DNA from: an uncultured Lachnospiraceae bacterium
Lineage (GTDB): Bacteria; Bacillota; Clostridia; Lachnospirales; Anaerotignaceae
Direction of reading: 5' to 3'
DNA length: 64,000 nucleotides
Assembly (NCBI GenBank): GCA_944381395.1
Contig: CALWKY010000041.1
Location: 79,942-143,941 of the forward strand
Part shown: piece after piece, positions 1 through 64,000 of the stretch
How positions within the stretch are numbered: position 1 is the first letter of the stretch
Layout of the letters: each line of letters begins with the position of its first letter
Notes under the pieces: model-generated
Told to the model about the DNA's origin: nothing
Databases searched by the model: none
What the model saw: only the letters and a program-made list of their open reading frames with translations
Made by a program: the position numbers and the translations under genes

Positions 1-502
1 AATTCTGTCGGGCTATATTTCGATAAGTCATGGGTCAGCCCCTGCCAATAAAGTCCCACCCGGAAACAATACGCACACACTAAAGCCCGATGATGGTTTA
101 TCGTTTTTAGATGACCAAAAAAATTACTCATATTCTAACTGCACCTTCCTTTTTCTCTGTTCACAGCATAGCACAAATGCAGAGAAAAAGCCATGCAAAA
201 GAATAGGATATTTTTTCGTCGAAATTGATCTTGTTCCGGTTTCTTTCGCAATTTATAATATTTAAAAAAACAGGAAGAAACAGAAAATCCCCTTTGAAAC
301 ATGACCAAATAGATGTGGAACCGAGAAGGTCTGCAGACGATTTCCATTTTATTGATGGTTTGTGGTAGTTTAATAATGGCAGCACTTCCCAATGTATGAG
401 AATTGTCCATTAAGCAGAAAAACATTGTGCACCTTCTGGGTTTGATGGTCTTTTGCCGCAGAGCGCTGCCGGAATATTATTGTCAATCATTTATCTTGAA
501 AT

Positions 503-546
503 AAAAAAGACCGGAGCCTGAAAAAGCAAACCGGTCTGTTTTTTAT
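503..546. terminator. Bidirectional rho-independent terminator downstream of the isochorismatase-family gene
   Basis: Stem AGACCGG (508-514) pairs with CCGGTCT (531-537). An A-run lies 5' and a T-run 3'. Confidence 0.7.
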
Positions 547-1092
547 TTATTTAACCAATTTAGAAATTGCCTTGAAATGCTCGGATGTGCTGGTTTCTGT
601 CAATTCAAAGAGAATAGACTCTACACTGGAAATGATTGCGCCTTCCTGTGCCATTCTGGCAATACCAGAGCGCTTGTCGTATTCTCTTCTGGAGCCCAAT
701 GCGTCTACGGCTAAAATCACTTCACAGCCCTCTGCCAGTAAATCTCTGACTGTCTGCATCACACAAATGTGGGTTTCTGCGCCGCAGATAATCACTTGTT
801 TTTTACCAGAGCCCAAAACAGCCTGGCGCATTTCGTCCTGCAGCATACAGCTGAAACTTCTTTTTTCTAAAGGCTGATACGCCTCCTGCAGAGCTTCTTG
901 AACAGGCGCTACTGTAAAACCCAAACCTTTGGTATACTGCTCCGTCACCACCATAGGAACACCCAATTCTTTTAATCCCTGAATTAACAAAACCGTCCTA
1001 TCAACGACACTTTCTTTCTGATCAATAACGGGCATCAGCCTCTCCTGCTCATCAATAATCATGGCAATACTATTTTGTGCTGATAATTTCAT
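547..1092 (-). CDS. Isochorismatase-family cysteine hydrolase
   Basis: 181 aa. Family-typical layout including ...VIICGAETHICVMQT... with the catalytic Cys. A GGAGG-type RBS lies upstream and the stop is TAA. Confidence 0.8.
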   Translation of the reverse strand: MKLSAQNSIAMIIDEQERLMPVIDQKESVVDRTVLLIQGLKELGVPMVVTEQYTKGLGFTVAPVQEALQEAYQPLEKRSFSCMLQDEMRQAVLGSGKKQVIICGAETHICVMQTVRDLLAEGCEVILAVDALGSRREYDKRSGIARMAQEGAIISSVESILFELTETSTSEHFKAISKLVK

Positions 1093-1186
1093 AACGGCAA
1101 TCCTCCTTTGGTACCTATATCTTGAAACATTCCGTTTCCAAATTATAGCACACCTGTTTTTCTTTGTCTATTCACAGAATGACGCT

Positions 1187-1963
1187 TCAAACATATTTAC
1201 GCATACGCTGTAATGCGCTTTTTTCCAAACGTGATACTTGTGCTTGGCTAATACCAATTTCTTCACTGACTTCCGTTTGAGTACGGCCTTCAAAAAACCG
1301 CAGTTTCACAATTTTTTGCTCTCTTCCCGATAAGTGATCCAAAGCTTCTGCCAAAGACAAATTTTCTAACCACAGCTTATCTCCATTTTTTTCATCGCTT
1401 ACCTGGTCCATAACAAACATGGTATCCCCGCCATCATGATAAACCGGCTCAAACAAAGAGATAGGATCTTGAATGGCATCCATGGCAGTAACAACCGTTT
1501 CTTTGGGCAAGCCCATTTCTTTCGCAATTTCATCTAAAGTAGGCTCTTTTTCCCGTTCCGCCGTCAAACGCTCTCTCATTTGCAGTGCTTTATAGGCGGT
1601 ATCTCTTAAAGACCGGCTGACACGGATACTGTTATTGTCCCGTAAATACCGGCGGATCTCCCCAATAATCATAGGGCAAAAATAAGTGGAAGGCATAACA
1701 TCCATTGTAATATCAAAATGGTCAATGGCTTTAATCAAGCCCACAACACCTACCTGAAATAAATCATCCATATTTTCACTGCGGTGCTCAAAGCGTTTTA
1801 TGACGCTTAAAACCAGCCGCAAGTTTCCTTCGATGAGTTTTTCTCTGGCAGCAAGGTCACCGTCATGGTACTCCCGGAATAATTTCTTCGATTCTTCCGG
1901 TGTCAAAGTCGGCAATTTTGCCGTATTCACCCCACTGATTTCTACCTTACTGTAATATGCCAT
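1187..1963 (-). CDS. sigG: RNA polymerase sporulation sigma factor SigG
   Basis: 258 aa and near-colinear with B. subtilis SigG as I recall it. Shared segments include KVEISGVNTAKLP, NLRLVLSVI.RF, PMIIGEIRRYLRDNN.IRVSRSLRD, DAIQDP.SLFEP and EEIGISQAQVSRLEK. Confidence 0.9.
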   Translation of the reverse strand: MAYYSKVEISGVNTAKLPTLTPEESKKLFREYHDGDLAAREKLIEGNLRLVLSVIKRFEHRSENMDDLFQVGVVGLIKAIDHFDITMDVMPSTYFCPMIIGEIRRYLRDNNSIRVSRSLRDTAYKALQMRERLTAEREKEPTLDEIAKEMGLPKETVVTAMDAIQDPISLFEPVYHDGGDTMFVMDQVSDEKNGDKLWLENLSLAEALDHLSGREQKIVKLRFFEGRTQTEVSEEIGISQAQVSRLEKSALQRMRKYV

Positions 1964-2078
1964 GATTCATCCACTCCCCTGCGGAAAAATTTTCAAACAG
2001 AATTTTCTTGTCCTGTTTTTAACTTCTCCCTTGGAATTGGAAAATATACCTGACAAATTATGCCTCATTTTGCGCTTT

Positions 2079-2107
2079 GTATAAGTTCTTTTTTTCTGTG
2101 CATACTG
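2079..2107 (+). promoter_or_regulatory. Forespore (sigma-G/sigma-F class)-like promoter for the 56-aa ORF
   Basis: GTATA (2079-2083), 17-nt spacer, CATACTG (2101-2107). This resembles the B. subtilis sigma-G consensus GHATR-N17/18-CATXHTA as I recall it. It sits 34 nt upstream of the ATG. Confidence 0.4.
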
Positions 2108-2140
2108 AAAATAAAAGAATCAAATAAAGGAGGTTGCGCA

Positions 2141-2311
2141 ATGCAGCTGCTGATCACATCAGAGGGATTAACACAAATGGAAAGCGAAAAAGCCAGCACT
2201 CATTTTATTCGATCTGCAGAGCGTGGGAATCTCTGCCGCACAGTAGCCAGTGGCTTTGGGAAAAAAAGAGACTTTGACTATTCCCCCATGGCGCAGCGAG
2301 ACACATTATAA
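2141..2311 (+). CDS. Small hypothetical protein (56 aa), divergent from sigG
   Basis: Internal ATG of the 2060..2311 ORF, preceded by a perfect AAGGAGG with a 7-nt spacer. A strong terminator follows. I recognise no family. Confidence 0.5.
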   Translation: MQLLITSEGLTQMESEKASTHFIRSAERGNLCRTVASGFGKKRDFDYSPMAQRDTL

Positions 2312-2335
2312 TGCAGTGGATAATGATTCACAAAC

Positions 2336-2365
2336 AAAAAAAGGACCGGTCAGGTCCTTTTTTCT
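2336..2365. terminator. Bidirectional terminator shared by the small ORF (+) and the DUF1836 gene (-)
   Basis: AAAAAAAGGACC-ggtca-GGTCCTTTTTT. Confidence 0.75.
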
Positions 2366-2373
2366 TTCGAATT

Positions 2374-2907
2374 TTAAGATATCCCCTGTGGAGAAACATT
2401 TGCATCCATCAGCAAATAACACTGCTCCAAATAAATGTGATTTGCAATGGCAACAATCATATTAAAAAACATTGCCTTTGCCATGTTTTCTTCCTCAGAA
2501 GGCTCAAAACCATAATTTTGTACCGCGCAAACAGCATGCAAAACCCGTTCCAGCTCTTTTCGAAAAAATTCATAAGATTCTTCCAAACGGTCGGCAGCCG
2601 CTTTCTGCAACGAAATACACCAGCCGATCTGATCTAAAGAAAACACTGTTTTGGTTAAAGTAATATACAACAGATACGCAATCTGGCTTCTGTAATAAAA
2701 CTTACGCACAGGTCTATCCACCAGTTTTTTCTTTACATAGTTACTGATCATAGATGCCGTGATTAAACCTTCCCCCAAAGGCTTCAAAATCATAGAAATA
2801 TACTGCACTACCTGTTCTAAATACAATCCATTGTCTGGAATTTCTTTAAATATAGGCAGACGAAATGCAGAAAGCCGCATTTTCACTTTTTCCTGAATTT
2901 CATTCAT
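2374..2907 (-). CDS. DUF1836 domain-containing protein
   Basis: Start moved to the MNEIQEKV ATG at 2905-2907, which has a GGGAGGAAAAGC RBS. This family commonly sits divergent from or next to degV. Confidence 0.65.
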   Translation of the reverse strand: MNEIQEKVKMRLSAFRLPIFKEIPDNGLYLEQVVQYISMILKPLGEGLITASMISNYVKKKLVDRPVRKFYYRSQIAYLLYITLTKTVFSLDQIGWCISLQKAAADRLEESYEFFRKELERVLHAVCAVQNYGFEPSEEENMAKAMFFNMIVAIANHIYLEQCYLLMDANVSPQGIS

Positions 2908-3066
2908 AATGCTTTTCCTCCCTTGGATCTTATTGTAGCATCCAGAAAAATTTCCGTCAACGCAGAAAAAAGAAAAGTGCTCTTGACAAATCCAAAAAAG
3001 GCATCTACTATTAAACATATGTAGTTTTAAAAACCACATCGCATTTTTTTAGAAACGAGGTGCGAA

Positions 3067-3897
3067 ATGAATAGAAAAATTGTTTTTGATTCTTCTTGCG
3101 ATTTATTAGATGAACGAAAGGTGCCATATGCCACCGTTCCTTTAAAAATCATTACCGATGAAAAAGAATATATTGATGATCACAGCCTAAATGCCGCACA
3201 AATGGTTGCAGAATTAGCTGTTTATCCCGGCAGAAGTACTACTTCCTGCCCCAATGCAGCAGAATGGCTGGATGCTTTTGGCGATGCAAAAGAGGTTTAT
3301 ACTGTCACCATTACAGGAGGTCTTTCCGGAAGCTATCATTCTGCTGTTCTGGCAAAAAATGACTATTTGGAAGAACATCCTGATCGAAAAGTATGTGTCA
3401 TTGACAGTAAGTCTGCTGGTCCCGGCTGCGCCATGTTGGTACAAAAATTAGAAGAATTGGTTCAAAAGTCACTTACATTTGAAGAGATCTGCATTGCCAT
3501 TGAACACTATCGCAGCAAAATACATCTGCTATTTTCTTTAGAGTCTTTGAAAAATTTGGCAAAAAACGGCAGAGTCAATCCCGCTGTTGCATCCGTCGCT
3601 GGATTTTTAGGCATTCGTGCGCTTGGTATTGCCAATGAAAAAGGGCAGCTTTCCATGCTGCACAAATGCCGTGGAGAAAAGTCTACCTTAGAAAAAATCT
3701 TTCAAGAGATGTTAGCCAGAGGCTATCAAGGCGGTAAGGTTCTCATTCACCATTGTTTGAATGAAACGGGTGCAAAACGCTTAGAAGCGCGTATTTTACA
3801 ACTTTATCCAACAGCAGAAATTCAAATCCGTCCTACTGCCGGTCTTTGCAGCTACTATGCTGAAAAGGGCGGTCTTATGGTTGGATTTGAAGGTTAA
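3067..3897 (+). CDS. DegV family fatty-acid-binding protein
   Basis: 276 aa. The N-terminus IVFDSSCDL and the ...TITGGLSGSY... motif are typical of DegV. Confidence 0.9.
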   Translation: MNRKIVFDSSCDLLDERKVPYATVPLKIITDEKEYIDDHSLNAAQMVAELAVYPGRSTTSCPNAAEWLDAFGDAKEVYTVTITGGLSGSYHSAVLAKNDYLEEHPDRKVCVIDSKSAGPGCAMLVQKLEELVQKSLTFEEICIAIEHYRSKIHLLFSLESLKNLAKNGRVNPAVASVAGFLGIRALGIANEKGQLSMLHKCRGEKSTLEKIFQEMLARGYQGGKVLIHHCLNETGAKRLEARILQLYPTAEIQIRPTAGLCSYYAEKGGLMVGFEG

Positions 3898-3914
3898 AAT
3901 TCCATCATCCATTG

Positions 3915-3946
3915 AAAAAGGAACTCCATCATGGAGTTCCTTTTTT
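3915..3946. terminator. Bidirectional terminator between degV (+) and the C_GCAxxG gene (-)
   Basis: AAAAAGGAACTCCAT-c-ATGGAGTTCCTTTTTT. Confidence 0.8.
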
Positions 3947-3975
3947 CGTTCATTTAAATAGATTGTTGACAGAAA

Positions 3976-4419
3976 TTATTTTAACAGATATTTTTCTGCA
4001 ATATCTGCCGCATCTCTTACTGCACGTAAGCAAGGACGTACATGATAATACTCTTCTGTGCGTACTTGCGGTTCCTGCGCGTCCTCACCAGGTTTCAGAC
4101 CCAACAGTTCCCTGCAAAGAATACCATCTTGTCTTTGTCTGAATTCCTCTGCCATTGCATGTACAATCCGGTAAACTTCTGCTTTTTGGTCAAAGTCCTT
4201 GGGATCGTTGTAACCCTGCATCATACCCGCTACCATTGTCATGCCGCTGACTGCACCGCATACTTCCCGCAGTTTACCAATGCCTGCGCCAAAGGGGCTG
4301 GCAATTTTTAAAGCAGTTTCCTCATCCATGCCTACTACATCCGCAAATGCAGCAAATACTGCCTGGCTGCAGTTATATCCTTTTCTAAAGATTTCCTCCG
4401 CTTTATCTGCTCTTGACAT
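3976..4419 (-). CDS. C_GCAxxG_C_C family (putative redox-active) protein
   Basis: 147 aa. Contains GYNCSQAV, FGAGIG and EVCGAVSG, which match the family signature. Confidence 0.8.
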   Translation of the reverse strand: MSRADKAEEIFRKGYNCSQAVFAAFADVVGMDEETALKIASPFGAGIGKLREVCGAVSGMTMVAGMMQGYNDPKDFDQKAEVYRIVHAMAEEFRQRQDGILCRELLGLKPGEDAQEPQVRTEEYYHVRPCLRAVRDAADIAEKYLLK

Positions 4420-4526
4420 GTAAAATCCTCCTTTATTCCAACTTCCAATAATATTCCATTCGTCAGTACCATACCATTTTTTACAAAAAATAGCAAGTAA
4501 AGCCTTTCTTCAACATAAAATATCAT

Positions 4527-4579
4527 TTTACAAAAGCTTTACAAAACGTTTCTTTTGGATTTTACAGAAAATTTATAAT
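4527..4579 (+). promoter_or_regulatory. Pho-box array plus -10 element of the pst operon promoter
   Basis: Four TT(T/A)ACA-like hexamers at about 11-bp phasing: TTTACA 4527, TTTACA 4538, TTTCTT 4549, TTTACA 4561. TATAAT follows at 4574-4579. No -35 hexamer is present, as in PhoP-activated promoters. Confidence 0.6.
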
Positions 4580-4632
4580 ATAAGTCTGTAAGATAAAACA
4601 AACAAAAAGTAAAGAAAAAAGGAGAAATTAAA

Positions 4633-5475
4633 ATGAAAAGATTTGGCATTTTAACCATCGCAGCAGCATTAGCCGTAACTACTCTGGCAGGCTGCGGCAG
4701 CAACTCTTCCAGCAATTCTAACACCTCTAGCAACACCGAAGTAACCGGTACCGTATCTACCGACGGTTCCACTTCCATGGAAAAAGTAATCGGCTCTCTC
4801 GGTGAAGCATTCGAAGCTGAAAACTCTGGCATTACCTTTACTTATAACCCCACTGGTTCCGGTTCCGGTATCACTGCTGTATCTGAAGGCAGATGCGACA
4901 TCGGTCTTTCCAGCCGTGCTTTGACAGATGAAGAAAAAGAAAGCGGTTTGACCGAAACTATCCTGGCTTTAGATGGTATTGCTATTATCGTAAACCCTGA
5001 AAACCCTGTAAACGATCTGAGTCTGGAACAGATTGCACAGATCTACACCGGTGAAATCACCAACTGGAGCGAAGTTGGCGGCAGTGACAGCGAAATCGTA
5101 CTGATCGGTCGTGAAGCAGGCAGCGGTACCAGAGATGGTTTTGAATCCATTACCGGTACAGAAGACCTTTGCCAGTATCGTCAGGAACTGACCAGCACTG
5201 GTGACGTAATCACTACTGTAGCAAACAACCCTGGTGCTATCGGTTATGCTTCTCTGGCTTCCATCAGCGACACTGTAAAAGCTATCACTGTTGATGGTGT
5301 TGCTCCTTCCGAGGAAACTGTAAAAGATGGCAGCTATGTAGTACAGCGTCCTTTCGTACTGGTTACCAAGACTGATACTCCTCTGAGCGAGGCAGCACAG
5401 CTGTTCTTCGACTACGCAACCTCTGCTGATGTAGAAGATATCCTGACTGGTGCAGGTGTAGTATCCGCAAACTAA
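4633..5475 (+). CDS. pstS: Phosphate ABC transporter substrate-binding lipoprotein PstS
   Basis: 280 aa. Lipobox LAGC; motifs GSGSG, GSGTR and AIGY; it leads the pstCAB genes. Confidence 0.9.
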   Translation: MKRFGILTIAAALAVTTLAGCGSNSSSNSNTSSNTEVTGTVSTDGSTSMEKVIGSLGEAFEAENSGITFTYNPTGSGSGITAVSEGRCDIGLSSRALTDEEKESGLTETILALDGIAIIVNPENPVNDLSLEQIAQIYTGEITNWSEVGGSDSEIVLIGREAGSGTRDGFESITGTEDLCQYRQELTSTGDVITTVANNPGAIGYASLASISDTVKAITVDGVAPSEETVKDGSYVVQRPFVLVTKTDTPLSEAAQLFFDYATSADVEDILTGAGVVSAN

Positions 5476-5543
5476 ACGATTTTTTCAAAAAGGCGGCTCT
5501 CCATACCGGGAACCGTCTTTTTTTCTAAAGAAAGGCTGAAATT

Positions 5544-6416
5544 ATGAAAAACAAAAAACATTTGACCGAAACCATTATTCATGGAATCTTCTTGATTTTA
5601 GGTTTATTGACCGTAGGCTGTGTTTTACTGATTACAATCTATCTTGTTATTTCCGGTATTCCTGCCATTCGTGAAATCGGGCTGATCGACTTTTTGTTTG
5701 GCAAAACATGGGCTTCTACGGCAAGCGAACCCTCTTTTGGTATCCTGCCCTTCCTGCTCACCAGTATTTATGGTACGGCAGGCGCAATTCTTTTGGGCGT
5801 ACCTGTTGGCTTTTTTACCGCAGTTTATCTGGCAAAGGTCGCAAATCCCAAAGTAAAATCCATTGTTAGTTCCGCAATCAGCCTCTTGGCCAGCATTCCC
5901 TCTGTTGTATACGGTTTAGTTGGTATGCTGATCTTGGTTCCGGGGATTCGAGAAGTTTTTTCTCTTCCTGACGGTGCCAGCTTATTAGCCGCAATCATCG
6001 TATTGGCAATCATGGTACTGCCTTCCATCATTAACGTTTCTTTAACCGCTCTGGAAGCCGTTCCCAAAGAATATGAAGACGCATCTTTAGCATTGGGTGC
6101 TACCCCTACAGAAACCTATTTCCGCGTATCCGTTCCCGCGGCAAAAAGCGGTATCGCAGCCGCAATTGTATTAGGCGTGGGCAGAGCCATTGGTGAAGCA
6201 ATGGCTGTTATCATGGTATCTGGTAACGCACCCAATATGCCTTCCCTATTTGAAAGCGTACGTTTCCTGACTACCGCTGTTGCCAGCGAAATGGCTTACT
6301 CCTCTGGATTGCAGCGGCAGGCATTATTCTCTATTGCATTGGTACTGTTCTTCTTTATTATGTTAATCAATGCAGTACTGAACTTCTTCTTGAAAAAGAG
6401 TAAGGAGGAACATTAA
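5544..6416 (+). CDS. pstC: Phosphate ABC transporter permease PstC
   Basis: 290 aa polytopic protein with the EAA-type loop (...LGATPTETYFRV...). Position in the operon supports the call. Confidence 0.9.
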   Translation: MKNKKHLTETIIHGIFLILGLLTVGCVLLITIYLVISGIPAIREIGLIDFLFGKTWASTASEPSFGILPFLLTSIYGTAGAILLGVPVGFFTAVYLAKVANPKVKSIVSSAISLLASIPSVVYGLVGMLILVPGIREVFSLPDGASLLAAIIVLAIMVLPSIINVSLTALEAVPKEYEDASLALGATPTETYFRVSVPAAKSGIAAAIVLGVGRAIGEAMAVIMVSGNAPNMPSLFESVRFLTTAVASEMAYSSGLQRQALFSIALVLFFFIMLINAVLNFFLKKSKEEH

Positions 6417-7280
6417 ATGGAAAATAGACCTATTTCAAACGAAAGAAAACGGTACATATTCCTAATGAATGCCCTTATGACACTAGCAGTTGTTATCACC
6501 TGCGCGCTCACATTATTTTTCATTGTATATGTACTTTATAAAGGTTTCCCCCATATCACATGGGAGCTGCTCTCTACGGAGCCTAGTTACTTAGCTGATA
6601 CCATTGGTATTTTACCGGATATTTTAAACACACTATACATCTTACTGGCATCTTTGGTGCTGGTTTTGCCTCTGGGTGTTGGTGCTGCGGTTTATTTAAG
6701 CGAATATGCTACCAATCAGAAGGTAGTATCTCTTATCGAATATGCAGCTGAAACATTATCTGGTATTCCCTCTATTATTTACGGCTTGGTAGGTATGCTT
6801 TTCTTCTGCGAATTCTTAGGCATGAAGACTTCCCTTTTAGCAGGTGCTTGCACACTGGTAATCATGAATCTGCCTACCATCATGCGTACCACACAAGAAA
6901 GTTTGAAAACTGTACCGCAAAGCTACCGTGAGGGTGCCTTTGGATTAGGTGCAGGTAAATGGAGAGTCATTCGTACTGTAGTTTTGCCCAGCTGTATTGA
7001 CGGTATCATTACCGGCTGTATCCTTTCCATTGGTCGTATCCTCGGTGAATCCGCTGCGCTGTTATTTACCGCAGGTTTCGCGCATGCTACCAATGGCATT
7101 ATCGATGGATTACAAAACGCTGGTGCAACCCTAACCGTTGCATTGTATGTATACGCAAAAGAACAAGGTGAATTTGATGTTGCGTTTGCCATTGCCGCTA
7201 TCTTGATGGTGCTGGCGGTATTGATTAACACGGCTGCAACTCTTGTAGGTAAGCACTATCAGAAACGGAGAGATATATGA
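6417..7280 (+). CDS. pstA: Phosphate ABC transporter permease PstA
   Basis: 287 aa with the motif [15 protein letters not shown]. Its start abuts the pstC stop (TAAATG). Confidence 0.9.
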
Positions 7281-8032
7281 GTTCTATCATTACTGTAAAA
7301 GACATGTGCTTGTGGTATGGCAATTCCCAGGCATTAAAGGACATCAACATTGATATTGAAGAAAAAAGCATCACTGCCCTGATCGGACCTTCCGGCTGTG
7401 GTAAATCTACTTTCTTGAAAACATTAAATCGTATGAACGATTTGGTACCTGGTGTAAAAGTAACCGGCGATATCCGCTATCGTGGTCAAGATATTTTTGA
7501 TCCTCAGCTGGACGTAAATGAACTGCGCAGACAGGTTGGCATGGTATTCCAAAAGCCTAACCCCTTCCCCATGAGCATCTACGATAATATCGCCTATGGT
7601 CCCAGAACCCATGGTATCAAAAATAAGGCGAAACTGGATGATATTGTAGAACGCTCTTTGCGCGGTGCTGCTATTTGGGATGAAGTCCATGATCGACTGA
7701 AAAAATCCGCATTAGGTCTTTCCGGTGGTCAGCAGCAGCGCCTTTGCATTGCCAGAGCACTGGCAGTAGAACCTGATGTCCTGCTGATGGATGAACCTAC
7801 CAGCGCTTTGGACCCTATTTCCACATCCAAGATCGAAGATCTTGTCACAGAACTAAAAAATCAGTATACTATTATTATCGTTACACATAATATGCAGCAG
7901 GCTGTACGTATTTCTGATAATACCGCTTTCTTCTTGCTGGGCAACCTGATTGAATACGGCGATACAGAAAAAATGTTCTCTGAACCCAGAGACAAACGTA
8001 CAGAAGATTATATTACAGGGAGGTTCGGTTAA
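7277..8032 (+). CDS. pstB: Phosphate ABC transporter ATP-binding protein PstB
   Basis: 251 aa. Walker [10 protein letters not shown], signature [14 protein letters not shown], Walker B LLMDEP. ATGA overlap with pstA. Confidence 0.95.
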
Positions 8033-8034
8033 TT

Positions 8035-8688
8035 ATGAGAAGCAAATTCGACGAACAGCTTGCGCTGTTAAACAGAGAACTGACACAAATGGGTGCTATG
8101 TGCGAAGAAGCCATTGGTTTGGCTTCCGAAGCATTGGCAAAAGACAGCAAAGAAATCGCAGCAAAGGTATCCCCCGTGGATACAGAAATCGACCATATGG
8201 AGCGTACCATCGAAAACCTTTGCTTAAAGCTGTTACTGCAGCAGCAGCCTGTTGCTAAGGATCTGAGACAAATTTCCGCGGCTTTGAAAATGATTACCGA
8301 TATGGAACGTATTGGTGATCAGGCAGATGATATTGCAGAAATTATTTCCTATATGGAAGGGCACGATCCCAATCATTGTGCAGATATTTTGCAGATGGCG
8401 AATGAAGCCATTCAGATGGTAACAGAAAGTGTTAATTCCTATGTACAAAAGGATATGGATCTGGCAGAAAAAGCCATTGCCCATGATGATGTCGTAGATG
8501 AATATTTTGAAAAAGTAAAGTCTCATTTAATCGATATGATTGCAAATCAGCCGGATGATGGAAAATATGCACTGGATCTGCTGATGATCGCAAAGTATTT
8601 CGAAAGAATTGGGGACCATGCGGTAAATATTGCAGAATGGGTCGTTTTTTCCATTACTGGAGTTCATAAAGGAGAAGAAAAAGCATGA
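8035..8688 (+). CDS. phoU: Phosphate signalling complex protein PhoU
   Basis: 217 aa. Two PhoU repeats carry the E(R)IGD motifs MERIGDQADD and FERIGDHAVN. Confidence 0.9.
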   Translation: MRSKFDEQLALLNRELTQMGAMCEEAIGLASEALAKDSKEIAAKVSPVDTEIDHMERTIENLCLKLLLQQQPVAKDLRQISAALKMITDMERIGDQADDIAEIISYMEGHDPNHCADILQMANEAIQMVTESVNSYVQKDMDLAEKAIAHDDVVDEYFEKVKSHLIDMIANQPDDGKYALDLLMIAKYFERIGDHAVNIAEWVVFSITGVHKGEEKA

Positions 8689-9359
8689 TTTGGTGTGTAG
8701 AAGATGATGCCGGAATACGGGAAATCGAATTATATACCCTAAAAGCAACCGGATTTGAGGCCAGAGGGTTTGAGGAAAGTACTTCTTTTTGGGAAGCACT
8801 GAAAACAGATCAGCCAGAACTGATTTTGTTAGATGTTATGCTGCCTGGAGAAGATGGTGTTCAAATTTTAAAGAAGTTAAAAGCCTCTCCTGATACCTGC
8901 CGCATCCCTATTATTATGGCAACTGCAAAAGGCATGGAATATGATAAAATCCAGAGTTTGGATTTAGGCGCAGATGATTATTTGGTCAAGCCGTTTGGCA
9001 TGATGGAAATGATCTCTCGCATTAAAGCTGTTTTGCGTCGTTGCCAGCCTGTGGAAAAAGATCCCATTTTAACTTACGATTCTTTACAGATGAATTTAAA
9101 GGAGCACAGTGTTTCCATTGATGGGCAGATTATTAACTTAACTTATAAGGAGTATGAACTGTTAAAGCTATTCCTGCTCCATCCCGGCACAGCTTATACA
9201 CGAGAACAGCTGTTTAATGAAATTTGGGGCATGGACTACTGCGGAGAAACCCGAACTGTAGATATGCACATCCGTACGTTACGGCAAAAAATCGGTTCTT
9301 ATGGTGAAAAAATCCAAACCGTACGTAACGTAGGTTACCGAATGGAGGCGCAGAAATGA
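8685..9359 (+). CDS. phoP: OmpR-family response regulator (PhoP/PhoB-type)
   Basis: 224 aa. Receiver domain (LILLDVMLPGEDG, KPF) plus winged-helix domain (TRTVDMHIRTLRQK...VGYR). ATGA overlap with phoU. Confidence 0.85.
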   Translation: MIWCVEDDAGIREIELYTLKATGFEARGFEESTSFWEALKTDQPELILLDVMLPGEDGVQILKKLKASPDTCRIPIIMATAKGMEYDKIQSLDLGADDYLVKPFGMMEMISRIKAVLRRCQPVEKDPILTYDSLQMNLKEHSVSIDGQIINLTYKEYELLKLFLLHPGTAYTREQLFNEIWGMDYCGETRTVDMHIRTLRQKIGSYGEKIQTVRNVGYRMEAQK

Positions 9360-11017
9360 CAAAAAAAATACTTCGTTCCATGTTTTCTATGGCTTTTGTC
9401 ATACTCGTCGCTTCTTTTCTCATTCTTTTAGGTGCGTTATACAGCTACTTTACCAACTTGCAAGCTGATCGGCTGCGTTCTGAAATGAATCTGGCGGCAT
9501 ATAGTGTGTCTGAAGATGGGATTTCCTATTTAGAAAACCTGCAATCAACAGATTTTCGTCTGACCTGGATTGGAGCAGATGGCTCTGTTCTTTATGACAC
9601 ACATTTTAACGCAGAAGAAATGGAAAACCATAGCCAGAGAGAAGAAATTCAGTCCGCATTTGCGACCGGTGAAGGCGAAAGCAGCCGTTACTCCTCTACC
9701 CTCACAGAAAAAAACCTTTATTACGCAAAACTGCTGGAGGATGGCACTGTACTTCGTATCTCCACCAGCTACGCTGCCGTGCCAATGCTGGTTTTAGGGC
9801 TTTTGCCTCCCTTTGTATTGGTTTTTGGGTTTGCTCTGGTGTTAGCCGCAATTCTTTCCAAACGGTTATCTAATCGCATTGTAGCGCCTTTAAATGATTT
9901 AAATTTTGATGAACCATTAGAAAACAATACTTATGATGAATTGTCTCCTATGCTGGTACATATGGAACAACAACGCAGACAAATTACGCAGCAGTTAAGT
10001 GAATTAAAAAAGCAACAAAACGAATTTGCTGCTGTTACAAAAGATATGAAAGAAGGTTTGGTTCTGCTCAATGAGCAAGAAAGAATCCTGAGCATCAACG
10101 CAGCCGCCATGTCTTTTTTGGAAATTAAAGATGCCCATGCAGGCGAAGATTTCTTAGTGATTGAAAGAAATCGTGAAATTGATCAACTTTTGCAAAAAGC
10201 TTTGCAAAATGGCAGCAGCGAAGGTCAGATCAGTAAGCATGGAAGTATCTTCCAATTAAATGCTTCTCGTATTATGGCTGATGATAAAACCAGCGGTGTT
10301 GTTTTACTGATTTTTGATGTAACCGAAAAAGTCTTTGCGGAAAGAAACCGTAGAGAATTTACTGCAAATGTTTCTCATGAGTTAAAAACGCCCCTTCATG
10401 CCATTATGGGCAGTGCGGAATTACTGGAAAGTGGTTTGGTAAAAACAGAAGATATCCCCCGCTTTGTTGGTCAGATTCGCACAGAAGCAGATCGTCTGCT
10501 GTCTTTGATTGAAGATATCATTCGTCTGTCACAGCTGGATGAAAAGCGGGATTTACCTATGGAAACCCTTCGTTTAGACGAAATCGCAAAGAAAGAATTG
10601 GACGCCCTGTCTACTTCTGCCGCTGCCCATCAAGTAACTCTTTCTCTGGAAGCGAAGGAAATCACACTATACAGCAGCCAGCAACTGCTGCACGAAATTA
10701 TTTCAAACCTTTGCGAAAATGCCATTAAGTATAATCATGCTGGCGGAAAAGTTACGGTTGCTTTGGAAAAAACAGATGCTTTAGCCATGATTACTGTAAC
10801 AGATACTGGAATCGGTATTCCCCTCGAAGATCAGGCAAGAGTATTTGAACGTTTCTATCGGGTAGATAAGAGTCATTCCAAAGAAACGGATGGCACTGGA
10901 TTAGGTCTTTCCATTGTAAAACACGCTGTAGAGTACTTAGGTGGTACCATTCACCTAACCAGTACAGTAGGAAAAGGCAGCCAAATTCGTGTGACCCTTC
11001 CCTTAAATAAAAAATAA
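9356..11017 (+). CDS. phoR: Phosphate-sensing histidine kinase (PhoR-type)
   Basis: 553 aa. Two N-terminal TM segments, a PAS-like region, the H-box FTANVSHELKTPL, and N/G boxes (NAIKYN, DTGIGIP, GTGLGLSIV). Confidence 0.85.
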   Translation: MTKKILRSMFSMAFVILVASFLILLGALYSYFTNLQADRLRSEMNLAAYSVSEDGISYLENLQSTDFRLTWIGADGSVLYDTHFNAEEMENHSQREEIQSAFATGEGESSRYSSTLTEKNLYYAKLLEDGTVLRISTSYAAVPMLVLGLLPPFVLVFGFALVLAAILSKRLSNRIVAPLNDLNFDEPLENNTYDELSPMLVHMEQQRRQITQQLSELKKQQNEFAAVTKDMKEGLVLLNEQERILSINAAAMSFLEIKDAHAGEDFLVIERNREIDQLLQKALQNGSSEGQISKHGSIFQLNASRIMADDKTSGVVLLIFDVTEKVFAERNRREFTANVSHELKTPLHAIMGSAELLESGLVKTEDIPRFVGQIRTEADRLLSLIEDIIRLSQLDEKRDLPMETLRLDEIAKKELDALSTSAAAHQVTLSLEAKEITLYSSQQLLHEIISNLCENAIKYNHAGGKVTVALEKTDALAMITVTDTGIGIPLEDQARVFERFYRVDKSHSKETDGTGLGLSIVKHAVEYLGGTIHLTSTVGKGSQIRVTLPLNKK

Positions 11018-11049
11018 AAAGAACCGCAATAGAGGTTTCTTTATAAAAA

Positions 11050-11215
11050 CAAAGACAGCTGAAATCCTTACTTTGATAAGAATTTCAGCTGTTTCTTTTT
11101 GATCTGTATTGTTTTTTCTGGAGACAACCGTCGCAATTCCTCTTAAGAAATCAAAAGAAAGAAACATCATATTTTCTTAAGGGGAGATTGCATTGCGGTT
11201 CTTTTTTATCATTTA
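11050..11215 (-). repeat. Two-hairpin 3' intergenic element, copy A (downstream of the exonuclease gene)
   Basis: On the minus strand it contains:
- hairpin 1, GCAATCTCCCCTTAAGAAA / TTTCTTAAGAGGAATTGC, with a CU-rich loop
- the box GGAATTGCGACGGTTGTCTCC (11120-11140)
- hairpin 2, ACAGCTGAAAT.. (11055-11092), followed by a T-run
It is homologous to the copies at 33.9, 47.3 and 55.3 kb. Confidence 0.7.
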
Positions 11216-11226
11216 ATTGCGCTGCT

Positions 11227-11994
11227 TTATTCCTTCTTTTCCCGCTTTTTTAGTTTCAAATCATACTTTTGTATCCGTCCTAACTTATAAGCTTCCTTAA
11301 TCCAGCTCTGCTCTTCTTCCGAAAGCGCTCTTCCTGCTTTTTCAGTAAAATGGGTAAACAGCGCTTTGGTATCGATACGGGCACGGATTTTTTTTGCAGT
11401 CATCTGCAAGGGCTGGAATATTTCTGGTACAATCTTTTCCGGATGAACGATACGGAAAATTTCCGCTGTATAGGAAGCATCAGAAAAAGCATCATGAAAT
11501 GCATCAGAAATAGGAATCTGCAATGCAGTAACCGCATTTTTCAGACCAATGGAACGCCCTGCTTCCTGATGTAAATAAACAGATGCATACCCTTGAACAT
11601 CTATCATTTTATCCGTTATACTATCTACACTCAAATCATAATACAGAATGTTTTTAAAAAGGGATTTGATATCATCCTTTCCCCAAGTACATAAAACAGC
11701 GTCCTCACTGCCAATAAAAGCAGTAAACGCTTCAAATACAGCAGGGAAATCCGCTTGTCCTTGCAGCATTTCCGCATGGATTCCTGTAATTTTTTCCACA
11801 AAAGGATGAATACGGGGATAAATCTGTGGTTGGATCAATCGGTTAAATGTATCTACTGTCTGAAATTGTTCGTTCAGCTTTAATGCACCTATCTGAATGA
11901 TTTCAAATGGACATTCTGGTACCGTTACAGTAGATTTTCCAGTCTGAAAGGGAAAGGCTTGATTAAACTCCAAGTCTAATACAATATAATGCAT
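11227..11994 (-). CDS. DEDDh 3'-5' exonuclease domain protein (KapD/DnaQ-like)
   Basis: 255 aa. ExoI motif YIVLDLEFN, ExoII CTWGKDDIKSL, ExoIII HDAFSDASYTAEI. Confidence 0.75.
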   Translation of the reverse strand: MHYIVLDLEFNQAFPFQTGKSTVTVPECPFEIIQIGALKLNEQFQTVDTFNRLIQPQIYPRIHPFVEKITGIHAEMLQGQADFPAVFEAFTAFIGSEDAVLCTWGKDDIKSLFKNILYYDLSVDSITDKMIDVQGYASVYLHQEAGRSIGLKNAVTALQIPISDAFHDAFSDASYTAEIFRIVHPEKIVPEIFQPLQMTAKKIRARIDTKALFTHFTEKAGRALSEEEQSWIKEAYKLGRIQKYDLKLKKREKKE

Positions 11995-12074
11995 GGAAAA
12001 ATCCTCCTATTTTCATTTCCTATTACTTTTTCTATGATAGCATAGCCGGAAAGAAAGGAAAAGCAGTTTTTTTG

Positions 12075-12103
12075 TTGAATCTCCCTATTGGGGATGTTAC
12101 AAT
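12075..12103 (+). promoter_or_regulatory. Sigma-A-type promoter for the 83-aa ORF and alcohol dehydrogenase genes
   Basis: TTGAAT (12075-12080), 17-nt spacer, TACAAT (12098-12103). Confidence 0.5.
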
Positions 12104-12126
12104 GCAAAGTAAGGAGCGTGATCACT

Positions 12127-12378
12127 ATGAAACTCGTATTTCCTCAGGAAATGATTGATGCGAAAGAAAATCAAATTTACTTAGAAGATGATGATCTGTT
12201 GATGGAAGGCGAATATTTGGAAGGCGAAGGTAAGCATTATACCATCTGTGGTATCGCAACCATTGAAGGAGAACGCTACCACGATTTCATCATTGAATTT
12301 GAATTATTGGAAGAAGTAGACCCCACCTGTGAAGCGATTATGGCAGCAGAATGGGATTGGTATGATTTTTTATGTTAA
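12127..12378 (+). CDS. Small acidic hypothetical protein (83 aa)
   Basis: Start moved to MKLVFPQ, which has an AAGGAG RBS 8 nt upstream. I recognise no family. Confidence 0.5.
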   Translation: MKLVFPQEMIDAKENQIYLEDDDLLMEGEYLEGEGKHYTICGIATIEGERYHDFIIEFELLEEVDPTCEAIMAAEWDWYDFLC

Positions 12379-12396
12379 TCAGAAAGGAGTATTCCC

Positions 12397-13497
12397 ATGG
12401 TTGATTTTACTTATTTCATGCCGACTAAAATTTTTTATGGAAAAGATTGTGTCATTAAAAACGGAACTGTCCTTTCCACTTTAGGTAAGAAAGCAATGAT
12501 TGTCACAGGGCATTCCTCCGCAAAGAAAAATGGTGCCCTTACAGACATCAGAAGCGCATTAGAATGGGCTGGGATTGCATGGATACTCTTTGACGCAGTA
12601 GAAGAAAATCCCTCTGTACAGACCGTAGAACAAGGCGCAGCACTGGCAAGAGAAAAAGGCGTTGACTTTTTCATCGGTATTGGCGGCGGCTCCCCTATGG
12701 ATGCAGCCAAAGCGATGGCTTGTCTTGCGGCAAATCCCCAAAAATCCGGCGAAGATTTATACGGTGCTGCAATGTCCCATTTGCCTGTAGTCGCAATCCC
12801 TACCACAGCTGGAACGGGTTCAGAAGTCACTCAATTTTCCGTATTAACCAGACGCTCCATGCGTACCAAGGCTTCTATTTCTACCCATGTTTTTCCTGTA
12901 TTTGCATTTTTGGATGGAAAGTATATGGATACACTTTCTGCTCGTGTCACCAATGAAACAGCCGTAGATGCCCTCAGCCATTTAACAGAAAGTTATTTTC
13001 ATGCCCAAAGCAATATTATGAGCGAGATCGCAGTAGAATCCGGCTTTTTTATGTTTGCGAAATGTATCCCCTCTTTGCGGAAAAGAAACTACACCTCCAG
13101 CGATCGGCAGGCATTACTTCTGGCGTCTAATTTAGGTGGTATTGCCATTGCACAGACAGGCACCTCTCTGCCCCACGGTCTTGGATACTTCCTCACCTAC
13201 GAAAAAGGTATCCCTCATGGCAGGGCAAATGGCTTACTAATGGGTGCTTATTTGGATCTTTTTATGGAAAAAGAAGGAGAAAAAATTCAGAAAATGCTTT
13301 CTTTACTTGGTTTTTCCAGTTTAGAGGAGCTGAAAGCATTTTTCAAGGAAGTATTAGATACACCAGAAACTTTCTCCGATGCTCAAATCAAAGACTTTAC
13401 CAAACGCGTGATGGAAGCCCCTGCAAAATTGGCATCTTTCCCCTATCCTGTTACAGAAGAAGTGATTTACGAGCTGTATGCAAAGAGCTTATTATAA
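12397..13497 (+). CDS. Iron-containing alcohol dehydrogenase family protein
   Basis: 366 aa. GGGSPMDAAKA dinucleotide/metal motif and PTTAGTGSE, typical of Fe-ADH. Confidence 0.85.
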   Translation: MVDFTYFMPTKIFYGKDCVIKNGTVLSTLGKKAMIVTGHSSAKKNGALTDIRSALEWAGIAWILFDAVEENPSVQTVEQGAALAREKGVDFFIGIGGGSPMDAAKAMACLAANPQKSGEDLYGAAMSHLPVVAIPTTAGTGSEVTQFSVLTRRSMRTKASISTHVFPVFAFLDGKYMDTLSARVTNETAVDALSHLTESYFHAQSNIMSEIAVESGFFMFAKCIPSLRKRNYTSSDRQALLLASNLGGIAIAQTGTSLPHGLGYFLTYEKGIPHGRANGLLMGAYLDLFMEKEGEKIQKMLSLLGFSSLEELKAFFKEVLDTPETFSDAQIKDFTKRVMEAPAKLASFPYPVTEEVIYELYAKSLL

Positions 13498-13504
13498 ATA
13501 TTTC

Positions 13505-13538
13505 AAAAGCCTGTGTTGTTAAAACACAGGCTTTTTTT
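13505..13538. terminator. Bidirectional terminator between the ADH gene (+) and the YkvI-like gene (-)
   Basis: AAAAGCCTGTGTT-gtta-AAACACAGGCTTTTTTT. Confidence 0.8.
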
Positions 13539-13552
13539 AGATTATTTTTAGC

Positions 13553-14656
13553 TCATAATGTTTTTTTCGGCAAATTACCATATTTTTTTCGTTCGTTACG
13601 TACGCGAATCTGCTTTACAATCATAAATACCATAAATACCGCACCAATATATCCATAGAAGGAATAAATTTTATTTACTAACACATCAAAAGGAATAACC
13701 GCACCACTTACTAAGCAAACAATGCCTAAGGCAATTACAAGGATATTAAATTTCTTTGTTTTTTCCTTTGCAAAACGCGCGGAGAAATTCCACAGCATCG
13801 GCGCGGCAGAAGTATAAATTCCAAGCAATACAATAACAATAAAGAAAAGCCCCAAAAATGGTGAAATCTGTCCAGCAATATAGAGTGTAGGAATCATCTG
13901 CGCATGAACCAGTTCTATATCACTTAAAAACGCAAGAGAAATCGTAATAATGGTCACGCCTAAAGAAACGATACCAATAATTCCGCCCCATACCGCATTC
14001 TTTGTACAATTTGCTGTAGCGCCTACCATTGGCAAAAAAGGCGCCAAAGACAAAGACATAAATGAAGCATACATAAAACCAGAAATAAGCCAGTTTTCAG
14101 ACGGCTGCGGAATATCCAACGTGGAAACGGTAGAAAAGCCTTCTGTGAATCCCCCAAAATTTTGAATCAAAAAGGTAGCTGCGGTTGCAATGGTTGTTAC
14201 AATGATAACAGGACCAACGGCACCAATAATATCTACCACTTTTCTGAGTCCTAAAATTGCTGTAATCATAGACGCAGCTGCGAGAATTAAACTTCCAACA
14301 GCATTGGGCAGCCCCAAATACTGGTGGAAAGATGCGCCTGCACCAGAAAGAAATGTAATAAAACTTAAAATCATATAGGAAAATGCGACAAACTCAAATA
14401 TTCTGCCTGCTTTTTCGCCACAATAGTAAAAAAAGACCTCATTTACAGATGTGATACTGTTTTCCTTCCCTAGTTTCAAAAAAGACACACTCAAATAAAT
14501 ATAAAATACCATTGCAACAATGCATCCCAAAATGCCCAAAAGTCCGAAAGATGCAAAATATTGCAGCAATTCCTGACCAGTTGCAAAACCAGAGCCTACA
14601 ATAAACGCAACTAAAGCTCCACCGATTTTAATTACTTCCGCTACATTCTTTTTCAT
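13553..14656 (-). CDS. YkvI-family membrane protein (putative transporter)
   Basis: 367 aa and polytopic. The N-terminal GSGFATGQELLQYF matches the YkvI signature as I recall it. Confidence 0.65.
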   Translation of the reverse strand: MKKNVAEVIKIGGALVAFIVGSGFATGQELLQYFASFGLLGILGCIVAMVFYIYLSVSFLKLGKENSITSVNEVFFYYCGEKAGRIFEFVAFSYMILSFITFLSGAGASFHQYLGLPNAVGSLILAAASMITAILGLRKVVDIIGAVGPVIIVTTIATAATFLIQNFGGFTEGFSTVSTLDIPQPSENWLISGFMYASFMSLSLAPFLPMVGATANCTKNAVWGGIIGIVSLGVTIITISLAFLSDIELVHAQMIPTLYIAGQISPFLGLFFIVIVLLGIYTSAAPMLWNFSARFAKEKTKKFNILVIALGIVCLVSGAVIPFDVLVNKIYSFYGYIGAVFMVFMIVKQIRVRNERKKYGNLPKKTL

Positions 14657-14888
14657 CGTAATCCGTTCTCCTTTTTCATCAGGCTGGCATCATAAATAAA
14701 GTTCATTTCATTCATTTTTACAAAATACATTTGAAGTCGACCTTTTTACACCATACAAGCTTGCTTGGTTTATTTTGTGTTCTTAGTATATTACATCGTT
14801 TTTCATTTGTAAAACGAATTGATTTTATATTATCCATCAAAATAATTGATAGTTATTTTTTTCTTTTCCTAAATTTTTGTACAGAAAT

Positions 14889-14917
14889 AGAAAAAACCGA
14901 ACCTCTATGAGGTTCGG
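14889..14917. terminator. Orphan strong hairpin with an A-run 5' (reads as a minus-strand terminator)
   Basis: AAAAAA-CCGAACCTC-tat-GAGGTTCGG. There is no CDS immediately upstream on either strand. Confidence 0.5.
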
Positions 14918-14950
14918 CAGCAGTTTTTGTTCCTTAGATTAGATTTGAAG

Positions 14951-14979
14951 TTGCAAAAGTAGGTTGTCATTGTTATAAT
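14951..14979 (+). promoter_or_regulatory. Sigma-A promoter of tRNA-Ser
   Basis: TTGCAA (14951-14956), 17-nt spacer, TATAAT (14974-14979). It ends 12 nt before the tRNA 5' end. Confidence 0.7.
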
Positions 14980-14990
14980 AAAAATGTTAT

Positions 14991-15076
14991 GGAGACGTAT
15001 CGAAGTGGTCGTAACGAGCCTGACTCGAAATCAGGTTGTCCGCAAGGGCACGTGGGTTCGAATCCCACCGTCTCCG
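14991..15076 (+). tRNA. tRNA-Ser (anticodon CGA)
   Basis: I folded the cloverleaf by hand:
- acceptor GGAGACG/CGTCTCC
- anticodon stem CCTGA/TCAGG with loop CTCGAAA
- long variable arm
- T arm GTGGG-TTCGAAT-CCCAC
- discriminator G
No CCA is encoded. Confidence 0.9.
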
Positions 15077-15332
15077 TTAGCTTTTCTATATATCAAACAG
15101 AATACTATCTAATCAAACACAAGCAATAAAAATACAAAATTGAAAACCTACAAAATTTGTTTTTTAATTGTTGTAACAATCTAAAAATTGCTTTTCGCAG
15201 ACTTTGATATGAATTACCGCAGGAAAGACCGGATTATACAGGCTACTTCATCTATCCATTTGAAGTGCCGTTATGGGGATTCCTTTCATTATTTATCTGG
15301 GTCTTAGAAAAAATAAAAATAGTTTCCATAAA

Positions 15333-15367
15333 GAAAACCATGTCCATTTCAAAGGACATGGTTTTTG
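15333..15367. terminator. Terminator downstream of trmD (bidirectional)
   Basis: CCATGTCC-atttcaaa-GGACATGG, flanked by A-rich and T-rich runs. Confidence 0.7.
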
Positions 15368-15403
15368 TTCTGTTTCCAATATGAATTTACACCATATTTC
15401 TTT

Positions 15404-16174
15404 TTATATTTTTGGATCCTGCTGAGAAGCTTTATGGGACCATATTCCCCGCTCCTGCAAAAATCGAATATCTTTTTTGCTCAGCTCTGCTTTTTCCAAT
15501 AATTCCGGACGTTTTTTCGCAGTACGCAGTAAAGACTGTTCCCGTCTCCATTGATCTACCTTTCCGTGATGCCCGCTTAAAAGCACTTCCGGCACTTCCC
15601 TGCCTAAAAATACAGGCGGTCTAGTATATTGGGGATACTCTAGCAAACCATCGGAAAAACTTTCATCGGCAAAGCTTTCTTCTTTTCCCAACACACCAGG
15701 TACTAACCGAGAAACGGCATCTATGATGGTAATGGCAGCCAACTCTCCTCCAGTCAATACAAAGTCGCCCAGAGAAATTTCATCGGTGACAATCTCCTCA
15801 ATAACCCGTTCATCTACTCCTTCATAATGTCCGCAAAGGAATACCAGTTTTTCTTCTTTGGATAACTCCTCTGCAACTCTTTGGGTAAAAGGGCGCCCCT
15901 GAGGCGTCATATAGATAACACGTGCGCCTTCTGTTTGTTGGGCAATACTCTGGTAAGCATCATAGATCGGCTGTCCCTGCATAACCATACCAGCTCCACC
16001 GCCATAAGGGTAGTCATCTACATGTTTTTGCTTATTCAGTGTAAAATCCCGAATGTTGATAGCGTCTACAGAAATAATGCCTTCTTTTTGCGCCCTCCCC
16101 ATAATACTGTGGGAAAGGGTTTGCTGAATCATTTCCGGAAATAATGTCAGTACATAGTATTCTCGCCGTTCCAT
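15404..16174 (-). CDS. trmD: tRNA (guanine37-N1)-methyltransferase TrmD
   Basis: 256 aa. Motifs [31 protein letters not shown] and [12 protein letters not shown]. Confidence 0.95.
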
Positions 16175-16683
16175 TAGTCCCTCAATCCTTCCAGAAGATG
16201 TACCGTCATTTTCTTTTCTGCCGGATCTACGGCTAAAACCACGTCTTTAATCGCAGGCAGCAAAAGATCCTTAGCGCCTTCTTTTTTCACTACATACACA
16301 TCATTAGAGCCGGTGGAAAAAATCTCCTCTATCTTTCCCAGTTCTTCTCCTGCATCTGTCACAACTGTCAAACCATAAAGGTCTCTGGTATAGTATTCGT
16401 CTTCTTCCAGCGGAATTGCCTGCGCGTCAGGGATCAGGATAGATGCGGTTTTATACAGCTCTGCTACATTGATATCCGTAATTTCCTTCACTGTCAATAA
16501 AATAAACTGCTTTTGATAAGCTACTTTCTGGATATGGAATACTTCCTGTCTGCCGCGCAGCTGGAAAATTACTTCTTTTAATCTTTCAAAACGGGAAGGG
16601 TCTTCCGTAGTGGGAAAAACCCGCATCGTACCACGAATGCCATGGGTTCCTGTTACTTTTCCGATCTCAAAATATCCTTCCAT
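16174..16683 (-). CDS. rimM: Ribosome maturation factor RimM
   Basis: 169 aa. [12 protein letters not shown] plus a PRC-barrel C-terminus. The stop overlaps the trmD start. Confidence 0.9.
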
Positions 16684-16758
16684 ATTTCCTCTCCTATATC
16701 TTCCGGCAGTAAAAACAAAATCAGCAGGGTACCCAAAAGCACCCTGCTACATTCTGTT

Positions 16759-16989
16759 TTACTGCACAATCTCAACTACGATTCTCTTATCCTCGTGGAT
16801 CGCAGCCGCTTTCACTACGGTACGAATCGCCTTTGCAATTCTGCCCTGCTTCCCGATGACTTTTCCCATGTCTTCGGGAGCAACTTTCAGCTCTAAAACC
16901 AAGGAACGGTCTCCCTCGGATTCCGTCACAACAACCTGATCAGGGTAATCCACAAGATTTTTAGCAATGACCTCTAAGAGATCTTTCAT
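16759..16989 (-). CDS. KH-domain RNA-binding protein (YlqC family)
   Basis: GKVIGKQGRIAKAIRTV is a KH motif. I chose the second ATG (MKDLLE) because its spacing from GGGAGG is better. Confidence 0.85.
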   Translation of the reverse strand: MKDLLEVIAKNLVDYPDQVVVTESEGDRSLVLELKVAPEDMGKVIGKQGRIAKAIRTVVKAAAIHEDKRIVVEIVQ

Positions 16990-17012
16990 TTGCATTGCCT
17001 CCCTTTTTCAGA

Positions 17013-17261
17013 TTATTCAGCAATAACGCCAGCTTTCTTCAGCAGAGCCTTTACAGTATCGGAAGGCTGTGCGCCGTTTGCAAGCCACTTGTTAGCTGCT
17101 TCTGCGTTTACCTTCAGCTCAACGGGTTCCTTAGTGGGATCATAGTAACCGATCTCATCAATAGACTTACCGTTTCTGCTTACTCTGGAGTCTGCAACAA
17201 CGATTCTATAGAAAGGAGCCTTCTTTGCACCCAATCTCTTTAATCTCATCTTTACTGCCAT
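17013..17261 (-). CDS. rpsP: 30S ribosomal protein S16
   Basis: 82 aa: [26 protein letters not shown]... Confidence 0.95.
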
Positions 17262-17299
17262 GTTCTTTCACCTCCTAAGAAATTTTGGAATAGATATAT

Positions 17300-18640
17300 T
17301 TATCGGAAAAAGGGAAGTCTTCCCCTTTTACCTTTCTGGAATTGGTTCATCTGCTTCATCATTTTCTTCATATCTTCGAATTGTTTCAGCAGACGGTTTA
17401 CTTCCGCAATGCTTCTGCCGCTGCCGGCAGCAATGCGTTTCTTTCTTGGACCATTGAGAATAGAAGGGTTTGCCCGTTCCTCTTTGGTCATGGAATAAAT
17501 AATAGCTTCTACTTTTGCCATTTCCTTTGCCGGATCATTCTGTTCAAAGGCACGGTCCAGATCTTTTCCGCTGATGCCAGGAATCATTCCCATCAGGTCT
17601 TTCAGCGGTCCCATTTTTTTCACCTGCTGCATCTGAGAAAGGAAATCTTCCAGTGTAAAGTCATTGTTACGCATTTTCTTTTGCAGTTCAATGGCTTCTT
17701 TCTCATCAAAATTCTGCTGTACCTTATCAATCAGGGAGAGTACATCGCCCATACCCAAGATTCGGCTTGCCATACGGTCAGGATAGAAAGGCTCCAAGTC
17801 CTCCATTTTTTCTCCCATACCGATATATTTAATGGGTTTACCAGTCACGCTTCTGACAGAAAGAGCTGCACCGCCTCTGGCGTCGCCATCCAATTTTGTC
17901 ATAATGATGCCGTCTACACCCAACTGGCTGTCAAAACTTTCCGCTACGGTCACTGCATCCTGACCGGTCATAGCGTCTACCACCAAGAGAATTTCCTGCG
18001 GATGAACAGTCTCTTTAATCTGACGCAGTTCTTCCATCAGTTTTTCATCAATATGCAATCTACCGGCGGTATCAATTAAAATTACATCGTGCGCGTGAAT
18101 AGCAGCGTATTCCAAAGCTTTTTGGGAAATCTCCACAGGGCTTAACTGGTCTCCCATTTCAAAAACAGGGATGCCGTAGTTCTTACCCACTACCTGTAAC
18201 TGCTTAATTGCCGCGGGACGATATACGTCGCAGGCAACCAACAGAGGGCTTCTGCCAGCTTTGCGAAGCTGTCCTGCAAGCTTTCCGCTGGATGTGGTCT
18301 TACCAGCACCCTGCAGACCAACCATCATATACACCGTAGGCGGATGTTTGGAATACGTCAACTGGCTTTGGGTAGAACCCATCAACGCAATCAATTCTTC
18401 GTTAACGATCTTGATTACCTGTTGCCCAGGATTCAAGCCTTCCAAAACTTCCGTGCCAACTGCCCGCTCGGTGACTTTTTTTACAAAGTCTTTTACAATC
18501 TTGAAGTTAACATCCGCTTCTAATAAAGCGATTTTCACTTCCCGCATAGCAGCCTTTACATCGGCTTCACTGAGGCGTCCTTTGCTCTTCAGTTGTTTGA
18601 ATACCTCCTGCAATTTGCCGGAGAGGCTCTCAAATGCCAT
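17300..18640 (-). CDS. ffh: Signal recognition particle protein Ffh
   Basis: Starts at MAFESL, an ATG 8 nt after AAGGAG. G domain GLQGAGKTT, DTAGR, TKLDGD. Met-rich M domain. Confidence 0.95.
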   Translation of the reverse strand: MAFESLSGKLQEVFKQLKSKGRLSEADVKAAMREVKIALLEADVNFKIVKDFVKKVTERAVGTEVLEGLNPGQQVIKIVNEELIALMGSTQSQLTYSKHPPTVYMMVGLQGAGKTTSSGKLAGQLRKAGRSPLLVACDVYRPAAIKQLQVVGKNYGIPVFEMGDQLSPVEISQKALEYAAIHAHDVILIDTAGRLHIDEKLMEELRQIKETVHPQEILLVVDAMTGQDAVTVAESFDSQLGVDGIIMTKLDGDARGGAALSVRSVTGKPIKYIGMGEKMEDLEPFYPDRMASRILGMGDVLSLIDKVQQNFDEKEAIELQKKMRNNDFTLEDFLSQMQQVKKMGPLKDLMGMIPGISGKDLDRAFEQNDPAKEMAKVEAIIYSMTKEERANPSILNGPRKKRIAAGSGRSIAEVNRLLKQFEDMKKMMKQMNQFQKGKRGRLPFFR

Positions 18641-18652
18641 TGCAAACACTCC

Positions 18653-19003
18653 TTAAGCCAATAAACGATCGGCGATGATTTTAATACGCTCTAAACTTTC
18701 CCGTGTTTTTTCCTGCACAGGTTCTTTTAAAAGACATTCTGCAATCTCGCTGATTTCCTGCACTTCTTTTTTCTGTGCAAAAAATCTGGCAACCAGCCCT
18801 AATTTTTCTTCGTAATCCCGCAGAATCTTTTCCGTTCTGCGCAGCTGGTCCTGTACAGCCTGCCTGCTGATGGAAAACTCCTCTCCGATTTCTGTCAGGG
18901 AGTAATCTTCCTGATAGTGCATTTCATAGACCCGTTTTTGTTTTTCTGTCAAAAGCTCGCCATAAAAATCATAGAGCAGCGTCAGTTCCAAAATCGTATC
19001 CAT
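18653..19003 (-). CDS. ylxM: YlxM/UPF0122 putative DNA-binding protein
   Basis: 116 aa. Sigma-70 region-4-like HTH (SLTEIGEEFSISRQAV). Conserved position upstream of ffh. Confidence 0.85.
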   Translation of the reverse strand: MDTILELTLLYDFYGELLTEKQKRVYEMHYQEDYSLTEIGEEFSISRQAVQDQLRRTEKILRDYEEKLGLVARFFAQKKEVQEISEIAECLLKEPVQEKTRESLERIKIIADRLLA

Positions 19004-19061
19004 TCCTTTTGCACCACCTTATCGGGAATCGCAGTTTCATTCACCTGTGCTATCTTACCAG

Positions 19062-19101
19062 AAAGAAAACAGTCTGTCAAGTATTTTTCCTTGACAGACC
19101 G
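19062..19101 (-). terminator. Rho-independent terminator after ftsY
   Basis: Minus strand reads GGTCTGTCAAG-gaaaaata-CTTGACAGAC followed by TGTTTTCTTTC. Confidence 0.7.
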
Positions 19102-19124
19102 ATTTTTTTGAAATAATTGGCTTT

Positions 19125-20561
19125 TTACAGTTCAAAGAGTGCCTTTGCAAAGCTTTCCGCATCAAAAGGCTGTAAATCCTCTGCCTTTTCTCCTACACCG
19201 ATGAAACGAACAGGGATTTCCATTTCGCTCTTAATGGCTACCACAATACCGCCTTTGGCTGTACCATCCAGTTTTGTTAGTACAATGCCGGTAATTTCCG
19301 CCACTTCATTGAATAATTTTGCCTGCTGCAGCGCGTTCTGTCCGGTGGTGGCATCCAGCACCAAATAAACCTCTCTGTGTGCCTCCGGCCATTCCCGTTC
19401 TATAACCCTGGCAATTTTTTTCAGTTCTTCCATCAAATTCTTTTTGTTGTGCAGCCTGCCGGCAGTATCGCAAAGCAGGATATCTACACCAGCACTCTTT
19501 GCCGCATGGGCCGCTTCAAAAACAACGGCAGCCGGGTCTGTTTTTTCTTCTTTTTTGATGACCGGCACACCATTTCTTTCACCCCAGACTTCCAGCTGGT
19601 CAATGGCAGCGGCGCGGAAGGTATCTGCGGCGGCAAGCATCACTTTTTTTCCTTGGTTGCGATATACATGGGCTAATTTACCAATGGTAGTGGTTTTGCC
19701 TACACCATTGACACCAATGACCAGAATCACTGTAGGAGAAGGCAACATCTCAGCGGCAGCATCTTTTTTCAAAATCTCCGCGATTTCTTCCGCCAGCATT
19801 CCCTTAATGGCACTGGGATCTGTTACCCGCTCTTTCTTAACCCGGTCTCTTAGGCACTCCACAATATCCATGGATGTTTTCACGCCTAAATCCGCTAAAA
19901 TAAGCGCTTCTTCCAATTCTTCAAACAAATCCTCATCAATCTTGGTAAACCCGCCCAGAACGCTGTCAATGCTGCCAAAGATGCTTTCTCTGGTCTTATT
20001 GAGACCAGCTTTCAGTTTTGCAAAAAATCCCAACGGTTTTTCTGTTTCTTCTATCTGTGTTTCATCTGCTTGGGATTCTTGTACAACTTCTTCGGCTTCT
20101 GTGGCTTCCGAAAATTTCTCGGCTTCTTCCGCTATTTCCAGAACTTCTTCTGTTTCTCCGGATGTATCTGAAGCTTCTTCTGCCTCTCCAGTTATTTCTG
20201 TTGCCTCTTCTTCTATCTCTGCATCCAATAATTTTTCTGGAGATTCCACAGCAGTCTCTGCGCTCTGTGCAGACGCTTCTTCTACTATTTCATCCACACT
20301 GGATTCCGCCTCAATCGGCTCGATTTCCAATTGTACAGAATCTGATTTTTCTGGTTTATCCTCAGACTCCGTTTCTTCCGGTACGGTTTCTGCGATTTGT
20401 TCTACTGATTCAGAAGTTTCTGCTACAGTATTTTGTCCAGACTGGTCCTCTGCCTCCTCAGCAGACTGCTCCTTTTCTTCTTGTACCGCCTGCTCCTGAG
20501 ACTGTTCCGGCTGAACATCTTCCCCCGCAAATGTTTTCTTTATAAAATCCAAAAATCCCAC
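19125..20561 (-). CDS. ftsY: Signal recognition particle receptor FtsY with a long acidic N-terminal domain
   Basis: 478 aa with a GTG start 8 nt after GGAGG. NG domain GVNGVGKTT, DTAGR, TKLDGT. The first 175 or so residues are Glu/Ser/Thr-rich. Confidence 0.95.
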   Translation of the reverse strand: MGFLDFIKKTFAGEDVQPEQSQEQAVQEEKEQSAEEAEDQSGQNTVAETSESVEQIAETVPEETESEDKPEKSDSVQLEIEPIEAESSVDEIVEEASAQSAETAVESPEKLLDAEIEEEATEITGEAEEASDTSGETEEVLEIAEEAEKFSEATEAEEVVQESQADETQIEETEKPLGFFAKLKAGLNKTRESIFGSIDSVLGGFTKIDEDLFEELEEALILADLGVKTSMDIVECLRDRVKKERVTDPSAIKGMLAEEIAEILKKDAAAEMLPSPTVILVIGVNGVGKTTTIGKLAHVYRNQGKKVMLAAADTFRAAAIDQLEVWGERNGVPVIKKEEKTDPAAVVFEAAHAAKSAGVDILLCDTAGRLHNKKNLMEELKKIARVIEREWPEAHREVYLVLDATTGQNALQQAKLFNEVAEITGIVLTKLDGTAKGGIVVAIKSEMEIPVRFIGVGEKAEDLQPFDAESFAKALFEL

Positions 20562-20576
20562 GGATTGAACCTCCTA

Positions 20577-23500
20577 TCATTGCTCCAAAACGCTCTCCTG
20601 CTCCGCAAAGTTCACGGAAAGCAGTTTGGAAACGCCTTTTTCCTGCATTGTTACACCATACATAATATCGGCATATTCCATGGTGCCTTTTCGATGGGTA
20701 ATGACAATAAACTGTGTCTCCTTAGAAAATTTTGTCAAATATGCGGCATACCGAGTGACATTGGCATCATCCAGTGCTGCCTCGATCTCATCCAAAATAC
20801 AAAACGGAGACGGCTTCATATGTAAAATAGAAAATAAAATGGCAATGGCCGTTAATGCCCGCTCACCACCACTGAGCAGCTGCATATTCTGCAAACTTTT
20901 CCCAGGAGGCTGGGCAATGATCTCAATATCACTTTCCAGCACATGGGTAGTATCGCTTAACTTCAAATATGCCTTTCCACCGCCAAACATTTCGGAAAAC
21001 ACCCGGCTAAAGTTGTCGGAAATCACCGCAAACTGCTTTGTAAACTGATCTTCCATCTGTTCTGACAGAGTACGGATAATTTCTTCCAATTTTTCCTGCG
21101 CTGTGCGAATGTCCTCCCGCTGGGTGGTCAAAAACGTATAACGTTCCTTCACTTCCTGATACTGGCTGATGGCATTCACATTGACATCTCCCATAGCTTT
21201 GATACGGTTACGCAGCTCTTTGGCTGCTGCTTTCAGCTGACCATAGGTTTCTTCTGTGGCAATCGCATATTCCTTTGCCATTTGGTAGGTAAACTCATAC
21301 TCTTCCCACAGTTTTTCAAACAGATTATCCCGCTCCAAGGCAGTCCGTTCCTGATTCGTCTCCAGACGGTACAGTTCATTTTTCAGCTTGCCACTTTCTT
21401 CAGATGCTTCCAGTACACTGCTTTCTGCGGCAGAAACCGCGGCAGAAAGGTGATTCCGGTTTTGTGCCGCTTCCCGCAAAGATGCTTGCAGTTCTTCTTG
21501 TTTTGCCCGTAAGTCTTCTGCCTTTTGCCGCAAAACTTCTTTTTCTTCCTGTTTTGCCGCACTGCCTTCTCCGGAAGCAACCTGTTCTGCTTCCAGAGCT
21601 GTAATTTCTTCCTGTAATGTCTTATTTTCTTTTTGCAGGCGCAGTACCTGATCTTCATGGGCAAGCAGTGTTTTACCATTACCGGAAATAGAAATACGGC
21701 AATCCATAATTTTTGCAGAAAGGGCATCTTTTTCATTGCGCTCCGCCTCTAAATCAGACTGGAATTTTTCCAATTCTGCATTTGCCTGATCTACCGCCGC
21801 TTCCGCTTTGGAGATAATATCCCGCTGAGTTTGCATCTCCGCTTCTGCCATTTCCAGCTGGGATGCGATCTGGCTTTCTTCCACCGCAATCAAGCGCAGT
21901 TTTTCTTCCTGTTCCTTCACCAACGCAGCAGTACGCTCTTTCTCTTCCGCTAAATTCTGCATTTCCAGCAAATGCTTCTGCAATCCCATTTTCCGTTCTA
22001 ACAGGGTATTTTGGCTGTCTTCCAAATCCTCTCTGGTTTCAGCAAGGCGTTCTTCCAAAGTCTGCAATGCTGCTGCAATTTTTTCGCTTTGCTCCTGCAA
22101 GGTTCGAATTTCCCTGGAACGCCCAAAAATATTGGTGTTCTTTTTCGCCATAGAGCCGCCGGTCATGGAACCGCCGGGGTTCATAATATCACCTTCAGTG
22201 GTGACCATCTTGTAGGAATGGTGATACTTCTTCGCCAGCGCAACAGCCGCATCCAATCCATCTACCACTACAATTCTGCCTAAAAGGTATGTGACAATCC
22301 CCTTATAGCGCGCATCATATTCCACCAAGTCCGCCGCTGTACCAATGACCGCGCGCTCAGACAAAATGGGCTGCCTGCCTTCCAATCCACTGCCACGTAC
22401 CGCGGTCAGGGGTAAAAAGGTAGCGCGTCCCTGCTTCCGCTCTTTCAAGAAACGGATGGCAGCCTTTGCATCTTCTTCCGTCTCTGTCACAATATGCTGC
22501 AATGCACCGCCTAATGCAGCCTCAATAGCCACTTCATAGGCTTCTTCTACCTTTAAAAGCTGACCTACGGCACCGCAAATACCATGATTTTCTTTTTCTT
22601 GCCAAGACAATACCGCTTTTACACTGCCATAAAAGCCTTCGTGTTCTTTTTCCAATTCTGTCAACAGTTTCAGACGGGAATTGGTTTCAGAAAAAGCAAT
22701 CTTGCCCCGGTTTTGTTTTGCTTCCAGTGCCGCCGCCTGTTCTTGGGCTTCTTTGCAATCATTTTCCAGCCCAGCAATATCCCGTTCTAAGTAGGATTGC
22801 TGCCGTTTGGCATCCGCTTCTTGTTTTTCCACAGCTGCCAGATGGACTTTCTGCTGATCTTGTCTGCCCTGCATCAGGCTCTTTTCTTCTGCCAGCTGTT
22901 TTTTACGGTTAAGGAAACTTTGCTGCATAGCTTCCCGTTTGGAAATTTCTCCTTTTGCCTCGGTGGCACGGCGGATCTCTTCGAAAATCTCATCTTTAAA
23001 AGACTCTGCCCGTTCTCCCTTTGCATCCACCTTTTCACCCAATGCCTGATGTTTTGCTTCTAAATCCGCCAGCTTTTTCTGTTCTTCTTCCATCAGCAGA
23101 CGCACTGCATTCATCTTGCTTTTTACCACACGAAGTTCTTCCGTATTGGATGTTATTTTCTCCTGACGTTTTGTTTTCTCACCTTCCAGGCGGGAAATGG
23201 TTTTGGTCAGCGTATCGTTCTGTTCTTCTGCCAGACGGATGGCACCTTCCGTTTTTTCAATTTCCGTAGCCGCAGCAGACACTGCATCATTGAGCTGTTG
23301 GATCCGCTCTGTCTCTGCTTCGGACGCTTTTCGCAATGCCGCAGCTTCTTCCCGTTTTTGGGACGCACGGGCTAATGCCTGCTCCATCTGTTCCTGGGAA
23401 ATGCGGATTTTCATAGTGAAATCTTCCAGATTTTTTTCCAAACGATCCGCATCGGTACAAAACATGGAAATCTCCGCATGCTTCAGCTGTTCTTTACAAG

Positions 23501-24149
23501 CCAAATACTCCTTGGCAATTTTACTTTCCCTTTCCAGCGGTTCGATGCGACTTTCCAGTTCTGTAATAATATCTTCTACACGCAGCAGGTTCTGTTCTTC
23601 CCGCTCTAATTTTATCAAAGCCTCTTTTTTTCTGGTTTTAAATTTGATGATGCCGGCAGCCTCTTCAAAGATCTTTCGTCTTTCTTCGGACTTAGAGCTT
23701 AAAATCTCATCAATTCTGCCTTGACCGATAATGGAATAGCCCTCCCGTCCAATACCAGTATCCATGAACAGCTCACGGATATCCTTCAATCTGCAGGAAG
23801 TACCATTGAGATAATACTCATTTTCGCCGGAACGGTAAACCCTTCGTGTCACCTGTACTTCTGTATAATCCACTGGCAGCCTGCCGTCAGAATTATCCAG
23901 CACCATAGTAACTTCTGCAAATCCTAAAGGTTTTCTGGTCTCTGTACCAGCAAAAATCACATCCTCCATTTTATCACCGCGCAGTTCTTTGGCACGCTGT
24001 TCGCCAAGCACCCAACGGACTGCATCAGAGACATTACTCTTACCACTTCCATTGGGCCCCACTACCGCAGTGATGCCAGGATGAAATTCCAATTTTACTT
24101 TTTCGGGAAAGGATTTAAAGCCCTGTAAATCCAATCGCTTCAAAAACAT
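20577..24149 (-). CDS. smc: Chromosome segregation protein SMC
   Basis: 1190 aa. Walker A GPNGSGKSN, long coiled coils, a hinge, signature LSGGE and Walker B ILDEIEAALD. Confidence 0.95.
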   Translation of the reverse strand: MFLKRLDLQGFKSFPEKVKLEFHPGITAVVGPNGSGKSNVSDAVRWVLGEQRAKELRGDKMEDVIFAGTETRKPLGFAEVTMVLDNSDGRLPVDYTEVQVTRRVYRSGENEYYLNGTSCRLKDIRELFMDTGIGREGYSIIGQGRIDEILSSKSEERRKIFEEAAGIIKFKTRKKEALIKLEREEQNLLRVEDIITELESRIEPLERESKIAKEYLACKEQLKHAEISMFCTDADRLEKNLEDFTMKIRISQEQMEQALARASQKREEAAALRKASEAETERIQQLNDAVSAAATEIEKTEGAIRLAEEQNDTLTKTISRLEGEKTKRQEKITSNTEELRVVKSKMNAVRLLMEEEQKKLADLEAKHQALGEKVDAKGERAESFKDEIFEEIRRATEAKGEISKREAMQQSFLNRKKQLAEEKSLMQGRQDQQKVHLAAVEKQEADAKRQQSYLERDIAGLENDCKEAQEQAAALEAKQNRGKIAFSETNSRLKLLTELEKEHEGFYGSVKAVLSWQEKENHGICGAVGQLLKVEEAYEVAIEAALGGALQHIVTETEEDAKAAIRFLKERKQGRATFLPLTAVRGSGLEGRQPILSERAVIGTAADLVEYDARYKGIVTYLLGRIVVVDGLDAAVALAKKYHHSYKMVTTEGDIMNPGGSMTGGSMAKKNTNIFGRSREIRTLQEQSEKIAAALQTLEERLAETREDLEDSQNTLLERKMGLQKHLLEMQNLAEEKERTAALVKEQEEKLRLIAVEESQIASQLEMAEAEMQTQRDIISKAEAAVDQANAELEKFQSDLEAERNEKDALSAKIMDCRISISGNGKTLLAHEDQVLRLQKENKTLQEEITALEAEQVASGEGSAAKQEEKEVLRQKAEDLRAKQEELQASLREAAQNRNHLSAAVSAAESSVLEASEESGKLKNELYRLETNQERTALERDNLFEKLWEEYEFTYQMAKEYAIATEETYGQLKAAAKELRNRIKAMGDVNVNAISQYQEVKERYTFLTTQREDIRTAQEKLEEIIRTLSEQMEDQFTKQFAVISDNFSRVFSEMFGGGKAYLKLSDTTHVLESDIEIIAQPPGKSLQNMQLLSGGERALTAIAILFSILHMKPSPFCILDEIEAALDDANVTRYAAYLTKFSKETQFIVITHRKGTMEYADIMYGVTMQEKGVSKLLSVNFAEQESVLEQ

Positions 24150-24189
24150 AAAAACACCTCATAACACAAAAACCACCGGATTGTGATTC

Positions 24190-25461
24190 TTACTCCATTA
24201 CTTTTCCGCCTATGACAGTAAATGCCACGCGTCCCCATACTGTTTTTCCCGCAAAAGGAGAAAACTTAGCTTTCGATGCAAATGTCTCCGGATCAATTTC
24301 ATAGGATTGATCCAAATTCATAACTACAAAATCTGCATCCATACCTTCCGCAATACGTCCCTTTTTCTCCAGACCAAGAATCTGTGCCGGATTGCCACTC
24401 ATCAATTCCATCAGCCGTTCCATGGAAATCATGCCGCTTTTGACCAATGTGGTATAGCTTAAAGGAAATGCTGTTTCTAAAGAGGAGATACCATAAGGCG
24501 CCACATCAAATGTCTTTTCTTTATTATCCCTTCCACAAGGAGAATGACTGGAAGAAATCACATCAATGGTACCGTCTGCAATGCCCTCCAGTAATGCTTC
24601 CATGTCGGATTGTGTGCGCAAAGGCGGATTTACTTTTGCAAAGGTTGTGTATCCATCCACTGCTTCTTCTGTCAAAAGGAAATAGTGGGGTGATGTCTCA
24701 CAGGTAATATCCGCGCCTCTTTTTTTCGCTTCCCGGATCAATTCCACAGATCCACGGGTGCTGACATGGGCAATATGCAGTCTGGCACCTACTGCTTCTG
24801 CTAAGATAATATTTCTTGCCACAATAATTTCTTCCGCTTCTTTGGGCATTCCTGCGAGCCCAAGCCGCAGAGAAGTCAGACCTTCATTCATAACACCTTT
24901 TCCAGACAAATGGCGATCTTCGCAGTGGGTAATTACCGGTAAATGCAGCATTTTAGCGTACCGCAGTACATTCCGCAAAAAAGCGGCGTTTTCCACAGAC
25001 TGATCCCCATCGGATATCGCTACAATGCCAGCTGTCTGCATTTCACCCATTTCTGCCAAATGTTCTCCCTTACATTCGATGGACATACTGCCATAAGGAT
25101 AAATATGTACTTTACTTAAGGCACGGCTTTTAGAAACAATATACTCCACAACGGTTTTATTATCTACCGTAGGATTGGTATTAGGGGCGCATGTCAATGC
25201 TGTATATCCACCACGAAGGGCACTCTGGCTGACAGACGGAATATCCTCCCAATACTCATACCCAGGATCACAAATATTGCAATGCATATCGATAAACCCC
25301 GGCAGTATGGTCTGATGATTGACATCCAGTACCCGTGCGCCGCCCACCGGCAGATTTTCTCCTATTTTTTCAATGACCCCATTATCCAGCAGCAGATCAT
25401 ATTCTTTTTCCGCAGAAAATGGTGCAAAAGGCAGTTTTCCATGCTGCAACAATAATTTCAT
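24190..25461 (-). CDS. pyrC: Dihydroorotase
   Basis: 423 aa amidohydrolase (DMHCN..., HVST.., SSHSP). ATGA overlap with pyrB. Confidence 0.9.
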   Translation of the reverse strand: MKLLLQHGKLPFAPFSAEKEYDLLLDNGVIEKIGENLPVGGARVLDVNHQTILPGFIDMHCNICDPGYEYWEDIPSVSQSALRGGYTALTCAPNTNPTVDNKTVVEYIVSKSRALSKVHIYPYGSMSIECKGEHLAEMGEMQTAGIVAISDGDQSVENAAFLRNVLRYAKMLHLPVITHCEDRHLSGKGVMNEGLTSLRLGLAGMPKEAEEIIVARNIILAEAVGARLHIAHVSTRGSVELIREAKKRGADITCETSPHYFLLTEEAVDGYTTFAKVNPPLRTQSDMEALLEGIADGTIDVISSSHSPCGRDNKEKTFDVAPYGISSLETAFPLSYTTLVKSGMISMERLMELMSGNPAQILGLEKKGRIAEGMDADFVVMNLDQSYEIDPETFASKAKFSPFAGKTVWGRVAFTVIGGKVME

Positions 25462-26384
25462 AATAATCCGCCTCCTACACTGGAAAGTACATACAGCATC
25501 GCCATCCGCACCGCCACGCTGTTTGCCATCTGGTCATTGATGATGCAGCTGGAACTATTTACTACGCCCTGGGAAATCTCAATTCCCTTACGTACAGGAC
25601 CAGGATGCATGATAATCACGTCCGGTTTTGCTAAGCGGATACGTTTCTCGTCAATGCGGAAAAATTGTTTATATTCATCAAAGGAAGGCAGGTAAAGACC
25701 ATCTAGGCTCTCCGGTTCCAAACGGGTGGTAAGAATGACATCTGCCTGACGAACCGCCTCAGATGCGTCATAGAAATACTGTACGCCCAGCCGCTCTACT
25801 TCCGGCAATACCAGTGTAGGCGGACCGGAAACCCGTACTTCTGCCCCCAATTTTGTCAATCCCCAAATATCGCTTTTTGCCAGGCGGCTATGAAGAATGT
25901 CTCCAATGACTGCTACTTTCAGCCCGGCAAAAGAGCCTTTTCTTTCTTGAATGGTTAACAAGTCCAGTAAAGCCTGACCGGGATTTTCATGGTATCCGTC
26001 TCCCGCATTAATGACAGAAGCCTCTACATACTTCGCCAGTAATTTTGGCGCGCCTGCCATACCATGACGCAGAATAATGAAATCCGCACCCATTTGGTCA
26101 ATGAGCTGTCCCATATCCTGTAAGCTGGATACACTGTCTGCCTTGCTGCTGCCTGTCATATCTACTACATTAGCGCAAAGATGCTGTGCTGCCAACTCAA
26201 AAGAAAGCTTACCTCTGGCGCTGGGCTCATAAAACAATAAAATCACAGACTTTCCCTGCAAATGCGGTGCTTTTTGCTTTTTTTGCCGCAGGACATATTT
26301 CATCGTATCCGCTGCCCGCAAAAGATAGCGAATTTCCTCAGGGGATAACTCTTCTAATCCAAACAAATCTTTCTGAAATCCCAT
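25458..26384 (-). CDS. pyrB: Aspartate carbamoyltransferase catalytic subunit
   Basis: 308 aa. Motifs RHGMAG, HENPGQALLD and IMHPGP. Confidence 0.9.
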   Translation of the reverse strand: MGFQKDLFGLEELSPEEIRYLLRAADTMKYVLRQKKQKAPHLQGKSVILLFYEPSARGKLSFELAAQHLCANVVDMTGSSKADSVSSLQDMGQLIDQMGADFIILRHGMAGAPKLLAKYVEASVINAGDGYHENPGQALLDLLTIQERKGSFAGLKVAVIGDILHSRLAKSDIWGLTKLGAEVRVSGPPTLVLPEVERLGVQYFYDASEAVRQADVILTTRLEPESLDGLYLPSFDEYKQFFRIDEKRIRLAKPDVIIMHPGPVRKGIEISQGVVNSSSCIINDQMANSVAVRMAMLYVLSSVGGGLL

Positions 26385-26416
26385 TTCTTTGGAAAGCCTC
26401 CTTTCCAGATAAAATC

Positions 26417-27343
26417 TTAGTGATGCATACTGCGTAAACGTTCCAGCAGCGCAGCAAAATACGCCGGAAGCGGCGCTTCAAATTCCATATACTCTCCACT
26501 GGTCGGGTGGATAAAGCCCAAAACCATAGCATGTAAAACTTGTCCTTCTGTTTGGAACGGCTGTTTTTTGGCGCCATATACTGTATCCCCTAACAAGGGA
26601 TGTCCAATATACGCCATGTGTACACGAATCTGATGAGTTCTGCCTGTTTCCAGTTGTGCCTCAATAAGATTCAGCTGTCCAAACTTTTCCAATACACGCC
26701 AATGGGTCACTGCATGGCGGCTATGTTTTGGGGTCACTGCCATTTTTTTCCGATCTAAGGAGTTTCGCCCAATGGGAGCATCAACGGTGCCTTTCTCCTC
26801 AGAAAATCCATTCATGACAATGGCACGATACTTCCGTGTAATGCTATGGACTGCCAGCTGTTCTGCCAGCGCACGGTGTGTCTTGTCATTCTTTGCTACC
26901 ATCAGTACGCCGGAAGTATCTTTATCAATGCGATGGACAATACCAGGACGCAGTTCTCCATTAATACCGGATAAACTATCCCCACAATGATACATTAACG
27001 CATTCACCAAAGTTCCAGAAGTATGCCCTGCCGCTGGATGAACCACCATTCCCTTTGGTTTATTCACCACAATCAAGTCATCATCTTCATATAAAATATC
27101 CAACGGAATATTTTCCGGCATAATTTCCACTTCTTTATTTTCCGGTACTGTCATCTTCAAAAAATCACCAGCACGCAGTTTATAATTTGCCTTTACCGGC
27201 TTACAATCCACCTGTACCAAACCGCTGCCAATCCATTTTTGGATGGCAGAACGAGAAAAATCCTCACACGCATTTGCCAAAAATGCGTCTACCCGCTGTC
27301 CTGCTTCCTCTGTTTCTATAGTAAAAGTCATTGTTTCTTCCAT
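26417..27343 (-). CDS. rluD: RluA-family 23S rRNA pseudouridine synthase (RluD-like)
   Basis: 308 aa. S4 domain followed by HRIDKDTSGVL, with the catalytic Asp, and GRTHQIRVH. Confidence 0.9.
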   Translation of the reverse strand: MEETMTFTIETEEAGQRVDAFLANACEDFSRSAIQKWIGSGLVQVDCKPVKANYKLRAGDFLKMTVPENKEVEIMPENIPLDILYEDDDLIVVNKPKGMVVHPAAGHTSGTLVNALMYHCGDSLSGINGELRPGIVHRIDKDTSGVLMVAKNDKTHRALAEQLAVHSITRKYRAIVMNGFSEEKGTVDAPIGRNSLDRKKMAVTPKHSRHAVTHWRVLEKFGQLNLIEAQLETGRTHQIRVHMAYIGHPLLGDTVYGAKKQPFQTEGQVLHAMVLGFIHPTSGEYMEFEAPLPAYFAALLERLRSMHH

Positions 27344-27364
27344 GTCTTACTCCTACTAACTACA

Positions 27365-27826
27365 TTATGTCTCATCTTTCAGCACAAACAAAACCATGAT
27401 TGCCATCAGAATCGTTCCTACCACAACAAAAATGTCAGCCAGATTAAATACCGGCCAGTCAATAAAAGTTACCTCCAGATAATCCACTACATAACCCCGG
27501 AACAACCGGTCCAGAATATTGCTAATTGCTCCGCCTAAAATCAACAATAAGCTGATTCGCAAGGGCTTATATGCTTTCTTTTGGGGTAAACTTTTCCAAT
27601 ACCAAATTAAACCTATACAAATAACAGCTGTTACAAATAAAATAAACCACCGCTGCCCGGAAAATAATCCAAATGCCACTCCACGGTTTTCTACAAACGT
27701 AAGATCTAATACATGGGGAAAAATCGTTATATTACCTACCGGTTTTAAATATTGCAGTGCAAACACTTTTGTCAACTGATCTAATACCACCAAAACGCCT
27801 ACAAGCCCGGCTGCCCACAAGCCCAT
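27365..27826 (-). CDS. lspA: Lipoprotein signal peptidase II
   Basis: 153 aa with four TM segments. Motifs FVENRGVAFG and FNLADIFVVVG. Confidence 0.9.
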   Translation of the reverse strand: MGLWAAGLVGVLVVLDQLTKVFALQYLKPVGNITIFPHVLDLTFVENRGVAFGLFSGQRWFILFVTAVICIGLIWYWKSLPQKKAYKPLRISLLLILGGAISNILDRLFRGYVVDYLEVTFIDWPVFNLADIFVVVGTILMAIMVLFVLKDET

Positions 27827-27922
27827 GGTTGATCACCACCTTTTTATCATGACCGAAAAAAGGGCGGCAGCCACACGTCCTCTCAAAGGAATCTATGCCC
27901 TTACCGCCCTTTCCACTTTTTA

Positions 27923-28384
27923 TTATGCTTTCACTTCTTTTGCCTCATCAGAGGAAATTTCACTCTTATCAATCAAATCGATTTCCGCATACAGAAGCAT
28001 TTTTACTCTGGTTCGCATCAGTTCATAACGATTTTCTAATGCTGCCAGCTGCTGCTCCATTTCAAAAACTTGATTTCTGCTGTCACTGAGCAGTTTTTCC
28101 GCTTCCGCTTTTGCCTGTGCCACAATGCTGTCAGCTTCTGCTCTTGCAGCCTCTTTCACCTGTGCAGCAGCAGTTTCTGCCAATGTAAGGGTACGTTCCA
28201 AAGTCTTGCGCAGATCCTGTACAGAAGCATCTGTAGCAGGCGCTTGGTTTTTTTTCTGGCTTTCTTCGTACAGCTTAATGTAATCCTCGTAAATATCGTC
28301 CAGAAACATATCCACTTCTTCCGGAGAATAACCGGAGGAAACTCTTTTAAACTCTTTTGTGGCGATATCATTCGGTGAAACCAT
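27923..28384 (-). CDS. divIVA: DivIVA domain-containing cell-division protein
   Basis: 153 aa. N-terminal I..KEF......GYSPEEVDMFLD followed by a coiled coil. Confidence 0.85.
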   Translation of the reverse strand: MVSPNDIATKEFKRVSSGYSPEEVDMFLDDIYEDYIKLYEESQKKNQAPATDASVQDLRKTLERTLTLAETAAAQVKEAARAEADSIVAQAKAEAEKLLSDSRNQVFEMEQQLAALENRYELMRTRVKMLLYAEIDLIDKSEISSDEAKEVKA

Positions 28385-28431
28385 AAAAAAACCTCCTTTG
28401 AAACTATTTGTTCTCGTTAAATGATCAATGA

Positions 28432-29226
28432 TTAAGAAATAAATTTCTCTATCTCTACTACAATACGCCCTTTTTTTGTATTTCCGCCAACACTGCCCAC
28501 GCGAAATCTGCCAAAACCACGGCAGGAGACCATATCTCCTTCTTTTAAAGTTTTATCCGCATGAGTTGCGCTGGACCAATTTACTTGTACTTTTTCTGCT
28601 GATATCAACCCTTGCATTTTTCCTCTGGAAAGATGAAAAACCGCTCCCGCAACGGCATCCATGCGTAATGATGCGACGGTAAGACGCTGTAACTACGTTT
28701 TTCTTTTTTGTGAAAAATCCGCCGGAGATGCCAAAGCGGTATGCACCGGCACACGTCCTACTTTACGCAGACTGCCGCTGACAAAATCCGCTAATCCTTC
28801 TGCCACAAACAGAAGCGCCCCATCGTCTTTTACCAAAATATCACCCAGCCGAGAACGGTCAATCCCCAGCCCTAATACAGAGCCTAGATAATCCCGATGG
28901 CTTAAAGCTGTATCTGTAAATTTACGCTCTACAGAAACAGCAATGGCACAAATGGGAAAATCTTCCGGCGTAATTTCCATATAATCCGGCGCAAAAGCCA
29001 GCATTCTTCTTTCACAGTCTTCCATTCCGCCCCAAGCAAAAATATGTAAGTCAGGAAAACATGCGGTTAATTTCTCATAAAAGCTGCCGCTTTTGGCTGC
29101 ATCCAAAAAATCACTAAAAACCATACTATGTTTCTTTGCTGCTGTTTCTGCCAGATCAATGGTTTTGGCCAATAAAAGGCGTTCCTGCCCGTCAGCAGTT
29201 CCTTTTAATATACGGTCTCTATCCAA
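28432..29226 (-). pseudogene. ylmH: ylmH (S4-domain RNA-binding protein) interrupted by one in-frame TAG
   Basis: ORFs 28693..29226 and 28432..28662 are in the same frame. The stop at 28693-28695 (plus-strand CTA, read as TAG) is followed in frame by LQRLTVASLR-MDAV.... Together this reads as one continuous YlmH of about 264 aa, with ...SLRLD... marking the start of the S4 domain. Confidence 0.75.
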
Positions 29227-29256
29227 TTTTTCACCATTCTTTCCTGTCTTTGTACA

Positions 29257-29541
29257 TCAAAGCAAATTCACCAGCCCCAGCAGGAGATATTCTATGGGCT
29301 GCATGAAAAACAAAGCAATCACCGGAGAAAAATCCAGCATCATACCGCCGCCCAAGGGAGACTTTCTTAAAAGTTCTCTAGCAGGACCTAAGATTGGTTC
29401 CGTTGTTTGGTAAATAAACTGGCTGATACCCCCCAAAGGAATGGGAATCCAGGAAAGGAAAATACGAATTAAAATCAACCATTGTATCAATTCAAAAAAT
29501 AAATGTATCGCCTGTGTCAGGATTGCTTGCAATTCTGCCAT
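29257..29541 (-). CDS. ylmG: YggT/YlmG family membrane protein
   Basis: 94 aa with two TM segments and the motif ...ILGPAR.L.... Conserved position between sepF and ylmH. Confidence 0.85.
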   Translation of the reverse strand: MAELQAILTQAIHLFFELIQWLILIRIFLSWIPIPLGGISQFIYQTTEPILGPARELLRKSPLGGGMMLDFSPVIALFFMQPIEYLLLGLVNLL

Positions 29542-29556
29542 TATCCAACCACCTTT

Positions 29557-30081
29557 TTATTTGGTGCCATTCATCCAAGGAAGAAGGACACCTTTTGTTT
29601 TTAATTCTTCCTTAAAATCGCCGGAGATGTCCACATTTTCCGGTGCAATAATAAAGATATTATTTGCTACACGCTGAATAGAACCTTCCAGAGAATAGCA
29701 AGTACCACTTAAAAAGTCCATAATCCGCTGTGCAATCGGATATTCTACTTTTTCCAAATTTACCACAACAGGTTTTTTGGTTTTAATCTGATCACAGATC
29801 TCCTGTGCGTCTTCATAACATTCCGGTTTAATAATAACAACCTGCATCTGTACATTGGTGTTGATGCTGTAGATCTGAGATCCTCCTTTAGAAGGGATAC
29901 GTCTGGGCTGAGATGCCATAGAAGGTGCGTAGTCTGCGGTTCTTTCTGCACTTCTTGCAGCATAGGAAACGGGAGGCTGCATAGACTCACTCTCGTAATC
30001 GTCATCCTCCATGTAATCGTCCTCATCGTCCTCATATGCGCCAAACATCAAATCTTTCATCTTGTCAATAAACTTAGGCAT
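29557..30081 (-). CDS. sepF: Cell division protein SepF
   Basis: I chose MPKFIDKMKDLMFG as the start (GGAGG 10 nt upstream). The C-terminal SepF domain reads ...VVVNLE......AQRIMDFLSG...; an upstream ATG at 30108 is the alternative start. Confidence 0.85.
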   Translation of the reverse strand: MPKFIDKMKDLMFGAYEDDEDDYMEDDDYESESMQPPVSYAARSAERTADYAPSMASQPRRIPSKGGSQIYSINTNVQMQVVIIKPECYEDAQEICDQIKTKKPVVVNLEKVEYPIAQRIMDFLSGTCYSLEGSIQRVANNIFIIAPENVDISGDFKEELKTKGVLLPWMNGTK

Positions 30082-30134
30082 GGTTTTGGTTCCTCCTTGT
30101 TTTTTCATCGGAAAACGCTTTTATATAAGATCTG

Positions 30135-30842
30135 TTATCCGTTTTTCTTGCCATAATCTCTTTCGCCGAAAATGCCGGTACCAACACGTACAATGGTAGC
30201 CCCCTCTTCAATGGCTACTTCGTAGTCACCGGTCATTCCCATCGACAGAGTGTCCATATGTATATTATCAATTTTTTTGGCGTTCATGTCAACCAGTAAA
30301 TCTTTCATTTGACGGAAATATCCGCGATTTTCTTCCGGATTTTCCACAAAAGGAGCCACTGTCATCAATCCACGCACATGAAGGTGGGAATATTTGGAAA
30401 TACTGCGTAAAAATTCCTCTGTATTTTCCGGTCGAATCCCAAACTTACTTTCTTCTCCCGCAATATTGATTTCCACTAAAACGTCCATGATCCGATCACA
30501 AGCCGCCGCTCTTTTTTCAATTTCCGCTGCCAGCTTTTCGCTCTCTACAGAATGGATCATACATACTTTATCGATGATATACTTTACTTTGTTCGTCTGC
30601 AAATGACCGATCAAATGCCAATGGATACCTTCACCCATGGGTTCATATTTATCCATAATTTCCTGCACTTTATTCTCACCTAAATCACGCAGACCGCATG
30701 CTACTGCCTCCTGAATCATGGAAACAGGCTTTGTCTTGCTGACTGCAAGCAGTAACACATCTTCTCTTTTTCTGCCGCTTCTTTGGCAGGCTGCGGCGAT
30801 TTTTTCTTCCACCGCAGCAATATGGTTTGCAACTTGACCCAC
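30135..30842 (-). CDS. ylmE: YggS/YlmE family pyridoxal-phosphate homeostasis protein
   Basis: 235 aa with a GTG start after GGAGG. LLAVSKTKP carries the PLP lysine; also HLIGHLQTNK. Confidence 0.9.
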   Translation of the reverse strand: MGQVANHIAAVEEKIAAACQRSGRKREDVLLLAVSKTKPVSMIQEAVACGLRDLGENKVQEIMDKYEPMGEGIHWHLIGHLQTNKVKYIIDKVCMIHSVESEKLAAEIEKRAAACDRIMDVLVEINIAGEESKFGIRPENTEEFLRSISKYSHLHVRGLMTVAPFVENPEENRGYFRQMKDLLVDMNAKKIDNIHMDTLSMGMTGDYEVAIEEGATIVRVGTGIFGERDYGKKNG

Positions 30843-30877
30843 TTTTTTCCGCCTCCTGTTGCATTGCTCAAATAATA

Positions 30878-32497
30878 TTAATAAATTTCCTGTCCTTCTG
30901 ATACATTTCTCGCATCTTGTACGATCACATCATAAGGTTGCAGGCTATTAGCACCACTGCCCGCTTTCACAATAGAATATTCCTGGTTGCTTTCCAGAAT
31001 CTCTACCTGTACAAAACGAGCCACAGAACTATTTGCTACATAAACACCTGTAAAAGGTACTAATTCGCTTAAGGTATATGTTTCTGCATCCTCCCCTGTC
31101 TTTTGCAAGGTTGCACCCAACGGTACGGTTCCATTATCCTGCATAATATAGACATTGGTTTCATCAGAACGAGCTACTGTAATTTCCGTAAAGGTAACAT
31201 TATCACCATTTTTTACCAGTACACCCGTATTGCCTAAAGATTCCGTTACATATTCATTGGGAATCCGAATCAAGCTCTTTTCCACAATCGCGTCATTGGG
31301 CACCTTTAAACCTGTTACTTCCTCACTTTCTACATAGAATGTAAGGGTCCTTTGATCCATAAAATCGGTCAGATTAGAAGAAATGGAAAACACAACACGG
31401 CTTTTATCTTCTGCTGCTTCAATGGAATATATTCTTGCAGAAAACTCTATGGTCTGCTGATCCACTTCGGTACAAAGCGTTTTCAGATCAGATTCTTCCC
31501 AGCCTTCTGTTTCAGCAGCAGGCAAATATGCTACAACGTACCAGTTATTGGAATAGATCAAGCGGAATAAAGGTGCTCCTACTTCTACATTTCCACTTTT
31601 AATAATAGAAGTAGATGTACTTCCAGTGCCAATTTGCTTTTCTGTAATTTCAGACATATTCTCTGGTGTAAAGGTACTCTCCAATCCATCTGTGGAAAGC
31701 GCTAACACGCCACTTTGCGGTGTACGGAGAGTACTCATGCTTTGTGAAAGCTGCTGCTCATAAATTTTCTTTTCTTCTGATAAGGAAGATAATCCCTCGA
31801 CATTTTCCGCAAGCCAAATTTCGTTGCGACTTCCAATCTCTGACTGTAACTTTGTTTTCAAAGAATAAAGATAAGAAGCGTCTGCGGACATGCTTTTTCC
31901 TGCATAACTATCCACCGCGACGGTCATATTATCTTCAATACGAGCAATATCTTCTGAATAAGCAGACAAGTCACTACGAGATGCCTGGTTCTTCAAAATA
32001 TCTCGATCCAATGATTCAATTTTACTTTCTAATAAATCTGCTGTTCCCGCTTCTCGTATTTCACAAATTACAGCATCCTTTTGTATGCGGTCTCCTTCAG
32101 AAAAATAATATGTCGTCTGTCCCGCACGATCAGCTGTAAATACCTCTTCGTCTCGAACAATTAAACCTGTTTCTTTTTTCGGAACATCAATGGAACCATA
32201 TCCAACTGTTTCCACGCGAATATCGCTGCGGGTCAAAAGCCGGATTCCTTGTCCCGCTAAGTAGAGTACAATAAAGACACTAATGATCACCAGTATCCAC
32301 CATTGTTCCCTGCCATTACTTTTTCTTCTGCGATTTGTCTTTCTTTGCTGTGCTGAACTTGCTGGTCTTTGTTGTTTTGGTTCCATACGCTGCACTCGCC
32401 CGCGTTCTTCTCTGCGGGGAAAGCTGCGCACATTGGAAGGCTGACGGTTCCGTCTAGATTGATTTCCAGGATTATTCCTGCGTTTGGTCACAGTCAT
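30878..32497 (-). CDS. HlyD-like membrane-fusion / barrel-sandwich domain protein with a basic N-terminal tail
   Basis: 539 aa. An Arg/Lys/Gln-rich N-terminus of about 65 aa, one TM segment, then lipoyl-like beta-barrel segments and a coiled coil. The family call is from memory of similar annotations and is weak. Confidence 0.45.
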   Translation of the reverse strand: MTVTKRRNNPGNQSRRNRQPSNVRSFPRREERGRVQRMEPKQQRPASSAQQRKTNRRRKSNGREQWWILVIISVFIVLYLAGQGIRLLTRSDIRVETVGYGSIDVPKKETGLIVRDEEVFTADRAGQTTYYFSEGDRIQKDAVICEIREAGTADLLESKIESLDRDILKNQASRSDLSAYSEDIARIEDNMTVAVDSYAGKSMSADASYLYSLKTKLQSEIGSRNEIWLAENVEGLSSLSEEKKIYEQQLSQSMSTLRTPQSGVLALSTDGLESTFTPENMSEITEKQIGTGSTSTSIIKSGNVEVGAPLFRLIYSNNWYVVAYLPAAETEGWEESDLKTLCTEVDQQTIEFSARIYSIEAAEDKSRVVFSISSNLTDFMDQRTLTFYVESEEVTGLKVPNDAIVEKSLIRIPNEYVTESLGNTGVLVKNGDNVTFTEITVARSDETNVYIMQDNGTVPLGATLQKTGEDAETYTLSELVPFTGVYVANSSVARFVQVEILESNQEYSIVKAGSGANSLQPYDVIVQDARNVSEGQEIY

Positions 32498-32643
32498 TAC
32501 TCTCCTTCCCCATATAGGACATACATTGATTTATTATAATATATTTTTTATGCAAGGTAAATAAAAACCCCATTATTTTTTCAAAAAAAACAGTTTGGTT
32601 TTCCGCAAAATTTTTCATTCCTAAAAAACCTCTAGTTTTCTGC

Positions 32644-32672
32644 TTGACAGGCAGGATGGAATTTGTTACACT
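32644..32672 (+). promoter_or_regulatory. Sigma-A promoter of the antiporter leader
   Basis: TTGACA (32644-32649), 17-nt spacer, TACACT (32667-32672). Confidence 0.6.
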
Positions 32673-32680
32673 GCAAAGAA

Positions 32681-32781
32681 ATAAAAGGGAGTAGTTTGCA
32701 GGCTTTTTGAAAACACTGTATATGCAGCCGTCAAGTCAGGTCATTAGGCCTCGGCACATATCTAAGAAGCGAGACTTTTAT
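32681..32781 (+). promoter_or_regulatory. yybP-ykoY (Mn2+) riboswitch-like aptamer
   Basis: The 5' segment ATAAAAGGGAGTAG and the 3' segment AGCGAGACTTTTAT match the two conserved strands of the yybP-ykoY motif as I recall it (AAAGGGGAGUAG ... AGCAAGACCUUU). They can close a P1 helix, ATAAAAG with CTTTTAT. A cation transporter gene lies downstream. Confidence 0.55.
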
Positions 32782-32827
32782 TGCAGCAGAGGTTTTTTCC
32801 GCCGCAATAAAAATCCCGCTTTTTTTA
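32769..32827 (+). terminator. Leader terminator (expression platform) overlapping the aptamer P1 3' strand
   Basis: GCGAGACTTTTATTGC (32769-32784) pairs with GCAATAAAAATCCCGC (32804-32819) and is followed by T7. Confidence 0.65.
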
Positions 32828-32878
32828 TTCATTCAGTGATTGCGGCAAAGCTTTGGAATACAAAAAGGAGGGTCTTGT

Positions 32879-33859
32879 ATGCTAATTTTCGCCAATCTGA
32901 TTATTCTAATCATTAGTTTTATCGCTTTAATCAAAGGAGCGGATTTCTTTGTTGCTGGTTCATCCGCTTTGGCAAAGAAATTTCACATCCCCGCAGTTAT
33001 TATTGGTTTAACCATCGTTTCCATGGGTACCAGTGCGCCAGAATTGGCAGTCAGTCTTTCTGCCAGTTTAGCAGGTTCTAATGAAATTGCGATTAGTAAC
33101 GTATTAGGTTCCAATTTATTTAATCTGCTGGGTGTTCTGGGTGTTTGTTCCCTTTTTGGCGCAGTTCCTGTAGAAAAGAATATGATTGATTTTGATATCC
33201 CTTTCTCTGCCATCATTACAGCAATTTTAGGATTATTCTGTTTAGACTTTCTCTTTACTGGAGAAGGATTGCCTGCTTTAGATGCAGCTTGTGCAACATT
33301 GAGCCGTGTAGATGCTTTCTGCTTATGTATTCTATTTGCAGCATTCCTGAGACGCACAATCCGTTTAGCAAAACAAAAAACCATTGTAAATGAAGAAGAA
33401 GATATTATGGTCATGCCCCTTTCCAGAACATTACTCTTTATGGTTGCAGGTCTTGCAGCAATTATTCTCGGCGGTCATTTCACCGTAGAAAGTGCCAAAG
33501 AGTTAGCATATGCATTTGGTATGAGTGAAACATTGGTAGGTTTGACCATTGTAGCAATTGGTACTTCTCTGCCGGAATTGATCACTTCCGTAGTCGCTAG
33601 CCGTAAAGGAGAATCTGGTATTGCTGTCGGTAATGTAGTCGGCTCCAATATTTTCAATATCCTCTTTATTTTAGGTATTTCCGGCTTCATCGCTCCTATG
33701 GATGTATTAACTGTTTCTTTAGTTGATATCGTCATATTGTTAGCAGTAAGCCTGCTTTTCTTCCTCTTTGTAAAAAATGACGGAAAGCTGTCCAGAAAAG
33801 AAGGCATTTCCTTCTTAGTGATTTACGTTGCATATACTGTCTTTGCAGCATTGCGTTAA
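32879..33859 (+). CDS. CaCA-family calcium/sodium (cation) antiporter (YrbG-like)
   Basis: Start set at MLIFANL (AAGGAGG RBS). Two alpha-repeats, GTSAPELAVS...SNVLGSNLFN and GTSLPELITS...GNVVGSNIFN. Confidence 0.85.
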   Translation: MLIFANLIILIISFIALIKGADFFVAGSSALAKKFHIPAVIIGLTIVSMGTSAPELAVSLSASLAGSNEIAISNVLGSNLFNLLGVLGVCSLFGAVPVEKNMIDFDIPFSAIITAILGLFCLDFLFTGEGLPALDAACATLSRVDAFCLCILFAAFLRRTIRLAKQKTIVNEEEDIMVMPLSRTLLFMVAGLAAIILGGHFTVESAKELAYAFGMSETLVGLTIVAIGTSLPELITSVVASRKGESGIAVGNVVGSNIFNILFILGISGFIAPMDVLTVSLVDIVILLAVSLLFFLFVKNDGKLSRKEGISFLVIYVAYTVFAALR

Positions 33860-33861
33860 GT

Positions 33862-34020
33862 ATAAAAAGAACGGAGCAAACAGGTTCCCCTTAAGAAAAT
33901 ATTGGGTTTCTCATTTCCTGATTTCTTAAAAGGAACAGCTATCTTCATAAGAAAACAATTCCGATAAAATAAAATCGCGGGAATTTTTGCAACATAAAAG
34001 ATTCCCGCGATTTTTGTTTT
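33862..34020 (+). repeat. Two-hairpin 3' intergenic element, copy B (downstream of the antiporter gene)
   Basis: Hairpin 1 is GTTCCCCTTAAGAAA (33884-33898) with TTTCTTAAAAGGAAC (33922-33936). A spacer follows containing AAAACAAT. Hairpin 2 is TCGCGGGAAT (33975-33984) with ATTCCCGCGA (34001-34010), then TTTTTGTTTT. Confidence 0.65.
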
Positions 34021-34064
34021 CTTGTGAAGATGCCCCTTAAAGGCTCCATTCTTTTTTATTGCTT

Positions 34065-34961
34065 TTAACGATAATCCGCAATTTTTACACCTTCAGAAAC
34101 AATAATCTCTTTCAATTTCTGCATTGCTTCCGGTGTTGGTCTATAAAAATCTGCACTGGGCAGTTCCATTCCAAGCGCTTCATATTTGATGGTGCCAAAT
34201 TTGTGATACGGCAGCAGTTCCATCTTTGCTTTCGGCAAATTCTTATGCACGAAAGCAGCACTCTTGCGAATATTCTCCTCACTATCATTAACACCACCAA
34301 TAACCGGAATACGAATCACTACATCTGCAGGAACCAAATTCAGGTTCTGGATATTCTTCAGCGTACGGGCATTGCTCACACCGGTATACTGTCTGTGTAC
34401 ATCTGGATCCATATGTTTCAAATCCATAAAAATCAAGTCCATACGTTCCAGAGATTTTTTTACACTTTCAAACTTAAAATACCCGCAAGTTTCGATGTCT
34501 AAGCTATATCCCATATCATATAACTTGCTGGTCAGATAATCTAAAAGTTCAGGCTGTGCTGTTGCCTCACCACCGGAAAAAGTTACGCCGCCGCCGGAAT
34601 ACTGATAAAAAATACTATGTTTTTTTACTTCTGCAATAACTTCATCCGCATCCCGGAACGTAACCAACCGACTTCTGGCTCCTTTCGGGCAAACATCCAC
34701 ACAAGCACCGCAGCCAATGCACTTATCCCTTTCCAAGTTCATATTGATGCCAATTCCTTGGGGGCAAACTTTTGTACAAGCGCCGCAGCCAATACATTTT
34801 CTTTCATACCATCCAACCAAAGGCTTTTGGGAAAAGCCTTCGGGATTCGAACACCATTTACAACGCAAAGGACAGCCTGCCATAAAAATGGTGGTACGAA
34901 TTCCTTCCCCGTCATTTACGGAAAAAGGCTGTGCCTGCATGATATATCCTTTCACACCCAT
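34065..34961 (-). CDS. Glycyl-radical enzyme activating protein (radical SAM, with a ferredoxin-like insert)
   Basis: Start set at MGVKGYIMQ. Radical-SAM motif CPLRCKWC, plus two additional clusters, CIGCGACTKVCP and CIGCGACVDVCP. A glycine-rich SAM motif is also present. Confidence 0.9.
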   Translation of the reverse strand: MGVKGYIMQAQPFSVNDGEGIRTTIFMAGCPLRCKWCSNPEGFSQKPLVGWYERKCIGCGACTKVCPQGIGINMNLERDKCIGCGACVDVCPKGARSRLVTFRDADEVIAEVKKHSIFYQYSGGGVTFSGGEATAQPELLDYLTSKLYDMGYSLDIETCGYFKFESVKKSLERMDLIFMDLKHMDPDVHRQYTGVSNARTLKNIQNLNLVPADVVIRIPVIGGVNDSEENIRKSAAFVHKNLPKAKMELLPYHKFGTIKYEALGMELPSADFYRPTPEAMQKLKEIIVSEGVKIADYR

Positions 34962-35103
34962 GATGATCTTCCTTTCTTTATTTCTTTTGTCATGCTGACA
35001 AGAAATCTGCATATTTTCTACCCTCATTTTATCTTGTTTCAGAGAAAATAGCAAGAAAATTTCCTTACATAGATACGAAAAAACGCACAAACTGTACATT
35101 GCA

Positions 35104-35119
35104 AAAATGTGCACATTTT
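35104..35119. promoter_or_regulatory. Perfect 16-bp palindrome (candidate operator) upstream of the activase gene
   Basis: AAAATGTGCACATTTT lies in the 306-nt spacer between the GRE stop and the activase start. Confidence 0.35.
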
Positions 35120-35196
35120 ATATTTCTATATTTTTCGGCATTTCTAAGGATCGCATCCAATTTTTCTTTTTCATGTGTGCGTTAAATTGCATTTTT

Positions 35197-35226
35197 CAAA
35201 AAAAGAAGAGAGCTTACGCTCTCTTC
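35197..35226 (-). terminator. Rho-independent terminator directly after the glycyl-radical enzyme gene
   Basis: Minus strand reads GAAGAGAGC-gtaa-GCTCTCTTC followed by TTTTTTT. Confidence 0.75.
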
Positions 35227-35267
35227 TCTTATGGTATCATCCCACCGAGATGAAACCTTATCATCAA

Positions 35268-37640
35268 TTAGAATTCTTCGTGTGCATTTCTTGCCATGAT
35301 GGAATCCTGCATGGACTTGGACAGGTTTACAAACTGTGTGCTGTAACCAGCTACACGAACCAGCAGATCCTTGTAGTTTTCGGGATGAGCCTGTGCATCC
35401 TTCAAAGTTTCGTTAGATACAGTGTTGAACTGTACATGGAAACCACCCATTGCAAAGTAAGACTGCAGCATTGCACCCAAGTTTGCACGACCACGTTCGG
35501 TAGCAACCAGGTCATGGTTCAGACGCAGGTTCAACAGAGTACCGCCGGCATGGATGTCGTGACCCATCTTTGCAGAAGAACGCAGAGCTGCCAGGCAGGT
35601 AGAAGTATCGGAACCAGTGTAAGGAGATACACCTTCGGTGATGGGCTCAGTTGCCTTTCTGCCATCAGGAGTAGCACCCAGAACCTTACCAGTAGGCAGG
35701 TAGTTGGAGATACCCATGAATGCAGTGGTGAAATGATGACCATAGTAGTCGGTGTAAGAAGTTACATCGTGATAGTAGTAGTCAGCCAATTCCTTAGCGA
35801 TGCTATCAACATAGTCGATATCATTGCCGTATTTCGGAACAGCCTGAACCTTTGCACGCAGTTCATCGAAGCCTTCCCAGTTAGCATTCAGAGCATCGAT
35901 CAGTTCGCTCATGGTAGTAACCTTATCTTCAAATACCAGCTTCTTGATTACAGCGAAGCAGTTAGCGGTAACTGCCAGACCACAACCAGTGAATACAGGT
36001 CCGATGTTATACTTAGCGCCGCCATCTACCAGATCGGCACCATTCTTTACGCAATATTCATTGCAAGCAGACAGGAACGGACGAGGAGCCTTTTCCTGGT
36101 TGATCTCCTGAGCGGTAATCAAGCTGATTACACCATGTTTTACCATGTAGGAGAACTGTCTGAAGTATGCCTGCTTGATTTCTTCATAAGAAGTAAAGGT
36201 CTTAGGATCCTTTTCAGGCAGAGCTACCAGCTTGCCAGTCAGTCTGCTCTTACCTTCATTCAGAGCAAATTCCAGAGCAGCGGTGAAGCTGATGTTGCAA
36301 GAAGAAGTCCATTCGAAAGTCTTTCTGGAGTGAGGAACTACACAACCGCAGTTGCTCCAGTCTTTTGCATCGTCTGCATCGCAGCCCAAGTTTCTCAGCA
36401 TCTGATAACCAACACGGTCACTGTGGATTGCAGGGAAACCACAACCAGTTGCAACCAGGCTGGTAACTGCTTCCATAAATTCAGGAGGGCAGTCAGGCTG
36501 AATACGGCAGCTCAAAGTAGGCTGGTGCGTCTTGATTTCCTTGGTAGCCTGGATAGCCATGTAAGAAATGGTGTTGATACCATTGGAACCATCTACTTTG
36601 GTACCACCGATGGTCAGGTTTTCGAAGTTGGTGTAACCAGCAAAGAAACCTGCGGTATTGGAAGAAATAACCCATACCCATTCGGAATACTTTAACCACA
36701 GGCATTCAACCAATTCCAGAGCGGTATCATAGTCGATCTTGCCTGCTTTTTCATCTGCTTCATAGTAAGGGTACATGAACTGGTCAAAACGACCGATGTT
36801 CAGTGCCAGAGGGTTTTCAGCGATAATGCCGCCCAGTTCTACAAACCATGCAAACTGGATTGCTTCACGGAAGGACGTAGGAGGATTTTCAGGTACTGCT
36901 GCACAGTTCTTAGCGATCTGTTCCAGTTCAGCCTTTCTGGTTGCATCCTTTTCTACTGCTGCCATTTCCAGAGCCTTTTCGCTGTAACGGTTTGCCAGTC
37001 TTACGATACCATCGCAAACCAGGATAATGGACTTGTAGAAATCCATCTTCTTCATATCTTCAGCCTTGGTTTCATCCAGCTGAGACATACGTTCCATAGC
37101 TTCTCTCTTGATACCGCCAAATCCCTTCGGGAACAGCTGATCAGCGTAGTCGGGAGTAATTTCACCGATACCACCACGCCACTTAGAGTCGGTATCCAGG
37201 AAACCGGTATCTACACCAATTCTCTTGGTTTCATCAGATACACGAGCCAGGAAAGTATCTTCTACAGACTTGCCCTTCCAATAAGGGAAGATTTCCTTAC
37301 GGCAGAATTCTCTCTGTTCATCTGTCATATCATAAGGATCCTGAGGACGGGTTGCGAAATTATCCATTTCGTCGTTTACCCACTTCCAACCATATTCGGG
37401 AGTCAAAATACCGCATCTACGATATTCACCGCTGGCACCAACGATCAGTTCACCCTCGAAAATGTTTACAGGAAGTTCATTACAAGCATCATAGAATGCC
37501 TGTGCGGTACGAATCTGCTGAGGCAGACCTTCCGTTCTCTTAAAGGACTCCGTCCAGATTCTTGCTCTTTCGCAAGAAATGTGGGGTCTTTCGTTCAGAT
37601 AGTTCTGACGAATCTTTTCCACTCTCTCTGTTACTGCCAT
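35268..37640 (-). CDS. Glycyl-radical enzyme of the PFL2/dehydratase-like class; substrate unknown
   Basis: 790 aa. C-terminal glycyl-radical motif VRVAGYS (Gly765). Cys loop N-C-G-C433-V-V-P-H. Overall length and layout resemble the 787-790-aa GRE dehydratases. Confidence 0.9.
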   Translation of the reverse strand: MAVTERVEKIRQNYLNERPHISCERARIWTESFKRTEGLPQQIRTAQAFYDACNELPVNIFEGELIVGASGEYRRCGILTPEYGWKWVNDEMDNFATRPQDPYDMTDEQREFCRKEIFPYWKGKSVEDTFLARVSDETKRIGVDTGFLDTDSKWRGGIGEITPDYADQLFPKGFGGIKREAMERMSQLDETKAEDMKKMDFYKSIILVCDGIVRLANRYSEKALEMAAVEKDATRKAELEQIAKNCAAVPENPPTSFREAIQFAWFVELGGIIAENPLALNIGRFDQFMYPYYEADEKAGKIDYDTALELVECLWLKYSEWVWVISSNTAGFFAGYTNFENLTIGGTKVDGSNGINTISYMAIQATKEIKTHQPTLSCRIQPDCPPEFMEAVTSLVATGCGFPAIHSDRVGYQMLRNLGCDADDAKDWSNCGCVVPHSRKTFEWTSSCNISFTAALEFALNEGKSRLTGKLVALPEKDPKTFTSYEEIKQAYFRQFSYMVKHGVISLITAQEINQEKAPRPFLSACNEYCVKNGADLVDGGAKYNIGPVFTGCGLAVTANCFAVIKKLVFEDKVTTMSELIDALNANWEGFDELRAKVQAVPKYGNDIDYVDSIAKELADYYYHDVTSYTDYYGHHFTTAFMGISNYLPTGKVLGATPDGRKATEPITEGVSPYTGSDTSTCLAALRSSAKMGHDIHAGGTLLNLRLNHDLVATERGRANLGAMLQSYFAMGGFHVQFNTVSNETLKDAQAHPENYKDLLVRVAGYSTQFVNLSKSMQDSIMARNAHEEF

Positions 37641-37698
37641 TTTAATTCACCAATCCTTTCGATAGGTTAAAATAATAAGTGATAAATAGCTTTCGTTG

Positions 37699-38253
37699 TT
37701 ACATTTTGTAATAGATCAGCATACCCATTTTAGCAGGAGTTGCACCAATATTTTCATACCGGTGTAACTTATCTGCGGTAAACCGAATTCCCTCTCCGCC
37801 TTCCAGCTCATACTGCTGTTCTGCTACGGTAATCCGTACCTTTCCTTCGAAAACGATAATCATTTCTTCTGTTCCTTCTTCATGAGGTGCAGAAGGTGAA
37901 TCAGCGCCTTCGTCCATTTCGATGTAAATGAGTTCGAAATGTCTATTTTCTTCATAAGGAAACATGGGATAAAGTCGGAACTGACCGTGATCGCTAAGCA
38001 AAGGTTTCAGCTCATCTTTTTTCACTAAATAAGTTCCTTCTTCTTGCTGTTCCATCAACGCCGTAAAGGAGATATGCAAACCAGTTGCTATCTTCCAAAG
38101 GGTCGCAATCGTCGGGCTGGATTCTCCCCGCTCGATCTGACCCAACATACTTTTGCTGACGCCTGTCATTTCTGAAACATTATCCAGGCTCAGCTTTTTT
38201 TCCTTCCGAATTTTCTTTAGATTATCGGAAATTGTAGCACTCATGACATCCAT
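37699..38253 (-). CDS. XRE-family transcriptional regulator with a C-terminal cupin domain
   Basis: Start set at MDVMSATI (GGGGGA RBS). HTH LSLDNVSEMTGVSKSMLGQIERGES. Cupin motifs ...HEEGTEEMIIVFEG... and ...FTADKLHRYEN.... Confidence 0.85.
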   Translation of the reverse strand: MDVMSATISDNLKKIRKEKKLSLDNVSEMTGVSKSMLGQIERGESSPTIATLWKIATGLHISFTALMEQQEEGTYLVKKDELKPLLSDHGQFRLYPMFPYEENRHFELIYIEMDEGADSPSAPHEEGTEEMIIVFEGKVRITVAEQQYELEGGEGIRFTADKLHRYENIGATPAKMGMLIYYKM

Positions 38254-38379
38254 ATAAGAATCCCCCTGTTTTGCTTCTCCAAAATCATTTTTTTCATCCA
38301 AAGCCCGCAGGAAAATTTTTTGTGCTGCCACGCCGTTGTCATCCAAATGGATTCGGAAAGCGATATTTTGCGTTTCGTG

Positions 38380-38431
38380 CGTTATAACGAACGCTTAATG
38401 TAAAGATAACACAAACAATAACGATTGTCAA
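38380..38431 (-). promoter_or_regulatory. Promoter and candidate operator of the XRE-cupin regulator
   Basis: On the minus strand: TTGACA (38426-38431), 17-nt spacer, TATCTT (38403-38408). The palindrome CGTTATAACG (38380-38389) lies just downstream of the -10. Confidence 0.5.
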
Positions 38432-38628
38432 CAATGCTAAATGCACAAAAAACGAGGCTTGAATTTGTTTAAGAAACGCAATAGACCGCCATTTTTTATA
38501 GGTTCCATACAACTTTTACAAATTCTTTTCGAAAACACTTTCTTGTTTTCAAGCAGTTTTCAAATAAGAACCATTTTCTGTTATAATAGCTGCAAAAAAT
38601 ACTTTCCATTGCCGTAAATAGATTGGTC

Positions 38629-39822
38629 TTACTCCATATCATGCACAATTTCGTCCAATAGACAATGTGCCACTTCTGCTTTGCTCAGCAGTTCCAGTTC
38701 TTTCTCCCATTTTGCCGTAATCAGTGTAACGCGGTTTGTATCTGTACCAAAGCCGCTGCCGGCTACTTTCAGGTTATTGGCAGCGATCATATCGATATGC
38801 TTTTTGTTCAGCTTTACTCTGGAGTTTTCCAGCATGTTCTGTGTCTCCATGGAAAATCCACATAAATACTGTCCTTCTTTACGGTGTTCACCCAAATAAA
38901 GTAAAATATCTTTTGTCCGCTCCAACGGTATGGACATATCTCCGTCTGTTTTTTTCACTTTTTCATCATAAGTTTGCGCCGGACGGTAATCCGCCACAGC
39001 AGCTGCTTTAATGATGATATCCTGCTCCGGTGCAGCCTGCGAAACAGCCTGGAACATATCCTCTGCGCTGACAATAGGAACCATCTTCACAAAGGGAACA
39101 GGCTCTAATGCCGTTACGCCGCTGACCAAAGTTACTTCCGCGCCGCGCAGCATAGCTGCTCTTGCAATCTCATAGCCCATCTTTCCTGAGGAATGATTGG
39201 TAATATAACGCACAGGATCAATTTTTTCCCGGGTCGGTCCAGCAGTTACCAGTACCTTTTTGCCTGTCAAATCCTTAGGATAAGCAATGGCACGCAGAAT
39301 ATGATCCAGCAATACCTTTTCAGAAGGTAATTTCCCCTCTCCTTCATCCCGGCATGCTAAGAATCCGCTGTCCGGCGTAATCACTTCCCAGCCAAAACGT
39401 TCCAGTTTATTCAGGTTGTCCTGCACAATGGGATTGCGATACATATTGGTATTCATGGCAGGGCTGATCATCTTGGGACAAGTGCAGGCAAGGACAGAAC
39501 TGGTTAACATATCATCTGCAATTCCATTTGCCAGTTTTCCAATAACATCTGCAGAAGCAGGCACCACAAAAAACAGATCTGCCATCTTCGCCAGCGCAAT
39601 ATGAGGTACATGCAATTTACTGCTGGGATCAAAACTATCGATAAAACATTCATTGCCCGTTAAGGTTTCAAATGTGGTAGGCGTAATAAACTGCGCTGCA
39701 TTTTTTGTCATTACGACATGCACATCACAGTGCTGCTTCACCAGCATACTTGCCAGATTTGCAATTTTATATGCAGAAATACTGCCGCAAACGCCTAATA
39801 CAACACATTTTCCTTTTAACAT
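38629..39822 (-). CDS. coaBC: Bifunctional phosphopantothenoylcysteine decarboxylase / phosphopantothenate-cysteine ligase
   Basis: Start set at MLKGKCVVLGVCGSISAYK (GGAGGG RBS). Flavoprotein N-terminal domain plus a CoaB domain (TAGPTREKIDPVRYITNHSSGKMG). Confidence 0.9.
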   Translation of the reverse strand: MLKGKCVVLGVCGSISAYKIANLASMLVKQHCDVHVVMTKNAAQFITPTTFETLTGNECFIDSFDPSSKLHVPHIALAKMADLFFVVPASADVIGKLANGIADDMLTSSVLACTCPKMISPAMNTNMYRNPIVQDNLNKLERFGWEVITPDSGFLACRDEGEGKLPSEKVLLDHILRAIAYPKDLTGKKVLVTAGPTREKIDPVRYITNHSSGKMGYEIARAAMLRGAEVTLVSGVTALEPVPFVKMVPIVSAEDMFQAVSQAAPEQDIIIKAAAVADYRPAQTYDEKVKKTDGDMSIPLERTKDILLYLGEHRKEGQYLCGFSMETQNMLENSRVKLNKKHIDMIAANNLKVAGSGFGTDTNRVTLITAKWEKELELLSKAEVAHCLLDEIVHDME

Positions 39823-40155
39823 ACAGGAATCCCTCCCTCTTTCTCGGAAAATCAATGGGAAAACCGCTTCATTTCCCTTTTTTCGCAATTATTTAATTTT
39901 AACATAATTTTAATAAAAAGAAAAGCATTCTGACAAAAAACCAACCTTTTCATATGATATGGACTCTCACGGAATTCATCCAAAAATAGAAAGAAAAGCA
40001 TCCTACGGGTTCCTCTTTCAGAAAATATCCCTTTTCCCTTTGATTGTTTAGAAAAACAGCTGCCTTCATAAATACCAAGCTGAATAAAAAAGCTGGAATT
40101 CCAAATAAGGATTCCAGCTATATTTTTTGTTAAAACAGTCTTAGGGCTTTCTTTT

Positions 40156-41835
40156 TTATTTACTTACTTTAAAGGAACTCTTCAAAGGTACAATACGGTT
40201 AAATACCAGATGATCTTCTGTCGTATCCTTGGTATCTACAATATAGTAGCCATTACGCATAAACTGGAACCGATCTCCCTTTTTCGCATGCTGAATGGAA
40301 GGTTCAATGAATGCTGTCTTTACTTCCAAAGAATTAGGGTTCATAATCATTTCACCACTGGGATCATCCGGGTTGTCCAGCATCATATAATCGTACAGTC
40401 TTGCAGTTGCCTCCACTGCCTGTGCTGCGCTGACCCAATGAAGGGTGCCCTTTACTTTTCTGCCTTCAAAACCGCTTCCGCTCTTTGTTTCCGGATCATA
40501 TGTGCAGTGTACTTCCACTACATTGCCATTGGCATCCTTTACTACATCGGTGCAGGTAATGAAGTATGCACCCTTTAAGCGTACTTCTTTGCCAGGCGCC
40601 AGACGGAAGAATTTCTTTACAGGTTCTTCCATGAAGTCTTCTCGTTCGATATAAAGTTCTCTGCTGAAAGGCACTTCTCTGCTGCCCAGTTCAGGATTTT
40701 CCGGATTGTTTTCAATCGTCAGCATTTCCACCTGATCTTCCGCATAGTTGTCAATGATTACCTTCAAAGGATCCAATACTGCCATAACAACCTTCGCTTT
40801 TGCCTTCAGGTCATCACGAATACAGTAGTCCAAAAGAGTGCTGTCTACCATACTGTTTGCTTTAGAGACGCCAATTCTTTCGCAGAAATCACGGATAGAT
40901 TCCGGTGTATAGCCTCTACGGCGCAGACCACAAATAGTAGGCATACGAGGGTCATCCCAACCGTCAACCAAATTATTTTCTACCAACGCACGGAGTTTTC
41001 TCTTACTCATAACGGTATTAGTCATACCCAAACGGGCAAATTCAATCTGCCTGGGAGGATTCTCAGTATAACCGGCTTCTCTTACCACCCAGTCATACAG
41101 CGGTCTATGGTCCTCAAATTCCATGGTACAAATGGAATGGGTAATGCCTTCAATGGCATCCTCCAAAGGATGAGCGAAGTCATACATAGGATAAATGCAC
41201 CAGGCGTCTCCTGTGGTATGATGTGTCGCATGAGCAATACGATAAATAACAGGGTCTCTCATATTGATGTTGGGAGAAGCCATGTCAATTTTCGCACGCA
41301 GCGTACGAGAACCATCCGGAAATTCCCCCGCTTTCATCCGTTCAAACAGATCCAGGTTTTCTTCTACGCTTCTGTTGCGGTAAGGGCTTTCTTTCCCAGG
41401 AGTATTTAAAGTACCTCTGTATTCCCGCATTTCTTCCGCAGTCAAATCACATACAAAGGCTTTTCCTCTCTTAATCAGGTCCACTGCTACTTCATAATAT
41501 TTCTGGAAATAAGAAGAAGCATAGTACAGTCTGTCTTCCCAATCAAAACCAAGCCACTTTACATCTTCCATAATGGATTCTACATATTCCATATCTTCTT
41601 TGGAAGGGTTGGTGTCGTCAAAACGCAGGTTACACTTACCACCATACAAATTAGCCAAACCAAAATTCAGGCAGATACTTTTGGCATGACCAATGTGCAG
41701 ATAGCCATTGGGCTCCGGCGGAAAGCGGGTGTGAATTTTATTCAATTCCCCTTTTAAGTCTTCCTGGATATAGTTATGTATGAAGTTTCCAGTCGCGCCT
41801 AATCCAGTCGCTTCCATGTTTTTTTCTTCTGCCAT
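40156..41835 (-). CDS. glnS: Glutamine--tRNA ligase
   Basis: Start set at MAEEKN. Class I motifs HIGH (LHIGHAKS) and VMSKR (KMSKS-type). GlnRS-type anticodon-binding barrels are present. Confidence 0.95.
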
Positions 41836-41955
41836 AGTTTCTCGTCCTCCCTTTTCTTGCAATGCAGGCTCATCCGTCGCATTCTCCATCCATGCATGCA
41901 TCAGGTCTTTTGCTCAATCACCAATCATTCCCAATGCTAGTAAAACATAACAAAT

Positions 41956-41984
41956 ATTATAATATAGCCCATTCTCAAACGCAA
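41956..41984 (-). promoter_or_regulatory. Sigma-A promoter of glnS
   Basis: On the minus strand: TTGCGT (41979-41984), 17-nt spacer, TATAAT (41956-41961). Confidence 0.55.
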
Positions 41985-42011
41985 TACGATTTTGTCCCAT
42001 TGTATCTATTT

Positions 42012-42791
42012 TTATTCCAAAAGTTGATACAGCCGATCCCGTTTTTCTGCGGCATAAGCCATAATGGGTGTCTTAAATAAAGATTCTAAGACCGTTTTTG
42101 CCTGTTCTGTATTTCCTGCTAAAATTTCCTGCTCGGCTTCCATCAGGTGGCATAAATCCCGGTCTGCCTCATACTCTGCCGTTTCCATAGCTTCTGCCAG
42201 CGCTGCTTTTCCTTTTTCCGTTTCTCCCAATGCGAAATGCCACATAGCAAAAGTCTGTGCAATTCCAGAACCGCAAGACGGCTCCTTTCGATATTGGTTA
42301 AGCAGGTCTTCTTGCTCTGTCATAATTGCGCATCCCTTACTGATCTCGCCCATGCAAAAATCATTGGATGCCATATTATTCCACACAATGGCCTGGGTAA
42401 TGGGCGCCATAGGCAACGCCACCACTTCTTCCAACAGCGCATTTGCTTTTTGAAAATCACCATAGTAACTATATCCCATACTAATATTGATTTTCAAAAC
42501 ATTGCGGTAAGGTGCGTTTTTCTCTTCCCGCATCAAGTCATTCATGGTGCGAAAATAGGTCTGTGTGTCACAGCTTTCCATAAATGCAGAGATTGCCTGG
42601 GTCATTTTATCTTGAAAGACAGTTGCTCTGCGAAAGAAAAAGACTTGTACCGCAAAGGAAAATACCCCCAGAAAAATGAGCAGTGCCAGCACACCCTGAT
42701 ACAGCGGAATTTCCCATTCCATACAAAAAGTAACCACTGCCATTGCCAGACATAGTCCAGCCAGTAAGGTATATACCGTTTTTCGATTCAA
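42012..42791 (-). CDS. Hypothetical membrane-anchored protein with a helical-repeat (TPR-like) C-terminal part
   Basis: 259 aa with a TTG start after GAGGTGA. Two N-terminal TM helices. I recognise no family. Confidence 0.5.
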   Translation of the reverse strand: MNRKTVYTLLAGLCLAMAVVTFCMEWEIPLYQGVLALLIFLGVFSFAVQVFFFRRATVFQDKMTQAISAFMESCDTQTYFRTMNDLMREEKNAPYRNVLKINISMGYSYYGDFQKANALLEEVVALPMAPITQAIVWNNMASNDFCMGEISKGCAIMTEQEDLLNQYRKEPSCGSGIAQTFAMWHFALGETEKGKAALAEAMETAEYEADRDLCHLMEAEQEILAGNTEQAKTVLESLFKTPIMAYAAEKRDRLYQLLE

Positions 42792-42845
42792 AAAATCACC
42801 TCATTTCCATAAAAAGATCTTTCGAAATATCTTCTATATAAGATC

Positions 42846-43352
42846 TCACTTTGTGAAAATACCTCCGTCTTCTTTTGTCTCCGCTAATTTGTACAAAGTA
42901 TCCCCCGCAATGCGGTATACCGTCCACGCATCCATTGCCTCCGCTTGCAGGGAACGATAAAAGTCAATGCTGGGTTGATTCCAATCCAAGCACCACCATT
43001 CTAAGCGGCCGCAACCTCTTTCTACCGCAATGGCAGCCAATTTCTTGAGCAACGCCTTACCATAACCTTTGCCACGGTATTCCGGCATCACATATAAATC
43101 TTCCAAATAAATGCCTGCTCGTCCTAAAAACGTAGAAAAGTTATGAAAGAATAGCGCAAATCCAACTTCTTTCTCTTCTTCCATTGCGAAAATAACTTCT
43201 GCTTTTCCTTTTTCAAAAATCCATTCTTCCAGCAGCGCTTCCGTTGCCACAACTTCTTTTTCTAACTTTTCATATTGTGCCAAATCATAAATAAATTTTA
43301 AAATCAACGGAACATCTTCTTTTTGTGCAAAACGAAATTTTATAGAAGTCAT
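42846..43352 (-). CDS. GNAT-family N-acetyltransferase (diamine/spermidine acetyltransferase-like)
   Basis: Start set at MTSIKFRFA. Acetyl-CoA motif YRGKGYGKALLKKL. Confidence 0.8.
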   Translation of the reverse strand: MTSIKFRFAQKEDVPLILKFIYDLAQYEKLEKEVVATEALLEEWIFEKGKAEVIFAMEEEKEVGFALFFHNFSTFLGRAGIYLEDLYVMPEYRGKGYGKALLKKLAAIAVERGCGRLEWWCLDWNQPSIDFYRSLQAEAMDAWTVYRIAGDTLYKLAETKEDGGIFTK

Positions 43353-43603
43353 ATGATATCTTCTCCTCTTTTTCTGTTCATTTTCAATCAATTGATTTGA
43401 AAAAGAATCTTTTTTATCATACCATTTTTTTGCCTTTGTTTCAATGACAGAAAAATCTAACTGTTTGATAGGAACCACTTCCTATTTTTCAAACTGTCTT
43501 TTGCATTGCATTATTCTGAAAACAGCGGTATAATAAAAAAGTTATGAAATTTACATTCTAAAATAATTCTCTGCCATCTTGTTATTGCATAGGAGGAACT
43601 TGT

Positions 43604-44065
43604 ATGCTTTCCTTTGATATTCCGGAAGTAAAGCCATTTATGGCACAACTGTTAAAGGGGGAAACCTTTGACGGTTTTTGTTTGCATACAGCCCAAATCG
43701 TCACCTATGCTTCCTTCCTCATAGAAGGAAATCGTGTGGAAAAATATTACAGTCCGGAAGAAATGCCAGAAGGAAAATATTGTACCTGGAAAGAAATCAA
43801 ACCCCTGGTTTTTCAGTTGGTTCGCGGCAATAAACTTCCTGTCTCTATGAAATTCGTTTTCGCTCTGCCGGAAACACAGACTGCGGCGTTTCCCAATGCC
43901 TCTGCACTCTTTTTGAATTTAGTTTTCTCCAACGGAAAAGTACGGGGAACTACAGCTGTTGCCCAAACCTCTTTCTCCCTGCAGAAAGATACGGATATTG
44001 CTTGGGAAGCATGGATCAAAGATTTTTTCCAAAGAGAAAATATTCCGATTCTATTGGATGTTTAA
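43604..44065 (+). CDS. Conserved hypothetical protein (possibly DUF5721-like)
   Basis: 153 aa with a strong AGGAGG RBS and a terminator downstream. The family assignment is from memory only. Confidence 0.55.
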   Translation: MLSFDIPEVKPFMAQLLKGETFDGFCLHTAQIVTYASFLIEGNRVEKYYSPEEMPEGKYCTWKEIKPLVFQLVRGNKLPVSMKFVFALPETQTAAFPNASALFLNLVFSNGKVRGTTAVAQTSFSLQKDTDIAWEAWIKDFFQRENIPILLDV

Positions 44066-44084
44066 AAGCGGATTTTCCTTTTTC

Positions 44085-44110
44085 GCCAGGCAAAACTGCC
44101 TGGCTTTTTC
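44085..44110 (+). terminator. Rho-independent terminator
   Basis: GCCAGGCA-aaac-TGCCTGGC followed by TTTTT. Confidence 0.8.
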
Positions 44111-44137
44111 TATGATTAGAATAACATTAAAATATTG

Positions 44138-44164
44138 TTAGCACTCTTTTATGTTGAGTGCTAA
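44138..44164. promoter_or_regulatory. CIRCE element (HrcA operator)
   Basis: TTAGCACTC-N9-GAGTGCTAA is a perfect match to the CIRCE consensus. Confidence 0.85.
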
Positions 44165-44171
44165 ATTTCTA

Positions 44172-44199
44172 TTGACATTTATTATTGCAGTGATAAAAT
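44172..44199 (+). promoter_or_regulatory. Sigma-A promoter of htpG (extended -10)
   Basis: TTGACA (44172-44177), 16-nt spacer, TGaTAAAAT (44191-44199). Confidence 0.6.
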
Positions 44200-44284
44200 A
44201 TGTATCAATGGGACATTCTCTTGGTAAGACACGTCATCAGTTTCTGAAAAAAGAAACTGTACATCATGTTAGGAGGTAATACTT

Positions 44285-46288
44285 ATGCAGGAAAAAGGTA
44301 ATTTATCTATCAATAGCGAAAACTTTTTACCCATTATTAAAAAATGGCTCTACACCGATCAGGATATTTTCATCCGTGAATTAGTCTCCAATGGTTGTGA
44401 CGCTGTCACAAAATTACAGAAACTGTCTTCTATGGGTGAAACTGATCTGGCAGAAAATGAAGATTTCCAAGTACGGGTTGTACTGGATAAAGACGCAAAA
44501 ACACTGCAATTTGTAGATAATGGTATTGGTATGACTGCGGACGAGGTGAAAAAATATATCAACCAAATTGCTTTCTCCGGTGCAACAGACTTTTTGGCAA
44601 AATATGAGGAAAATGCAGACGAAGGCAATGAAATCATTGGTCACTTCGGTCTGGGCTTCTACTCCGCTTTTATGGTAGCAGATAAAGTAGAAATCGATAC
44701 CCTTTCTTATCAAAAAGATGCACAGCCTGCTTTCTGGCGCTGTGAAGGCGGTATTGACTATGAAATGGCGCCCGGCAGCCGTACACAACGTGGTACCACT
44801 ATCACCTTGTATTTAGGTGAAGACGGCAAGCCTTTCCTGGAAAAATATACAGTGAAAAAAGCATTGGAAAAATACTGCGCTTTCATGCCCGTTCCCATTT
44901 ACCTGGATGTAAAGGAAACGAAAGAAGAAACAGACAAAGCAGCCAAGCCTTCCGAAGTAGCTGAAAAGGCACCTATACTTTCTGAAGAAGGCACTGAAGA
45001 AAAAGACCGCCAGATCATGCAGAAAGTAGAAGAAGAACTGGCGAAAGAGCCCATTAACGATACACAGCCTCTATGGTTGAAAAAGCCCGCAGACTGCACA
45101 GAGGAAGAATATAAAGCTTTTTATCATAAAGTATTCTTTGACTTTAATGATCCCCTGTTCTGGATTCATTTGAATATGGACTACCCTTTCCGTCTGAAAG
45201 GCATTCTCTATTTCCCCAAATTTGTAAAGCAGACCGATGTCGCAGAAGGTGAAATTAAGCTATATTCCAACCAGGTTTATATCGCGGATAATGTAAAAGA
45301 AGTGGTACCGGAATTTTTACTGCTGCTCAAAGGTGTTCTGGACTGTCCCGATATGCCTTTGAACGTTTCTCGTTCCGCTTTGCAGAATGATGGTTATGTA
45401 GAAAAAATGAACAACTATATCACCAAAAAAGTGGGTGATAAGCTGAATCAGATGTGCAAAAACGAACGGGAAACCTATGAGGCATTCTGGGATGACATCA
45501 GCATGTTCATTGAATACGGCTGTATGAAAGAAGAAAAGCTGTATGATAAAATCAAAGATGCCGTTCTTTTCCACACAACAGACGGGACTTACGAAACCTT
45601 GAATGAATATCTGGAAAAAAATAAAGAAAAACATGAAAATAAAGTATTCTTTGTATCCGATGAAGCACAGCAGGCACAATTTATCCGCCTGTTTAAGGAG
45701 CAGTCTTTGGAAGCTGTTATTTTAACCTCTTCCATTGATAATGCTTTCGTATCCTTCCTGGAATATAAGAACCCCGGTATTAAGCTGCTGCGGATCGACG
45801 CGGACATTTCCGATACTTTGCAGCAGAAAAAAGAAACAGAGCCTGGTGAAGCAGAAAAACAGGCTGATGATTATTTGAATACACAGTTAGAAACGCTTTT
45901 CCGGGAAGTAACCGGAAAAGAAGACCTAAAGGTAAAAGCGGAAGAACTGAAAACCACTCAGATTCCTTCTATGCTCCTAATTTCTGAGGAATCCAGAAGA
46001 ATGCTGGAAATGAAAAAGGCATATGAAAAGAACGAAGAAATGAAAGCATTCTTTGCCAATGTGAAACCGGATGAAACACTGGTATTGAATAAGTCCAATC
46101 ATCTGGTTGAGTTAATTTTAAATCTGCGAGAAAAAGAAGATAAGAAAGCGGATACTGCACTGCTTTGCAGACAGATTTATGATTTGGCACTGATAAGCCA
46201 GCGGAACTTGACACCAGAAGAAATGACTACTTTCCTGGATCGAAGTGTACAGATCATGGAAAAATTGGCAGAATCGGAAGAAAAATAA
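44285..46288 (+). CDS. htpG: Molecular chaperone HtpG (Hsp90)
   Basis: 667 aa. GHKL N-terminal motifs (ELVSNGCDA, DNGIGMT, IGHFGLGFYSAF) and Hsp90 middle and C-terminal domains. Confidence 0.95.
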   Translation: MQEKGNLSINSENFLPIIKKWLYTDQDIFIRELVSNGCDAVTKLQKLSSMGETDLAENEDFQVRVVLDKDAKTLQFVDNGIGMTADEVKKYINQIAFSGATDFLAKYEENADEGNEIIGHFGLGFYSAFMVADKVEIDTLSYQKDAQPAFWRCEGGIDYEMAPGSRTQRGTTITLYLGEDGKPFLEKYTVKKALEKYCAFMPVPIYLDVKETKEETDKAAKPSEVAEKAPILSEEGTEEKDRQIMQKVEEELAKEPINDTQPLWLKKPADCTEEEYKAFYHKVFFDFNDPLFWIHLNMDYPFRLKGILYFPKFVKQTDVAEGEIKLYSNQVYIADNVKEVVPEFLLLLKGVLDCPDMPLNVSRSALQNDGYVEKMNNYITKKVGDKLNQMCKNERETYEAFWDDISMFIEYGCMKEEKLYDKIKDAVLFHTTDGTYETLNEYLEKNKEKHENKVFFVSDEAQQAQFIRLFKEQSLEAVILTSSIDNAFVSFLEYKNPGIKLLRIDADISDTLQQKKETEPGEAEKQADDYLNTQLETLFREVTGKEDLKVKAEELKTTQIPSMLLISEESRRMLEMKKAYEKNEEMKAFFANVKPDETLVLNKSNHLVELILNLREKEDKKADTALLCRQIYDLALISQRNLTPEEMTTFLDRSVQIMEKLAESEEK

Positions 46289-46409
46289 TTTGTTCCTTAC
46301 CATAAAGCAACATGAGGCGCAGCATATTCATAAAATGTTGGAAACTGCGCCTTATAATATGTGTATTTTCTGGATAAAATAAGAAAAAACGGAGGTCTTG
46401 CATCCATCT

Positions 46410-47210
46410 ATGAATCTTTTATTTGTTGCCGACAGCGGCTATATCCCCACATTGATTCCTTGTATCCGTTCATTGGCACGCTTTACGCCCATAGAAGGAT
46501 ATGATATTTATCTTCTGCATTCTGATCTATCCCAAAAGGATCAGCAAAAATTGATGCAGCCATTTGCGGGGCAGGAAATAAGATTCCATTTTTGCAGCAT
46601 TGACGGCAGTATTTTTGAAGGACTGCCAGAAACAGATCGTTACCCAAAGCAGATCTATTATCGCATTCTGGCTGCCCGCTTCCTTCCAGATACTTTGGAT
46701 CGTATTCTTTATCTGGATGGCGATATTATAGTAATCAATTCCTTAGAGGAACTGTACCGCACAGATTTTGAAGATAATTACTATGTGGCATGTACTCATG
46801 TCAATGATCTGCTGAATAAAATCAATATGATCCGTCTTGCCATTGAGGAAGAAGTTCCTTATATCAATACTGGTGTCTTATTAATCAATTTGGAAAAACT
46901 GCGGAAAGAGCAAGATCCGCATGCTGTCTTTGCCTATGCGCAAAAGCATAAATTTGCTTTTATCCTGCCCGATCAGGACATTATCACAGCGCTTTACGGC
47001 AAGAAAATCAAATTGATCCCCTATGAAAAATATAATTTGAGTGATCGTATGCTGACTTGGCACAATGCCGATCTGCGCAATGACAAAATAGATTTAAATT
47101 GGATTCGAAAAAACACAGTAATTATTCATTATTGCGGCAGACAAAAGCCTTGGAAAGAAAACTACCGTGGAATATTAGATGTGTTTTATCAAGAAATTCC
47201 TCAAGCGTAA
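46410..47210 (+). CDS. Glycosyltransferase family 8 protein (GspA/LPS galactosyltransferase-like)
   Basis: DxD motif (LYLDGDIIV), YINTGVLLINL, LPDQDI. The start is uncertain: ATG at 46410 or TTG at 46398. Confidence 0.75.
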   Translation: MNLLFVADSGYIPTLIPCIRSLARFTPIEGYDIYLLHSDLSQKDQQKLMQPFAGQEIRFHFCSIDGSIFEGLPETDRYPKQIYYRILAARFLPDTLDRILYLDGDIIVINSLEELYRTDFEDNYYVACTHVNDLLNKINMIRLAIEEEVPYINTGVLLINLEKLRKEQDPHAVFAYAQKHKFAFILPDQDIITALYGKKIKLIPYEKYNLSDRMLTWHNADLRNDKIDLNWIRKNTVIIHYCGRQKPWKENYRGILDVFYQEIPQA

Positions 47211-47230
47211 TCCTATCTTTTTGCTCTTTG

Positions 47231-47383
47231 ATAAAAAGGATGATCAAAAGCAGGCTCCTTTTCAGAAAACATTCTTTTTCTTTTTAATTTCCGAAAGGGA
47301 ATTGCGACGGCTGTCTCCCATAAAAACAATATAAAAAATAGGTGAAATTTTTCTATGAAAGATTTCACCTATTTTTGCTTTTT
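47231..47383 (+). repeat. Two-hairpin 3' intergenic element, copy C (downstream of the GT8 gene)
   Basis: Hairpin 1 is CTCCTTTTCAGAAA (47255-47268) with TTTCCGAAAGGGA (47288-47300). The box is GGAATTGCGACGGCTGTCTCC (47298-47318). Hairpin 2 is AGGTGAAAT (47340-47348) with ATTTCACCT (47362-47370), then TATTTTTGCTTTTT. Confidence 0.7.
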
Positions 47384-47579
47384 AGGAAGAAGCACTTCAT
47401 GGGCAGTCCCTTTTATTGATATTGTAAAATCATAGCATCCGCAATTATTTTTTTGCGCCATGTAAAACAACCTGCTAAACGAAAGTATCAATTTTTGAAA
47501 AGCAATCAGAATCTCATTATAAGCAGGCTTTTTCCATCTCTATCCCGCCCGCCGCGGGAATTCTCCTGAGATTGTCCAC

Positions 47580-47608
47580 TTGAAAACATAGAAAATGTAT
47601 GTTAAAAT
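47580..47608 (+). promoter_or_regulatory. Sigma-A promoter of the yhbY-nadD/yqeK-rsfS operon
   Basis: TTGAAA (47580-47585), 17-nt spacer, TAAAAT (47603-47608). Confidence 0.55.
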
Positions 47609-47671
47609 ATGATATTCGAAACCACAACATGTTTTTTCCCTTAGCGGGGTTGGAAACGGAGGATATTACCC

Positions 47672-47965
47672 ATGTTAACAAGCAAACAAAGAGCCTTTTT
47701 GCGCTCTATGGCAAACGGCATAAATCCCATTTTTCAGGTAGGTAAAAACGGTGTAACTCCCGAGTTGCGCGATACTGTAAATAATGCGCTGGAAGCTCGT
47801 GAGCTGGTGAAAATAAATGTATTGGACAACAATTTAATTGACGCCGCGTCTGCCGCGGAAATGTTAGCCAGCCGGACTGGTGCAGAAGTGGTACAAGTCA
47901 TCGGCAATAAATTTGTTCTGTATCGGAAAGCAAAAAAACCTGTGATTGAATTACCGAAGGCATAA
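47672..47965 (+). CDS. yhbY: Ribosome assembly RNA-binding protein YhbY (CRM domain)
   Basis: 97 aa. Motifs LTSKQRAFLRS.A....P.FQVGK.GVT and IG.K.VLYR. Confidence 0.9.
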   Translation: MLTSKQRAFLRSMANGINPIFQVGKNGVTPELRDTVNNALEARELVKINVLDNNLIDAASAAEMLASRTGAEVVQVIGNKFVLYRKAKKPVIELPKA

Positions 47966-47967
47966 AA

Positions 47968-49203
47968 ATGATGAAACAAGTTTATCCAGAATTTCAAAAC
48001 TGCAAAAAATTACTTCTGTTTGGCGGTACCTTTGATCCCATTCATAATGGACATCTTGCTATTGCAAAAACCGTTCAGGAAACATGTGGCATAGATCGGG
48101 TCATTTTCCTTCCTGCGGGACAGCCTGCCCACAAAGATGGGAAACCCGTTACTCCTGCTCCTATGCGTGTAAAAATGCTACAGCTGGCTGTGGAAAAGGA
48201 GCCTTCTTTTGTAGTTTCTTTATTAGACGTAGAACGGGAGGGTAAAACCTATACTGTAGATACCTTGGAACTGATTCATTCTTGGACAGATTCTGACACG
48301 GAAATTTATTTTTTAGTAGGTGCCGACAGTATCCACGACTTCCCTGCTTGGCGCCAGCCGGAGAAAATTCTTTCTTTGTGTGAACTGATTGCTGTGGATC
48401 GTCCCGGATATGATACTAATACGCTTTTGAAAGAAATACAGTCTCTGGAACAGACTTACCATGGTACGATTCACTATGTAAAAACAGAACCGATGCGTAT
48501 TTCCTCCAGCGATATCCGTAAACGCGCAAAGCGCGGCGCGCATATTGCTTCTATGGTGCCTGAAGCAGTGGCAAAACTGATTAAAGAAACAAAGCTGTAC
48601 CAAGACAAACCCGTGCAAAAGGCACTTACAAAGCAGGAAATGATTACCCGCCTGCAGGATACTTTAAGCGTAAAGCGTTTCATCCATACCATGGGTGTGG
48701 CGCAAGAAGCAGTAAAGCTGGCAAAGCTTTACCATGAAGATGAAACACAAGCGGAAATAGCAGGGTTACTCCATGATTGTGCCAAAGATTATCCCCCTGC
48801 CCTGCGTGATCGTCTATGTAAAGAGTACAAGGTGCCTCTGGATGAATATCTCAAATCCTCTCCCGGTCTGATTCATCCGTTTTTAGGCGCGGAAGTAGCA
48901 AAACGGGAATATCATATAACAGATGAAGCAATTCTTTCCGCAATCCGTTATCATACTACCGGAAAACCCAATATGACCACTTTGGAAAAAATTATTTTCA
49001 TCGCGGATTATATCGAGCCGAATCGCGCTCCCTTTCCTGGATTAGATGAAGCACGCAAACTGGCATATACGGATTTAGATGAAACCATGGTATTTATGCT
49101 AGAGCATACCATTGCACATGTACAGGAAAAAAGCAGTGTGCTGCATCCTCTTTCCGTTGAAACACTACACTACTACCAAAATGCTATAAAAGACAAACTG
49201 TGA
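47968..49203 (+). CDS. nadD: Fusion protein: nicotinate-nucleotide adenylyltransferase NadD plus an HD-domain YqeK
   Basis: 411 aa. The N-terminal 200 or so aa carry GGTFDPIHNGHL and ISSSDIR (NadD). The C-terminal 200 or so aa carry HTMGV...LLHDCAKD...FIADYIEPNR (YqeK-type HD hydrolase). Confidence 0.85.
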   Translation: MMKQVYPEFQNCKKLLLFGGTFDPIHNGHLAIAKTVQETCGIDRVIFLPAGQPAHKDGKPVTPAPMRVKMLQLAVEKEPSFVVSLLDVEREGKTYTVDTLELIHSWTDSDTEIYFLVGADSIHDFPAWRQPEKILSLCELIAVDRPGYDTNTLLKEIQSLEQTYHGTIHYVKTEPMRISSSDIRKRAKRGAHIASMVPEAVAKLIKETKLYQDKPVQKALTKQEMITRLQDTLSVKRFIHTMGVAQEAVKLAKLYHEDETQAEIAGLLHDCAKDYPPALRDRLCKEYKVPLDEYLKSSPGLIHPFLGAEVAKREYHITDEAILSAIRYHTTGKPNMTTLEKIIFIADYIEPNRAPFPGLDEARKLAYTDLDETMVFMLEHTIAHVQEKSSVLHPLSVETLHYYQNAIKDKL

Positions 49204-49238
49204 TCAGCATAGACCAAATCATAAGGAGGTATATCCAT

Positions 49239-49571
49239 ATGGATGTAAAAGAAATCACAAAAATTGCACAAGACGCTCTGGAAGATAAAATGGGCGAAGA
49301 TATTAAAGTATTAGACCTGCGTGGTCTTTCCAATGTAGCAGACGCTTTTGTCATTGCCAGCGGCAAAAACCCCAATCATTTACGGGCAATGGCAGATGCT
49401 GTAGAGCAGAAGCTGTACGAAGCTGGTGTAAAACTGCATCACTCTGAAGGTTACAGCGGCGGTACTTGGGTATTGCTGGATTTTGGCAATGTATTGGTCC
49501 ACCTGTTCAATCAAGAGGCAAGAAATTTCTATAGCCTGGATCATGTTTGGAGCGATGCAAAGAAAATGTAA
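49239..49571 (+). CDS. rsfS: Ribosome silencing factor RsfS
   Basis: Start set at MDVKEITK (AAGGAGG RBS). Motifs D.F.IASG...H..A....... and W.L.D.G.V.VH.F. Confidence 0.9.
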   Translation: MDVKEITKIAQDALEDKMGEDIKVLDLRGLSNVADAFVIASGKNPNHLRAMADAVEQKLYEAGVKLHHSEGYSGGTWVLLDFGNVLVHLFNQEARNFYSLDHVWSDAKKM

Positions 49572-49576
49572 CGCAT

Positions 49577-49618
49577 AAAAAGCCCCTGTGCAGAAATTCC
49601 TGCACAGGGGCTTTTTTA
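49577..49618. terminator. Bidirectional terminator between rsfS (+) and xth (-)
   Basis: AAAA-AGCCCCTGTGCAG-aaattc-CTGCACAGGGGCT-TTTTT. Confidence 0.85.
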
Positions 49619-49661
49619 TGCGCGGCAAACATGATCCTGTTTTCATTCTATCCCGATCCTA

Positions 49662-50420
49662 TTACAACTCTATTTCTAACGCAACTGGGCAATGATCTGA
49701 TCCGAAAACTTCTGTATAAATACTAGCTGATTTCAATTTGTCCCGCAGCCGATTGCTGACGATATAATAATCAATACGCCAGCCCGCATTCTTTTCTCTG
49801 GCACGGAAGCGGTAGCTCCACCAGGAATAAATCCCTTCTGTATCCGGATAAAAATACCGGAAGGTATCCGTAAATCCAGCGCCCAGCAGTTCTGTCATTT
49901 TTCCCCGTTCTTCATCGGTAAAACCAGCATTGTGGTGATTGGTTGCAGGATTTTTCAAATCTATTTCCTTATGCGCCACATTCAAATCCCCGCAGATAAT
50001 CACTGGTTTTTTTGCATCTAATGATACCATATACTCACGGAAAGCGTCTTCCCATTCCATACGGTATGCCAATCTGGCATTCTCCTGCTGGGAATTAGGC
50101 GTATACACGGTTACATGATAAAACTCCGGAAACTCCAAAGTAATCACCCTGCCCTCTTTATCATGCTCCGCAATGCCTAAGCCATAAGATACGGAAATAG
50201 GCTCCCGTTTAGTAAATACCGCCACACCAGAATACCCTTTTCTTTCCGCATAATTCCAATAACAATGGTAACCTTCCGGTGCGAAATCAATTTGTCCAGC
50301 CTGCAGTTTTGTCTCCTGCAAAGAAAAAATATCTGCATCCACTGATTGGAAATACGTTGTAAATCCTTTTCCTACAGCCGCACGCAGCCCATTTACATTC
50401 CATGAAATACACTTCAGCAT
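49662..50420 (-). CDS. xth: Exodeoxyribonuclease III
   Basis: 252 aa. Motifs SWNVNGLRA, LQETK, GDLNVAH, WSYR and SDHCPV. Confidence 0.9.
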   Translation of the reverse strand: MLKCISWNVNGLRAAVGKGFTTYFQSVDADIFSLQETKLQAGQIDFAPEGYHCYWNYAERKGYSGVAVFTKREPISVSYGLGIAEHDKEGRVITLEFPEFYHVTVYTPNSQQENARLAYRMEWEDAFREYMVSLDAKKPVIICGDLNVAHKEIDLKNPATNHHNAGFTDEERGKMTELLGAGFTDTFRYFYPDTEGIYSWWSYRFRAREKNAGWRIDYYIVSNRLRDKLKSASIYTEVFGSDHCPVALEIEL

Positions 50421-50629
50421 AGCAAAATTGCCTCCTTTCGCCTCTCAGTATACTAAAAAAAAGGGAAAAATGCAAAAACTCCTTTCCTTTTTTTGAAAAA
50501 ACATAGTATTTTCGTCACTTGTTTCTACCTGCAAAAAAAGGTATAATAATTTTGCATGAAAACATGCAGAATTTGCATTGTTTTATGAGATGCACAGTTG
50601 GAAAATAAGTGTAGAGGAGTGCTGGGTAA

Positions 50630-51412
50630 ATGAGAATCGGAATCGGTCAAATTGACATGGGCTTTGAAAATAAAGAACGTGCGAAAATCGTATGTCGTGA
50701 AACGATTCAGAAAGCGAAAGAAGCAAATGTTGATTTGCTCATCTTTCCTGAAATGACATTAACTGGTTTTACACTCTCTCCCGAAATTTATGGGGAATCT
50801 TTAGAAGACTCCGGTTCTCTTCGCTTCTTTCAAAAAGAAGCAAAAAAGAATGGATTGTACATTGCATTTGGTCTGGCTGTTACCGTAGGGGACAATGCAG
50901 AAAACCACTGTATCATCGTCAGCCCCAATGGTGATATGATTGCAGACTATGCGAAAATTCACCCTTTCTCCTACAGCACAGAAAATGAACACTACGAAGG
51001 CGGAACAGAAATGGTCAGGTGCGAAATATGTGGTGTATCTGTTACCCCCTTTATTTGCTATGACTTAAGATTTCCGGAAATTTTCCAAGCCGCATCCAGC
51101 CAGTCCACTTTAATTTTTCTCATTGCGAACTGGCCCGCTTCACGCCGTGCACACTGGATTACCCTTTTGCAGGCGAGAGCCATTGAAAACCAGTGCTTCA
51201 TTGTAGGTGTAAACCGCACTGGTATGGGCGGCAAGATCAGTTATTCTGGAGATAGTATGGTCATCTCCCCTTATGGCGAAATTTTGGCGCGCCTTTGTTC
51301 CGATACAAATTTCATTGCGGTAGATATCGAAACTATGGAAGCAGACCGCTACCGGCAAGAATTCCCTGTTAAACAAGACCGTAAGGTGGAAATTTATCAT
51401 CATTTGTATTAA
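50630..51412 (+). CDS. Carbon-nitrogen hydrolase (nitrilase superfamily) protein
   Basis: 260 aa. The Glu-Lys-Cys triad context is FPEM..., ...AKIHPF... and ICYDLRFPE. Confidence 0.8.
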   Translation: MRIGIGQIDMGFENKERAKIVCRETIQKAKEANVDLLIFPEMTLTGFTLSPEIYGESLEDSGSLRFFQKEAKKNGLYIAFGLAVTVGDNAENHCIIVSPNGDMIADYAKIHPFSYSTENEHYEGGTEMVRCEICGVSVTPFICYDLRFPEIFQAASSQSTLIFLIANWPASRRAHWITLLQARAIENQCFIVGVNRTGMGGKISYSGDSMVISPYGEILARLCSDTNFIAVDIETMEADRYRQEFPVKQDRKVEIYHHLY

Positions 51413-51440
51413 AAAAGAGAGGAAGATTCCTCTCTTTTTC
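51411..51440. terminator. Bidirectional terminator between the C-N hydrolase gene (+) and the rhodanese gene (-)
   Basis: AAAAAA-GAGAGGA-agat-TCCTCTC-TTTTT. Confidence 0.75.
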
Positions 51441-51442
51441 TG

Positions 51443-51841
51443 TTAGGATTCGATTTCATAAGGCCAATCTTCTATGCCGCCAAATTCTTTTACATTGGTA
51501 TACCCCATAGATGCTAAACTTTCCGCAGCAATTTTACTGCGCCTTCCTGTACGGCAGTATACCAGAATCTGTGCCTCTTTATCCGGCAGTGCTCCCTCTG
51601 CCTGTGTTTCGATTTCATCATAGGGAATCAGCAGGGTTTCTGTGCCAATATGCCCCTGATCATACTCTTCTTGTGTACGTACATCTAAAATGGTATATGT
51701 TTCTTCCCCATCCATGATTTCTTTTGCTTCCTCTGCTGTAATGGTAACATAGGCAGTTTCTGAGTGATTGTTTTCTGCCTGTCCGCATCCAACGGATAAA
51801 AGCAGTAACATTGTCATCAAGCCAATCCATATTTTATGCAT
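51443..51841 (-). CDS. Rhodanese-domain lipoprotein
   Basis: 132 aa. Lipobox LLSVGC. Active-site loop CRTGRRS. Confidence 0.8.
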   Translation of the reverse strand: MHKIWIGLMTMLLLLSVGCGQAENNHSETAYVTITAEEAKEIMDGEETYTILDVRTQEEYDQGHIGTETLLIPYDEIETQAEGALPDKEAQILVYCRTGRRSKIAAESLASMGYTNVKEFGGIEDWPYEIES

Positions 51842-51944
51842 ATAACTCTCCTTATCTTTGAAAAAATCATTTACAGAATTTTTGGATACATTCTCACTTT
51901 TCCTTTACACACATAGCTCTTTCCTTACTTTCTACAAAGTATAA

Positions 51945-52002
51945 TGTAAGGGTGTGGATCGCATACCCTTTTCACAAGTATCAACCAATCCACACCCTTA
52001 CA
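51945..52002. other. Perfect 15-bp inverted repeat with a 28-nt loop
   Basis: TGTAAGGGTGTGGAT (51945-51959) pairs with ATCCACACCCTTACA (51988-52002). It sits 23 nt downstream of the amidase stop. Confidence 0.6.
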
Positions 52003-52025
52003 TATCCCTAAAATCTTTTTTTCAT

Positions 52026-53507
52026 TCAATTGTTTGAGTCATCCAGCATACTAGGACGATACCTCTCTGCAAAATCATAAATATCTTCATATGCTTTTGC
52101 AAAGCACAAAACATCAAAGTCAGAGCCGGGCTTTCCAGCAAACTGAATACCAATGGGCATATGCTCTTTTCCGCCAAAACCAGCAGGACATGTTGCAATG
52201 GCATTGCCGCCCATTGTCCAATAAGTTGTAACTTCCATCCAATTATGATACGTCTGCATCTTACGCCCAGCAATTTCTTTCGGCCAATGAATGGACTTAT
52301 CAAAAGGAAATACTTGCGCAGAAGGCACTGCCAACAAATCAAATCCCTCTTCTTCATATAATTTCATCATTGCCAAATAGAACGAAGTACGGTTTACGAA
52401 AGCATCATAGACATCCTGTACAGATATTGTTTTAGAACCATCATACTCCCATTGAGACTCTGGCTTTGTTAAATTCCGCGTCTCTTTTTCCATCAGGGAG
52501 TGCTTGGAGCATGCACTGTAATGGCGAATGGGCAGCCATACCTTTTTCCAGAATTTTTCCGGATCATAAAACGGCTGTATCCGTTCTACCTTTACGTCAT
52601 ACTGTTCCAATCCAAAAACAGCTTTTTCCGTTGTCTCCAAAATACCGTCTTCCATAGCCAGATAACCATTCCAGTCACCCAGCCAGCCAATTTTCATACC
52701 CTTAATGTCCTTTTTCAATTTTTCATGCACATTATAAGGAGTTAATTCTGCAATACGGGGGTCTTTTTGCTTGCTTAAAGGCGCTGTGTAATGATACCCC
52801 GCTTGTGTATTGAGCAGCAGTGCTATATCTGCTACGGTGCGTCCCATAGGACCTACTGTTGACTGTGTACCAGAGAAGGCATCCTCATTGGGATTTGCCA
52901 CACAGCCCAAAGATGGTCGTAAAGAATAGATATTTTGCCATCCTGCCGGGTTTCTTAAAGATCCCATGTAGTCACTGCCATCGGCTACAGCCTGCATGCG
53001 CAATGCTAAAGAACAAGCTGCACCGCCGCTAGAACCGCCGCTGGTTTTCGATGGATCATAAGCATTTCCCGTTGTACCAAATACCAAGTTATAGCTTTGA
53101 GAACCATATCCAAATTCAGGAGTATTTGTCTTTCCAATAATAATGGAACCCGCCTCTTTCATGCGAGAAACCATCAGACTGTCTTTATCCGGAATAAAGT
53201 TCTGAAATGCCAAAGAACCTTTTGTGGTAAGAATACCCTTTGTGGCAGATAAATCTTTAATTGCCTGGGGAAAACCGTGCATCCAGCCATTATCCTTTCC
53301 TTCCGCCAACTGGGCATCTTTTGCTTTTGCTTGTTCCATCAGCGCGTCACGGTCCTGCAGAGAAACAATTGCATTTACTTTTGGATTTACTTTTTCAATA
53401 TGGTCCAAATATGCCTGCATGACCTCAACGCAGGAGGCTTCTTTTTCATGAATTACTTTAGAAAGTTCATATCCTGGCAGTTCAATCAGATTTTTATTAT
53501 GTTTCAT
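52026..53507 (-). CDS. Amidase-signature family amidase
   Basis: 493 aa. The GGSSGG motif in a Ser-cisSer-Lys context (...TSGGSSGGAA...) is typical of the AS family. Confidence 0.85.
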   Translation of the reverse strand: MKHNKNLIELPGYELSKVIHEKEASCVEVMQAYLDHIEKVNPKVNAIVSLQDRDALMEQAKAKDAQLAEGKDNGWMHGFPQAIKDLSATKGILTTKGSLAFQNFIPDKDSLMVSRMKEAGSIIIGKTNTPEFGYGSQSYNLVFGTTGNAYDPSKTSGGSSGGAACSLALRMQAVADGSDYMGSLRNPAGWQNIYSLRPSLGCVANPNEDAFSGTQSTVGPMGRTVADIALLLNTQAGYHYTAPLSKQKDPRIAELTPYNVHEKLKKDIKGMKIGWLGDWNGYLAMEDGILETTEKAVFGLEQYDVKVERIQPFYDPEKFWKKVWLPIRHYSACSKHSLMEKETRNLTKPESQWEYDGSKTISVQDVYDAFVNRTSFYLAMMKLYEEEGFDLLAVPSAQVFPFDKSIHWPKEIAGRKMQTYHNWMEVTTYWTMGGNAIATCPAGFGGKEHMPIGIQFAGKPGSDFDVLCFAKAYEDIYDFAERYRPSMLDDSNN

Positions 53508-54346
53508 ACCAATGCCTCCTTCAATCTATCTTTTTTCAAACAACAGTTACGATCTATGGTATGACTTGGCTTTTCTGCCAAATCATTACAAATTGAAATA
53601 GCTTGCTTTTGCTGTATAAGGTCAATTTTAATTTTTCCTTTTTCAAATAAAATCCATTCAGAAATTCGAATTCTATTAGAAACTATTTTCCTTACAAACC
53701 TTTTTAACCCTTTATATTCATATTATGCGATAACCTCGCTGGCAGATTAATTGGCAGATCCATAAAACATACACCGGAAAAGAAAAGATTTCTTGTTATT
53801 ACGTTAAAACTATCCGAAATATTATCTATCCGCTTTTCTAAACACCTTACAAGCAAAACTAAACTATGTCTTTATTTTAACCTAAAATGTCTTTTTTTGC
53901 AACAAGGAATATAATGATTATGTATAATCTATTTTTAATTTTTTATAAAAATATAATTTATATTTACAAATCCCTATTAAAATTTGCTTCTATTATCAAC
54001 TTTATGTACAAAAATCCACCCCTATCCATTTGATTTACAAAATAAAAAATATTTCTTTCTACTTAGTAGTAAAAATAAACTGCTTTCCATATTTCTAATC
54101 TATCTTTTTTATTTTACATAAAAAAATTCGCCCATATCCATTAAAAACAAAGATTTCCCCTTGCATCTACTTTCCTTCCTTGCTAAAATAGGAAAAGTAA
54201 TCGCATATTTTCTTATAAATTCTATTTTTTATGTAATAATATGCATTTTCTAAAATGAAGCATCATTTTTTATGCCAATAGATAACGTTTTTTGAAATCA
54301 AACTGATATTTGATATAAAATCATTTGATATGAAGGGGATGAAACG

Positions 54347-54808
54347 ATGATTCGCGTTTTATTTATCTGCCACGGCAATATCTGTCGTAGTCCAATGGCA
54401 GAATTTATTTTTCGGGATTTGGTAGAAAAGAAGGGACTCTCTCATAAAATCGAAACCGCTTCCTGTGCCACCAGCCGTGAGGAAATCGGTAATCCTGTTT
54501 ATCCTCCAGCAAGACGGATCCTTTTGGAACATGGTATTTTCTGTGAAGGAAAAACAGCACGGCAGCTCGTAAAAGAAGACTACGCTTATTACGATTATTT
54601 GGTTGCTATGGAAAACTATAATCTGCGCAACATGAAAAAAATCATTGCCAGTGACCCACAGCATAAAATCAGCAGGCTATTGGACTTTACCTCCCATCCG
54701 GGAGATATTGATGATCCTTGGTACAGCGGGGATTTCCAAACAGCTTATGATGAAATTTTTCGCGGCTGCCAAGGTCTTCTTGCACAAATACAATCGAAAT
54801 TGTCCTAA
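54347..54808 (+). CDS. Low-molecular-weight protein-tyrosine phosphatase
   Basis: 153 aa. P-loop CHGNICRS and the DP motif (DIDDPWY). Confidence 0.9.
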   Translation: MIRVLFICHGNICRSPMAEFIFRDLVEKKGLSHKIETASCATSREEIGNPVYPPARRILLEHGIFCEGKTARQLVKEDYAYYDYLVAMENYNLRNMKKIIASDPQHKISRLLDFTSHPGDIDDPWYSGDFQTAYDEIFRGCQGLLAQIQSKLS

Positions 54809-54836
54809 AGATACATCAGAGAAAAGAGGAAGTATT

Positions 54837-55247
54837 ATGAGTAAATATATTGTAAAGACAGGATTAGAAGAAATGGATTTTCAGGCAGTTCTTGATCTAT
54901 TGCATCAGGCACACTGGACAAAAGGAAGATCTGACGATGTAATCAAAAAATCCATGGAAAATTCCATTTGCTTTGGTGTATTCGATACAGAAACCGGAAA
55001 ACAAGTAGGGTTTTCCCGTGTTTTTACAGATTATACCACTGCGTATTATCTATGTGATGTTATTATCCATCGGGATTTACGCAAACAAGGATTAGGTTCT
55101 ATGATGATTCATGCCATCATTACAGATCCACGCTTTGGTCATTTGCGTGGTGTACTTTGTACAACATACGCGTCTGGATTTTACCGTCATCATGGGTTCG
55201 GTGTTGGAGAAGCATTATTTATGGAGCGGCCGAGAGAACATTATTAA
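54837..55247 (+). CDS. GNAT-family N-acetyltransferase
   Basis: Start set at MSKYIV (AAGAGGA RBS). Motifs HRDLRKQGLGSMMIHAI and FYRHHGF. Confidence 0.8.
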   Translation: MSKYIVKTGLEEMDFQAVLDLLHQAHWTKGRSDDVIKKSMENSICFGVFDTETGKQVGFSRVFTDYTTAYYLCDVIIHRDLRKQGLGSMMIHAIITDPRFGHLRGVLCTTYASGFYRHHGFGVGEALFMERPREHY

Positions 55248-55284
55248 GTAAAATCATTGAAATTAAGAGCGCATTCATTAGGAA

Positions 55285-55429
55285 AACAAAAACAGCTGAA
55301 ACCCTTACCATAACAAGGATTTCAGCTGTTTTTTTCATCTGCGTTGCCTTTTTAAAGACAGTCATCACAGTTTCCCGTTAGAAATCAAAAGAAAAGAATG
55401 TTTTCTGATAGGAAAGTTGCTTTTTCCAA
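55285..55429 (-). repeat. Two-hairpin 3' intergenic element, copy D (downstream of pyk)
   Basis: On the minus strand: CTTTCCTATCAGAAAACATTCTTTTCTTTTGATTTCTAACGGGAAA forms hairpin 1. A degenerate box, CTGTGATGACTGTCTTT, follows. Hairpin 2 is ACAGCTGAAATCCTT.../...AAGGGTTTCAGCTGT (55292-55329), then TTTTTGTTTT. Confidence 0.65.
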
Positions 55430-57190
55430 TTATTCGTTTTCTGGAATACCGCGGAAAACAGAACCGCTTTGTGGATCTAATGTTAATAAAGTGCGATCCG
55501 GCAGAAAATCTACAACTTTTGTATTGCACAGAATAACCGGTAAATTTAATGCCCGCGCAGCAATTTCTGCATGGCAAGTATCTCCATTGCCTACCGGTCC
55601 TACAATCAAAGCAGAAGCTTTCTGGATATAAGGCATATAATCGTTATCTGTTGCTGTGGTAACTAAAATATCACCTTTGCGGAATTTCGTTTCCAGATCT
55701 TTTCTAGTGCGGATAATACAGCTTTTTCCGCTGATGCGTTTATGCCCAATACCAATTCCCTTACACAGAATATTACCCACAATATCCACACGCATGGTAT
55801 TGGTAGCGCCACTAGTTCCGGCGGGCATGCCCACAACGGTTACAATGGTATCCCCTTCTCGGACTAATCCGCTTTGTTTTGCAACTTCCACTGCTGCATG
55901 GAACATCTCACTGGTAGGGGTTTCTTTTTGATATAAAACGGGTTTACAGTTCCATAAAAGGTTTAACTGCCTCCAAACCTGTTCGTCTCCCGTACCTGCT
56001 ACAATCGGACAGATTGGTCTGTGTTTTGCTACCATTCTTGCGGTAAAGCCGGAACGGGTTACGGTACAAATGCATGTTGTACCCAGTTCAGCAGCTGCCG
56101 TACAAGCCGCATAACTCAGTGCGTTGGTAATACTGGTTTTTACTTTGGAGAATGTTTTGGTCAGCATTTCGGTATAGTCAATACTGCTTTCTGTCTTTTC
56201 TGCAATTCTAGCCATGGTAGCTACGGCTTCTGCCGGATAATCCCCCTTTGCTGTTTCGCCAGAAAGCATGACACAGTCTGTACCATCAAAAATGGCATTG
56301 GCTACGTCATTTGCCTCTGCTCTTGTGGGTCTAGGATTAGAGATCATGCTCTCCAACATCTGCGTTGCAGTAATGACATGTTTATTCAACGCATTGGCCT
56401 TACGAATCAAAGTCTTTTGTACCAGCGGCACCTCTTCCGGCGGGATTTCTACGCCCAAATCACCTCTGGCTACCATAATGCCGTCAGAAACTTCCAAAAT
56501 CTCATCAATATTATTGACACCCTCTCGGTTTTCGATTTTAGAAATAATAAGCATCTTCTCTCCGCCAAATTCTTCCAGCACATGACGCAATTTCGCCACG
56601 TCAGCAGCAGAACGAATGAAGGAAGCCGCCACCAGATCAAATCCATTTTCTACGCCAAATTTCAGATCCGCAACATCTTTTTCTGTCAAAGACGGCAAGT
56701 TAATGTAAACTCCAGGAACATTTACCCCTTTATTCGCACTGACTACGCCACCATTGACAATCTTACAGAAAATCTCTTTCTCCGTAGTGCCTGTTACTTC
56801 CAGTTCAATCAAACCGTCATCAATTAAAATGGTAGTGCCTTTCGTTACATCTTTAGGCAGCTCCGCGTAGGTAATGGAAACTTTCGTTTCATCCCCTTCC
56901 ACTTCTTCTGTTGTCAAGGTAAAGGGTTTTCCGTTCTCCAGTATAACACTTTCTGTGGAAAAATTCTTAATCCGGATTTCCGGTCCTTTTGTATCTAACA
57001 TCAACGGAATGGGTGCATTCATTGCTTCTCTGGCTTCTTTTAAAAGCTCAATAGTCTGTTTATGGGACGCATACGTACCATGGGAAAAATTGATTCTTGC
57101 CACATCCATACCATTGGCAATCAATTTTTTCAGCATATCCACGCTCATGGTAGCAGGTCCTAAGGTACACACAATTTTTGTTCTTCTCAT
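55430..57190 (-). CDS. pyk: Pyruvate kinase with a C-terminal PEP-utilizer (PEPut) domain
   Basis: Start set at MRRTKIVCTLGP. Motifs NFSHG, MVARGDLGVEIP and a C-terminal ...GGATNTM/HAEIAAR... swivel-like domain, as in Bacillus Pyk. Confidence 0.95.
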   Translation of the reverse strand: MRRTKIVCTLGPATMSVDMLKKLIANGMDVARINFSHGTYASHKQTIELLKEAREAMNAPIPLMLDTKGPEIRIKNFSTESVILENGKPFTLTTEEVEGDETKVSITYAELPKDVTKGTTILIDDGLIELEVTGTTEKEIFCKIVNGGVVSANKGVNVPGVYINLPSLTEKDVADLKFGVENGFDLVAASFIRSAADVAKLRHVLEEFGGEKMLIISKIENREGVNNIDEILEVSDGIMVARGDLGVEIPPEEVPLVQKTLIRKANALNKHVITATQMLESMISNPRPTRAEANDVANAIFDGTDCVMLSGETAKGDYPAEAVATMARIAEKTESSIDYTEMLTKTFSKVKTSITNALSYAACTAAAELGTTCICTVTRSGFTARMVAKHRPICPIVAGTGDEQVWRQLNLLWNCKPVLYQKETPTSEMFHAAVEVAKQSGLVREGDTIVTVVGMPAGTSGATNTMRVDIVGNILCKGIGIGHKRISGKSCIIRTRKDLETKFRKGDILVTTATDNDYMPYIQKASALIVGPVGNGDTCHAEIAARALNLPVILCNTKVVDFLPDRTLLTLDPQSGSVFRGIPENE

Positions 57191-57242
57191 ATTGTATTTC
57201 TTCACCTTCTTTTATAACTTCCTGCTAATATATGATCTTATC

Positions 57243-58220
57243 TTAAATAGATAAGGTCTTAATAATGTCATAGTACTCCAGATCTAATGTCTTTTGCATG
57301 CTGAAACTTGCTTCCAGATCCAGCATTTCATACCTGCCACGGTTAAAGCAAACAACCTGGTTCTGTCTGCCTTCCAATACCGCTTTTACAGCATAATATC
57401 CCATCATGGAAGCATGCATACGGTCCGTTGCCGTAGGTGTACCACCTCTTTGCAAATGACCCAAAATAGTAGCTCTGGTCTGAATACCGGTAATGCTTTG
57501 GATATCGTCGGCTAATTTCTGGGTGCCGCCAATCCCTTCCGCTACCACAATCAAATTATGACGCTTACCGGTGCTGCGATTGGTAATGATCTGCTGGATC
57601 ACCTTCTTAGAATCCTGAATATCTTTTGCTTCCGGGAACATAACATCCTCTGCACCGCCAGTCATGGCACACCAAATAGCAATATATCCAGCGTTTCTTC
57701 CCATTACCTCTACCACGGAGCATCTTTCATGAGAACTGGATGTGTCTCTTAACTTATTTAACGCATCCATACCGGTATTGACTGCTGTATCGAAGCCGAT
57801 GGTATATTCTGTACCATTCATATCCAAATCAATGGTTGCAGGAATGCCAATGCAGTTGACGCCAAACTTTGCCAATTCCCGCATGCCGCGATAACTGCCG
57901 TCGCCACCAATTACAATCAGTGCGTCTAAGCCTAAAATATCATAAATGGCAGCTGCTTTTTTCTGCCCTTCTATGGTTAGCATTTCAGGGCTTCTGGCAG
58001 TATGCAGCACTGTTCCGCCTAAATTGATGATATTAGATACATCACGGCTGCTCATTTCTTTGATTTCGCCATTAATCAAACCGTTATATCCTTTGCGGAT
58101 ACCGATTACTTCCATTTGGCTGCTTAATGCGGTACGTACCACTGCACGAATCGCCGCATTCATACCAGGCGCATCTCCGCCGCTGGTCAATACGCCAATC
58201 TTTTTTATTTTTTTATCCAT
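57243..58220 (-). CDS. pfkA: ATP-dependent 6-phosphofructokinase
   Basis: 325 aa. Motifs IGVLTSGGDAPGMNAAIR, IGGDGS, PATIDLD and LGHLQRGG. Confidence 0.95.
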   Translation of the reverse strand: MDKKIKKIGVLTSGGDAPGMNAAIRAVVRTALSSQMEVIGIRKGYNGLINGEIKEMSSRDVSNIINLGGTVLHTARSPEMLTIEGQKKAAAIYDILGLDALIVIGGDGSYRGMRELAKFGVNCIGIPATIDLDMNGTEYTIGFDTAVNTGMDALNKLRDTSSSHERCSVVEVMGRNAGYIAIWCAMTGGAEDVMFPEAKDIQDSKKVIQQIITNRSTGKRHNLIVVAEGIGGTQKLADDIQSITGIQTRATILGHLQRGGTPTATDRMHASMMGYYAVKAVLEGRQNQVVCFNRGRYEMLDLEASFSMQKTLDLEYYDIIKTLSI

Positions 58221-58283
58221 ACAAATATTGCCCCCTTCTTACTGAATTGTTCTGTACTTTACTGGCAATGATCTGCCTTTATT

Positions 58284-58550
58284 TCAAGAATTGGCATCAT
58301 TTCCGCCGATTTCTATATCTCCTGATAAAATTTTTCCAAAACGAGTATAGATTTCCGCTTTTCCGCGGATTTTCATAGCAGAAGTATTTTCTGTAAATTG
58401 CGCGATGAGCACTTCACCTGCATCCAGTTTTTCCGTATGGTGAATTTTCGTGGTTTCTCCTCTGGTCACACCGATGAGGTTTACACCGCGCTCTAATGCC
58501 TTCACACAGATATATTCCGCGTCATCCGAAAAAAACATTTTTTCTTCCAT
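58284..58550 (-). CDS. Small hypothetical protein (88 aa) between dnaE and pfkA
   Basis: A GGAGCG RBS is present, and the gene is tightly packed between its neighbours. I recognise no family. Confidence 0.5.
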   Translation of the reverse strand: MEEKMFFSDDAEYICVKALERGVNLIGVTRGETTKIHHTEKLDAGEVLIAQFTENTSAMKIRGKAEIYTRFGKILSGDIEIGGNDANS

Positions 58551-58572
58551 GCCATCGCTCCTTTTTTTCGTT

Positions 58573-61500
58573 TCATTGCGTCACTTGCTTCCAAACCACA
58601 TTGCCTTTTCCCAGCAAGTCTTCCAGATTTTTTGTCAGTCCTGCCTCTTTGCGCACCCAAAATTTTTCTTCTGCTTTCATTTTTTGTTTTGTTTTTTCAT
58701 CATAAATATAAACAGGAAAGCTGCCATAGCTGCTGCTTAATACATCTAAGATCTGAGAAAAAGTTACCGCTGTATCCGCTGTTTTTTTCAGCCAGAGCTG
58801 ATAGAAGGCTTCTTCCCGCTGTGTTGTTTCAGAAAATAACTTTACATCAGAAGCAATCAGTTTCCCTACGCCTTCCGCAGAAACATCTGCACGACCGGAA
58901 ATCAGCAAAACCTGATCTTCCCGCAATAAAGAAGCACATTGCGTATACAAATTAGGGAAAATAATCACTTCCACAGTACCTGTCATATCTTCCAGCTGCA
59001 AGAATGCCATTTGCTGATTATTTTTCGTATATTTAATGGATTTTTCCGCAATCAGCCCGCCAAGGATCACCGATGCATGATCCTGCACCTGTACTCTGCC
59101 GCTCTCTTCTGTGGGTAAGAAATCCAATGCCAAATGACTTACTTTACGTCGCAATTCTTTTTCATATGCAGCCAAAGGATGTCCGCTGACATAAATGCCA
59201 ATGACTTCTTTTTCCATCGCTAATTTCTCAGCCACAGAAATCTCCTCTATATCCGGCAATTCATCTCTTTCTTCTAATCCTTCCCCATCTTCCTGATTCA
59301 TATCAAAAAGATTTATCTGACCCACAATATTATTCTTTCTGGCTTGTCCAATGCTATCTAAAATTACTTTATAAACTGCTATATACTGGCTGCGTTTTCC
59401 ACCTAAGCTATCAAATGCGCCCGCTTTAATCAACGCTTCTATACCACGTTTATTCCAATCTGTTTCTTCCAGACGCTTGCAGAAATTTGTCATGGACGTA
59501 AAAGAACCATGTTCATCCCGTTCCTTTACCAGTGTCTCTACAGCACCCTTTCCCACACTCTTAATGGCTGCTAATGCAAATCGAATACTATTGCCGGAAA
59601 CGGCAAAGTTAGCACGGCTTTCGTTGATATCCGGCGGTAAAATAGAAATTCCCATCTTGCCACATTCTTCAATATAACCAATCAATTTACCTGTGTTCCA
59701 CATGACGCTGGTCATCAATGCAGCCATAAATTCTACCGGATAATAGGTTTTGAGCCACGCTGTCTGATAAGCTACAACAGCATAACATGCCGCATGACTT
59801 TTATTAAAAGCGTATTTGGCAAAGTCTGTCATTTCATCAAAGATTTGCTCCGCCACTTCTGCCGGAATACCGTTTGCTACACAGCCTTTGACGGTTTTTT
59901 CATCGCCATATACGAAATTTTTACGCTCCTGCGCCATGACATCTGCTTTCTTTTTACTCATAGCACGGCGCACCAAATCGCTTCGACCCAAACTATAGCC
60001 AGCCAAATCCCGCACAATCTGCATAACCTGTTCCTGGTAAACAATACAGCCGTAGGTATTTTTCAAAATTGGCTCCAGCGCAGGATGGGTATAGCGGATA
60101 TGCTCCGGATCATTTTTCCCTTCGATATATTTGGGAATAAAGTCCATAGGACCAGGGCGATACAAAGAAATCCCCGCAATCAAATCTTCCAGGCAAGTAG
60201 GCTGCAATTCTTTCATGAATTGTTTCATGCCATTGCTTTCCAGCTGGAATACGCCTTCGGTTTTGCCCTGGCTGATCAATTGATAGACTTTTGGTTCTTC
60301 CGGCAAATGGTCTATATCCACAGTGACTCCTGTATTACGCTTAATTTCTGCCACTGCGTCACGAATGACCGTTAACGTACGCAGACCTAAAAAGTCCATT
60401 TTCAATAATCCCAGTTCTTCCAATAACGTCATGGTATACTGGGTATTGATAATGCCCTCGCTGGTAGTCAAAGGCACATATTCCATAACCGGCTCTTTAC
60501 AAATTACCACACCGGCAGCATGAGTGGAAGAATGTCTGGGCAGACCTTCCAAACGGATGGAAGTATCGATCAAGCGTTTTACGGCTTCATCTTCTTCATA
60601 CGCCTGCTTTAATTCCGGATTTTTTTCCAGCGCTTTGGTAAGGGTAATCCCCAATTCTGTAGGCACCATTTTTGAGATGCGGTCTACTTCGCTATAAGGC
60701 ATAGCCAGAGCGCGTCCTACGTCTTTAATTGCCGCACGGGCTGCCAGTGTTCCGAAAGTAACAATCTGTGCCACATGGTCTTCCCCATATTTTTCATTGA
60801 CGTAATCAATGACTTCCTGCCGTCTTTCATAGCAGAAATCCACATCAATATCAGGCATGCTGACACGTTCCGGATTCAGGAAACGCTCAAAAATCAGATC
60901 GTATTTCAGAGGATCCAATGTGGTAATATCTAAGCAATAGCTGACCATACTGCCAGCAGCACTGCCTCTTCCTGGTCCTACCATAATGCCATGGGCTTTA
61001 GCGTAGTGAATATAGTCCCAAACAATGAGAAAATAATCCACATATCCCATGGTTTCAATGATACCCAATTCGTATTCCAAGCGGTCTTTTTTCGCTTGGT
61101 CAGCCTGAGGATATTTCTGTGCAAACCCCTCATAACAAAGTTTACGCAGATACGTTTTCGCATCCATGCCATCCGGCACATCATAATGGGGCAACTTCAA
61201 ATCATGGAATGTCAATTCCACATTACAGCGCCTTGCAATCTGAACTGTATTCTCCAATGCTTCCGGTACATTTGGAAAGAGTTCCAGCATTTCCTTGCCG
61301 CTTTTCAAATAATACTGTCCGCCTTCATAGCGCATCCGGTCTTCATCCAGCACTGTTTTACCCGTCTGGATACATAATAAAATATCGTGGGGCTCTGCAT
61401 CTTCTTTATAAATATAATGGCTGTCATTGGTGCAGATCAAAGGAATCCCCGTCTCCTTACTCATGCGCAGAAGCGCAGCATTCACCTTACGCTGCTCTGT

Positions 61501-62070
61501 CATGCCATGATCCTGCAGTTCCAAAAAGAAATTGCCTTCGCCAAAAATATCCAAGTATTCCAAAGCGGATTTTTTCGCCTGTTCGTAGCTATGGTCCAAA
61601 ATATTTCTTGCCACTTCACCCGCTAAACAAGCAGAAGACGCAATGATACCCTGGTGATACTTGCGCAGTAATTCTTTATCCACCCGTGGTTTGTAATAAA
61701 AACCATCGATAAAACCATAGCTTACAATTTTGATCAGGTTGTGGTAGCCTTCCAAATTTTCTGCCAGCAGTACCAGATGGTAATAACCGCCGCCTTTTCC
61801 TTCTTTTTTTAGGCGGCTGCCTTCCGCAACATAAACCTCGCAGCCAATAATCGGCTTAATGCCTACATTTTTTGCCGCTTTATAAAACTCAATGGCACCA
61901 TACATTGCGCCATGGTCCGTAATCGCCAAACTATCCATGCCCAGTTCTTTTGCCCGGGCAACTAATTCTTTAATTTTTGCAGAACCGTCTAAGAGACTAT
62001 ATTCCGTATGTACATGCAGCGGAATAAAGGGGACAAAATTCTTCTCATCCATTTCCTGTCTATTTTCCAT
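58573..62070 (-). CDS. dnaE: DNA polymerase III alpha subunit (DnaE-type)
   Basis: 1165 aa. PHP domain (LHVHTEYSLLDG, ITDHG), polymerase core (PDIDVDF, GLLKMDFLGL, NKSHAACYA) and a C-terminal OB fold. Confidence 0.95.
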   Translation of the reverse strand: MENRQEMDEKNFVPFIPLHVHTEYSLLDGSAKIKELVARAKELGMDSLAITDHGAMYGAIEFYKAAKNVGIKPIIGCEVYVAEGSRLKKEGKGGGYYHLVLLAENLEGYHNLIKIVSYGFIDGFYYKPRVDKELLRKYHQGIIASSACLAGEVARNILDHSYEQAKKSALEYLDIFGEGNFFLELQDHGMTEQRKVNAALLRMSKETGIPLICTNDSHYIYKEDAEPHDILLCIQTGKTVLDEDRMRYEGGQYYLKSGKEMLELFPNVPEALENTVQIARRCNVELTFHDLKLPHYDVPDGMDAKTYLRKLCYEGFAQKYPQADQAKKDRLEYELGIIETMGYVDYFLIVWDYIHYAKAHGIMVGPGRGSAAGSMVSYCLDITTLDPLKYDLIFERFLNPERVSMPDIDVDFCYERRQEVIDYVNEKYGEDHVAQIVTFGTLAARAAIKDVGRALAMPYSEVDRISKMVPTELGITLTKALEKNPELKQAYEEDEAVKRLIDTSIRLEGLPRHSSTHAAGVVICKEPVMEYVPLTTSEGIINTQYTMTLLEELGLLKMDFLGLRTLTVIRDAVAEIKRNTGVTVDIDHLPEEPKVYQLISQGKTEGVFQLESNGMKQFMKELQPTCLEDLIAGISLYRPGPMDFIPKYIEGKNDPEHIRYTHPALEPILKNTYGCIVYQEQVMQIVRDLAGYSLGRSDLVRRAMSKKKADVMAQERKNFVYGDEKTVKGCVANGIPAEVAEQIFDEMTDFAKYAFNKSHAACYAVVAYQTAWLKTYYPVEFMAALMTSVMWNTGKLIGYIEECGKMGISILPPDINESRANFAVSGNSIRFALAAIKSVGKGAVETLVKERDEHGSFTSMTNFCKRLEETDWNKRGIEALIKAGAFDSLGGKRSQYIAVYKVILDSIGQARKNNIVGQINLFDMNQEDGEGLEERDELPDIEEISVAEKLAMEKEVIGIYVSGHPLAAYEKELRRKVSHLALDFLPTEESGRVQVQDHASVILGGLIAEKSIKYTKNNQQMAFLQLEDMTGTVEVIIFPNLYTQCASLLREDQVLLISGRADVSAEGVGKLIASDVKLFSETTQREEAFYQLWLKKTADTAVTFSQILDVLSSSYGSFPVYIYDEKTKQKMKAEEKFWVRKEAGLTKNLEDLLGKGNVVWKQVTQ

Positions 62071-62171
62071 GTGATACGGCGCCTCCTTCTCTATAAAATT
62101 GGAAAAAATCAGATACTATTTCGATCTATAGTACCAGCCCAATGATGGTTATAGTGTACCACAATATGGAT

Positions 62172-62203
62172 GAAAAAAAAAGAGTTTCCCATGCAAAAAC
62201 TCT
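62172..62203 (-). terminator. Rho-independent terminator after the ABC permease gene
   Basis: Minus strand reads AGAGTTT-ttgcatggg-AAACTCT followed by T9. Confidence 0.7.
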
Positions 62204-62241
62204 GCAAGAAAAACTCTCTGTTACTGTAAAAAACTGTTTCT

Positions 62242-63450
62242 TTATTCGTAGCGCAACGCTTCTACCGGATCTTTTTTTGCCGCTTTCAAGGCGGGATACA
62301 AACCAAATCCCACGCCAACCAAAGCAGAAAATGCAACTGCGAGAATAACAACAGAAGACTTCACCACTGCCTGAATGCCTATAATCGCACCGGCACCAGA
62401 AACAATGCCAATGCCAAGAACCATTCCTAAGGTACCGCCTAAAACAGAAATAATGGCGCTTTCCACCAGAAACTGTACCAAAATATCACTGGTACATGCG
62501 CCCAAAGCCTTTCGAATACCAATTTCTCTCGTGCGTTCTGTTACACTCACCAGCATAATATTCATAATCCCAATGCCGCCTACCAATAAGCTAATGGCAG
62601 CAATGGCGCCCAGTACCGCAGAAAGACCGCCCAACAGACTGTCTACCTGATCCATTTCGTCCATTGCGGAGTATACTCTTACTTGATCCGCAGTACAGTT
62701 TTTCATACGACTGATATAGTTAATCAATTTTTGTTTTGACTGCTCCATATTATGGTCTTCATTAAATACTACTTCCATTTGGAATTGTGTGGCGCCTTCT
62801 TGAGGCACCATAATTTCTTCCGTCACGTAGGCATTTTGAGGCTGTCCTCCAGACATCAGCTTCATAAAAGCAGAATCGTCATTTTCATATACACCTACTA
62901 CCATCAGTTCCTGTAATTCATTATTCAGTGTAATGGAAAACGTTTCCCCTACCGCATTCTCTTTTCCAAAAAGCGCCATAGCCGTGGATTTTTCCAAAAC
63001 CACATAATTCCGCTGGTGCAGCGCATCTTCATCGGATATCATCCGACCATATAAAATTTTCGGATCATACTGGGCAGTGGCGTTGGTTCCTACGCCGGTT
63101 AAATAAACCGTTTCCTGCTTCCGTCCCACTTTAATATCGATACGCTCGGAAACGCCAAAACCCGCATAAAGCAGATCATCGCCCATGGCATAGAGCAAAT
63201 CATCCCGATCGTCCTTAGAAAACAGATCATCTTCTGTGTAATAATCTTCTTCCGGCATAATATACAGATATGCGTATCCCGTACCAATCGCCTCGTACTC
63301 ACTGATAAAAGCACCACGCATGGTATCTCCTAAAGACACGATGCTGATTACAGAAAAAATACCAATAATCATGCCTAACATTGTCAAAAAGGAGCGCATT
63401 TTATTGGCACGGATTGCAGAAAGTGCCAACAGAATATTTTCTTTGATCAT
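62242..63450 (-). CDS. MacB/FtsX-type ABC transporter permease
   Basis: 402 aa. N-terminal TM segment, a large extracytoplasmic MacB-PCD-like domain, and a C-terminal FtsX 3-TM bundle (REIGIRKALGA). Confidence 0.85.
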   Translation of the reverse strand: MIKENILLALSAIRANKMRSFLTMLGMIIGIFSVISIVSLGDTMRGAFISEYEAIGTGYAYLYIMPEEDYYTEDDLFSKDDRDDLLYAMGDDLLYAGFGVSERIDIKVGRKQETVYLTGVGTNATAQYDPKILYGRMISDEDALHQRNYVVLEKSTAMALFGKENAVGETFSITLNNELQELMVVGVYENDDSAFMKLMSGGQPQNAYVTEEIMVPQEGATQFQMEVVFNEDHNMEQSKQKLINYISRMKNCTADQVRVYSAMDEMDQVDSLLGGLSAVLGAIAAISLLVGGIGIMNIMLVSVTERTREIGIRKALGACTSDILVQFLVESAIISVLGGTLGMVLGIGIVSGAGAIIGIQAVVKSSVVILAVAFSALVGVGFGLYPALKAAKKDPVEALRYE

Positions 63451-64000
63451 TGCTGCTCCTCCTTTCTGATATCACTGACAATCTGTCCGTCTGCTACACG
63501 GATAATGCGATTGGTATATGCCGCAATATCTTCTTCATGGGTAACCACAACCACCGTTTTTCCTTCCCGGTTCAGCTGGGTAAAGAACTCCATTATTTCA
63601 TGGCTGCTAGCTGTATCCAGATTACCCGTCGGTTCGTCTGCCAAAAGGATAGATGGGTCATTGGCCAAAGCTCTGGCAATAGCCACACGCTGTTTCTGAC
63701 CGCCGGAAAGCTCATTGGGCATATGGTGGATACGTTCTCCCAGCCCTACTTTCTGCAGCAGCGCTTCTGCCTTTTTATGGCGTGCCTTTGCATTCATGCG
63801 GGCATAAATCATAGGGATTTCCACATTCTTCAGCGCAGAGGTACGGGGAATTAACTGGAATGCCTGAAATACAAACCCTATCTTTGCATTGCGCACATGG
63901 GAAAGTTCGTTTTCTGACTGTTCCTGTACCGCAATTCCATCCAGTAAATAGGTGCCGGTAAAATGGCGGTCCATACATCCCAAAATATTCATCAAAGTAC
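63447..64000 (-). CDS. ABC transporter ATP-binding protein (MacB-type), 5' end beyond the window
   Basis: Q-loop FVFQ, signature LSGGQKQRVAIARA, Walker B LLADEPTGNLD. Walker A is not in the window. ATGA overlap with the permease gene. Confidence 0.85.
   Translation of the reverse strand, partial: TLMNILGCMDRHFTGTYLLDGIAVQEQSENELSHVRNAKIGFVFQAFQLIPRTSALKNVEIPMIYARMNAKARHKKAEALLQKVGLGERIHHMPNELSGGQKQRVAIARALANDPSILLADEPTGNLDTASSHEIMEFFTQLNREGKTVVVVTHEEDIAAYTNRIIRVADGQIVSDIRKEEQQ

What the first reader, a model, noticed from the sequence alone, without database searches (positions are those of the whole stretch)
11018..11226. Family of about 150-nt two-hairpin elements placed directly 3' of genes: copy A and family definition
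Four intergenic regions in this window carry a recognisably homologous module, always starting within a few nt of a stop codon and on the same strand as that gene.

**The four copies, read 5'->3' in element orientation**
- A (minus strand, after the exonuclease gene): AAAAAAGAACCGCAATGCAATCTCCCCTTAAGAAA-ATATGATGTTTCTTTCTTTTGA-TTTCTTAAGAGGAATTGCGACGGTTGTCTCC-AGAAAAAACAATACAG...ACAGCTGAAATTCTTA-TCAAAG-TAAGGATTTCAGCTGT-CTTTGTTTTT
- C (plus strand, 47231-47383): ...GCAGGCTCCTTTTCAGAAA-ACATTCTTTTTCTTTTTAA-TTTCCGAAAGGGAATTGCGACGGCTGTCTCC-CATAAAAACAATAT...AGGTGAAAT-..-ATTTCACCT-ATTTTTGCTTTTT
- B (plus strand, 33862-34020) and D (minus strand, 55285-55429) have the same layout with a more diverged box.

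**Shared parts**
- an A-rich start
- hairpin 1, whose stem is built on CCTTAAGAAA/TTTCTTAAGG and whose loop is pyrimidine-rich (TTTCTTTCTTTT-like)
- a 21-nt box that is 20/21 identical between A and C
- AAAACAAT
- hairpin 2 followed by TTTTTGYTTTT

Copy A is additionally bracketed by the inverted repeat AAAAAGAACCGCAAT (11016-11030) and ATTGCGGTTCTTTTT (11191-11205).

**Inference**
This is more than a terminator. It could be a 3'UTR-borne small RNA or regulatory module, since the CU-rich loop could pair with purine-rich ribosome-binding sites. It could also be a processing or stability element, or a MITE-like mobile repeat. I do not recognise it as a named repeat or RNA family.
Basis: seen in the sequence. 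Interest (0 to 1): 0.62.

Follow-up and report, generated by a model that had tools for sequence, protein, structure and literature searches.

The report
Mobile repeat lodged in terminator loops
The four "two-hairpin modules" are old copies of a small gene-less mobile DNA element, abundant in gut Anaerotignum-like Clostridia, that inserts into the tip of transcription-terminator hairpins and carries a terminator of its own; they are not a dedicated regulatory RNA.

Summary
Copies A-D are homologous, and a covariance model finds a fifth, decayed copy at 39994-40146.

Searches outside the window show what they are. The same ~180-nt element gave 189 hits in 968 kb of loci fetched with a hairpin-1 pattern, nearly all from Anaerotignum and related gut Clostridia. 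It gave none in 482 kb of other Clostridia loci, none in phage or plasmid collections, and matches no Rfam family.

Almost every copy sits between an A-run+stem and its complementary stem+T-run. The "bracketing inverted repeat" of copy A is therefore a host terminator hairpin split at its loop. Related genomes carry the same terminators without the element, with a single AA where filled sites read AA-AGCAAC…CCCCT-AA.

Both hairpins, plus an unnoticed long stem enclosing hairpin 2, show compensatory changes. Orientation relative to genes is not fixed (33 sense, 17 antisense). Hairpin 1 is eroded in the window copies while the terminator hairpin is intact, and the hairpin-1 loop is T-rich but not conserved.

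Verdict: a MITE-like, terminator-loop-targeting repeat with no described name and an unknown mobilising enzyme. The 3'UTR small-RNA reading is not supported.

The parts
11031..11192 (-). Copy A, element core (left end tGCAATC…, right end …CCTCT). Hairpin 1 is 11191-11133, the box 11140-11120, and the inner terminator hairpin plus T-run 11095-11041.
   Evidence: Sequence; nhmmer E=4e-33; covariance model 133 bits (seed member); fold.
11192..11207 (-). Left half of the host terminator split by copy A (AAAAAAGAACCGCAAT), 3' of the 11227..11994 (-) ORF.
   Evidence: Pairs with 11016-11030 at -21.0 kcal/mol. The same anatomy is seen in 71% of 114 family copies.
11016..11030 (-). Right half of the host terminator split by copy A (ATTGCGGTTCTTTTT). 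It overlaps the stop codon of the convergent 9356..11017 (+) ORF.
33878..34042 (+). Copy B core, between host terminator halves 33863-33877 (AAAAAGAACGGAGC) and 34043-34057 (GCTCCATTCTTTTTT).
   Evidence: 143.9 bits; -14.9 kcal/mol; terminator-like site 33971-34014.
39994..40146 (+). Copy E, a decayed fifth copy between AAAAATAGAAAG (39982-39993) and CTTTCTTTTTT (40147-40157). It is antisense to both flanking minus-strand ORFs.
   Evidence: Covariance model 31 bits, E=1.4e-4, not in the seed; nhmmer E=8e-5; sequence; terminator-like site 40091-40119.
47247..47400 (+). Copy C core, between co-directional ORFs. The outer stem is only moderate (-10.0 kcal/mol).
   Evidence: (109.9 bits); terminator-like site 47334-47376.
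55263..55423 (-). Copy D core, starting about 7 nt after the TAA stop (55432-55430) of the 55430..57205 (-) ORF. The outer stem is weak and AT-rich.
   Evidence: 109.2 bits; -3.3 kcal/mol.

Best explanation
These are copies of a gene-less, roughly 180-bp mobile DNA element (MITE-like).

**Anatomy of the consensus**
- 5'-AGCAAC, then hairpin 1 (about 20 bp, TTCCCCTTAAGAAA…TTTCTTAAGGGGAA, with a T-rich loop).
- The box TTGCGACGGCTG.
- A long stem P2a (TCTTCATAAGAAAACA / TGTTTTCTTATGAAGA) enclosing an 18-bp terminator hairpin P2b followed by a T-run.
- The right end …GCCCCT-3'.
- The two hairpins share the 5'-arm motif TAAGAAAACA, so the two ends also read as imperfect inverted repeats.

**What is shown**
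- The element integrates at an AA dinucleotide in the apical loop of a pre-existing Rho-independent terminator hairpin.
- AA then lies on both sides of the insert, always in the same orientation relative to the element.

**What is inferred**
- Movement is catalysed in trans by an enzyme that I did not find. It acts asymmetrically on hairpin or single-stranded DNA. Candidates are an HUH-type transposase (IS200/IS605 or IS91 kind) or a site-specific recombinase with an AA crossover.
- Because the insert carries its own terminator-like hairpin, termination of the neighbouring gene is preserved. Terminator loops are therefore safe landing sites.
- In this window the five copies are old. The transposition-related parts (hairpin 1, P2a, the ends) have eroded, while the terminator hairpin stays strong, probably because it now serves as the gene's terminator.
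For: **1. Family and distribution**
- The box pattern found four near-identical copies at contig ends of one Clostridia MAG.
- nhmmer found 189 copies, 129 of them full length, in 968 kb.
- It found 0 in 482 kb of other Clostridia loci.

**2. Split terminators**
- Flank duplex energy averages -14.2 kcal/mol, against -5.8 for mismatched flank pairs.
- 71% of copies beat the control's 5th percentile. An A-run lies upstream in 82% and a T-run downstream in 86%.
- After removing the element, 61 of 80 sites fold with the AA in an apical loop, mostly 3-5 nt long.

**3. Empty sites in 92-95% identical relatives**
- L037 …TTTTCC-A[AAAGCAAC…CCCCTAA]GGAAAA… versus L092 …TTTTCC-AAA-GGAAAA….
- L120 versus L058: CCTCC-TAA-GAG.
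- L072 versus L016: ATC-CAA-GAG.
- L086 versus L102: GAC-AA-GG.
- L041 versus L086: CTGG-AA-AATG.
- L037 and L092 are reciprocally filled at two adjacent terminators of one intergenic region.
- One run's contig lacks L110:369-546.

**4. Ends.** AAA|GCAAC is present in 87-95 of 96 copies, and GCCCC-N-AA in 85-95 of 96.

**5. Structure.** On 50 sequences, 89.6% of cells are paired and 31 of 55 pairs changed on both sides. No shuffle of 500 reached the observed values, and slid controls pair at only 45-56%.

**6. Context.** Gene arrangements are >E< 41, >E> 33, <E< 17. A flanking gene end lies about 26 nt from the element.

**7. Window copies.** Hairpin 1 folds at -8 to -16 kcal/mol, against -23.7 for a consensus-like copy, while the P2b hairpins remain 14-18 bp. 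They are the top terminator-like sites in the scanned region.
Against: - No autonomous partner with the same ends was found in 968 kb of loci, in plasmids, in phages or in viral contigs.
- The mobilising enzyme and its chemistry are inferred only.
- A local GC-skew proxy shows only a weak strand bias (61 of 105 copies, p=0.12). This does not favour a strict lagging-strand single-stranded-DNA mechanism.
- Compensatory changes in near-palindromes can also arise by template-switch correction without selection.
- No strain-level polymorphism of the window's own copies was seen in metagenome contigs, but coverage was low and noisy.
- Transcript ends could not be mapped. One 253-nt metatranscriptome contig spans all of copy A.
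Confidence: 0.85

Rival explanations
1. It is a 3'UTR-borne small RNA or regulatory module. The hairpin-1 loop would pair with ribosome-binding sites, or the module would act as a processing or stability element selected for that role.
For: - The element sits directly 3' of ORFs and ends in a terminator, so sense copies are probably co-transcribed.
- The structures are conserved with covariation.
- One metatranscriptome contig covers copy A.
Against: - 17 of 50 co-directional copies, and copy E in the window, are antisense to the genes.
- The loop is T-rich but varies in sequence and length between copies.
- Hairpin 1 is the most eroded part in the old window copies.
- Presence/absence at terminator loops between close relatives is the behaviour of mobile DNA.
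- Some copies lack hairpin 1 or lack the inner hairpin.
Confidence: 0.07
2. It is a domesticated REP/REPIN-like system. The repeats would be kept by the host as terminators or mRNA 3' stabilisers and spread by a single-copy domesticated HUH transposase (RAYT-like), rather than by a selfish insertion sequence.
For: - Copy density is high: about 2 per 10 kb in the fetched loci and 5 in this 64-kb window.
- No parent insertion sequence was found.
- The element has two similar hairpins, an asymmetric target and no classical duplication.
- The terminator hairpin is retained in old copies.
- REPs resemble IS200/IS605 subterminal hairpins and pair with Y1 transposases (PMC3333891, PMC3116915).
Against: - No RAYT-like gene flanked by copies was seen. 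The ORFs between close copy pairs look like ordinary genes by their translations (not scanned against family libraries).
- At about 180 nt with a composite structure, the element is far larger than a REP.
- The conserved GTAG-type 5' motif of REPs is absent.
- The strand bias is weak.
Confidence: 0.2
3. It spreads through RNA, as an intron-like or retro-element. The RNA would reverse-splice or be reverse-transcribed into terminator loops.
For: - The element folds into a compact multi-helix shape closed by the host stem.
- A contig from a library labelled transcriptomic lacks the element.
Against: - That contig differs from the reference by about 5%, so it comes from another strain.
- The library may contain DNA.
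- No ribozyme or intron family matches.
- The antisense copies would need antisense transcripts.
Confidence: 0.03

Closest known systems
[quoted passage not shown] 2011, PMC3049150)
   Same: - A small, AT-rich, gene-less interspersed repeat in a Firmicute.
- It carries a long terminator-like hairpin plus a U-rich tract.
- It lies close to gene 3' ends and is strongly enriched between convergent genes.
- No cognate transposase is known.
   Different: - SPRITE has one 18-bp duplex and only AAAA/TTTT "inverted repeats".
- No empty site or target was ever established for it.
- Here there are two to three helices, precise empty sites, loop-of-terminator targeting and AA junctions.
- Sequence similarity to SPRITE was not tested.
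IS1272 / TnSha1 (IS1182 family, staphylococci; Furi et al. 2016, PMC4923244)
   Same: It inserts into hairpins that are transcription terminators, with no primary-sequence consensus in the target and in both orientations.
   Different: - IS1272 encodes its transposase.
- It cuts in the stem and deletes part of the target, without duplication.
- The present element is gene-less, lands in the apical loop, leaves both stem halves intact and has AA on both sides.
IS1397 / ISKpn1 (IS3 family) and IS110-family elements that target REP palindromes (PMC1525189)
   Same: Mobile elements whose target is an extragenic palindrome or hairpin rather than a plain sequence.
   Different: - Those targets are one repeated REP sequence.
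- Here the targets are unrelated terminator hairpins that share only shape, A/T tracts and an AA in the loop.
REP / REPIN with RAYT, and IS200/IS605 ends (PMC3333891, PMC3116915)
   Same: - Hairpin-based repeats in extragenic space at gene ends.
- Asymmetric, non-duplicating insertion logic.
- Two similar hairpins on one strand.
   Different: - No RAYT or TnpA partner was found.
- The unit is much larger.
- There is no GTAG-type motif.
- The replication-strand bias is weak.
Classical bacterial MITEs (Correia, RUP, ERIC, bcr1; review PMC10969869)
   Same: Under 300 bp, non-coding, AT-rich, intergenic, folds into a stable stem-loop, and shows presence/absence polymorphism.
   Different: - Classical MITEs have clear terminal inverted repeats matching a known insertion sequence, and a symmetric target duplication such as TA.
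- Here the AA flanks are orientation-specific and no parent insertion sequence is known.

Membership tests
MITE (non-autonomous DDE-transposon derivative) | Small (<300 bp), non-coding, multi-copy | tested here: met
   About 180 nt. 189 hits in 968 kb. No ORF is conserved within the element.
MITE (non-autonomous DDE-transposon derivative) | Presence/absence polymorphism at orthologous sites | tested here: met
   Five clean empty sites and one reciprocal pair. One element-less contig.
MITE (non-autonomous DDE-transposon derivative) | Terminal inverted repeats | tested here: inconclusive
   The left end AGCAACTTCCCCTTAAGAAAACA matches the reverse complement of the right end, AGGGGCATCTTCATAAGAAAACA, at 16 of 24 positions (my reading of the sequences). 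The match comes from two similar palindromes.
MITE (non-autonomous DDE-transposon derivative) | Symmetric target-site duplication | tested here: not met
   AA lies on both sides, but always AA rather than TT in the element's orientation, in about 90-99% of 96 copies. A symmetric staggered cut would give both.
MITE (non-autonomous DDE-transposon derivative) | Parent insertion sequence with the same ends | tested here: not met
   None in the 968 kb of loci, plasmids, phages or viral contigs. Whole genomes could not be scanned.
IS200/IS605-derived element (PATE-like) | Subterminal hairpins at both ends on one strand; no inverted repeats or duplication; insertion 3' of a short fixed motif | tested here: inconclusive
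   The two hairpins share TAAGAAAACA. The junctions fit insertion 3' of AA with a right end CNAA. The motif is only 2 nt long.
IS200/IS605-derived element (PATE-like) | Strong orientation bias relative to replication | tested here: inconclusive
   By local GC skew, 61 of 105 copies lie on the G-rich strand, p=0.12. This is a noisy proxy based on 8-kb blocks.
REP/REPIN-RAYT | 20-40-nt imperfect palindrome with a conserved 5' tetranucleotide; RAYT gene flanked by repeats | tested here: not met
   The unit is about 180 nt and composite. The ORFs between close copy pairs look like ordinary genes by their translations. A genome-wide RAYT search was not possible.
IS1272/TnSha1-type hairpin targeting (IS1182 family) | Insertion into terminator hairpins | tested here: met
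IS1272/TnSha1-type hairpin targeting (IS1182 family) | Blunt cut in the stem with partial deletion of the target; element encodes a transposase | tested here: not met
   Both stem halves are intact and the empty loops are recovered exactly. The element has no gene.
3'UTR-derived small RNA | Fixed sense orientation behind a gene and a conserved single-stranded seed | tested here: not met
   17 of 50 co-directional copies are antisense. The loop is variable.
3'UTR-derived small RNA | A discrete stable transcript | not testable with these tools
   Only low-depth, strandless contigs of metatranscriptomes were available.
Any Rfam family | Score at or above the gathering threshold | tested here: not met
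   The only hit in the window is a tRNA. The best sub-threshold hits are generic hairpins.

The most novel reading that the evidence does not exclude
The family reveals a structure-directed integration mode with no described enzyme. A trans-acting HUH-type transposase or recombinase would recognise the shape of an intrinsic-terminator hairpin, as cruciform or single-stranded DNA. It would insert orientation-specifically at an AA in the apical loop, without damaging the stem. This would make the family a Firmicute counterpart of the REP/RAYT system that also supplies replacement terminators.
Probability: 0.3. Interest if true: 0.7.

Novelty: new variant of a known kind. Interest (0 to 1): 0.5.

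Why it matters
- **Annotation.** Roughly one intergenic region in every 10-15 kb of these gut Clostridia may carry a copy. That density is extrapolated from 5 copies in 64 kb here and about 70 extra hits beyond the pattern-selected ones in the fetched loci. The copies can be mistaken for structured regulatory RNAs, and near-identical copies sit at contig ends in one MAG.
- **Mechanism.** Precise landing in terminator loops, with an orientation-specific AA on both sides and no known partner, is unusual. Known hairpin-targeting elements either cut the stem (IS1272) or target one repeated REP sequence (IS1397).
- **Evolution.** The element carries its own terminator, which shows how a selfish element can be nearly harmless and later be taken over as the gene's working terminator.

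Tried and rejected
- **Whole-genome tools.** I made no scan of the window's own genome and no family-versus-transposase correlation.
- **Rfam.** Gathering and E-value modes on the window, on copy A and on a consensus-like copy returned nothing real.
- **Other collections.** The plasmid, phage and viral-contig collections gave no match.
- **Parent element.** I looked for partial hits, for end motifs 0.4-4 kb apart and for multi-copy ORFs. None turned up. The interrupted copies contain unrelated insertion sequences.
- **RAYT-like gene between close copy pairs.** Only ordinary-looking genes lie there.
- **Orthologous phoR loci, to find an empty site for copy A.** The nearest relatives are only 56% identical, so they are uninformative. 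They did serve as a negative control.
- **Exact-protein look-ups for strain variants.** The proteins are not on record.
- **RNA evidence.** Metatranscriptome contigs are too sparse and carry no strand.
- **Strain polymorphism of copies B, C and E in metagenomes.** Only noisy cross-mapping joints appeared.
- **Copy B as an orthologue of an L075 copy.** Rejected, because the flanking genes are unrelated.
- **Candidate sixth copy at 19035-19190.** It is a plain terminator.
- **First ORF-based context counts.** They were confounded by shadow ORFs and were replaced by codon-scored gene calls.

Full report
**Observation**

The alignment has 73% mean column identity. The 21-nt box GGAATTGCGACGGYTGTCTCC occurs exactly twice in the window, against none in 100 shuffles. 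RNAalifold recovers hairpin 1 and hairpin 2 with compensatory pairs. The inverted repeat bracketing copy A is real.

No Rfam family reaches its threshold in the window except one tRNA. The sub-threshold hits on copy A and on a consensus-like copy are generic hairpins.

**The family outside the window**

- The box pattern found four near-identical copies in one Clostridia MAG (SUG1085). Two lie at contig ends, as expected of a repeat that breaks assemblies. There was also one chance hit.
Nearly all are from Anaerotignum lactatifermentans DSM 14214, Clostridia bacterium UC5.1-1D10 and related gut MAGs.
- Diverged subfamilies occur in MAGs labelled [Eubacterium] saphenum and Lachnospiraceae.
- An HMM built from these copies finds 189 non-overlapping hits, 129 of them full length, in 968 kb.
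- It finds none in 482 kb of phoR loci from 80 other Clostridia.
- Plasmid, phage and viral-contig collections hold nothing similar.
- Copies in Anaerotignum genomes are about 89-91% identical to the consensus. Copy A, the only window copy that passed the end-motif filter, is 71% identical, and the four window copies score lowest among the 55 representative full-length copies.
- The window's organism lives in the chicken gut. It has no close relative in the genome collection: the best PhoR match is 56% identical.

**Anatomy**

The consensus is about 181 nt:
- AAAGCAAC, the left end.
- Hairpin 1: TTCCCCTTAAGAAAACA…TGATTTCTTAAGGGGAA, extended by GCAA/TTGC.
- The box, TTGCGACGGCTG.
- Stem P2a: TCTTCATAAGAAAACA…TGTTTTCTTATGAAGA.
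- Inside P2a, an 18-bp hairpin P2b followed by a T-run.
- TGCCCCTAA, the right end.

Both hairpins share the 5'-arm motif TAAGAAAACA, so the two ends also read as imperfect inverted repeats (16 of 24).

On 50 diverse copies:
- 89.6% of cells pair and 31 of 55 pairs show changes on both sides.
- None of 500 shuffles reaches the observed values.
- Slid controls pair at only 45-56%.

The subfamilies carry wholesale compensatory swaps in the lower stems of hairpin 1 and P2a.

Several variants exist:
- A short form in which the left end is fused to P2 through the repeated TAAGAAAACA.
- Forms without P2b.
- A solo hairpin 1.

**Where it sits**

Nearly every copy lies between a copy-specific A-run+stem and the complementary stem+T-run.
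- Flank pairing averages -14.2 kcal/mol, against -5.8 when flanks are paired across copies. 71% of copies exceed the control's 5th percentile.
- After removing the element and keeping one AA, 61 of 80 sites fold into a hairpin with the AA in an apical loop of mostly 3-5 nt.
- With codon-scored gene calls, the contexts are convergent 41, co-directional sense 33, co-directional antisense 17 and divergent 7 (probably residual miscalls). A flanking gene end lies about 26 nt from the element.

So the inverted repeats around copies A and B are the two halves of host terminators. The "same strand as the gene" rule is trivial between convergent genes and does not hold elsewhere.

**Mobility**

Joining the flanks of each copy and searching the other loci recovered element-less orthologous sites in genomes 92-95% identical.

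| Filled locus | Empty locus | Sequence at the empty site |
|---|---|---|
| L037 | L092 | TTTTCC-AAA-GGAAAA |
| L120 | L058 | CCTCC-TAA-GAG |
| L072 | L016 | ATC-CAA-GAG |
| L086 | L102 | GAC-AA-GG |
| L041 | L086 | CTGG-AA-AATG |

- In each case the filled allele reads …AA-AGCAAC…CCCCT-AA….
- L037 and L092 are reciprocally filled at two adjacent terminators of the same intergenic region, so these are independent gains.
- A run's contig also lacks L110:369-546. It retains AAAGCAA at the joint, so this may be a microhomology deletion rather than a virgin site.
- Across 96 copies the junctions are AAA|GCAAC (87-95 of 96) and GCCCC-N-AA (85-95 of 96), always in this orientation.

A symmetric staggered cut would give TT…TT half the time. 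The integration chemistry is therefore asymmetric. It fits either insertion next to AA by an HUH-type enzyme or recombination at an AA crossover. This step is inference.

A GC-skew proxy shows only a weak strand bias. I found no parent element or partner gene.

**The window copies**

A covariance model (R1) run without filters finds A-D and a fifth copy E at 40010-40153 (31 bits, E=1.4e-4). E is bracketed by AAAAATAGAAAG/CTTTCTTTTTT and is antisense to both neighbouring ORFs.

Outer-stem energies are A -21.0, B -14.9, C -10.0, D -3.3 and E -5.6 kcal/mol.

Hairpin 1 has decayed to -8 to -16 kcal/mol, against -23.7 in a consensus-like copy. The inner terminator hairpins remain 14-18 bp and are the top terminator-like sites in the scanned region.

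This pattern suggests old insertions in which only the terminator function is still maintained. It argues against hairpin 1 being a functional seed-bearing RNA element. Its loop is T-rich but not conserved.

**Comparison with what is known**

- SPRITE of S. pneumoniae is the closest described repeat: terminator-like, at gene ends, enriched between convergent genes, with no known transposase. No target or empty site was ever defined for it.
- IS1272/TnSha1 inserts into terminator hairpins, but it cuts the stem and deletes part of the target.
- IS1397, ISKpn1 and IS110-family elements target REP palindromes.
- I found no paper describing this family.
- Earlier agents of this scan, working on other genomes, reached the same reading of what appears to be the same family. 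Those are unchecked notes, and I re-derived each point here.

**Verdict**

This is a MITE-like repeat family that lands in terminator loops and brings its own terminator. It is a new variant of a known kind. The open and interesting question is which enzyme moves it and how it recognises a hairpin tip.

Noticed in passing
L031:1-310 (-) and L052:1-515 (-) (A. lactatifermentans DSM 14214): An IS3-family insertion sequence is inserted in or next to the apical loop of the element's own inner terminator hairpin in two different copies. Its ends read TGAACTG(C/A)ACCC…, and its OrfA begins MPKGVPNKRYTPEFKQLVVETMREEGLS…. This is a second hairpin-loop-seeking element in the same genome.
   Followed up: partly
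L055:5895-6053 (+): Another copy is interrupted just after its T-run by an insert with several hairpins. An ORF there starts MANSLA…, which from memory resembles the start of IS200-type TnpA. The contig ends there.
   Followed up: no
L089:~850-905 (-): A copy of the [Eubacterium] saphenum subfamily carries an extra ~50-nt insert of two small GC-rich hairpins (GGGCGATAAATCGCCC and GGAGGCAAAGCCTCC) inside the box region. This may be a nested miniature element.
   Followed up: no
window 34044-34062 and L075 (-) near 742-810: Copy B and a SUG1085 copy share a 19-nt identical right flank (CTCCATTCTTTTTTATTGC) and a similar left flank. Their neighbouring genes are unrelated. The element may sometimes carry a host terminator half along, or this may be coincidence.
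   Followed up: partly
L005:2115-2211, L063:3197-3272, L067:7625-7709, L020:4976-5064, L058:493-575: Structural variants of the family. Short forms lack hairpin 1's loop and 3' arm and the box, apparently through recombination between the two TAAGAAAACA motifs. Other forms lack the inner terminator hairpin.
   Followed up: partly
window 14991-15076 (+): A tRNA gene with a long variable arm. It is the only Rfam gathering-level hit in the window.
   Followed up: no
L110:369-546: A 3.6-kb contig from a canine-metagenome run labelled transcriptomic lacks this copy but keeps AAAGCAA at the joint. The summed contig depth over the element there is more than 100 times that of the flanks, which reflects many copies in that sample.
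   Followed up: partly

Follow-up and report, generated by a model that had tools for sequence, protein, structure and literature searches.

Organization of the locus

The window (the whole 64-kb stretch of DNA that was analysed) contains a cassette of three minus-strand genes, all with intact open reading frames, which encode an XRE-cupin regulator, a glycyl radical enzyme (GRE) and an activase with a ferredoxin-like insert. The original prediction placed this cassette between coaBC and a cation antiporter gene; the coordinates were confirmed, and the antiporter was identified as a Na/Ca exchanger. The features of the locus, in the order of transcription of the cassette, are the following:

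38629-39888: CoaBC, flanking gene (profile matches)
38403..38431, minus strand: promoter-like site 5' of the regulator gene (TTGACA, 17 nt spacer, TG-TATCTT)
38380..38389, no strand assigned: candidate palindromic operator CGTTATAACG, directly 3' of the -10 hexamer
37699..38253, minus strand: XRE-family HTH + cupin transcriptional regulator, 184 aa (Pfam HTH_3 and Cupin_2)
35268..37640, minus strand: GRE of the CGCVVPH family, 790 aa (Pfam PFL-like and Gly_radical)
37161..37163, minus strand: codon of Glu160 (located by alignment to CutC Asp216, GD His164 and HypD His160)
36330..36353, minus strand: Cys loop N430-C431-G-C433-V-V435-P-H437 (DNA read directly)
35340..35357, minus strand: glycyl radical motif RVAGYS (Gly765 at 35346-35348)
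35195..35230, minus strand: intrinsic-terminator-like hairpin after the GRE gene (13-bp stem, GUAA loop, U-run)
35054-35026, minus strand: promoter-like site before the activase gene (consensus match)
34065..34961, minus strand: GRE-activating radical SAM enzyme with a two-cluster ferredoxin-like insert, 298 aa (TIGR02494)
33971..34014, no strand assigned: hairpin terminator of 18 pairs between the activase and the Na/Ca exchanger genes
32840-33859: Na/Ca exchanger, flanking gene, convergent with the activase gene (profile matches)

The hairpin at 33971..34014 is predicted to close the cassette. The composition check revealed no GC anomaly at the cassette, and no credible RNA element was found by an Rfam scan of 33800-38700.

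The 790-residue protein, which belongs to an oxygen-sensitive type of enzyme, has the barrel and glycine-radical domains of GREs (PF02901, 673 bits; PF01228, 108 bits), the RVxG[FWY] motif, a catalytic Cys and an activase encoded nearby. Its predicted radical motif, RVAGYS with Gly765, was confirmed in the DNA and was found in 120/120 homologues. The activase contains CxxxCxxC and two CxxCxxCxxxCP ferredoxin motifs (Pfam Radical_SAM and Fer4); it scored 312 bits with TIGR02494 (cut-off 174) and below every substrate-specific activase equivalog. The spacer between the GRE and activase genes is 306 nt, which is unusually long, as in other loci it is mostly ≤80 nt. The terminator-like hairpin begins 38 nt past the GRE stop codon, inside this spacer, and its fold (-31.1 kcal/mol, z = -5.9) was equalled in stability by 0/200 shuffles. 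Such a terminator might hold activase expression low.

Regulator and candidate operator

The regulator has the domain composition of XRE-cupin proteins, with HTH_3 at residues 12-64 (1.4e-14) and Cupin_2 at residues 111-176 (1.1e-12). Its closest solved relative, 1y9q, is homologous over residues 5-170 and has no assigned function. An XRE-cupin gene stands beside the GRE gene in 56/65 family loci; it is replaced by a LysR gene in one locus (L006) and by a GntR gene in Peptoclostridium acidaminophilum.

The promoter-like site in front of the regulator gene, recognized by consensus match only, has 10/12 consensus positions and an extended -10 TG. The layout TTGACA, -10 hexamer, palindrome recurs in orthologous loci (L001, L011-L014). 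CGTTATAACG occurs once in the 64-kb window. Allowing ≤1 mismatch, it was found ≤300 nt from the regulator start in 19/58 family loci, whereas a background of 0.022 occurrences per 300 nt would predict ~1.3, and the exact 8-mer GTTATAAC was present in 15/58. We consider CGTTATAACG the putative binding site of the XRE-cupin regulator. The co-occurrence of the two genes and the conserved candidate operator at the promoter are consistent with the original proposal that the cupin protein is, presumably, the small-molecule sensor of the cassette. In such a scheme the protein would repress the promoter at CGTTATAACG until its cupin domain takes up the substrate or an inducer.

The CGCVVPH family

Approximately 180 homologues, 56-92% identical, have the CGCVVPH loop; their hosts include Anaerotignum, Sedimentibacter, Tissierella, Clostridium carboxidivorans, P. 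acidaminophilum, Vibrio and Cohaesibacter. The loop is present in every one of the 58 genomic members with a full-length sequence (59-92% identity), in the plasmid copy of P. acidaminophilum (55.7% identity) and in the 120 closest database proteins (74-92% identity) except for one, missed by the text pattern, that has Trp in the Cys433 column. The family is carried by ~60 species-level genomes of Clostridia, Tissierellia, Negativicutes, Vibrio and Alphaproteobacteria, and single 90%-identity clusters comprise up to 1409 metagenomic sequences.

Among the 58 proteins, which come from several phyla and are down to 59% identical, 283 positions are invariant, among them Gly765, Cys433 and all of the pocket, and the active-site residue map was unchanged across ~125 and then across the 58 members. 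Strong purifying selection acts on the family. Two split GRE reading frames were considered as candidates for selenocysteine (UGA) at the loop, but because one (L068 of Tissierella praeacuta) has an ~85-nt deletion that takes out the Cys loop and the other (L069) a frameshift, this idea was rejected. Plasmid carriage was also rejected: the family matches in the plasmid collection were only a chromid-sized P. acidaminophilum replicon and a mis-filed chromosome, and this collection gave no evidence for mobility of the cassette.

The GRE reached none of the curated cut-offs set for GRE equivalogs in NCBIfam, where CutC was its best match (score/cut-off in bits: CutC, 701/1050; HpsG, 590/1000; HypD, 558/1100; HpfG, 485/1000; PRK09983, 483/1109), nor that of the PFL2-3 subfamily model (621 vs 678). 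Family proteins bear generic public names only, no curated model gives the family a function, and the literature search found no characterisation of any of its members. Taking into account these scores and that the family was monophyletic in 200/200 neighbour-joining (NJ) bootstraps, it very probably forms a separate GRE clade, as had been suggested from the loop of this one protein; inspection of the Cys-loop column along the phylogeny revealed CGCVVPH throughout the family, and no characterised GRE with the same loop was found.

Gene neighbourhood

The 65 family loci lie in unrelated genomic contexts and have only the GRE, the activase (adjoining the GRE in 64/65) and the XRE-cupin gene (56) in common. 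The original prediction had noted that no transporter, microcompartment or pathway gene accompanies the GRE. This was found to be general: none of the 65 loci had a conserved transporter, microcompartment gene or aldehyde enzyme (ALDH or alcohol dehydrogenase) nearby, and microcompartment shell or aldehyde-processing genes of the cut cluster type were detected neither in the 64-kb window nor in the family loci. There was likewise no conserved reductant, CoA-handling or thioredoxin-like gene among the 65 loci.

Some gene clusters recurred in 5-16 loci (c3-c19, with MurJ/MATE-like, CopA, CsoR, AKR, IlvB, IlvC and DnaD/DnaC-like members), but these represent housekeeping synteny of the Sedimentibacter lineage and were rejected as functional partners. 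The recurring cluster c10 was a mixture of unrelated ABC ATPases. The Proteobacterial loci had no transporter in common; one contained a TauE/SafE protein, one a GntP with tetronate genes and one an ABC sugar-type system.

The Cys loop and the active site

The loop is encoded by TGC GGT TGT GTA GTT CCT CAC (C431-G-C433-V-V435-P-H437), with the codons of C433-V-V435 (TGT GTA GTT) at 36344-36336, exactly as predicted. Aligned to the CutC loop M487-G-C489-V-E491, Cys433, the thiyl site, corresponds to Cys489, and Val435 falls exactly on the Glu of the GCVE motif of CutC (Glu491) and HpyG. Thus, the Val proposed at the general-base position was verified. The statement that there is no second Cys proved wrong: Cys431, aligned with CutC Met487, is an additional family-invariant cysteine of the same loop, two residues before Cys433. 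His437 is a family-specific histidine of the loop.

According to a June 2026 review, all characterised GRE eliminases and isomerases keep Cys-x-Glu (CXE), as the original prediction had stated for the eliminases/dehydratases; the class comprises GD, PD, HpfG, HypD, HpyG, HpzG, CutC, IslA/IseG, HpsG, HplG, YbiW and PflD (PMC13450708). The Glu hydrogen-bonds to, or deprotonates, the substrate, and in CutC Glu491 is essential (PMC13450708). Among the enzymes of this review we found no counterpart of the CGCVVPH family. Val at +2 of the catalytic Cys was found in 0/143 and Cys at -2 in 3/143 non-family representatives. The CXE Glu is missing in 38/143 related 50%-identity cluster representatives (27%), none of which has Val, so loss of the Glu alone does not define a chemistry.

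Position 160 has a catalytic or substrate-binding role in the relatives (GD His164, HypD His160, CutC Asp216, IslA Gln193). It is an invariant Glu in the family, whereas in the non-family representatives it is His in 99/143 and Glu in 2/143; the combination Glu160-Val435 occurs in 0/143. As Glu160 is invariant and stands where CutC has Asp216 and the dehydratases have His164, an active-site carboxylate does exist, and this residue may serve as a cation anchor or as a relocated acid/base. The original claim that the general-base Glu is lacking therefore holds for the loop, where Val435 stands, but may not extend to the pocket, where Glu160 takes the Asp216 position; a possible Glu from elsewhere was addressed via alignment equivalence only. 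Further family-specific polar residues in the family alignment (K153, R155, E275, N281, R439, N646 and H697) may bind an anionic group.

An AF2 model of the GRE, built from 80 diverse GREs, had a pLDDT of 95.3 and superposed on CutC at TM 0.98 with an rmsd of 1.2-1.3 Å; TM values with solved GREs were 0.94-0.98. An earlier AlphaFold model based on 23 close homologues (pLDDT 60, active-site segments <50) was discarded. The fit to CutC indicates that the aligned residues are structurally equivalent, which in the model makes Val435 the likely counterpart of Glu491. The tip of the Cys loop, G432-C433, lies between two strands (429-431 and 435-437) in this model.

Proposed chemistry

These results point to a working cassette that is self-contained and under ligand control, and whose GRE very probably is a functional member of a distinct, widespread and uncharacterised family. 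As the GRE does not have the catalytic Glu used by the studied eliminase-type relatives, it probably has a different chemistry. For this reading as a whole, from a functional and distinct GRE up to a chemistry that differs from CXE-dependent elimination, we estimate a probability of about 55 per cent.

In the envisaged mechanism the activase would install the radical on Gly765, from which the Cys433 thiyl radical would be formed. For the steps beyond radical generation, we infer that the thiyl radical would attack a small substrate that Glu160 and the Phe pair (see below) keep in place. We suggest, tentatively, that this substrate is cationic (an amine, ammonium or sulfonium compound). Its reactive carbon would carry no hydroxyl to deprotonate, hence the chemistry would differ from the ketyl-type 1,2-elimination that CutC and the dehydratases perform. 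The product would be other than a free aldehyde, in keeping with the lack of genes for microcompartments and aldehyde handling. Acid/base help, if any, might come from Glu160, Thr445 and His437.

It is conceivable, though we would not bet on it, that the family catalyses a reaction outside the known GRE classes, i.e. formate-lyase, arylacetate decarboxylase, X-succinate synthase and CXE-dependent eliminase/isomerase. The enzyme might, for example, derive from CutC and use a cationic isostere of choline in which the C1 hydroxyl is missing (an N-methylated glycine, a betaine or a compound of the sulfonium type), or its chemistry might rely on the Cys431/Cys433 pair.

Alternative explanations

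The strongest competitor, which we nevertheless consider unlikely, is a conventional GRE 1,2-eliminase or dehydratase. Its general base would now be Glu160, perhaps relayed by Thr445 or His437, and would take the proton from the substrate hydroxyl; the aldehyde or ketone formed would be dealt with by housekeeping enzymes. The overall fold and the nearest relatives, all eliminases, point in this direction, as does Glu160 itself, which is invariant, family-specific and located at a position used by GD, HypD, CutC and IslA. It is one methylene longer than CutC Asp216, and it could reach the substrate. In modelling of CutC, Asp216 was discussed as a proton acceptor via Thr502, and Thr445 is the equivalent of this proposed relay. 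On the other hand, the position-160 residue of the known enzymes is on the leaving-group side, not on the hydroxyl side, and the twelve characterised eliminases/isomerases retain CXE despite widely differing substrates, with Glu491 of CutC being essential. The expected aldehyde or alcohol dehydrogenase or microcompartment gene is not conserved at the 65 loci.

Less probable still is a radical decarboxylase of a small acid that, like HPAD, PAD and IAD, follows a Kolbe-type mechanism or one of H-atom transfer. It would release an amine or hydrocarbon, volatile or diffusible, for which no downstream pathway is needed, and the stand-alone regulator-GRE-activase layout would suit such a terminal reaction. 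Phenylacetate decarboxylase (PAD) also does without the CXE Glu (Gln484), and with Val instead of Glu beside the thiyl, a carboxylate on the substrate would be expected to escape electrostatic repulsion. To propose dimethylglycine, glycine betaine or another choline isostere as substrate is pure speculation, although the enzyme keeps the Phe pair of CutC and the carboxylate, and many hosts, e.g. P. acidaminophilum, Tissierella and Sedimentibacter, ferment glycine, sarcosine or betaine. Against a decarboxylase are the low similarity to the known GRE decarboxylases (see below), the literature search, which found no GRE tied to such a reaction, and established radical chemistry, according to which the alpha-ammonio radical from a quaternary betaine is poorly stabilised.

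We have even less faith in a two-cysteine chemistry of Cys431 and Cys433, be it a PFL-like thiyl addition with an acyl-enzyme, a class III RNR-like reductive elimination, or H-atom donation from the opposite face as in an epimerase. Cys431 is invariant in the family and rare elsewhere (3/143), it would lie on a strand flanking the loop tip, and its counterpart in the CutC alignment, Met487, is among the residues nearest to bound choline; outside RNR, two loop cysteines are known only in PFL and TdcE (PMC13450708). However, the C-x-C spacing is unlike the adjacent pair of PFL, the PFL model gave 139 bits against a cut-off of 994, the loci have no conserved reductant, CoA-handling or thioredoxin-like gene, and Cys431 may merely replace Met, Val or Ile sterically. 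Finally, that the GRE is a decaying or non-catalytic paralogue left after loss of the catalytic Glu can practically be dismissed: disrupted copies are few (L068 of T. praeacuta, and L069), whereas 283 positions are invariant over 58 proteins of several phyla, the activase is kept in 64/65 and the dedicated regulator in 56/65 loci, and the reading frames in the window are intact.

Significance

Several GRE reactions of gut and sediment with an impact on health or the environment yield TMA from choline and H2S from isethionate, as well as p-cresol, skatole and toluene. To our knowledge, every newly characterised GRE clade has so far uncovered a new pathway. Although the CGCVVPH family is the clade nearest to CutC, a drug target, it departs from the one motif that the studied eliminases and isomerases all have in common. 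It could be scored wrongly in cutC surveys based on homology, and profiles used with lax thresholds will catch it. If the reaction did prove to be outside the known classes, it would represent a radical route new for gut anaerobes and for those that ferment amino acids, and possibly a new source of methylamines. The family is a good biochemical target; as the regulator-enzyme-activase unit is compact and has a recognisable operator, inducer screening and heterologous reconstitution should be straightforward.

Comparison with known GREs

The X-succinate synthases are distant from the GRE (PDB search: BSS, 277 bits; MASS, 259 bits only), and no β/γ accessory reading frames of their type are conserved in the family loci. 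The GRE decarboxylases are distant as well: the equivalog test, which covered the IAD and HPAD models, gave 387 bits vs 1100 and 330 bits vs 1150, respectively, and AAD scored 341 bits in the PDB search. They are larger (about 870-900 aa) and have aromatic-acid pockets, and their clusters are simple, without downstream pathway genes; an HPAD-type small-subunit reading frame was not found conserved with the GRE in the family loci. PFL and TdcE belong to the same superfamily, but PFL gave only 106 bits in the PDB search, TIGR01255 scored far below its cut-off (see above), and their Cys pair, noted in the original prediction, is adjacent (Cys418-Cys419) as opposed to C-G-C here.

The GRE dehydratases (glycerol dehydratase, 1R9D; propanediol dehydratase, 5I2G and 9RCO; HypD, 6VXE; HpyG, 8ID1; HpzG, 8IOF) share fold, length and activase type with the GRE, at 33-38% identity and TM 0.95-0.98. 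Their numbering is nearly identical (Cys433, Gly763-765), in agreement with the earlier assignment to the dehydratase class by length. The 1,2-eliminase/isomerase motif itself is replaced by the family-invariant C433-V-V435, and where the dehydratases use a His(160/164)-Glu(435/436) pair, the GRE has Glu160-Val435.

CutC (PDB 5FAU and 5A0U; TIGR04394) was the best match in both sequence and structure (~36-37% identity, 580-660 bits). It is the nearest characterised enzyme and the nearest clade in the NJ tree, but their sister relationship is weak (94/200 bootstraps, 47%), so a CutC-like reading of the pocket rests on 5 identical and 2 conservative residues out of 12 positions. The GRE reached 701 bits with TIGR04394, as compared to ~1600 for true CutC. 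The Gly and Cys loops are kept, as are Phe389/Phe395 (F333 and F339 here), Thr502 (Thr445) and Ile700 (Ile644); Asp216 is changed to Glu160, which preserves the carboxylate, and Leu698 to Met. The other differences are Glu491 to Val, Tyr208 to Ser, Tyr506 to Asn, Thr334 to Leu and Met487 to Cys. Of the choline-binding set, Phe389, Phe395 and Thr502 are thus retained, whereas D216E, Y208S, Y506N, T334L and E491V are substitutions. The CutC activase has a ferredoxin insert, as here, but the CutC-type microcompartment and aldehyde-handling cluster is absent from this locus.

The closest non-family protein, at 40% identity, belongs to the P0123 cluster from human and animal gut metagenomes. It resembles the GRE in having Glu at position 160 and in failing all equivalog cut-offs; unlike the GRE, it keeps GCVEP, and its locus contains two further GRE paralogues, a ROK regulator and dehydrogenases.

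The cassette and its surroundings

The three minus-strand genes and all the motifs cited in the original prediction are present, and the glycyl radical enzyme (GRE) system of the window is intact. The following features were found by ORF listing and, for the motifs, by direct reading of the DNA (window positions):

34065-34961, minus strand: GRE activase (298 aa; Pfam Radical_SAM and two Fer4 motifs)
35268-37640, minus strand: GRE (790 aa; Pfam PFL-like and Gly_radical)
35340-35357, minus strand: glycyl radical motif RVAGYS with Gly765
37699-38253, minus strand: XRE-cupin regulator (184 aa; Pfam HTH_3 and Cupin_2)
38431-38403, minus strand: promoter-like site (TTGACA - 17 nt - TG-TATCTT) upstream of the regulator
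38380-38389: palindrome CGTTATAACG, candidate operator directly after the promoter-like site; sole copy in the window

The codons of the Cys loop are TGC GGT TGT GTA GTT CCT CAC (C431-G-C433-V434-V435-P-H437), and TGT GTA GTT among them occupies 36344-36336. The cassette is flanked by CoaBC on one side and by a Na/Ca exchanger on the other. The wider window contains chromosomal housekeeping genes (SMC, FtsY, Ffh, DnaE, pyruvate kinase, GlnRS, HtpG), and no compositional anomaly was seen at the cassette within the 64 kb.

A distinct GRE family

Scored against the curated models of NCBIfam (release June 2026), the window GRE matched best the model of choline TMA-lyase (CutC), with 701 bits (cut-off 1050; approximately 1600 bits for true CutC representatives). 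None of the equivalog cut-offs for HpsG, HypD, HpfG, PflD-type, IAD, HPAD and PFL was reached, and the score with the PFL2-3 subfamily model was also below the cut-off (621 versus 678). Among the solved structures, the highest scores (in bits) were obtained with CutC (580-660), HpyG (581), glycerol dehydratase (GD, 540), propanediol dehydratase (PD, 495-508) and HpzG (503), followed by HypD (463), IseG (459), HpsG (431), IslA (418) and PflD and YbiW (385-416), and the lowest with HplG (343), AAD (341), BSS (277), MASS (259), HPAD (233) and PFL (106). The AF2 model of the enzyme is of high confidence (pLDDT 95.3) and superimposes on CutC with a TM score of 0.98 (rmsd 1.2-1.3 A over 789 columns) and on the dehydratases with TM scores of 0.95-0.98, thus the residue equivalences derived from alignments are structurally sound.

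The best 120 database matches (74-92% identity), which came from Anaerotignum, Clostridium sp. MD294 and many gut metagenomes, contain RVAGYS and, with one text-pattern exception, CGCVVPH; the exception has Trp where the family alignment has Cys433. Scanning one genome per GTDB species added about 60 members with 59-66% identity, from Sedimentibacter, Tissierella, Gudongella, Clostridium carboxidivorans, C. drakei, C. tanneri, Desulfosporosinus, Geosporobacter, Acetoanaerobium, Dialister, Vibrio and Cohaesibacter. Inspection of the Cys-loop column across orthologues, recommended in the original prediction, found W-N-N/S-C-G-C-V-V-P-H in every full-length copy, including that of Peptoclostridium acidaminophilum, which is on an 809-kb replicon. 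On these alignments the CGCVVPH loop is a family trait and not a mutation.

In neighbor-joining trees the family was monophyletic in 200 of 200 bootstraps and had a long stem, with CutC as the sister clade in only 94 of 200. The nearest full-length relative outside the family in the library of 50%-identity representatives was P0123, at only 40% identity; bona fide CutC came next, with 35-36%. The public database names of the members are generic, and targeted literature searches found no published work on the family. As far as the curated models and the literature searched go, the sequences define a distinct, conserved and uncharacterised GRE family.

Two family genes are disrupted: in Tissierella praeacuta DSM 18095 (locus L068, 9230-9480) a deletion of about 85 nt removes exactly the Cys loop, and in Firmicutes UBA2530 (L069) the frame is shifted near residue 380. 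These are either pseudogenes or assembly errors; a selenocysteine codon was ruled out, the lesions being a deletion and a frameshift.

The cluster representative P0123 (GCVEPQ, Glu at position 160) derives from gut-metagenome loci (L007-L010, about 4950-14900) which encode two more GRE paralogues (one GCVEPQ, one GCTESL) together with a single activase, a regulator of the ROK type, and proteins resembling DAP dehydrogenase and shikimate dehydrogenase. None of the three GREs matched a known equivalog, and the locus is another uncharacterised multi-GRE system.

Gene neighborhood

ORF clustering over 65 family loci revealed only three conserved genes: those for the GRE (65/65), the activase (64/65) and the XRE-cupin regulator (56/65). 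In one metagenomic lineage a LysR gene takes the place of the XRE-cupin gene, and in P. acidaminophilum a GntR gene does so, thus the unit is always regulator, enzyme and activase. Other recurrent neighbor clusters were rejected as partners because they represent lineage synteny of housekeeping genes. As in the window, in which the cassette was said to lack transporter, microcompartment and pathway genes, no conserved transporter, microcompartment shell, aldehyde or alcohol dehydrogenase gene was found among the 65 loci.

The Proteobacterial loci are unlike one another: one Vibrio has a TauE/SafE gene, a second Vibrio has GntP and tetronate genes, and Cohaesibacter has an ABC system. The TauE/SafE-family gene (sulfite or anion exporter; Vibrio sp. 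YIC-376, L050, 7010-7792) immediately precedes the GRE gene in the same orientation; as it is absent from every other locus, it was given no weight as evidence. The copy with the GntR neighbor (P. acidaminophilum plasmid EAL2_808p, 723146-726503) has all signature residues. P. acidaminophilum (formerly Eubacterium) is a classic reducer of glycine, sarcosine and betaine, cultivable and well studied, and could be used for physiology experiments on the family.

Regulation

Of 58 loci, 19 from distant lineages have the palindrome CGTTATAACG (at most one mismatch) upstream of the regulator gene, versus approximately 1.3 expected. The form (C/T)GTTATAACG, located downstream of the promoter and ahead of the XRE-cupin gene, is conserved in the window and in L001, L004, L011-L017, L030, L034, L037, L047, L052, L057, L070 and L074, with lineages as distant as Anaerotignum, Geosporobacter, Desulforamulus, Peptoniphilaceae and Cohaesibacter. 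Its placement at the promoter and its enrichment upstream of regulators suggest that the palindrome probably serves as the operator for a regulator-GRE operon under autoregulation. The site used in other lineages, e.g. C. carboxidivorans and Sedimentibacter, seems to be another one.

A strong terminator hairpin is predicted 38 nt past the GRE stop codon (-31.1 kcal/mol, z = -5.9). The GRE-activase spacer (34962-35267) is 306 nt long, versus mostly 80 nt or less in other loci; two stable hairpins are in 35195-35267, of which the second is a terminator of 13 bp followed by a U-run, and upstream of the activase gene there is a weak promoter-like site. The terminator in this long spacer and the weakness of the promoter-like site suggest that the activase is expressed at a lower level than the GRE.

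Active site

The reference pocket was the set of residues nearest to choline in D. alaskensis CutC (5FAU) given in PMC12838924.

Pocket residues of CutC and their equivalents in the window GRE
CutC Window GRE
Y208 S152
D216 E160
T334 L278
F389 F333
F395 F339
M487 C431
C489 C433
E491 V435
T502 T445
Y506 N449
L698 M642
I700 I644

All twelve positions are invariant or nearly so within the family; D151, K153, W154, R155, E275, N281, W321, W323, H437, R439, N646 and H697 are further invariant family-specific residues. In HMMER alignments with the solved structures of CutC and HpyG, Val435 falls exactly under the Glu of GCVE, as originally claimed. The rule given there, that characterized eliminases keep this Glu two residues after the catalytic Cys (CXE), is stated likewise in a June 2026 review (Imrich et al., PMC13450708), according to which it is kept by all six C-O eliminases, CutC, the three C-S lyases and the three isomerases, and is hydrogen-bonded to the substrate in these enzymes.

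Among 143 non-family cluster representatives the residue at +2 is Glu in 105 and another (Q, S, D, H, A, T, G, N, R, K or Y) in 38, but in no case Val; at position 160, 99 of them have His and just two have Glu. Since these residues are absent or rare elsewhere, the Glu160/Val435 pair is unique to the family. Loss of the CXE Glu as such is not rare in these sequences: GREs with non-canonical loops make up about a quarter of the nearest 50%-identity clusters (P0123-P0269), and thus form a large, mostly unexplored set.

Discussion

In every studied eliminase and isomerase the residue at the CXE Glu position deprotonates the substrate hydroxyl. The invariant Val at this site, together with the lack of aldehyde-handling genes, indicates that the reactive carbon of the substrate probably carries no hydroxyl and that the reaction would be other than ketyl-type elimination. 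Retention of the Phe pair, combined with Glu160, suggests a cationic substrate.

The enzyme could instead be an ordinary eliminase in which Glu160 has taken over as the base. Position 160 has a catalytic or substrate-binding role in relatives: its equivalent in GD, His164, protonates the leaving hydroxyl, Asp216 of CutC faces the trimethylammonium group, and HypD and IslA have His160 and Gln193 at the same site. We consider this reading unlikely. Less probable still, and speculative, is decarboxylation of a small acid, e.g. of dimethylglycine, betaine or another choline isostere. Two-cysteine chemistry is doubtful to a higher degree. The statement that there was no second Cys was wrong, because Cys431 is on the same loop two residues upstream of Cys433, and a Cys at -2 occurs in three of the 143 non-family representatives. 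With 283 invariant positions among 58 full-length family proteins, a decaying paralogue is hardly credible. The cautious original reading, different chemistry or an unassigned substrate, holds with two amendments, the existence of Cys431 and Glu160 as a candidate alternative acid/base.

What makes the family valuable is that the clade is sharply defined, widespread and close to CutC, and that its cassette is compact and amenable to experiments. For GRE specialists the interest is solid and not exceptional, because the existence of unannotated GRE clades is already known; whole clades are still unvalidated (PMC13450708). Compared with known systems, the window GRE has Val435 at the site where CutC has the catalytically essential Glu491, and where phenylacetate decarboxylase has Gln484 (PMC13450708).
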